The translations under genes and the position numbers were made by a program. Below are positions 1 to 26,705 of a DNA stretch of 26,705 nucleotides, one piece after another. The notes beneath the pieces are model-generated. The model worked only from the letters and a program-made list of their open reading frames with translations, was not told the DNA's origin and searched no databases. Each line of letters opens with the position of its first letter. The first letter of the stretch is position 1. The DNA is taken from positions 1 to 26,705 of the IMG/VR virus record IMGVR_UViG_3300014656_000110. One strand, written 5' to 3'. The DNA is from a virus. Its lineage: Duplodnaviria > Caudoviricetes.

Positions 1-1
1 T

Positions 2-310
2 GAAAAATTAAAAAAAGGATATGTTCTCGATAAACATAATACCTCGAAACATTTTATCAGCCTTATTGCCATTGGTGATGTCTGTTTGTCTTCATCTGTA
101 ATTGCAGAACTCCAGGCATCGGGGGAAATAATACAATCTTATATGGTTGATAAGTTTGAACACCATATCGATATTATTGGGCATGATGGTGAGGACTGGG
201 GGACGTTAAGGAAAGGAGAAACCCCGAAAAAGAATATATCAAAAGAATCAGCATCAAAATTAAAGTCCATAATCGACCGCCGTAAAGCAGAAGCAAAATT
301 CGAATTTTAA
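2..310 (+). CDS. 5'-truncated protein, probably WGR-domain containing
   Basis: Frame is open from base 2 (EKLKKGYVLDKH...), so the listed 86..310 ORF is only the tail. EKLKKGY matches the K-x-K-K-G-Y end of WGR domains. Ends IDRRKAEAKFEF. Confidence 0.55.
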   Translation, partial: EKLKKGYVLDKHNTSKHFISLIAIGDVCLSSSVIAELQASGEIIQSYMVDKFEHHIDIIGHDGEDWGTLRKGETPKKNISKESASKLKSIIDRRKAEAKFEF

Positions 311-322
311 TGTTTTTAAATC

Positions 323-337
323 ACAGTAAATATTTAG
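323..337 (+). promoter_or_regulatory. Conserved motif copy 1 (ACAGTAAATATTTAG)
   Basis: Intergenic, about 30 nt before the ATG at 367; motif recurs seven times. Confidence 0.7.
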
Positions 338-366
338 TTCGTTACATATAAAGGAGAAACAAAATA

Positions 367-1476
367 ATGATCACTTGTAAAGTATGTGGAATTCAAGCCC
401 ATGACCTTAAACCCCATTTTATTGGGGGCCGGAAGCCAGAATGTACTTTGACCTTGGGAGAATACACCACAAAATACCCCGGGGAACCTTTAGCATCAGA
501 ACTTTTCCAGAAAAAGTTGGATGAACTGAGAATTAAAAAGAAAATCAGTGGTAGCTTGACTGTAAAAAAATATTCCATTGCAAAAACTTTTGGTTTTGCC
601 CTTGGAAAAGACAGTGACGTTAATGGTTTTGTTGAACGTACCCAAGCAGTCCCAGATATCGATCCCGAATATAAATTTCCGGCGGAAGCCACAAAAATTG
701 TTCTTCTTGGGCTGCAAACAAACCGCCCAACAATGGTTCATGGACCAACCGGATCAGGAAAATCCACGCTTATTGAGCAAATTGCGGCCCGGATTAATTA
801 TCCCGTTATGCGGGTCAATCACCACAAAGACATGTATTCTTATGACATCGTTGGGCAGAAAAAAATAGAAGATGGCAACACGGCTTTCGAATATGGACCG
901 GCAGCCATCGCAATGAGGCAACCCATGATCCTTGTAATGGATGAATGGGATGCAACCAACCCGGAAGTAGCTTTATTGTATCAATCGCTCTTAGAACGCA
1001 AATCTGATGGTTCTCGCCTGGGCAGTTTAGTTCTGACTGCAAACAGCGGGGAACGGTTAGATTCAGACCCAAACTTCCGAATTGTGGCAACTTCAAACAC
1101 AACCGGTTTGGGGGATGACAAAGGTTATTACCAGGGAACAGAAGTCCAAAACATTGCCTTTGTTTCCCGTTTTCTGCTCAGGGTGAAATTGGATTATATG
1201 GAACAAAAAGATGAAAGGGAACTTTTAAAAAAGAAGTTCCCCGGGTTGTCTGAAGAGGAAGCAACGGGTTTTTCAAAAGTTGCCAACCTTATCCGGAAAC
1301 GTTTTGAAGCCGGTGAACTGAATGTACCTTATTCCATCCGAGATCTCATCAATTGGGTTGATCTTTACCTTATGATTGGGGATGCCGGAAAGGCAATGCA
1401 ATTTTCTTGTACTTCTATCCTTCCATATACGGATGAAAAAGTCATCTCTGAGATTGTTCAAAGAACATTTAGTTAA
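367..1476 (+). CDS. MoxR-clade (CobS/CbbQ-like) AAA+ ATPase with N-terminal Zn-finger-like segment
   Basis: Walker A GPTGSGKS, Walker B VMDEWD, FRIVATSN, SRF Arg finger, SIRDL sensor; N-terminal CKVC...H...H; SD AAGGAG. Confidence 0.9.
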   Translation: MITCKVCGIQAHDLKPHFIGGRKPECTLTLGEYTTKYPGEPLASELFQKKLDELRIKKKISGSLTVKKYSIAKTFGFALGKDSDVNGFVERTQAVPDIDPEYKFPAEATKIVLLGLQTNRPTMVHGPTGSGKSTLIEQIAARINYPVMRVNHHKDMYSYDIVGQKKIEDGNTAFEYGPAAIAMRQPMILVMDEWDATNPEVALLYQSLLERKSDGSRLGSLVLTANSGERLDSDPNFRIVATSNTTGLGDDKGYYQGTEVQNIAFVSRFLLRVKLDYMEQKDERELLKKKFPGLSEEEATGFSKVANLIRKRFEAGELNVPYSIRDLINWVDLYLMIGDAGKAMQFSCTSILPYTDEKVISEIVQRTFS

Positions 1477-1488
1477 TCGGTTAAAATA

Positions 1489-1512
1489 AAAGGGGTCACA
1501 CGATTCCCCTTT
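1489..1512 (+). other. Intergenic hairpin
   Basis: AAAGGGG / CCCCTTT inverted repeat between the AAA+ and vWA genes. Confidence 0.5.
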
Positions 1513-1532
1513 ATCATTTTGGAGGGACATGA

Positions 1533-3533
1533 ATGCTTATCGCACGCACCGTATTGGAAACTGTGGCAAAGGCTTTGACTGATGCCCATGATGTAAAAGT
1601 AGTTTTTTACGGAGACAGATGTGAAACAGATGGTCGGGTGATCACTTTGCCTTCTCTGCCAGATAAAATCCCGGCAGAAATCATTTCGATGCTCCGGGGA
1701 TACCTCGACCATGAAGTTGGACATATTGCCTTTACTGATTTTAAAACTTACCGAAAATTACCGAAAAACGAGACTGAACGTTTCGCCCTGAACGCCATTG
1801 AAGATGTTCGGATTGAGTTGGAAATGGAGAGTATTTGGAAAGGTTGCAAAGTTAATTTTGAAAGAGCGTTTGACATGGTTTCTGAAGATCTTACCACCGG
1901 TAAAAAGAAAGATGCTTGGGAGAAACATGATGCTGTAACCAAAGTTTTCATCCTTTTTATAGCAGTTGCCCGTTACGGCTTTGATGTCCCCCTCCTTGTC
2001 GAATATAGCCCTGAATATAGCCCAATAATAGATGAACTTTCCGATGAAATTGAAGCGTCCCATGAACTGGGAGACACCGAAGAGGCTTATGAAATGGCCG
2101 TAAGGGTATTGGAAAAAATAGAACATATTGTCAGAGAACATTCCCGTCATCCTCTTTTAATACCAAAGAAAAAGAAAACGGGAGAAGGTGACATGTCGGC
2201 CGAAGAGGCAGCCGGGGCCAGTGGTGGTGGCAGTGGTGGTGGCAGTGGTACTGGCAAACCACCGAAAGATGGCAGTAAAGGTCCAAAAGATCACTCTGTG
2301 GCTACTGAGGAAAAAGGCTCTTCCTCTGGTGTTGCCCCGGGAACTGAAACGGATGAAGAAACCTATGAAATGGGGGAAGATATTGATGATGACATTGAAA
2401 CAGAAGAAGGAGGTAGTGATGACACTGGAACAGACGAGGAAGAGGTGGAAGAAGTGGAAGAAATGGAATCTGAAACAGAAAAAGGAGAAGATAAAAAATC
2501 TGGCGGAGAAGCAGGAGAATCGGAGGATAGCGAAGATAAAGGCTCGGACGAAGAGGAACCAGCTATCGATGAAGAGATCCTTGAACGACTCCGAGAATCT
2601 TTAAAAGACGATGCTTCAAAAGTTCTGCCCGATGTTAGTGGAAAAATCAAAATAAAGACTTCCTCATTGAGAGGGTACCGGGTTTTAACATCGGAAAAGG
2701 ACACTTTCACAGAATGGCCAGGGACAAAACTCGGCCAGGACGAATATGAAATATTCAAAAAATCCTGTAATGGCATTGTCGGTGTTTTAAAGAACCAACT
2801 TAACCGGCTTTTAATGTCAAAGAAAAGGGCCTCTTGGATGGGAGGGAAACAACATGGGGTTGTGAATCCTGCCACACTCCACATGGCTGTTCAACGAACT
2901 TCTAACAAGCTCTATAGAGTCCGGATGGAAGGTAAAAAGATCAATAGCGCTGTTTCCATTTTGGTTGATTTATCAGGTTCCATGGGTGGTGAACGGATGC
3001 GTAAAGCCAATGAAACGGTTGTATTGATGACTGAAACTCTTCATTTGGCCGGCATCCCTTTTGAAATACTTGGTTTCACAGGTGACAAATTAGTATCCGG
3101 GGCATCGGGGGAAGGAGCCCACCATTTTGACCGTTACGGATCGCTGGACATGTACTATTTTAAACTCTTCAGTGAACCTTTGAACCAAATCACAAAAAAA
3201 CGGATTGGGTCCATGAGGGCTAAATCACAAAATTATGATGGTGAGAGTGTTCGGTTTGCGGCTATTCGTCTTTTGAAACGACCAGAGCGTAAAAAGGTTC
3301 TATTTGTCCTTTCTGATGGGGAACCATCTGCCTGTCACTGTAAAAGTAGTTCTTTATCTCCACATTTAAAACAAGTGTGTTCAGAATTGCAAAATTTACA
3401 AGATTTTTATCTTTGTGGTTTTGGCATTCAAACCGATGCACCAAAGCGATTTTACCGGAATCATGTCCTTGTCAATGATCTTAAAGAACTACCAAAAGTT
3501 CTGATGGAAAATCTATATCGTGCTCTTATATAA
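1533..3533 (+). CDS. CobT-like vWA protein: N-terminal HExxH domain, Gly/acidic linker, C-terminal vWA
   Basis: YLDHEVGH and NAIEDVRIE; long D/E-rich linker; MIDAS DLSGS and LSDGEP; adjacent to the MoxR ATPase; SD GGAGG. Confidence 0.88.
   Translation: MLIARTVLETVAKALTDAHDVKVVFYGDRCETDGRVITLPSLPDKIPAEIISMLRGYLDHEVGHIAFTDFKTYRKLPKNETERFALNAIEDVRIELEMESIWKGCKVNFERAFDMVSEDLTTGKKKDAWEKHDAVTKVFILFIAVARYGFDVPLLVEYSPEYSPIIDELSDEIEASHELGDTEEAYEMAVRVLEKIEHIVREHSRHPLLIPKKKKTGEGDMSAEEAAGASGGGSGGGSGTGKPPKDGSKGPKDHSVATEEKGSSSGVAPGTETDEETYEMGEDIDDDIETEEGGSDDTGTDEEEVEEVEEMESETEKGEDKKSGGEAGESEDSEDKGSDEEEPAIDEEILERLRESLKDDASKVLPDVSGKIKIKTSSLRGYRVLTSEKDTFTEWPGTKLGQDEYEIFKKSCNGIVGVLKNQLNRLLMSKKRASWMGGKQHGVVNPATLHMAVQRTSNKLYRVRMEGKKINSAVSILVDLSGSMGGERMRKANETVVLMTETLHLAGIPFEILGFTGDKLVSGASGEGAHHFDRYGSLDMYYFKLFSEPLNQITKKRIGSMRAKSQNYDGESVRFAAIRLLKRPERKKVLFVLSDGEPSACHCKSSSLSPHLKQVCSELQNLQDFYLCGFGIQTDAPKRFYRNHVLVNDLKELPKVLMENLYRALI
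2219..2254 (+). repeat. 12-bp in-frame tandem repeat, 3 copies (CAGTGGTGGTGG)
   Basis: Two exact copies and one with two mismatches, encoding SGGG-SGGG-SGTG. Confidence 0.8.
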
Positions 3534-3616
3534 GGGGAGACCTCACAAATGATCACCCCACCCCGCCGATAATAATACAAGAGATTGAACGCTATAGAAG
3601 AATAGGAATTTTGTCC

Positions 3617-3650
3617 TTGACGAAGATAATAAATTAAAGTAAATAATTAC
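3617..3650 (+). promoter_or_regulatory. Possible sigma70 -35 (TTGACG) plus conserved motif copy 2 (GTAAATAATTAC, 3639-3650)
   Basis: TTGACG at 3617-3622; the motif covers the expected -10 position; 23 nt before the ATG at 3673. Confidence 0.6.
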
Positions 3651-3672
3651 TTCCATAGAAAAGGAACTCATT

Positions 3673-4389
3673 ATGACCGACACAAAAAATAATCCTGACT
3701 GTTTTGGACTGTTGTATGACAAAGTTGCTTGCTCCAATTGTTTCGTGGCAACTGATTGTCAAAAACAATCGGTAGGTGATACTCCCGCCCCCTCAAACTT
3801 ACACACCCCCGAAACAGATGACCTGGAAGCGTTGGCGGCTGCCGAACTGGAAGCTGAACAGGAAGCCGAACAGGCCCTTGAAGTTGAAGCCGTTACCAAA
3901 GCCGAAAAACCGGAAAAGACCATACAGGCCCCGCCCAAGAAAAAGGTTCCAACGGTTAAAAAGCCCGCCCCTAAGAAAAAATTATCTTTCATTAACCGCA
4001 AACCTTTTAAAGAACTGATGGCAGAAGGAAAGATAACCTCATTGGTGGATGAAACGAACAATAAAACCTATATGGAAGTTGTCGTTGGTGATGGGGTCGA
4101 AGTTTATAAATCTCAAATTTACCATGAAAAAAATCTTAAACAATTCGCCGCCACCGGTGCCAACCCCTTTAAACCTGAATCAATCCCCGGAAAAGCATTT
4201 GAATTTCTCCAGAAAGGAGAAGAGATTTCATTCAGTGACACCTTCAATTATTTAAAAGGTACTCATCCCGACAAAAATGACACAACCTTAATGAGTCGGG
4301 CAGCCGATGTCCTTGCCGGTGCTTCTTTTTTCGGGATTGCAATAATCACCCGAAAAGAGGGCCGTCAGAAATTTTTCAAGATTCAATAA
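3673..4389 (+). CDS. Hypothetical protein with N-terminal 4-Cys CFG module, charged linker and possible helical DNA-binding C-terminus
   Basis: PDCFG-x7-CSNC-x4-DC; E/A-rich then K/P-rich linker; SD AAGGA. The C-terminal fold is a guess. Confidence 0.75.
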   Translation: MTDTKNNPDCFGLLYDKVACSNCFVATDCQKQSVGDTPAPSNLHTPETDDLEALAAAELEAEQEAEQALEVEAVTKAEKPEKTIQAPPKKKVPTVKKPAPKKKLSFINRKPFKELMAEGKITSLVDETNNKTYMEVVVGDGVEVYKSQIYHEKNLKQFAATGANPFKPESIPGKAFEFLQKGEEISFSDTFNYLKGTHPDKNDTTLMSRAADVLAGASFFGIAIITRKEGRQKFFKIQ

Positions 4390-4398
4390 ACAGACCGC

Positions 4399-4425
4399 CA
4401 GGGGTAAAGCATTTCTTTACCCCTG
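4399..4425 (+). other. Intergenic hairpin before dnaE
   Basis: Perfect 11-bp stem CAGGGGTAAAG / CTTTACCCCTG with no U tract. Confidence 0.65.
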
Positions 4426-4448
4426 ACAACTGATAAAGGAGTTTTACC

Positions 4449-7400
4449 GTGAGTTTTGTTCATTTACACTGCCATTCAAGCCATTCTTTACTTGACGGTT
4501 TGGGGAATCCCGCCGAGTGGGTTGACACTGCCAAGAAGAAAGGAATGACCGCACTGGCCTTGTCAGATCATGGATCATGCAGTTCAGCATTGGCCTTTTA
4601 TAAAGCTGCAAAAGAGAAAGGCATTACTCCGATTGTCGGCACTGAGTTTTATGTTAACGACGATCCAGCCTTTAGACCAGAAAAAAAGAATGAACGCCCA
4701 CCCCGTTTTCACATGACCGTTTTGGCAAAAAATTGGAATGGGTTACAATCAATTTTTAAACAATCTGCTATTGCTAATCAACAATTTTATTACAAACCGG
4801 TATTGTCATTAAAACAGTGTGAAAACTTCAATGATTGTGTTGTTATGACGGGTTGCGCCGTTGGAATCCTCTCACACCCATATTATAAAAAAATAGTCAC
4901 CAAATTACATGATATTTATGGTGGCGACTTTTATATTGAGATCATGCCCCACTGGTTGGAAATTCAGAAGATAGTCAATGAACGGGCCTTTGTAATCTGC
5001 CATGAACTTGGAATCAGTCCCGTGGCAACAAATGATTGCCATTACCCAAACGCTGAAGACACTTTGACCCATGATATTCTATTGGCCATCCAGACGAACC
5101 GGAAACCTAATGATACAAAGATGTTTTCTTTTATTGGTAGTGAAGAACCAATGGACGGTCTTTATTTAAAAAACACCTCCGAAATGATTCATTCTTTTAA
5201 ACCGTGGGTACAAAATGGGACTTTTGATCTGGCCTTCGTGAACAAATCTTTTATGGCCACCGTTGAGATCGCAAAAAAATGTTCTGGATTGGAAATTCCA
5301 CAACTCAATTTTAACCTTCCCTCAATCCCCTTATTAAAAGGGGCAACACCGGCTGAAGAATCAAATTTTCTGGTCAAGAAGGTTATGCAAGGATGGACAG
5401 AAATTTTGCCTACGGGTATTGACCCCGCCGTATACCGAAAACGCCTTCGGCATGAATTAAAGGTCATCTCTAAAATCGGAGCCGTGCGATACTTCTTAAT
5501 TGTCTGGGATATCGTCCGTGAGGCCAAGGAAAGGGATGTTCTTTGTGGTTTTGGTCGTGGGTCTGCCGGTGGGTCGTTGGTTGCTTATCTGCTCCGTATC
5601 GTTGGTTTAGACCCTTTAAAACATGAATTGTATTTTGAACGTTTTCTCCGTGAGGATCGGATTGATATGCCTGATATTGATCTTGATTTTGCCGGTAAGG
5701 ATCGAGATGTCGTTATCCAATATATCAAAGATACTTACGGTGAAGAAAATGTTTGCCAGATTAGTACGTCATCCATCATGCACGGAAAAACAGCTTTCCG
5801 TGATGTAGCCAGGGTGTATGGTGTCGAATTTAATACCGCCATCATGCTTTCTAAAAGGATCGATAATGATCTTTCTTTGGAAGAGAATTTCAATGATGAT
5901 TCCGTCTTGTCTGATTTTCGGATTAAAAACCCGGAAATTGTTCGCCATGCTACACGCCTGGATGGGCAATTGAGATCAAAAGGACTCCATGCCGGCGGCG
6001 TTATTATTTCAGAAGATGGTTTTGATGATCGTGGAGTTCTGGAATATCGGAAAAAGGCTTTTACAATTAATTGGAATATGGAAGAGGTCGAAAATTTTGG
6101 GTTATTGAAAGTTGATATTTTGGGCTTGAGTAATCTTTCCGTATTAAATGACACCTCAAGGTTGGTAAAAAAACGGACTGGTAAGGGTATTGATTATTTT
6201 AAAATTGAACCAAATGATCCAAAAGTTTTGGCATTGTTTTCCGATGGTTTTACGGCTGGATTTTTCCAGTTTGAGTCTACCGGAATCACTGGCCTATGTA
6301 AGCGTTTAGCCCCAATTACCAATTTTGAAACTTTGGTACATGTCAATGCTTTGTACCGTCCAGGGCCGTTGGATTCCGGTATGGTTGAGTCGTATGTTCG
6401 CCGATATCGGAAAGAGGAAGGGATTTCATATAATCACCCTTCGGAGACTGAGATTACAAGGGAAACCTTGGGGATGCCAATTTTTCAAGAGCAGATCATG
6501 GCATATTTTGTCCGTTTGGCCGGGTTCTCATGGCCTGAAGCGGATACCATGAGAAAGATCATTGCAAAGTCCAAGGGTATCGAAAAACTGGAAGAGAAAC
6601 GCCCCATTTTTGTAAAAGGATGTGAAGAGGTTTCCGGGATCAAAGAGGATACCGCCAATATCATCTATGATCAGATTGTTAAGTTCGGAGAATACGGGTT
6701 CAATAAATCTCATTCTGCCGATTATGGATTGATTTCATATCTTACCGCCTGGGCAAAACTTCATTATCCAATGGAGTTCATATGTTCATTACTCCGATCA
6801 GTTACCGATGAGAGTGACCAGACAGACAAATACATCAAAGAGTTAAACCGTTTGGGCGGGAAGGTCCTTGGGCCGGATATTAACCGGTCTGAAGAAACTT
6901 TCACCTCAGATGGTGATGATATTTTGGTCGGTTTTTCTTCCGTGAAAGGAGTTGGCCCCACGGCTGCCCAAAAGATAGTCGAAGGTCGGGAAAAAGTCGG
7001 GGAGTTCATATCCTTTGAACATTTCATGGAAAATACCGAACGCCGTACCGTTAATAAGAGAGTCGTCGAAGCATTGGCCAAGGCGGGAGCGTTCAATTCT
7101 ATTTGTAAAAATGCCAAATGGATTATTGATTGGTATCCAGCTTGGGTAAAAGGTGGAAAAACCGCTTCTGAAATACCACACCCGGGGGCCTATACCGATT
7201 TTGATTCCCGGGTGAAAGACTCCATGAAAATTGAATGTGTTCCCGGTATATTCACTGGTGATGACATTGAAGTGGAAGCACAAATGGAAATCGATAAGGT
7301 TGTTTTGGAAATGCTTCAAGGGCAAATCAGGGAATGTGATCAATGCGAACTGAGATCCGCCTCTGGGCCTGTGCCGTTCCACTTCGGGCGCGACAATCAA

Positions 7401-7856
7401 ATCCTTGTTGTATCGCAAAAGGTAAATAGCCAAGAAGAATCAGCCGACCGCCCCATGGTCGGGAAAATTGGCGCCCAGGTTGAGGAGATTTTTAGGGAAC
7501 GGCTCGGTTTAACACCGGGGAAGTTCCTCATGGCGAATATGTTCCAATGTCGTCCTCCAGGCGACAAACTGGAAAAGGAGGTTATGGAAAGAGTAGAATG
7601 TGCAAAAATTTGGCTCAGCAAATTAATTAAGGCAACAAAACCAGGAGTTATCTTCGCAATGGGTGGGGCAGCTCACACATTTTTCACCAAAAAAACGTTC
7701 GGAATTAATGCGGCCAACGGCACAACCTTATGGATGCCTGAATATCAGTGTTTAGTGGTCTTCGCCATCCACCCGGGCCAGTTATACTTTGATTCCACCG
7801 GTGAAAAGAAAGATATGTTTGTTAAAGCAGTTGATAAATTGAAAAACTATTTATAA
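4449..7856 (+). CDS. dnaE: DNA polymerase III alpha-like (C family) fused to a C-terminal family-4 uracil-DNA-glycosylase-like domain
   Basis: PHP motifs HLHCHS, SDHG, NDCHY; GRGSAGGSLVAY, FERFL, PDIDLDF, KVDILGL, FNKSH; HhH VKGVG. From about 7300: CDQC, RPMVGKIG, NMFQCRPP, KPGVIFAMG, HPGQL. GTG start with SD AAGGAG. Confidence 0.95.
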   Translation: MSFVHLHCHSSHSLLDGLGNPAEWVDTAKKKGMTALALSDHGSCSSALAFYKAAKEKGITPIVGTEFYVNDDPAFRPEKKNERPPRFHMTVLAKNWNGLQSIFKQSAIANQQFYYKPVLSLKQCENFNDCVVMTGCAVGILSHPYYKKIVTKLHDIYGGDFYIEIMPHWLEIQKIVNERAFVICHELGISPVATNDCHYPNAEDTLTHDILLAIQTNRKPNDTKMFSFIGSEEPMDGLYLKNTSEMIHSFKPWVQNGTFDLAFVNKSFMATVEIAKKCSGLEIPQLNFNLPSIPLLKGATPAEESNFLVKKVMQGWTEILPTGIDPAVYRKRLRHELKVISKIGAVRYFLIVWDIVREAKERDVLCGFGRGSAGGSLVAYLLRIVGLDPLKHELYFERFLREDRIDMPDIDLDFAGKDRDVVIQYIKDTYGEENVCQISTSSIMHGKTAFRDVARVYGVEFNTAIMLSKRIDNDLSLEENFNDDSVLSDFRIKNPEIVRHATRLDGQLRSKGLHAGGVIISEDGFDDRGVLEYRKKAFTINWNMEEVENFGLLKVDILGLSNLSVLNDTSRLVKKRTGKGIDYFKIEPNDPKVLALFSDGFTAGFFQFESTGITGLCKRLAPITNFETLVHVNALYRPGPLDSGMVESYVRRYRKEEGISYNHPSETEITRETLGMPIFQEQIMAYFVRLAGFSWPEADTMRKIIAKSKGIEKLEEKRPIFVKGCEEVSGIKEDTANIIYDQIVKFGEYGFNKSHSADYGLISYLTAWAKLHYPMEFICSLLRSVTDESDQTDKYIKELNRLGGKVLGPDINRSEETFTSDGDDILVGFSSVKGVGPTAAQKIVEGREKVGEFISFEHFMENTERRTVNKRVVEALAKAGAFNSICKNAKWIIDWYPAWVKGGKTASEIPHPGAYTDFDSRVKDSMKIECVPGIFTGDDIEVEAQMEIDKVVLEMLQGQIRECDQCELRSASGPVPFHFGRDNQILVVSQKVNSQEESADRPMVGKIGAQVEEIFRERLGLTPGKFLMANMFQCRPPGDKLEKEVMERVECAKIWLSKLIKATKPGVIFAMGGAAHTFFTKKTFGINAANGTTLWMPEYQCLVVFAIHPGQLYFDSTGEKKDMFVKAVDKLKNYL

Positions 7857-7879
7857 TTCAAATTTAGGAGAATAAAATT

Positions 7880-8629
7880 ATGGCGAATTTGAGAGAAACA
7901 CGCAAACGGATGGATGAGCTTGGATTGACATGGATAAAAACAGATACCGTTGAGGATATGCTGCCCCAGATTGCAGGGTCGGAGTGCGGGATTGAAGAGA
8001 CTGTAAAAACCGAATTGGAATTGGACGAAGCCAAAGTAGAAGCAGAACAGGCCGAACTGAAAAAGACAAGGGAACCCGCCCCGGCCATGCCTAAAGGACT
8101 TGGCAAACCAAAACCGGCCAGCCAGGATCTTGATGGATCATCTGAAACGGTCGCCGGATTGCTTGCCTCAACCGAGGGTATGACCATCTCCGGGCTTATC
8201 GATGGATTGACAATCACTGAAGCCGATTTGACAACCGATTTCATGAAACAACCTGCCCTTCATGCCCGGGTCGTCGTTCTGGCTGCCACGGCCAATGGCA
8301 AGATGCTGTCTGCAAAATCACGCAGGAGAGTGGTCGAGGGTGAATTGTATAAGAAACATAAGGAAAAATTGATTGAAGGGGGAATCGCAAAGCCCACAGA
8401 AAAAGCCATTGGAGCTGAGGTGGATACCGATCCTGCATGGATCGCTTCCGAAGATTATTATGCCAGTACCACCGAGGCATACGGTTTGTTCAAAGGGTTG
8501 TGCAAGTCCTATGAAGACCGAAAAGATATGCTGGTACAGATGGGGGCCGGACAACGGCAGGAAAAGGACCAAACTGGTTTTTCCATGCATGGAAAGGCCA
8601 TGGATGTTATCGGCAAAAAAACTGCTTAA
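7880..8629 (+). CDS. UvsY-like recombination mediator (putative) with N-terminal extension
   Basis: Helical C-terminal half DFMKQPAL...KPTEKAI...YEDRKDMLVQMGA resembles the UvsY-like family of large phages; sits next to SSB and RecA. Confidence 0.6.
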   Translation: MANLRETRKRMDELGLTWIKTDTVEDMLPQIAGSECGIEETVKTELELDEAKVEAEQAELKKTREPAPAMPKGLGKPKPASQDLDGSSETVAGLLASTEGMTISGLIDGLTITEADLTTDFMKQPALHARVVVLAATANGKMLSAKSRRRVVEGELYKKHKEKLIEGGIAKPTEKAIGAEVDTDPAWIASEDYYASTTEAYGLFKGLCKSYEDRKDMLVQMGAGQRQEKDQTGFSMHGKAMDVIGKKTA

Positions 8630-8660
8630 TTATTAAAATCTGAATATATAACCAACCTAC

Positions 8661-8696
8661 CGGAGTGCATAAATGTCCGGTTTTTTATGCACTCCG
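8661..8696 (+). other. Intergenic hairpin
   Basis: Perfect 13-bp stem CGGAGTGCATAAA / TTTATGCACTCCG. Confidence 0.7.
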
Positions 8697-8700
8697 CCTA

Positions 8701-8715
8701 ACAGTAAATATTTAC
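8701..8715 (+). promoter_or_regulatory. Conserved motif copy 3 (ACAGTAAATATTTAC)
   Basis: Perfect 12-bp palindrome GTAAATATTTAC at 8704-8715, upstream of the SSB gene. Confidence 0.75.
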
Positions 8716-8759
8716 TACCTTATATTATTTTTTAATCACACTTGAAAGGAGAATCAACA

Positions 8760-9779
8760 ATGGCTCTTAATCTCGCAAAAATCCAAGACAATCGTGCAAA
8801 AGCAAAAGAAGAAAAATCCAGACGTTCTGCAAATTTCTTTTCCATGCAAAATGGTCGCAACAACATCCGTATTCTACCCCCTTGGGAAGGATCAGATGAT
8901 TTTTCCAGGCCCATGGGAAAACATTGGAACCTTGGGCCAGAAGGAAAACAGAGTGCTTTTTGCCTCAAACAATGTGCGGCACTTCCATGTCCGATCTGTG
9001 AAGAAATTGACAAAATCTGGAAAACGAAACCCGACGATACCACCAAAGAATGGCTGAAGAATGTTAGTGCTTCTCAACGGTATTATATCAACCTGATCGA
9101 CCTGAACGACAAAGAAAAAGGTGTCCAGATTGGGGAACTCCCGAAAACAGTCCTTGAAGAGATTTGGAATATCATGGTCGATGAAGACACCGGTTTGGGC
9201 GACATTACTCATTGGGATAAAGGCTTTGATTTGATCATTGAGAAAACTGGTTTAGGCCTGTCCACCCGTTACAGTGTTCGAGCAAAAAGGGCTCCCTCTA
9301 AAATTGAACGCCATTTGTATGAAGAGGGAATGGTGAACTTGGAAGCCTTCGTCCGGACAGAATCTTATACAGATCTGAGATTACTCTGGGAAGGAAAACT
9401 CCCCACAGAAACCACTGCCCTGCCGGAACATATTGGTCCAATGACGGCCAAAGCTGCTCCTGAGCCTAAAATTATTGACGTTGTTTCCACGGATGTTACG
9501 GATCTCGTTGATTCCGGTTTACCCGCCTGTTTCGGCGGTTTCAATGAAACACTGGCCAAGTGCCTCGATTGTCCTGAGCAAGATGATTGTGAAGAGAAAA
9601 TGGAAGCTGAACGGGGAGCTGCCAATGAAGCGGAAGCGGCGGCATCTCTCACAAAGAAGGCCACTGAAGTTGCCCCGCCAGTTACCACAGCACCGGCACC
9701 GGCCACTGCAACCCCCGAATCCATGGATGAAATTCAAAGTGACCTAATGGCTGAAATGGAAAGGGCCATTAAATCTTAA
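8760..9779 (+). CDS. T4 gp32-like single-stranded DNA-binding protein with C-terminal 4-Cys CFG module
   Basis: IRILPP, H...C...CPICE Zn site, RYYINLID, GFDLIIEK; then PACFG-x8-CLDC-x4-DC. Start moved to the ATG at 8760 behind SD AAGGAG. Confidence 0.8.
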   Translation: MALNLAKIQDNRAKAKEEKSRRSANFFSMQNGRNNIRILPPWEGSDDFSRPMGKHWNLGPEGKQSAFCLKQCAALPCPICEEIDKIWKTKPDDTTKEWLKNVSASQRYYINLIDLNDKEKGVQIGELPKTVLEEIWNIMVDEDTGLGDITHWDKGFDLIIEKTGLGLSTRYSVRAKRAPSKIERHLYEEGMVNLEAFVRTESYTDLRLLWEGKLPTETTALPEHIGPMTAKAAPEPKIIDVVSTDVTDLVDSGLPACFGGFNETLAKCLDCPEQDDCEEKMEAERGAANEAEAAASLTKKATEVAPPVTTAPAPATATPESMDEIQSDLMAEMERAIKS

Positions 9780-9795
9780 CCCATAACTATAAAGA

Positions 9796-9817
9796 CCCCC
9801 AGATACTCTCCTGGGGG
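9796..9817 (+). other. Intergenic hairpin
   Basis: CCCCCAG / CTGGGGG stem. Confidence 0.55.
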
Positions 9818-9839
9818 CCTTACTCATAAAGGAGTATGA

Positions 9840-10772
9840 ATGTCGAATATTGTGATTGTAGATGGAAATAATCTGGTTTATGCCTCAAATTGTGCGATGA
9901 GACTCCACACATCGGATGACTTTCCAACACAGGCCATAAAAGGCTTTTTCAATTCGCTCCGTTCCTATGCCAAAAAGTTCCAACCAGATAAAATTTTTGT
10001 TGTTTGGGATGGCGGAAAATCAAAAGCAAGAATGGAACTTTGTCCAGATTACAAGGCCAACCGGGATGTAGAAAAAACCCCTCAAGACCAAATGGTTTAT
10101 GAAGAATTTCTCATGCAAATTCCGTTGATCAAAAAAGCGATCCTCGATCTGGGGATTTACAGTTGCTCCGGCACTGGTGTGGAGGGGGATGATCTTGCCG
10201 GGATGCTCGCAAGAATGGCCGAAAAACTCGGTAAGAAAGCCATTATCTGCTCCAGCGATAAGGATTTTTTCCAATTAGTGAATGACGCTATCAGCGTTTA
10301 CAATATTATTAACCGAGGAAAGAAAGAACGTCTTACCACCTTGGAAAATATGGAAGAACTCCACGGGCTACCACCGGAACAATGGCTTGAATTCAAAGCC
10401 ATGCTCGGTGATAAATCGGATAATATCCTGGGTATCAATGGTATCGGTGAAGTGACCGGTATCAACATCATGAAAAGGTTTGGTTCTATCGATGGTCTTG
10501 CTTTGGACCAAGCTTCAGAAACACCGACAAAGATCGGCAAACGGGAACAAAGGCTCCTTGAAAATGCCAACCGAGAACTTGTCGAACGTAACATTAAAAT
10601 GATGGACCTTCATAATCCCACCGGAAATTTTTCGACTGTCAAGGTTGTTTGTCAGGAACCAAATTTCCCGTCTCTTAGGGAATTTTTTAAAGAGTATGAA
10701 CTAAAATCATTTTATCTGGAATTCAATTCATGGGTATCAGATTTCAATTCAATAAGAACCGTGGAGACATAA
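9840..10772 (+). CDS. 5'-3' exonuclease / flap endonuclease (PolI N-terminal, T4 RNase H type)
   Basis: VDGNN, VWDGG, YKANR, EGDD, SSDKDF, GDKSDNILGINGIG. Confidence 0.93.
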   Translation: MSNIVIVDGNNLVYASNCAMRLHTSDDFPTQAIKGFFNSLRSYAKKFQPDKIFVVWDGGKSKARMELCPDYKANRDVEKTPQDQMVYEEFLMQIPLIKKAILDLGIYSCSGTGVEGDDLAGMLARMAEKLGKKAIICSSDKDFFQLVNDAISVYNIINRGKKERLTTLENMEELHGLPPEQWLEFKAMLGDKSDNILGINGIGEVTGINIMKRFGSIDGLALDQASETPTKIGKREQRLLENANRELVERNIKMMDLHNPTGNFSTVKVVCQEPNFPSLREFFKEYELKSFYLEFNSWVSDFNSIRTVET

Positions 10773-10777
10773 AAAGA

Positions 10778-11890
10778 ATGACAAGAAAACCGGCTATAAA
10801 AACAGATATTAACCTGGATGCCCTAATTAAAGATGTAAAAAATGCTTTAGGTAAACAGTTAACCGTTTTAAAAGATGTTTCCTTCTGGGTACCAACTGGA
10901 ATTCCTCGAATGGATCTTGCCCTCGGTGGTGGGATTCCAGCAGGAAAGCTCACCACATTGATTGGGAAAAAATCAGTTGGGAAATCAACCCTGACAATTC
11001 ATATTCTTTCCCGTATTCAGGCCATGTCTGGTCTTGCATTGGGTTTGGATGCTGAAAGAGCCAATCTGAAGTCCCGGTGTCTTGCCCAAGGAATTGATAT
11101 GGACCGGTATATTGGGGCGGAACCGGAATCATTGGATTCTTTTGAACGGGAAAATTTTAAGACAGGAAAAGCCGAAAAAGTAAAAGGGGCCTTTCAAATC
11201 ATGGAAGATGTCTTGAAAGTCGTTTATAAGCAATCCCCAGATCAGCTCGTCGGCGTTGTCCTCGATTCCGTTGCAGGATCTTCAGTTGCCTCTGAGATTG
11301 AAGCTGATTATGGTAAGGCCGGAATGGGAAAACACGCCCGTGTTTTGTCCCAGGCGTTCCGGAAAATCATGCCAATTGTGGGGGAAATGAACACCTGTTT
11401 TCTTTTGGTTAACCAGCTTAAAGAAAAGATCGGCGTTGTTTATGGCAGTCCCACCACATATATCGGGAAAAATCCAATTGATTTCAGTTCTGCCATTACA
11501 TTGGAAATGGTAAGTGGTGGTAATTTTCCCGATAAATCAACCGATCCCGAAGGCATTACCACAAAAATCTGGGTGTCAAAAAACAAAGTCTTCAAGCCTT
11601 TTACCAAGTTCAGTTACGTCACATGGTTTGATCGTGGAATTGATACTCTTTGGGAAACCATCGATTTCTTGAACAAAGAGTGTAAAGCCTTTGGGGCCTC
11701 ACCCGGTTATCTGGAATGGGACGGCAAAAAACGCCGTATGGCTGAGCTTTATGATATCGCCCTGGAAGAACCTGAAATTTCTGCAAAATTTGTAACAATG
11801 GCAAAGGAGGCGGTTGATGGAAAACTTAAAAATTATAAAGATTCGATGGTTAATCTTGGTTCTACGGTATCTAAACCGGCTGTTGCCTGA
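10778..11890 (+). CDS. recA: RecA/UvsX-like recombinase
   Basis: PTGIPRMDLALGGGIP, Walker A GKKSVGKST, LDSVA, NQLKEKIG, KNKV. Start at ATG 10778 preferred (upstream GGAG, no overlap with the previous gene). Confidence 0.92.
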   Translation: MTRKPAIKTDINLDALIKDVKNALGKQLTVLKDVSFWVPTGIPRMDLALGGGIPAGKLTTLIGKKSVGKSTLTIHILSRIQAMSGLALGLDAERANLKSRCLAQGIDMDRYIGAEPESLDSFERENFKTGKAEKVKGAFQIMEDVLKVVYKQSPDQLVGVVLDSVAGSSVASEIEADYGKAGMGKHARVLSQAFRKIMPIVGEMNTCFLLVNQLKEKIGVVYGSPTTYIGKNPIDFSSAITLEMVSGGNFPDKSTDPEGITTKIWVSKNKVFKPFTKFSYVTWFDRGIDTLWETIDFLNKECKAFGASPGYLEWDGKKRRMAELYDIALEEPEISAKFVTMAKEAVDGKLKNYKDSMVNLGSTVSKPAVA

Positions 11891-11977
11891 TGACAAATTT
11901 CTTACCCGGGAAAATGAACGGCTTCAGGGAAATCTCTCTAAAGTGCTTCAAAATAAATATAACGATATGGAATAGAC

Positions 11978-12184
11978 ATGAAAAAACTAATTGATTTCAA
12001 TTCCATCCCGGGTTTGATCGTTTTGGCATATGGATCTGATTGTTGGACTGACAAAGGAAAACCAATTCTTTTTAAAGTAAGGCGCCGGCGAAAACCCGGG
12101 CATATGGACGGTTGGATTTGTGTTCAGATTGTTATGTTTTTCATCTTCAATCTGAACATCGCATGGAAAGGGTCAATCACATAA
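11978..12184 (+). CDS. Small hypothetical protein with hydrophobic C-terminal segment
   Basis: 68-aa ORF filling the gap in operon orientation; weak SD. Confidence 0.45.
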   Translation: MKKLIDFNSIPGLIVLAYGSDCWTDKGKPILFKVRRRRKPGHMDGWICVQIVMFFIFNLNIAWKGSIT

Positions 12185-12188
12185 TAAT

Positions 12189-12240
12189 ACAGTAAATTTA
12201 ACGCTATATGTAAGTAGGGCCCATAGTCCCCTATTTACAT
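12189..12240 (+). promoter_or_regulatory. Degenerate motif copy 4 (ACAGTAAATTTAAC) followed by a hairpin at 12208-12240
   Basis: Matches ACAGTAAAT; stem ATGTAAGTAGGG / CCCTATTTACAT with one G-U pair, directly before the SD. Confidence 0.5.
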
Positions 12241-12255
12241 AAAGGGAGAATAAAA

Positions 12256-13338
12256 TTGAAAATAGTAGCTTACTCAGATCCACACCAGCATGATTATAAA
12301 AATCACTCCTGGACAACCGGAAGCGGTTTAAATAGTCGGGTTGAAGATGTAGCCAAAACAGTGTCAGAAGTTTATGAATATGCCGATCTTATCGGTGCGC
12401 CGGTCATTTTTGGTGGGGATATGTTCCAGATTAAGGGAAGTATCCCTGTTGCCGGATTCAATGAAATTTACAAGATTGTTTCCAAACGATTTAAATTAAC
12501 CCAACCCGACATTATGATCCCCGGGAACCATGATATGGCATCTGCCGATGGCAGCCGTCATGCCTTGGAAGTTTTTCATGATGGAACCAATTTGGTCATA
12601 GACCAGCCGAGTGTACTTTCTCCATGGCCAAACATCGTCGTGGCTGCCCTGCCCTTCCCTATGAAAAATGGCAAATTTAATATCCGCAAATTTGTAGAGG
12701 GTTACAATACTTGCCTTAGCGAAGTCAAAGACCCTAAATATGACGGATTTTTCCGAATACTGGTCAGCCATTGTTTCACCAACGAACTAATGGCCAAATA
12801 TCTGGGCATAGCCGGTGATATTTCTGGGAAAGATTTGCTTGAAGACTATAATTTTGTCCTCCTCGGTCACCACCACATTCATGATGTCATAGATAATGAA
12901 TGTGGTCATAAGTGTGTGAGTATTGGGGCTCCATTACAGCATACATTCAATGACGTTGCAGAAAAACGGGGCTTTATCGTTATAAACACAGAAACCATGT
13001 CGGTTGAACATAAACCCCTTCAAAGCCGTAAATTTTGGGCTTTTTCCGGTGAGTCTGAAATTTCCCCTGAGAAAGCAAAAGGCGGATTTATCCGTTGTCG
13101 TGTCAGCAGTAAAGCTGAAGGTGATCGGGCTCGAAAGAAACTTGAGGATGCCGGGGCCGTGTCGGTTGTCATCGAACTTATTCCCAAAACCCCTGTAAAG
13201 AAACGCCTGGATCTAACAACAGGCGCCAAAGATGAAGAGATCATCAAAAAGTTTATTGATTCCGAGTATTGCGAAACGGAATTGCACAAGCCAACGTTGC
13301 TTACCTTGGCCAATAAGTATCTGGAGAAAAGTGCGTAA
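12256..13338 (+). CDS. sbcD: Mre11/SbcD/gp47-like metallophosphoesterase nuclease
   Basis: SDPH, GDMF, GNHD, SH and GHHH motifs; TTG start with SD GGGAG; near Rad50. Confidence 0.9.
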   Translation: MKIVAYSDPHQHDYKNHSWTTGSGLNSRVEDVAKTVSEVYEYADLIGAPVIFGGDMFQIKGSIPVAGFNEIYKIVSKRFKLTQPDIMIPGNHDMASADGSRHALEVFHDGTNLVIDQPSVLSPWPNIVVAALPFPMKNGKFNIRKFVEGYNTCLSEVKDPKYDGFFRILVSHCFTNELMAKYLGIAGDISGKDLLEDYNFVLLGHHHIHDVIDNECGHKCVSIGAPLQHTFNDVAEKRGFIVINTETMSVEHKPLQSRKFWAFSGESEISPEKAKGGFIRCRVSSKAEGDRARKKLEDAGAVSVVIELIPKTPVKKRLDLTTGAKDEEIIKKFIDSEYCETELHKPTLLTLANKYLEKSA

Positions 13339-13352
13339 GGAGATCAGATCAA

Positions 13353-14057
13353 ATGACAATTAAAAAGAGAGAATCCACATGGGACATTGCGGCACCCGCC
13401 AAACCGAAGAAACCGGAAATAAAAGCAGAGAATAAAGCTCCGTGGGATGAAGATGATGAAATATATCCGCCCGCCCCAGTGAAAGCAAGCCCCGCTGGTG
13501 ATTTTGTTGATTCCATGGGCACTCCGGTGGTTGAAGTGGCTCCTATGCCGAAACCAAAAAAGAAACGTATTACAAAACCTTCTAAACCGGAACCAGAACT
13601 ACATATCGATTTTGAGGATCTGGACATTGAGCCACCATTTGTTGATGAGTTTAAAGAAGAGTACGGGGCGTATCCTATTCTTTCCGTTAAAAATTTCTGC
13701 AAATTGCCACTTAGGTACGACATCGGCACCGGAAAGACCCGGTTCCGTATGCAATCCTTTGAAAAGGGGGATGAGCTGAAAGTTACCGGGACAGAATCAG
13801 GGAAGAAAGTCAAAATAAATATTCTTTGTAAACATCGCAGTGAGGTGTTGGTTCTCGAACCGAACATGATCACCAGATTTTGTAAGGTCATTAATCCCCT
13901 CCATTCTTCTTTCCGGTCGTTGGCCAAGGATGAAGGTATTGATTTGGACAAGTTGAAGGTTTCCAAAACAAAAAAGGCAAAAATTGATCCTGCAAAAGCA
14001 AAAGAATTCCAAGAAGCAATCGAGAAAAGAAAAAGGGAGGCAATGTTCTCAATATGA
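13353..14057 (+). CDS. Hypothetical protein between Mre11 and Rad50
   Basis: SD AAGGAG; P/K-rich disordered N-half; ATGA overlap with the next gene; similar short motif at both termini. Confidence 0.75.
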   Translation: MTIKKRESTWDIAAPAKPKKPEIKAENKAPWDEDDEIYPPAPVKASPAGDFVDSMGTPVVEVAPMPKPKKKRITKPSKPEPELHIDFEDLDIEPPFVDEFKEEYGAYPILSVKNFCKLPLRYDIGTGKTRFRMQSFEKGDELKVTGTESGKKVKINILCKHRSEVLVLEPNMITRFCKVINPLHSSFRSLAKDEGIDLDKLKVSKTKKAKIDPAKAKEFQEAIEKRKREAMFSI

Positions 14058-15988
14058 AATTAATTGATACAACAATAGAAAATTTTATGTCCTTCGGCCC
14101 GGAAGTAACCCAGTCGTGGGAAGATATCGGTTTGGTGCTTTTTGAGGGCGTTAATAACGTGGCTAAATCGGCCAGTTCCAACGGTTCCGGAAAAACCAAC
14201 CTCATGGAATCCGTTATCTGGGCTTTTTACGGCCAAACAACCAAAGGGGTTGGTGTCGATGATGTGGTTAATGACATTGCCAAAAAGGGGTGTAAGGTCA
14301 CAAACCGTTTGGGTGATCCCGTCACTGGCAATCACTGGACAATCACCCGAACCCGGAAGGATGAAGAACTTGGAAACAGCCTGATCTTCAAACAAATCAA
14401 ACCGGATGGTGAAATTGTCGATCTGTCCGGTGTGGATATGACCGCAACCCAAGACAATATCAGCAATTTTCTTGGGGGTGGGTTCACCTTGTTTTGTAAT
14501 TCCACTTATTTTTCCCAGAACAATATTAAACCGTTTTCATTGTTTACTGACAAACAAATCAAGGATGCCCTGGTCGAAGCCTTGGATTTAAACCGGTTTT
14601 TTGTTGCCCTTGGCCATGTCCGGACAGACTTGAAAGCAGTCCGGACTGAATTTGATATGGTTACCGGCAAACTTGCCAGGGTTGAAGAGGAAAGGACCGA
14701 GATATCAAACCGTCTTCATGATTATGAAACCCAAGAAGTGGGGTTTAAATCGAAAAAGAGATGTGAAATTGAGGAACTGAATAAAAAGTCTGATGTTTTC
14801 AAAAAGAGAATCGAAGCCGCAGAACTTTATAAGACACGCCGCGGACAACTTCTCAAAGAAATTGAAGAAAAAATGGCAACAACCACCGAATCCACAGCAG
14901 CAGCCGACTGGGAAAAGGTTCTTGAAAGTTCCAAACCCCTGGCAACCAATATCAGAATTCTTGAAACCAAATACGCCGATATTCATCGTGATTTCACCGT
15001 TAAAAAGACTGAAGCACTTAATATTAACAGACGGGTCGGAACTGGTTGCAGCGAATGTGGCAAAGAAATCACAAAAGAAGATGTTGGTTCCGTATTGGAA
15101 GCCACAAATGCAATCGCTGAAAAGCTCCGTAAGAAGGTTGAGGACATGGATTTGTTGATAACAAGGGCTAAGGGAGCCAATTCTGTTTATAACGAGCGTA
15201 TCGAAGAATTAGAGGTCGAACTGGAAGTAATTGCTTCTGTCCGTTCTGAGATCGAAAAACATCAAAAGGATTTGGAAGAAATTAAATATCATATTTCCAT
15301 AATCCCCGGCCTTGTTCTGGAAATGGAAGAGGTAGTAACAGCCGTTGAATTAAAAGAAAAAGAAGAGAGTCCCTTTTCCGGTTTGATCCACAAAGAAAAA
15401 ACCCTGCTTGAAGAGAGCCATCCCCGTGAGACTGCTCTAAAACGGTTACAGAACACAAAAAAAGATGAGATTGAACAATTGGAATTCTTGGAATTCATGT
15501 TTGGTTATTCTGGAATTCCAACATTCCTCCTCGATTCGGTTGTCCCGTTTCTCAATGAACGTTCTAACCATTATGCCACCCTGGTTTGTGAAGGCGAAGT
15601 TCAACTTTCTTTTTCCACCACAAGCAGAACAAAGACCGGGAAAATCAAAGAGAAGTTTGCCATTGATGTGATTCATACTTCCGGGGCCAAAAAATATAAA
15701 GGGATCTCAGGGGGAGAACGAAAAAGAGCCGATATTTGCATTGCTCAAGCCATGCAGGATCTTTGCCGGTCATATGGGAAGAATCCCCTTGATATCGTGT
15801 TTTATGATGAGCCTTTTGAACATCTGGATTCAACCGGAACGGCCGGAGTATCTGAAATGCTTTCCGCAATTCAAAAAGAACTCGGAACAGTGGCGGTTGT
15901 CACCCATGACGATGAAATGAAATCTGCTTTTACAAATACAATTACTGTTGTCAAAGACACCGATGGTTATAGCCGTTTAGTGGCATAA
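14054..15988 (+). CDS. sbcC: Rad50/SbcC/gp46-like ABC ATPase
   Basis: IENFMSF, NGSGKT, Q-loop FSQ, coiled coil with CSEC zinc hook, signature ISGGE, FYDE, VTH. Confidence 0.93.
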   Translation: MKLIDTTIENFMSFGPEVTQSWEDIGLVLFEGVNNVAKSASSNGSGKTNLMESVIWAFYGQTTKGVGVDDVVNDIAKKGCKVTNRLGDPVTGNHWTITRTRKDEELGNSLIFKQIKPDGEIVDLSGVDMTATQDNISNFLGGGFTLFCNSTYFSQNNIKPFSLFTDKQIKDALVEALDLNRFFVALGHVRTDLKAVRTEFDMVTGKLARVEEERTEISNRLHDYETQEVGFKSKKRCEIEELNKKSDVFKKRIEAAELYKTRRGQLLKEIEEKMATTTESTAAADWEKVLESSKPLATNIRILETKYADIHRDFTVKKTEALNINRRVGTGCSECGKEITKEDVGSVLEATNAIAEKLRKKVEDMDLLITRAKGANSVYNERIEELEVELEVIASVRSEIEKHQKDLEEIKYHISIIPGLVLEMEEVVTAVELKEKEESPFSGLIHKEKTLLEESHPRETALKRLQNTKKDEIEQLEFLEFMFGYSGIPTFLLDSVVPFLNERSNHYATLVCEGEVQLSFSTTSRTKTGKIKEKFAIDVIHTSGAKKYKGISGGERKRADICIAQAMQDLCRSYGKNPLDIVFYDEPFEHLDSTGTAGVSEMLSAIQKELGTVAVVTHDDEMKSAFTNTITVVKDTDGYSRLVA

Positions 15989-15997
15989 AGGGGATAC

Positions 15998-16291
15998 ATG
16001 GAACAAACTTTTAAAATCAATGAGAATGGTCTTATTTCAACGGTCCAGGGGGAGATTATAAAGCTCAAGGGGTATTCAAAATTTAAGTTTTTCGCCCACA
16101 AGACAAAAGACATTGGTTGGTCAATAAGGGAGTTAACCACTGGGCATTGTGCTCATTCAGGGAACAGCCGGAACCTAACGGAACTGAAAGCGCGGGCCAG
16201 AGATTACCTGAAAGAACAAACAGGCGGCAAAGTTAAGGCTTTACAGGAAGAAATTGCCAAATATGAAATTTTGAACAAAGAGGAAGAATAG
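15998..16291 (+). CDS. Hypothetical phage protein
   Basis: SD AAGGGA; operonic; WSIRELTTG segment is typical of small phage proteins. Confidence 0.7.
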   Translation: MEQTFKINENGLISTVQGEIIKLKGYSKFKFFAHKTKDIGWSIRELTTGHCAHSGNSRNLTELKARARDYLKEQTGGKVKALQEEIAKYEILNKEEE

Positions 16292-16293
16292 AT

Positions 16294-16389
16294 ATGGATA
16301 AACGGCTCAGCAAGGGCAAGAATTCGACAAAGTTTTCATTTACCCAGAATGTGGCCACAACCCAAAAAAAAGGGGAAAGAATAATATGA
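16294..16389 (+). CDS. Possible 31-aa peptide (MDKRLSKGKNSTKFSFTQNVATTQKKGERII)
   Basis: Fills the gap exactly; upstream GAGGA; stop overlaps the thyX start as ATGA. Not in the ORF track. Confidence 0.3.
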   Translation: MDKRLSKGKNSTKFSFTQNVATTQKKGERII

Positions 16390-17336
16390 AAATAATTGAA
16401 CAATCCCATAAAATTTTGTCCTATGAAGACCCCTTAAAATTGATCGAAGCTGCTGGCCGGACCTGTTACAAATCTGAAGATAAAACCACTGAAGATTCGG
16501 CTGCCCGGTTTGTGAAGATGATCGTCAAGTCTGGTCATCTTTCTGTATTGGAGCATGCTTCTATCTGTTTTATGGTTGGTAGTGATGCCTTGTGGTTTTT
16601 CAGGGAATCCGTCCACTCCAAATATCTGAATATCACCCACGATGATCAACCGTTGGTTTCAGGCAATCTCAGGACTTGGTTGGAATTTTTCAAAACCGAA
16701 TGTGGTCGGGAGAGGTTGTGGGTTCCTATTGATGTATGCCAGATTGCCCAATATCTGCACAAAGAGTATCCCATGATTTTTCCTGAATACTATAAACAGG
16801 TTCCGGGGCAGGCCAGTTTAATGACGGAATCTGAAATGACAAACCAGAAAAAGCTCATTCATGCAACCAGGACTGTCCGGGTAATCACCGACAGAGGGAT
16901 ACAACAGGAAATCACAAGACATAGACCTTGGGCGTATTCCATCGAATCAACCAGATATGTGAAGTATGACGATGAAATAAAGTTTATCAAACCCGTCTGG
17001 GGCTCTGATGACCTTTTGATTGAAGAAACTCAACTATCAAGGGCTTTAGACCCATTAACTTTGGCCGAAAGGGTATGGTTGAATAAAATGGTGTCGGATG
17101 AAGACGATTATAGATTTCTTCTGAAAAACGGTTGGAAACCAGAACAAGCCAGATCCATTCTTCCCCTTTCACTGGCTGGTGAGATTGTCATGACTGCTAC
17201 CTTGGGAGAATGGGCTCATATGCTCAAACAGAGAACAGGCAAGGCAGCACACCCACAGATAGTTGCCCTTATGAAACCCTTACTCAAAGAACTTCAAAGT
17301 AATATTTCCGTCGTATTTGATGATATCGAGAGTTAA
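16386..17336 (+). CDS. thyX: Flavin-dependent thymidylate synthase with internal insertion
   Basis: AGRTCYKS, GHLSVLEH, RHR-x7-S (RHRPWAYSIESTRY), EQARSILP, AHPQI. Confidence 0.93.
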   Translation: MKIIEQSHKILSYEDPLKLIEAAGRTCYKSEDKTTEDSAARFVKMIVKSGHLSVLEHASICFMVGSDALWFFRESVHSKYLNITHDDQPLVSGNLRTWLEFFKTECGRERLWVPIDVCQIAQYLHKEYPMIFPEYYKQVPGQASLMTESEMTNQKKLIHATRTVRVITDRGIQQEITRHRPWAYSIESTRYVKYDDEIKFIKPVWGSDDLLIEETQLSRALDPLTLAERVWLNKMVSDEDDYRFLLKNGWKPEQARSILPLSLAGEIVMTATLGEWAHMLKQRTGKAAHPQIVALMKPLLKELQSNISVVFDDIES

Positions 17337-17368
17337 TAAAAAATCAACCTACTGATGTATTTAGTGGA

Positions 17369-17403
17369 TTAACCAGTTACACCTTGAAGGCGTAACTGGC
17401 TAA
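17369..17403 (-). terminator. Hairpin between convergent thyX and the minus-strand gene
   Basis: Read on the minus strand, TTAGCCAGTTACGCCT-TCA-AGGTGTAACTGGTTAA pairs fully using two G-U pairs; these are A-C mismatches on the plus strand. Confidence 0.6.
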
Positions 17404-17415
17404 GAGGTGGTTTTG

Positions 17416-17595
17416 TTATGATGTTGAAATCTCTTCAGATATTTTTACAAGTTCATTATATGTTTCCCTCAAAACATGAGGGAGCTTGTCTTGTCCGCAA
17501 CCATCACCAGCTGCCCCTCCCTCGGCAGCAGCTTTAGTTATTGAAACGGCTGTAGCTAAGAGTTGTTTTTTTTCAATTGAAGTTAATTTTGACAT
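17416..17595 (-). CDS. 59-aa protein, only credible minus-strand gene (MSKLTSIEKKQLLATAVSITKAAAEGGAAGDGCGQDKLPHVLRETYNELVKISEEISTS)
   Basis: Hand-translated; SD GAGGAGG about 5 nt before the ATG; fills an otherwise empty gap; followed by a strand-matched hairpin. Below the ORF-track cutoff. Confidence 0.75.
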   Translation of the reverse strand: MSKLTSIEKKQLLATAVSITKAAAEGGAAGDGCGQDKLPHVLRETYNELVKISEEISTS

Positions 17596-17728
17596 TTAAT
17601 CCTCCTCGAAAAGTGGTTTTTAAATAATGGAAAAAACACATAGAGGGGCGTAGCAAAGATAAAAAATGAAAGCAACTAAATAATATAAAGAGTGGATAAA
17701 CATCCCTCAACAGAAATAAGGAGAGATC

Positions 17729-18067
17729 ATGAAATATAGAATTGAACGAGATGTAACCAATTTCCATGGGAGCCAAACCTTTGAATGTGATGCAGATTCA
17801 AAAGAAGAGGCCATGAAAAAATTTGAAAAAGGCGATGACATATTTATTGAACAGGACATCGAGGTGACCAACCTTTCTGATGTCACCATCGAAGAAATTT
17901 ATGAATGGCAACCAGAGCCGGAAGAGGAACCAGAACCAAAATATTGCACCGAGTGTGGAGGACAAGAGGATTTTGCCTACCTTTACACATACGCCAATGG
18001 GGATGAGTGGAAATGTGGATCTTGCGGAAAAGTTTTTATTTGGCCCGAAGATAAAGGAGGTGATTAA
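17729..18067 (+). CDS. Acidic hypothetical protein with C-terminal Zn ribbon
   Basis: SD AAGGAG; CTEC...CGSC. Confidence 0.75.
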   Translation: MKYRIERDVTNFHGSQTFECDADSKEEAMKKFEKGDDIFIEQDIEVTNLSDVTIEEIYEWQPEPEEEPEPKYCTECGGQEDFAYLYTYANGDEWKCGSCGKVFIWPEDKGGD

Positions 18068-18234
18068 TGGTTGGACAATCCCTCCCCGTGTATTTTGACG
18101 ATCTGAGCATTGAGGCTCAACAAAAAATAGAAAAAATGTTCGGGACAACCCCTGAACGTGAATTATGGGACTTGTTTCCTTTGGTCATACTCCAAAGGGA
18201 AGCAGCTCCAAAGGAAAAAAAATTATGCTCTTAA
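18067..18234 (+). CDS. 55-aa hypothetical protein (MVGQSLPVYFDDLSIEAQQKIEKMFGTTPERELWDLFPLVILQREAAPKEKKLCS)
   Basis: SD GGAGGT; TAATG overlap with the upstream stop; not in the ORF track. Confidence 0.7.
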   Translation: MVGQSLPVYFDDLSIEAQQKIEKMFGTTPERELWDLFPLVILQREAAPKEKKLCS

Positions 18235-18818
18235 CTTGTGATGTGGCCTTCTCTAATCTTGGATGGGTTACCATAGAAGGCGGTAAACCGGTGGCTTGCG
18301 GAGTTATTGAAACGGAAAAAACCAAACGGAAAGGTATACTGGTTTCCAACGATTATTATAGCCGTTCAGCAAAAATTACGACTGAGCTGGATGAAGTAAT
18401 TAGAACATATGGTGTGAAAGGCCTCCTGGGGGAATTGCCGTCTGGTGGTGCCAAAAGCTCCAGGGCAGCAATTCAGATGAACATGGCAACCGGGCTCATA
18501 GCATCAATTTGTACCTTGAAAAAGATACCGGCTGAATTTTGTACTCCAAACGATGTTAAGCGGGTAACCATCGGAAGTTGTACTGCCACTAAACCTGAAA
18601 TCATGGATTTTATCATTAAAACTTTTTTGGAAAAAAAGACTGGGAAAAAGGTCAAATGCAAAAAGTCTGCAAAAAGCCCGGAAGGCGTAAGAACAGATTA
18701 CACCTACCATTTTGCCGGTCAAAAATTTGGAGCCGGTAAATTTGAACATATTGCCGATGCCATGGGTGTTTGGATGTTCCTGAAGGATAATGGCAATCTG
18801 GCAAAAATTTACGGATAA
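18225..18818 (+). CDS. ruvC: RuvC-like Holliday junction resolvase
   Basis: LTCDVAFSNLGW (first Asp), GELP (Glu), TPNDVK, ATKPEIM, HIADA. Start moved to the ATG at 18225 with SD AAGGA. Confidence 0.82.
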   Translation: MLLTCDVAFSNLGWVTIEGGKPVACGVIETEKTKRKGILVSNDYYSRSAKITTELDEVIRTYGVKGLLGELPSGGAKSSRAAIQMNMATGLIASICTLKKIPAEFCTPNDVKRVTIGSCTATKPEIMDFIIKTFLEKKTGKKVKCKKSAKSPEGVRTDYTYHFAGQKFGAGKFEHIADAMGVWMFLKDNGNLAKIYG

Positions 18819-18827
18819 AGGAGGTGG

Positions 18828-19325
18828 GTGATGAAAACAGTAATGCCGAAGCATATTACCGATGTCCCAGAGGCCCGTAAATGGATCGTAGCCGAAGCGA
18901 TAAAGATGAAACCTTGTAAGTGTCCTGTTTGTGGTCAAACGGTTAAATTATACCCCAGGAAATTGTCCTCTGCATTGGCATTGTTCCTGATCGCTATTTA
19001 TAACCTGACTATCATTATGGAGACTGAAGACCGGTGGGTTTGTGTTAGCCGGGACATGATAGACAAAATGGATCATCATATCAGTAAAGATTATTCTAAA
19101 CTTAGATTTTGGGGGTTATTGGAATCAAACCCCAAAGACCCTAAACAGTGGCGTCTAACCGGTGCCGGGATTGCATTTGTCGAAGGAAAAATGGTTACCC
19201 CGGAAAAGGCATATGTTTATAACAACTATTGTGTCCGGATGAGCGAAAACACCACTGATATAAAGACTGCCCTTGGGAGTAAGTTTGACTTAACAGAATT
19301 GTTATCTGAACGGAGAATAAAATAA
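18828..19325 (+). CDS. Hypothetical protein with CPVC knuckle and winged-helix-like C-terminus
   Basis: SD AGGAGG; CKCPVCGQ; KLRFWGLLE...WRLTGAG. Start is GTG 18828 or ATG 18831. Confidence 0.7.
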   Translation: MMKTVMPKHITDVPEARKWIVAEAIKMKPCKCPVCGQTVKLYPRKLSSALALFLIAIYNLTIIMETEDRWVCVSRDMIDKMDHHISKDYSKLRFWGLLESNPKDPKQWRLTGAGIAFVEGKMVTPEKAYVYNNYCVRMSENTTDIKTALGSKFDLTELLSERRIK

Positions 19326-19474
19326 TGTTTAACCAAATCACCATCAAAAATGAACAAGATATTTATGATGTTATCGACCTTCTCCATACCCGGGTCATTG
19401 ATAGCCTGGGGGAAGATTCACAGCTTCTCCCAGTTTTAGAAAAAACACTGGAGGAATTAGATGAGTTGGTTTAG
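19325..19474 (+). CDS. 49-aa acidic helical hypothetical protein (MFNQITIKNEQDIYDVIDLLHTRVIDSLGEDSQLLPVLEKTLEELDELV)
   Basis: TAATG overlap, upstream GGAG, fills the gap; not in the ORF track. Confidence 0.65.
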   Translation: MFNQITIKNEQDIYDVIDLLHTRVIDSLGEDSQLLPVLEKTLEELDELV

Positions 19475-19988
19475 CGATGTGGTCAAAAAGACCGGATCAA
19501 TGACCATTGCAGAGTACAATGAAGGCCGTCCTGAAGACATGAAAATAAAAATCCGTAGGGAAGCAGAAGACAGAATGGAATTTGAACGGGATCGCCAATG
19601 TGTCGTGTTGAGCATTTCAAAGAAGCTGATATACAATGATCCGCTTTTATATCAGTTTTTATCACTTGTTGAAAGTGCCACCGGCCATATTTCCGAACCA
19701 AAGATTGACTCAGAAACTCGAAATTGTTTATCAAACCATTTGGCCGAAAAGTATGGCCTTCCCGAAGATTCGAGATTGATTGAATGGACAGAAGCAATAG
19801 ATACGGATCAGGTTGATTTTTTAATGCAGAATGATTCATTCAGACCGATACCTTTGGGGGAACGTTTTCCATCTTGGAAGGATCTTGTCACACCGGAACT
19901 GATTGAGATGCCCAAATTCAAGGGACAAGGTTCTCCTGGTGGATCGAGACCAACAATAAAAAAACGAAAAGCAACATTCGAAATATAA
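19461..19988 (+). CDS. Hypothetical protein
   Basis: SD GGAGG; operonic; ends TIKKRKATFEI. Confidence 0.75.
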   Translation: MSWFSDVVKKTGSMTIAEYNEGRPEDMKIKIRREAEDRMEFERDRQCVVLSISKKLIYNDPLLYQFLSLVESATGHISEPKIDSETRNCLSNHLAEKYGLPEDSRLIEWTEAIDTDQVDFLMQNDSFRPIPLGERFPSWKDLVTPELIEMPKFKGQGSPGGSRPTIKKRKATFEI

Positions 19989-20000
19989 AGGAGATACGTC

Positions 20001-20534
20001 ATGGGTAAGAAAGAGAAACCAATTTTGTGTCTGATCGATGCACAAAATATTTATTATACGCCGAAACACTTTTATAATTCAGCGATAGATTTTAAAAAAC
20101 TGTATAATCGTTTGAGGGCAAAAGCCGGCCAGTCAATATATGTGATCATTTATTTGGTTGCCGATGCCGTAATTGATCAAGTTCAGTTCCTTAATGTTCT
20201 CCATAAAATTGGGTACCACACCAGGCTTAAACTGATGAGGTACGAAAAAGGCCATTCTCAGAACACAAACTGGGATGAGGAAATGATTGTGGAAGGAATG
20301 GAATTGATGCCGTTTTATTCGGGCCTTGCCCTTGTATCGGGTGATCACGGATTTATTCCGATGTTGAATAAATGGTCGGCTGCTAACAAGTCCACAAAGA
20401 TTCTTTCTTTTGAAAGGGACATGTCGTTTAAGCTTGTCCAGAGCGAACATCCAACCGATTTCCTTGGTCAGGATGTTATCCGTCAGAACTGTGAATTACA
20501 AAGCTCAAAAACTTTTCAAAATAACAGTAAATAA
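20001..20534 (+). CDS. NYN/LabA-like (PIN fold) domain protein
   Basis: LIDAQNI, central WD, LVSGDHGF; SD AAGGAG. Confidence 0.8.
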   Translation: MGKKEKPILCLIDAQNIYYTPKHFYNSAIDFKKLYNRLRAKAGQSIYVIIYLVADAVIDQVQFLNVLHKIGYHTRLKLMRYEKGHSQNTNWDEEMIVEGMELMPFYSGLALVSGDHGFIPMLNKWSAANKSTKILSFERDMSFKLVQSEHPTDFLGQDVIRQNCELQSSKTFQNNSK

Positions 20535-20538
20535 TTAC
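20524..20538 (+). promoter_or_regulatory. Conserved motif copy 5 (ACAGTAAATAATTAC)
   Basis: Overlaps the NYN stop codon at the head of the 250-nt region before nrdJ. Confidence 0.7.
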
Positions 20539-20707
20539 TTGATTTATAAAATCATACCTGCTATTCATGTGCTTCAATCGTCGGATGGCTACAATTGGTT
20601 GTGTCCCCCGATTTAAAAAACTACATGATGGGGGGTACAACATGAATAAAAAAATAAAACAACAATTCAAACCGTTTTATCCCCTATCAACTACAAACCT
20701 TAAAATA

Positions 20708-20760
20708 AATAATGGCCGGCCCCTGGTATACAAACCTGGGAGCCGGCCATTATTTTTTTT
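20708..20760 (+). terminator. Strong intrinsic-terminator-like hairpin just upstream of nrdJ
   Basis: AATAATGGCCGGC / GCCGGCCATTATT 13-bp stem with further inner pairing, followed by a T run. Confidence 0.75.
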
Positions 20761-20784
20761 ACTTTTTTACCGGGGGATTTTTAT

Positions 20785-23127
20785 ATGAAAGGATTGTCAG
20801 AAAATGCTATAAATGTTTATAAACGCTTGTATTTCAGTAAGATGTTGGGGGAAGGAAATCCCTCGGAAGTACACAATCGAGTTGCCGAATTCGCTTCAGA
20901 AGATGATTCAAGAAATTTTTCAAAAAAGGACCAAGAAAACCGTTTCTTCCAGATGATGGAAGATAACGAGTTCCGTCCTAACTCACCCTTTTTGATGAAC
21001 GCAGGGGTTGTTACAACCCCCCAGACTTCAGCTTGTTTTGTCGGGGCGCTCAGTGACTCCCTGGAGAGTATCTTTGATTTTGACCGTGAGGCCGGTTTTA
21101 TTTATGCACAGGGTTCCGGTCTGGGTGGAAATTATGGGACACTCCGTGAGATTTCTGCCAAATTATCCACCGGGGGAGAATCAAGTGGGCCTTTTGCTTT
21201 CATGAAAAAACTGGCTTCCACTGCTGAAGCCGTAAAATCTGGCGGAAGAACGCGCAGGGCGGCTCATATGGCCATGATGTTTGACCACCATCCGGACATC
21301 AAAAAATTCATCCATCTTAAAGACGGCAATGATCAAACCTATGCCAGCATGAATCTTTCCATCGCTGCTTCTGATGCCTTTATGGAAGCAGTTGTAAAAG
21401 ACAAGGCTTGGGCACTCATAAGTGTTGTTGATAAATCTGTCACAGAAACCATTCGGGCCAGAGAATTGTTTGATGACATTGTTAATAATGCCCACAAATG
21501 TGGAGATCCCGGATTTTGGTTTATCGATGCGGCAAACCGGGATAACACTTTAAAAGAGGTCGGTAGAATTGTTTCCACAAATCCGTGTGGAGAACAGGCC
21601 CTCCTTCCTTACCAGTCATGTGCCTTAGCGGCCATTAATGTGGCTAAATGTGTGTCACATATTAATCTTGAAGGCAAAACGGCATCATTCTTCAACTGGC
21701 AAAAGTTTGTTTCCCTTGTCACAGATGCCACTCGTTTTCTGGACAATAGCATTGATAAATCTGGTTACCCCACACCACAATATAAGAAAATGGCTATTGC
21801 CTCCCGTCCCATTGGTCTGGGTATTATGGGGTTCGCCGATGCTTTGCTTTTGTTGGGCTTTTCCTATGGTTCTGAAGAATCAATTGAATTCGGAAAAAAA
21901 CTTGCCCTCGGACTTACCCGGAGTGCAATCAAAGCATCTCTACAATTGGCCATTGAAAAAGGGCCGTTTGCATTGTGGACAAGTAACAAAAAAAGTGTTG
22001 TGGGTGTCGTTTCTCAATATTTTGATTCTGAAGATATAGATGATGCCAAGACCCTTGCCAACATTAAATCTTTCGGGGTTCGTAACAGTCAATGGACAAC
22101 GATTGCACCGACTGGTTCCACCTCAATATCTTGTGATTGTAGTCAGGGAATGGAACCGCATTTTGCCATTTGTTATGCCAAACTCCTTTCCGACTCCGGC
22201 GAAACCTGGAATTTTGCCCACCCACTTTTTACTGAATGGTACTCAGACCGAATTTGGTATAAAGAAGCCCTGCCGTTGATCACCAAAAATCATGGTTCTT
22301 GTCATGGTATTGAACTGATTCCCCAGGATGTCCGTAATTTGTGGGCTTGTGCGCATGATATTTCCTGGGAAGATCGAATCAAAATGCAGGCTGCCTTGCA
22401 AATCGGAATATCAAATTCGATTTCATCCACCATTAACCTTCCCAATGAAGCCAGTGCAGAAGAAATTGGGAAAATTTATATGACGGCTTGGAAATCTGGT
22501 TGTAAAGGATTGACCGTTTACCGGGATAGAAGTCTGGATGCCCAACCGATTTCCTTTGGTGATTCAAACGATATGTCGTTAAAAGAGATGCAAGAAAGTC
22601 AACCCATTCCCCCGGCGTTCTCCCGTGAACCCAAAAAGATCCGTCATGGTAGAACTCATGAAATCAATACCGGTCATGGCAAAGTGTATTTTACCATTAA
22701 TATGGATGAAGCCGGCAGGCCGTGTGAACTTTTCACCAATGGATCAAAAAATGGAAGCGTAAATGCAGCCAATTTGGAAGCAATGGGCCGTCTTGTTTCC
22801 AAAGCACTCCAAAATGGAACGCCAATCGTGGAACTGGCAAAGACCCTTGAGAATATAAACGATGGAACAAACGCCTGGGTGTATATCGATGAATCGGACG
22901 AAAGACCGGTCCGGGTGATCAGTATCCCAGATGCCATGGGGAAAGTTCTGAAGCGGTTTTATTGTAATGCCACTCAGGAAATGGGAATGGAAAACCCAGA
23001 AATTCAAGAGGTCCTTGAAAACGTGTATTCAGACGAGGAAGTTGCACCGTGCATAAAATGTGGTTCTCCGTTGTACCATCATGATGGATGTCTCTTTTGC
23101 CCAGAATGTGGTTCTCAATGCAGTTAG
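20785..23127 (+). CDS. nrdJ: Class II (adenosylcobalamin-dependent) ribonucleotide reductase with C-terminal TSCPD-like domain and Zn ribbon
   Basis: PNSP..MNAG, SACFV, TNPCGEQ, SCAL, GLGIMG, IAPTG, KGLTVYRD (no YY pair); terminal CIKC...CPEC; no small-subunit gene nearby. Confidence 0.92.
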   Translation: MKGLSENAINVYKRLYFSKMLGEGNPSEVHNRVAEFASEDDSRNFSKKDQENRFFQMMEDNEFRPNSPFLMNAGVVTTPQTSACFVGALSDSLESIFDFDREAGFIYAQGSGLGGNYGTLREISAKLSTGGESSGPFAFMKKLASTAEAVKSGGRTRRAAHMAMMFDHHPDIKKFIHLKDGNDQTYASMNLSIAASDAFMEAVVKDKAWALISVVDKSVTETIRARELFDDIVNNAHKCGDPGFWFIDAANRDNTLKEVGRIVSTNPCGEQALLPYQSCALAAINVAKCVSHINLEGKTASFFNWQKFVSLVTDATRFLDNSIDKSGYPTPQYKKMAIASRPIGLGIMGFADALLLLGFSYGSEESIEFGKKLALGLTRSAIKASLQLAIEKGPFALWTSNKKSVVGVVSQYFDSEDIDDAKTLANIKSFGVRNSQWTTIAPTGSTSISCDCSQGMEPHFAICYAKLLSDSGETWNFAHPLFTEWYSDRIWYKEALPLITKNHGSCHGIELIPQDVRNLWACAHDISWEDRIKMQAALQIGISNSISSTINLPNEASAEEIGKIYMTAWKSGCKGLTVYRDRSLDAQPISFGDSNDMSLKEMQESQPIPPAFSREPKKIRHGRTHEINTGHGKVYFTINMDEAGRPCELFTNGSKNGSVNAANLEAMGRLVSKALQNGTPIVELAKTLENINDGTNAWVYIDESDERPVRVISIPDAMGKVLKRFYCNATQEMGMENPEIQEVLENVYSDEEVAPCIKCGSPLYHHDGCLFCPECGSQCS

Positions 23128-23147
23128 CTTTTTTTTATCCAAATTCA

Positions 23148-23162
23148 ACAGTAAATACTTAC
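23148..23162 (+). promoter_or_regulatory. Conserved motif copy 6 (ACAGTAAATACTTAC)
   Basis: Intergenic, just before SD GGAGG. Confidence 0.7.
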
Positions 23163-23181
23163 TTTTATGGAGGATTTAATC

Positions 23182-23382
23182 ATGGCTGAACCCAGTAGTC
23201 CATGCTTAAAAGAGGGATGTTCTAAACGGAATAAAATGCTTTGTTCAGAAAGCTGCAAAGAACTGGCAGCCTACCAACGATATCTGGCACTCACACACGA
23301 CCGGTACTCACCACCATCCATCGATATGGCCGAATCATATGGTGGATCGCGTGAAATTGTAATCGATTTTACAAAATATTAA
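23182..23382 (+). CDS. Small 4-Cys protein
   Basis: SPC-x4-C-x7-C-x3-C; start moved to the ATG at 23182 behind GGAGG. Confidence 0.65.
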   Translation: MAEPSSPCLKEGCSKRNKMLCSESCKELAAYQRYLALTHDRYSPPSIDMAESYGGSREIVIDFTKY

Positions 23383-23394
23383 GGAAAAATAAAA

Positions 23395-24042
23395 ATGTCA
23401 AAAAAAGACAATGAAGTCGTTGTCGGAATCAGTGATCACGACCTGTTTGAAGAGCCTGGTGTTCGGTTTGCGGGATTTTTACCCCATGGGGGGATAGTTG
23501 AACATCTTATTGCCCAATGTGCAAAAAAGATGCGCTTTACGCCCCGTGGGCTTTGTGAAACTGACCTTTCTTTTAAACAGATCATTCCGTACTGCATGAT
23601 TACCCGGGGAGATGAAATATTTTCTTACCGTCGTCTGGGCAAAAGTGGAGAGAAACGCCTGGTCGGAAAAACTTCCATCGGCATAGGTGGTCACATGAAT
23701 CCCATCGAAAGCAAGGGTTTTGAAACCCTGATGAAAGAAAATATGCTTAGGGAACTCGGTGAGGAGGTGAATATCAAATCTCCCGGAAAAGGTGGGTTGA
23801 TGTCCTATGAAATTGTAGGGATGATCCATACCACTGATGATCCTGTCAGTTCTGTCCACGTTGCCGTTGTTTACCAGATTTTTCTACCTCCTGAAGCCGA
23901 AGTCAATGTCCGTGAGACTGAAACTTTGGTCGGTGAGTGGAAAACTGCGGAAGCTCTTTATGAAGATCCAGACAATCTTGAGTTGTGGACAAAAATATGT
24001 TTGGAAGAACATTTTGCCAAAATGAAACCAGATGAGGTCTAA
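23395..24042 (+). CDS. NUDIX-fold hydrolase (predicted MutT-family phosphoesterase type)
   Basis: KQIIPY, GEKRL, SIGIGGHMN, RELGEE. Confidence 0.85.
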   Translation: MSKKDNEVVVGISDHDLFEEPGVRFAGFLPHGGIVEHLIAQCAKKMRFTPRGLCETDLSFKQIIPYCMITRGDEIFSYRRLGKSGEKRLVGKTSIGIGGHMNPIESKGFETLMKENMLRELGEEVNIKSPGKGGLMSYEIVGMIHTTDDPVSSVHVAVVYQIFLPPEAEVNVRETETLVGEWKTAEALYEDPDNLELWTKICLEEHFAKMKPDEV

Positions 24043-24046
24043 ATTT

Positions 24047-24589
24047 ATGGCAAGACTCATAATTATTAATGGTGTTGCCCTGTCCGGTAAAGACACTTTT
24101 GCCGAATTCTTAAAAAAAATTTGTTCTGACACCGTTGAATACCACTCCACGATCCAAACGGTAAAGGACGCTGCCAAACACTTTGGTGCTGATGAGGAAG
24201 TGGCAAAAGGTGATGAAGAACGTTTGCTTTGGTGTGAGATGAAAGATCTTTACACTAAATATAATAATGGGCCTTTTAATGAGGTCTTGGCCCATATGGC
24301 CATGCTCGATGTTCCCGGGAAGCACCCAATACTAATTGCCATGGTCCGAGAGCCTGAGGAAATTACCAAATTAAAAAGAGCTTTCGGGCTCCGTTGTTTG
24401 ACCATATTGGTGACCCGGGCGGAAGATATTCATATACCGGATAATGATGCTGATAAAAACGTGGCAAATTATCCATATGATATCGAAATTAGGAATGACT
24501 CCAACCCCGAAACACTGAAGTTGAAGGCCAGAACAGTTGCCGATTATTTAAACGCCACCCGGGGCAAATTTCTCGACCCCTGGCTATAA
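24047..24589 (+). CDS. P-loop kinase, deoxynucleoside monophosphate kinase-like
   Basis: IIINGVALSGKDT, VREPEE, YDIEIRN; ATG at 24047 preferred (upstream GAGG). Confidence 0.7.
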   Translation: MARLIIINGVALSGKDTFAEFLKKICSDTVEYHSTIQTVKDAAKHFGADEEVAKGDEERLLWCEMKDLYTKYNNGPFNEVLAHMAMLDVPGKHPILIAMVREPEEITKLKRAFGLRCLTILVTRAEDIHIPDNDADKNVANYPYDIEIRNDSNPETLKLKARTVADYLNATRGKFLDPWL

Positions 24590-24609
24590 AAAAAATTTAT
24601 CTATCACGA

Positions 24610-24624
24610 ACAGTAATTAATTAC
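24610..24624 (+). promoter_or_regulatory. Conserved motif copy 7 (ACAGTAATTAATTAC)
   Basis: Perfect palindrome GTAATTAATTAC at 24613-24624 immediately before SD GGAGG. Confidence 0.7.
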
Positions 24625-24638
24625 ATTGGAGGTTTGAA

Positions 24639-24923
24639 ATGAATAGACAAAACAAACGGCAGGAACTACGGAAAGATGCAAAAAAACAGAAACAGACCGA
24701 AAAGAGCTTAACCCGGAAAGCCATAGAAAATAATATGAATGGCATGTCGGTCATTCTTACCCGGATGCAGATCGTCCAGGAGGCCATGCTTCAGCTTTGT
24801 TTCAAAAGAGAACTCTTTACCCTTGAAGAGTTCCAACAGGCAGCAGCCGAGTTTGATGAAAAAGTCTCCAAGGCAATAAAAGCCGAAAAAGCCAAAATCA
24901 ATACCGGAAAAGTCCTCTCTTAA
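24639..24923 (+). CDS. Basic helical hypothetical protein
   Basis: SD GGAGGT; MNRxxKR-type N-terminus common in phage proteins. Confidence 0.75.
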   Translation: MNRQNKRQELRKDAKKQKQTEKSLTRKAIENNMNGMSVILTRMQIVQEAMLQLCFKRELFTLEEFQQAAAEFDEKVSKAIKAEKAKINTGKVLS

Positions 24924-24927
24924 AAAC

Positions 24928-24977
24928 AAAATTACATGATGCCTAAACGCACCTTCCCCGGGCATCATGTAATTTTT
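24928..24977 (+). terminator. Terminator-like hairpin separating the replication operons from xis-int
   Basis: Perfect 16-bp inverted repeat AAAATTACATGATGCC / GGCATCATGTAATTTT. Confidence 0.7.
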
Positions 24978-25003
24978 CCTATCTATCCAACTCAACCTGA
25001 ATA

Positions 25004-25031
25004 TTGACAAAGTGTACAAGGATCTGATAAT
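25004..25031 (+). promoter_or_regulatory. Putative sigma70 promoter for xis-int
   Basis: TTGACA (25004-25009), 16-nt spacer, GATAAT (25026-25031). Confidence 0.55.
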
Positions 25032-25483
25032 TGAGTGAAGTAAGAAGTAACGAATTGGTAAAAATTGAAGACTTGGCCGTGATGCTTGGTTGTTCAATAA
25101 ATACCCTTTATAAAAACTGGAAACAATACCCGCATATATTTGTTGGTGTGGGCAAAAACTCAAGGTCGGCAAGATTTTTCCCGAATGATGTTTTCCAATT
25201 TTTAATTAACCGGGACTATACCTTAAAGCAAAATGCCCTATTACAACAAAAGGCTCGATTCTTGGACCGGTCAGGTGAAAAAAACATTCACTGTGGAAAA
25301 CTCCAATTTTCTGAAAGGCCAAAAAAATTGGACCCAAAAGAAAAACGACGAAGAGAAGTGGCTTTTCAAAAAAGAGAAAAATTACTTCGAGGATGCCCGG
25401 GCAGCGACAGTGTGGGAAAGCGACGAACTGGAGGAAGTTCTGATATTCCTCAACAATCCCTTGAGCAACTCTTGGACTTTTAA
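25031..25483 (+). CDS. xis: Excisionase-like HTH protein; start uncertain (TTG 25055 is plausible); tail overlaps int
   Basis: LVKIEDLAVMLGCSINTLYKNW...ARF MerR/Xis-type HTH and wing, directly upstream of the integrase. Confidence 0.7.
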   Translation: MSEVRSNELVKIEDLAVMLGCSINTLYKNWKQYPHIFVGVGKNSRSARFFPNDVFQFLINRDYTLKQNALLQQKARFLDRSGEKNIHCGKLQFSERPKKLDPKEKRRREVAFQKREKLLRGCPGSDSVGKRRTGGSSDIPQQSLEQLLDF

Positions 25484-26387
25484 AAATGTTGCTCTCATAT
25501 ACCTTGATGAAGTAGAACTCAAATCCACCGGCCCCAACACTTTCAATGATAAAAAGAGGGTAATCAAAGAACTCCTCTCGCATTGGATGGCAGATAAAAC
25601 CCTCCCCATAAAAAAAGATGACATTGATCCATACCTTAAAGAAGTTTTTCTTTGCCCAGGCAAAGGCGGGAAAACCGCAAACCGCCGTTTAAGAGAACTA
25701 AAAACTCTTTTTAATTGGATGATCAAAAACAAAAAATATAATATTACCGAAAACCCCTGCAAACACATCTCGAATTTTCCTGCTAAATCCTTCAAAAAAT
25801 ACGTTCCTCCAAGAGAAGATATTTTTTCCATAATGGGAATTGGCAATCCGATGGAACAGGATCTCACCACTTTTATGTATCATACCCTTGCCAGATCCGG
25901 TGAAGTTAGACGACTAAAAAAAGAGCATTGCCATTTTCAGATCGGGATGGTGACCCTTTATACCAGGAAACGAAAAGATGGGGCTTTGGAAGGGGACAAT
26001 ATTCCATTGAATAAAGTTTCCTCAGAAATTTTGAGGCGCCGGTGTGACACCGTTGATGACGAATATATTTTCCCAGGGGTATATGGTGGTAAGATGCCCA
26101 GGCCAACTATGGATAAAATGATGCCTCGATTATGCAAACAGGTAAACGATTTGATCATAGCAAGCAACAGAAGAGAAAAAAATGAAAAAGATTATTTGCC
26201 GGCCATGAAAAATTTTTCATTTCATGCTATAAGGCATTACGTCACCTCATATTTATATATGGAATGTGGATACATGGTGGGAGAATTACAACGATTATTA
26301 AGGCACAAAAATGCCACAACCACAGATGGTTATTTGAAGTCAATTTGCGATATGGAATTTACCAGAGGACTTGAAATTTTAACATGA
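25233..26387 (+). CDS. int: Tyrosine recombinase / phage integrase
   Basis: ARSGE (Arg), KRK (Lys), FHAIRH (HxxR), LRH...TTDGY (His, Tyr); NRRLRELKTLFNW and NPC in the core-binding domain. Confidence 0.95.
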   Translation: MPYYNKRLDSWTGQVKKTFTVENSNFLKGQKNWTQKKNDEEKWLFKKEKNYFEDARAATVWESDELEEVLIFLNNPLSNSWTFKNVALIYLDEVELKSTGPNTFNDKKRVIKELLSHWMADKTLPIKKDDIDPYLKEVFLCPGKGGKTANRRLRELKTLFNWMIKNKKYNITENPCKHISNFPAKSFKKYVPPREDIFSIMGIGNPMEQDLTTFMYHTLARSGEVRRLKKEHCHFQIGMVTLYTRKRKDGALEGDNIPLNKVSSEILRRRCDTVDDEYIFPGVYGGKMPRPTMDKMMPRLCKQVNDLIIASNRREKNEKDYLPAMKNFSFHAIRHYVTSYLYMECGYMVGELQRLLRHKNATTTDGYLKSICDMEFTRGLEILT

Positions 26388-26477
26388 AAAACAGACAAAA
26401 AAGCTTACGGTCATTTACGGCCCGTTTTACGGCCCGTCTGTTTTTTGGAAACCATTTTACGGCCTTCTTTACGGCCC
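26387..26477 (+). repeat. Five TTACGG(CC) direct repeats plus a 10-bp inverted repeat; probable Int arm-type or Xis sites
   Basis: TTACGG at 26405, 26415, 26427, 26457 and 26469; AAAAACAGAC (26387-26396) / GTCTGTTTTT (26436-26445). Confidence 0.75.
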
Positions 26478-26582
26478 ATAAAATATTTGTTCAGAGCCGG
26501 ATGGATCAATTGGGATCAACCAAGAATAGCATCAATAAAGGGGAATAGCTGGTTTTAGTGTGATTTGCGGAGTTTCCAAAAG

Positions 26583-26644
<62 letters not shown>

Positions 26645-26705
26645 CACAGCAATTAGCGGACATCCATGTCATATCAAGTATTAGCATTAAAATATCGGCC
26701 CCAAA

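Follow-up and report, generated by a model that had tools for sequence, protein, structure and literature searches.

The locus

The window, by which is meant the whole stretch of DNA analysed here (26,705 nucleotides), carries a polymerase gene together with phage replication, nucleotide metabolism and integration genes.

367..3533, + strand, CobS-like AAA ATPase and CobT-like VWA genes
4449..7856, + strand, dnaE-udg fusion gene, a single open frame of 1135 aa encoding a C-family DNA polymerase with a C-terminal UDG-fold domain
7880..11890, + strand, downstream replication and recombination genes: the conserved phrog_2058 gene, a gp32-like SSB, a 5'-3' exonuclease and RecA/UvsX
16386..17336, + strand, ThyX thymidylate synthase
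25233..26387, + strand, tyrosine integrase

The tyrosine integrase indicates a temperate phage, and relatives, from Desulfobacterales-type hosts, are integrated phages with contractile tails. The downstream gene order is the same in SSU5, nickie, RHEph10 and ANB28, the phrog_2058 gene being present at 72 of 86 loci. Since ThyX is present the phage makes dTMP, and uracil-substituted DNA is not indicated. No dUTPase, dCMP deaminase or base-modifying kinase families were found in the 27 ORFs of the window or in 133 ORFs around the prophage of a related genome, G001, and the window contains no tRNA genes. A divergent thymidylate-synthase-like gene is seen in one relative.

Domain organisation of the polymerase

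A preliminary description of this DNA had recognised the PHP, catalytic and HhH regions of DnaE followed by a UDG-like domain in one ORF, and Pfam places the domains in that order along the 1135-aa frame.

4461..5288, + strand, PHP domain, aa 5 to about 280 (Pfam PHP, aa 5-168)
5367..6125, + strand, Pol III alpha catalytic domain, aa 307-559, with PDIDLDF (D411, D413) and KVD (D556) (Pfam DNA_pol3_alpha)
6132..6629, + strand, fingers domain, aa 562-727 (Pfam)
6861..7109, + strand, helix-hairpin-helix domain, aa 805-887 (Pfam HHH_6)
7110..7289, + strand, linker, aa 888-947 (sequence alignment to canonical DnaE)
7290..7853, + strand, family-4 UDG-fold domain, aa 948-1135 (PDB matches, structure alignment, Cys conservation)

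The PHP-Pol3-(HhH)2 core (Pfam, TIGR00594) makes this a DnaE-type C-family polymerase, matching TIGR00594 at 797 bits (cut-off 434). Both Asp motifs, PDIDLDF and KVD, are invariant in the ortholog alignment, and D411, D413 and D556 are presumably catalytic, as in E. coli DnaE. In the PHP domain H7, H9, D16, H41, E66, H88, C136, D196 and H198 correspond to the site of M. tuberculosis DnaE1 and are taken here to be metal ligands; all nine are kept, consistent with the intact site reported previously, as they are in 74 of 108 fusions. From these residues built-in proofreading by the PHP domain is predicted. The full-length AlphaFold model, made from 8 sequences, has a mean pLDDT of 59.6 and a pTM of 0.44 with a poor catalytic core; it was used for the UDG fold only and does not give the position of that domain relative to DNA.

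The UDG-fold domain

Within the C-terminal domain two motifs of family-4 UDGs are altered.

7413..7427, + strand, degenerate motif A, SQKVN for GE[AG]PG, the conserved Glu becoming Q990 (family-4 alignment)
7770..7790, + strand, motif B, HPGQLYF, with His1108 kept and F1114 at the DNA-binding Arg position (alignment)

PF03167 matches aa 982-1132 above the cut-off (E 5.3e-11), and the C-terminal 196 aa match family-4 UDGs in the PDB (1ui0, E 3.6e-15; 1vk2, E 4.9e-14). The C-terminus does model as a UDG fold, as had been anticipated: aa 948-1135 of the AlphaFold model align to T. maritima UDG 1l9g with Z 18.4 and rmsd 2.5 over 178 residues. The TIGR00758 score is 56.6 bits versus a cut-off of 125.3. 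N1030, H1108 and C963, C966, C1034 and C1051 fall on their family-4 counterparts in the alignment, and the four cysteines are predicted to hold a 4Fe-4S cluster. SQKVN lies opposite GEGPG and PMVG opposite PFVG, which bears out the earlier assignment of a replaced motif A and a stacking Phe changed to Met. Compared with the family-4 motif B, HPS(S/A)(L/V)(L/V)R, the HP is retained and Phe takes the place of Arg, the His being variable among orthologs.

In family 4, according to PMC10359453, the motif-A Glu (E52) is conserved, its mutation in UdgX H109S reducing kcat/Km from 0.382 to 0.005 (~75-fold), and the motif-B Arg contacts the DNA backbone. The UDG domain of the window protein is likely to be catalytically dead, because the motif-A Glu, a key catalytic residue, has been lost. 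Other UDG families are active without this Glu, the pocket Asn and His and the four Cys are present in the window protein, and the sister sequence P0170 retains AEAPG, N and H. That a rewired active site still gives weak or altered glycosylase activity would nonetheless seem quite improbable: in the window protein none of the Gly, Glu, Pro, Gly and Phe is retained, and the replacements of motif A in its clade (SQK, GQF, SDF, TDS, MPN) differ from one another, which fits relaxed better than redirected selection.

Constraint among orthologs

The HhH/UDG junction is common to all 8 other proteins found, which are 41-73% identical over aa 860-1135. The UDG domain is 74% identical to that of the L001 ortholog, against 73-74% for the PHP, palm and fingers domains, with a pN/pS of 0.18 against 0.23-0.24, synonymous sites being saturated in this comparison. 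The UDG domain is constrained as strongly as the polymerase core. The window itself is of metagenomic origin only, and the preliminary description had called for a check on the junction; the 8/8 independent orthologs exclude a junction artefact, and, with 115 full-length fusions, cultured phages and the low pN/pS, leave a negligible chance that the fusion arose by misassembly or frameshift or is a neutral remnant.

Among the 21 members of the clade that lack the motif-A Glu (kept in 0/21), C963, C966, C1034 and C1051 are invariant and position 996 is acidic throughout, while N1030 is present in 43%, H1108 in 38% and F1003 in 33%. The H1108 position is Ser or Thr in 62% of the clade; in the 8 aligned close orthologs N1030 is replaced by Thr or Pro in 3 and H1108 by Ser in 2. 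Of the family-4 hallmarks listed previously, then, the four cysteines hold for the clade and the Asn and His do not. The motif-B Arg position is Phe or Tyr, and the median net charge of the domain (+4 in the clade, 0 in the SSU5 clade, +4.5 in intact forms) is not unusually basic.

This pattern bears on the earlier suggestion that the domain senses uracil or modified bases. A non-cutting sensor of uracil, 5-hydroxymethyluracil or abasic sites that stalls or steers the polymerase could draw on the two uracil-contacting residues, N1030 and H1108, retained in the window protein, on the acidic residue at 996 and on the thymidylate-synthase-like gene of a relative. Uracil sensing is disfavoured, however, because the pocket Asn, His and Phe drift while the scaffold stays fixed, and the ThyX gene and the lack of the nucleotide-metabolism families searched for also speak against it; we regard it as unlikely.

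Distribution and history of the fusion

The PHP-Pol3-HhH-UDG architecture occurs in SSU5, nickie, RHEph10 and 895 plasmid records. The active site is intact in 25 of the 115 full-length fusions, and some of these relatives keep an OB fold ahead of the UDG domain. Among viral contigs no close relatives were found with the C-terminal 276 aa as query, and in a metagenome scan the window's own contig (L026) was the sole match. In the relative G001 the host DnaE lies at 5.14 Mb and the fusion at 4.53 Mb, within a prophage, so that it is an extra DnaE copy.

The polymerase and UDG trees agree, and the fusion was inherited vertically. SSU5-type and window proteins form one clade (29 rows versus 6 intact-site outgroup rows; supports 100/100 and 98/95), the common-descent trees covering those 29 and 6 rows rather than all fusions. 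A single clade of all dead forms was rejected (AU p 1e-67), the group having been named after inspection of the tree, and the motif-A Glu appears to have been lost in the window lineage separately from the SSU5 lineage. Despite this loss the window lineage retains the four Cys and the PHP ligands. The UDG domain most likely arrived as a working glycosylase and was not recruited as a dead tether, because relatives keep an intact active site, some with an OB fold before it.

OB fold, clamp motif and clamp genes

The similarity of the window protein to DnaE stops where the OB fold would start. Pfam gives no PF01336 match in the protein and an OB profile does not match the linker, which aligns with the post-HhH helices of canonical DnaE but is without the stretch of ~25 residues in which the internal clamp motif lies. 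Qxx[LMIF]F occurs nowhere in the window protein, although the pattern recovers just 35 of 70 canonical DnaEs and odd motifs are possible; between HhH and UDG it is absent from 114/114 fusions. The preliminary description, which recognised neither OB fold nor clamp motif, was correct on both. Long-linker fusions retain a divergent OB fold before the UDG domain (HHalign 92.9%). Four clamp-carrying phage DnaEs examined stop just past the HhH region, and L104, from the clamp-less lineage, has OB-like sequence where the UDG would sit.

A beta-clamp gene (phrog_947; HHalign 94.8% to the host clamp) lies near 15/21 intact-UDG loci and 7/8 loci without UDG and near 0/14 Glu-less loci, these last being loci with 8 kb or more of upstream sequence. 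The same lineage is marked by the CobT-like gene, with 18 Glu-less loci, 1 locus without UDG and 0 intact-UDG loci. No beta-clamp gene was detected in 8/8 complete or near-complete Glu-less genomes or inside the G001 prophage, in a search whose clamp-positive controls were themselves in the profile and which divergent clamps could escape; two near-complete intact-UDG genomes likewise gave no clamp match. The association of beta clamp with UDG state is one independent contrast only, and a Fisher p of 1.8e-5 for their co-evolution is not valid, since it rests on a single independent pair.

On the earlier suggestion of a self-contained replicase, and the question of a separate clamp, loader or OB subunit, the evidence is divided: no beta clamp was detected in the Glu-less genomes, yet two close relatives, L001 and L027, have upstream a 192-aa PCNA-like candidate gene (Atlas 0.90), and the window is a 26.7-kb fragment. 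For this candidate (L015:598-1173) fewer than half of the members behind the Atlas score bear PCNA families. It has only 2 database relatives and one in L027, no Pfam, PHROGs, PDB or phage match, no profile match to beta clamps and an AlphaFold model of pLDDT 29; the corresponding position in L032 lacks it, as do 27 of the 29 records searched. It is a lead only, as a putative clamp. The 238-aa gene upstream of dnaE, considered as a separate OB subunit, resembles winged-helix proteins (TM <0.5) and gave no OB call. The CobS-like AAA protein, considered as a clamp loader, matches a CobS-like family (E 6.6e-61) far better than the loader family (E 1.8e-8), and that role is rejected.

Proposed function

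The window enzyme is the DnaE-type polymerase of a temperate phage and probably serves as its replicase. There is about an even chance, in our estimation, that its UDG tail is a non-cutting DNA grip replacing the OB fold and clamp contact. On this view a phage DnaE would first have gained a working Fe-S UDG after its OB fold, perhaps for replication-coupled removal of uracil, a role demonstrated for UDG polymerases of the A family. Deletion of the OB fold and the clamp motif would have followed, and the lineage that carries CobS/CobT, where no beta-clamp gene shows, would have lost catalysis on at least two occasions. The 4Fe-4S-stabilised domain may pack behind the HhH and hold template or product DNA, giving higher processivity. 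The tether first proposed thus survives as the best reading in its processivity-type role, though not as a domain dead on arrival. The aromatic residue in place of the DNA-backbone Arg and the unremarkable charge count against this reading, as do the PCNA-like candidate upstream in L001 and L027 and the restriction of the clamp association to a single contrast.

Some of these observations could instead point to a module for structure or protein docking that stands in for the tau-binding CTD and links the polymerase to phage helicase, primase, SSB or clamp, with DNA binding minor. The scaffold and four Cys are fixed while the DNA-facing Arg is lost, the ancestral fusion occupies the CTD position behind the OB fold, and there is a weak fold match (Z 6.1) to 3sxu_B, which we take to be psi of E. 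coli Pol III, an adaptor of the replisome that has no catalytic role. The PCNA-like candidate could be a partner, but its patchy occurrence counts against this, no partner was identified, and with both OB fold and clamp motif lost DNA contact is still needed. We consider docking a lesser, rather unlikely possibility.

A bolder and doubtful extension is that, in a large lineage of temperate phages and phage-plasmids (the window clade, SSU5/pHCM2 type, nickie, RHEph10), a replication-coupled uracil glycosylase repeatedly became an inbuilt processivity module. A bacterial-type DnaE could then copy a 100-140 kb genome without a sliding clamp, and the intact-site relatives would be the first uracil-excising C-family polymerases. 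C-family replicases are considered to depend on a clamp, and PMC3201878 offers no explanation for the C-termini of those from phages. The fusions form a natural variant series (an intact UDG with or without an OB fold; a dead UDG either with the four Cys, as in the window protein, or lacking them, as in SSU5), which makes processivity from a dead UDG fold and DnaE replication without a clamp testable in one family. The same architecture is found on hundreds of enterobacterial phage-plasmids.

Comparison with known systems

The preliminary description knew of no characterised precedent, but DnaE with OB and CTD replaced by an archaeal-type UDG (DnaEX-UDG) was described by Timinskas et al. 2014 from Yersinia pestis and Salmonella (PMC3919608). 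The window protein, with a PF03167-type UDG replacing OB and CTD, belongs to this group and adds one more lineage to it. Aravind and Koonin 2000 is reportedly the reference for the domain and may mention the fusion earlier. No experimental study of any DnaE-UDG was found in the literature searched, which covered main texts; more cases may stand in the supplements of PMC3919608 and PMC4889955, and the main text of PMC12926913 does not mention UDG. The DnaEX-UDG phages and phage-plasmids (SSU5, nickie, RHEph10, ANB28, Cyrano) share the PHP-Pol3-HhH-UDG order and degenerate motif A with the window protein, and SSU5-type systems share its gene neighbourhood and the larger clade on both trees. SSU5-type proteins are, however, only 24-27% identical to it over HhH plus UDG, and in SSU5, nickie, RHEph10 and ANB28 the PHP site is gone, along with between one and four of the Cys, whereas the window protein keeps all nine positions and four Cys.

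Canonical DnaE1 (Pol III alpha) differs in having the OB fold, CTD and internal beta-clamp motif after the HhH. Family-4 UDGs (T. thermophilus 1ui0, T. maritima 1l9g/1vk2) share the fold, four Cys, Asn and HP with the window domain, in which motif A, the stacking Phe and the motif-B Arg are changed and which is fused to a polymerase. Poxvirus D4 is a family-1 UDG. The D4-A20 processivity factor also pairs a UDG fold with a viral polymerase (8q3r_D, Z 7.9; PMC3201878), though D4 is a separate, enzymatically active subunit and the polymerase is B-family.

Among A-family enzymes, processivity through a dead UDG fold has been proposed for those of N4, SPO1 and T5. The N4-like UDG-PolA (cluster 17, Czernecki et al. 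2023) likewise joins a phage polymerase to a family-4 UDG that has lost its activity and has been suggested to aid processivity (PMC10201439), but there the fusion is N-terminal and the polymerase fold unrelated. The SPO1-like and SP15-like (YerA41, phiLo) UDG-PolA are also polymerase-UDG fusions (PDB 9qhs; fold match Z 12.6) and are active, excising template dU ahead of synthesis through E53 and H178 in phages with modified T (PMC13697223). Unlike these, the window protein lacks the Glu and its phage encodes ThyX; the SPO1-like and SP15-like enzymes may instead serve as a model for the intact-site DnaE-UDG relatives.

Domain organisation of the window protein

The fusion gene has the following position in the window:
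4449-7856 (+): dnaE-udg, one uninterrupted reading frame of 1135 aa

Pfam identifies PHP, Pol III alpha, finger and HhH domains in the protein, followed by UDG at aa 982-1132 (E 5.3e-11), and no OB family. In sequence the tail is similar to family-4 UDG structures (1ui0, E 3.6e-15), and the predicted fold of aa 948-1135 superposes on 1l9g (Z 18.4, rmsd 2.5), consistent with the UDG fold proposed in the preliminary description. Motif A reads SQKVN, the stacking-Phe position is M1003, and the protein keeps N1030, H1108 and four Cys, all as had been claimed. Nine PHP positions, which we take to be metal ligands, agree with M. tuberculosis DnaE1, so that the site is intact, as suggested earlier. 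Alignment of the linker with six canonical DnaEs shows the helices after the HhH region to be kept and the clamp-motif segment to be missing; together with the Pfam result this bears out the reported lack of both OB fold and clamp motif. The same five domains are found in all eight other proteins retrieved with aa 860-1135. The junction is therefore real, and an assembly or frameshift artefact is excluded. In fold, the model of aa 979-1135 also weakly resembles (Z 6.1) one chain, presumably psi, of 3sxu, a structure of the E. coli SSB-Pol III interface.

Distribution and history of the fusion

An HhH plus UDG query against 50%-identity representatives listed 150 matches; a UDG family was displayed by Pfam for 36 of the 38 long ones checked, and P0010 and P0056, without such a display, were fusions on later classification. 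Once the 120 best core relatives were added, the UDG was C-terminal in 115 full-length fusions of the set, N-terminal in 4 (UDG-DnaE) and absent from 73 DnaEs. At least 80% of the query was spanned by 30 of 225 matches in phage records, including the phages SSU5, nickie, RHEph10, ANB28 and Cyrano, and by 895 of 1098 in plasmid records. Four of these known phages share the window's order of genes around dnaE, and the RHEph10 record carries the annotation 'uracil-DNA glycosylase-like'. The fusion is thus real, widespread and conserved; the novelty entertained earlier does not stand, as the architecture was described by Timinskas et al (2014; PMC3919608) for Yersinia pestis and Salmonella. The window represents a further DnaE-UDG lineage, inactivated separately and keeping both its four Cys and an intact PHP site.

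In 28 long-linker fusions a divergent OB fold precedes the UDG (HHalign 92.9%, E 3.7e-7), and 22 of these are intact or nearly so at the UDG site. Because the OB fold lies before the UDG in these proteins, the UDG most likely joined behind it and the OB fold was lost later, the direction being inferred. A FastTree of 144 rows (all 119 fusions and 25 of the 73 non-fused rows) does not settle whether all fusions are monophyletic. When a subset of 35 rows is rooted with six intact-site fusions, the polymerase and UDG trees are concordant, with P0170 and P0013, both of which keep the motif-A Glu, nearest to the window clade. As the AU test also rejects one common clade for the dead forms (p 1e-67, for groups named after seeing the 144-row tree), this Glu was lost on two or more occasions. 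The PHP ligands and Cys persist in the window lineage; in the SSU5 lineage the PHP site is gone, along with between one and four Cys.

The UDG active site

GE.PG, Phe, Asn, His and four Cys are all kept in 25 of the 115 full-length fusions, with 17 close to intact and 73 degenerate by our own rule, a few of the latter being borderline. Among the 21 members of the window clade lacking the Glu, the four Cys are invariant, Glu990 is kept in none, and the pocket residues are variably retained (Asn 43%, His 38%, Phe 33%). The UDG domain is 74% identical to that of the L001 ortholog, as constrained as the polymerase core, with pN/pS of 0.18 against 0.23-0.24 for the core (one pair, synonymous sites saturated). 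That the scaffold is fixed while the pocket drifts speaks for a role that is non-catalytic and would not rely on reading uracil. The same drift weakens the uracil or modified-base sensing suggested previously, which we regard as improbable, and also residual catalysis, which seems more improbable still.

Sliding clamps and DnaE C-termini

The 86 loci classed were the best 80 of at least 521 viral DnaE loci, and six others. A phage beta-clamp family was detected near viral DnaE loci. For the 43 of 86 loci with at least 8 kb upstream, a length that the window and L001 do not reach, a clamp gene lies near 15 of 21 with intact UDG, 7 of 8 without UDG and none of 14 lacking the Glu. Whole-record searches found no beta clamp in any of eight Glu-less genomes, complete or nearly so, and in G001, a relative with a prophage, just the copy of the host; two near-complete intact-UDG genomes also gave none. 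The association should be read with caution: it amounts to one independent contrast, the clamp-positive controls were themselves in the search profile, and L001 and L027 carry the PCNA-like candidate described below.

Four clamp-carrying phage DnaEs examined stop directly after the HhH region. L104, in the CobT-carrying, clamp-less lineage, has a DnaE (L104:9983-13699) with OB-like sequence and no UDG in its tail, and no beta clamp was found in the complete 113-kb record. Both observations fit a C-terminal DNA grip that is required where a clamp is unused. We put at about an even chance that the window UDG domain is such a grip: a catalytically dead, Fe-S-stabilised fold that would hold DNA in place of the OB fold and clamp contact. 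The main alternative, a docking or structural module, is rather less likely; in its favour are the loss of the backbone-binding Arg and the unremarkable basicity of the domain. The natural series of DnaE-UDG variants makes the function of the tail testable.

The phage clamps are divergent, of 330-370 aa, and lie upstream of dnaE in L031, L035, L054, L078 and 22 more viral loci; G015 has two tandem copies. Phage DnaEs of ~900 aa that stop shortly past the HhH region and have neither OB nor UDG adjoin a clamp gene in L043, L047, L058 and L092. FolE, QueD, QueC and radical SAM genes, families of the 7-deazaguanine pathway, are frequent in the clamp-carrying regions of L058, L078, L092, L057 and L073, one such cluster including a TET-associated glycosyltransferase. 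A 192-aa PCNA-like candidate (L015:598-1173 (-), equivalent to L001:1421-1999; also L027:3629-4204; Atlas features 0.90) lies about 1.4-1.7 kb upstream of a CobS-like gene and by eye resembles a single clamp domain carrying an insertion; every confirmation tried failed, including Pfam, PDB and AlphaFold, and it is missing from its position in L032.

Genomic context

The 26.7-kb viral record encodes CobS/CobT-like proteins, a gp32-like SSB, 5'-3' exonuclease, RecA, SbcDC, ThyX, RuvC, ribonucleotide reductase (RNR) and integrase; from its ThyX, the phage makes dTMP. Other window features are:
3673-4389: upstream 238-aa protein, winged-helix-like part at its end
7880-8629: phrog_2058 (unknown), directly 3' of dnaE, conserved at 72 of 86 loci; by eye similar to UvsY
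8742-9779: SSB, its C-terminal part sharing a small CFG..C..C...C motif with the N-terminus of the 3673-4389 protein
16386-17336: ThyX, absent at the matching place of the G001 region, at whose far end lies a divergent ThyA-like gene (L019:19009-19827)
23395-24042: phrog_8902 protein between RNR and dNMP kinase, no Pfam match; presumably Nudix-like

A chromosome titled Desulfobacterium carries an ortholog of 72% identity, within a region of ~135 kb that begins with an integrase near 4.506 Mb, reaches about 4.64 Mb and includes a stretch syntenic with the window. Among the 133 ORFs of 95 aa or longer examined there by Pfam, 76 of them also by PHROGs, are those for DnaB, DnaG, UvsW-like helicase, NAD ligase, GyrB, terminase, portal, capsid, tail sheath and baseplate. 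Outside the prophage, the host encodes a DnaE of its own and a single beta clamp. Inteins, of which some contain an HNH endonuclease, interrupt DnaE orthologs as well as GyrB and the UvsW-like helicase (P0004, P0010, P0169; L015:1315-3648, 14573-17113). A PARP-like ADP-ribosyltransferase domain is present in a prophage protein of 1005 aa (L016:16759-19773), which adjoins an InPase-family gene in the head gene region.

Comparison with known systems

Our literature search, which covered mainly the main texts of open-access papers, found no experiment on any DnaE-UDG, and the available portions of PMC7824862, PMC4889955 and PMC12926913 hold nothing further on the fusion. In the accessible text of Kazlauskas and Venclovas (2011; PMC3201878) viral C-family C-termini are left unassigned and UDG is proposed as a processivity factor for SPO1 and T5. 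Excerpts of other papers describe an inactive family-4 UDG in N4-like PolA (Czernecki et al, 2023; PMC10201439), phiLo and YerA41 PolA enzymes that actively excise dU in advance of synthesis (Missoury et al, 2026; PMC13697223) and, for UdgX, a motif-A Glu that is important in catalysis and a motif-B Arg that is important in DNA binding (PMC10359453). Four DnaEs (P0068, P0071, P0109 and P0110) carry an intact or nearly intact family-4 UDG at the N-terminus and retain the OB fold, a second fusion geometry in which the UDG is placed as in SPO1 PolA.
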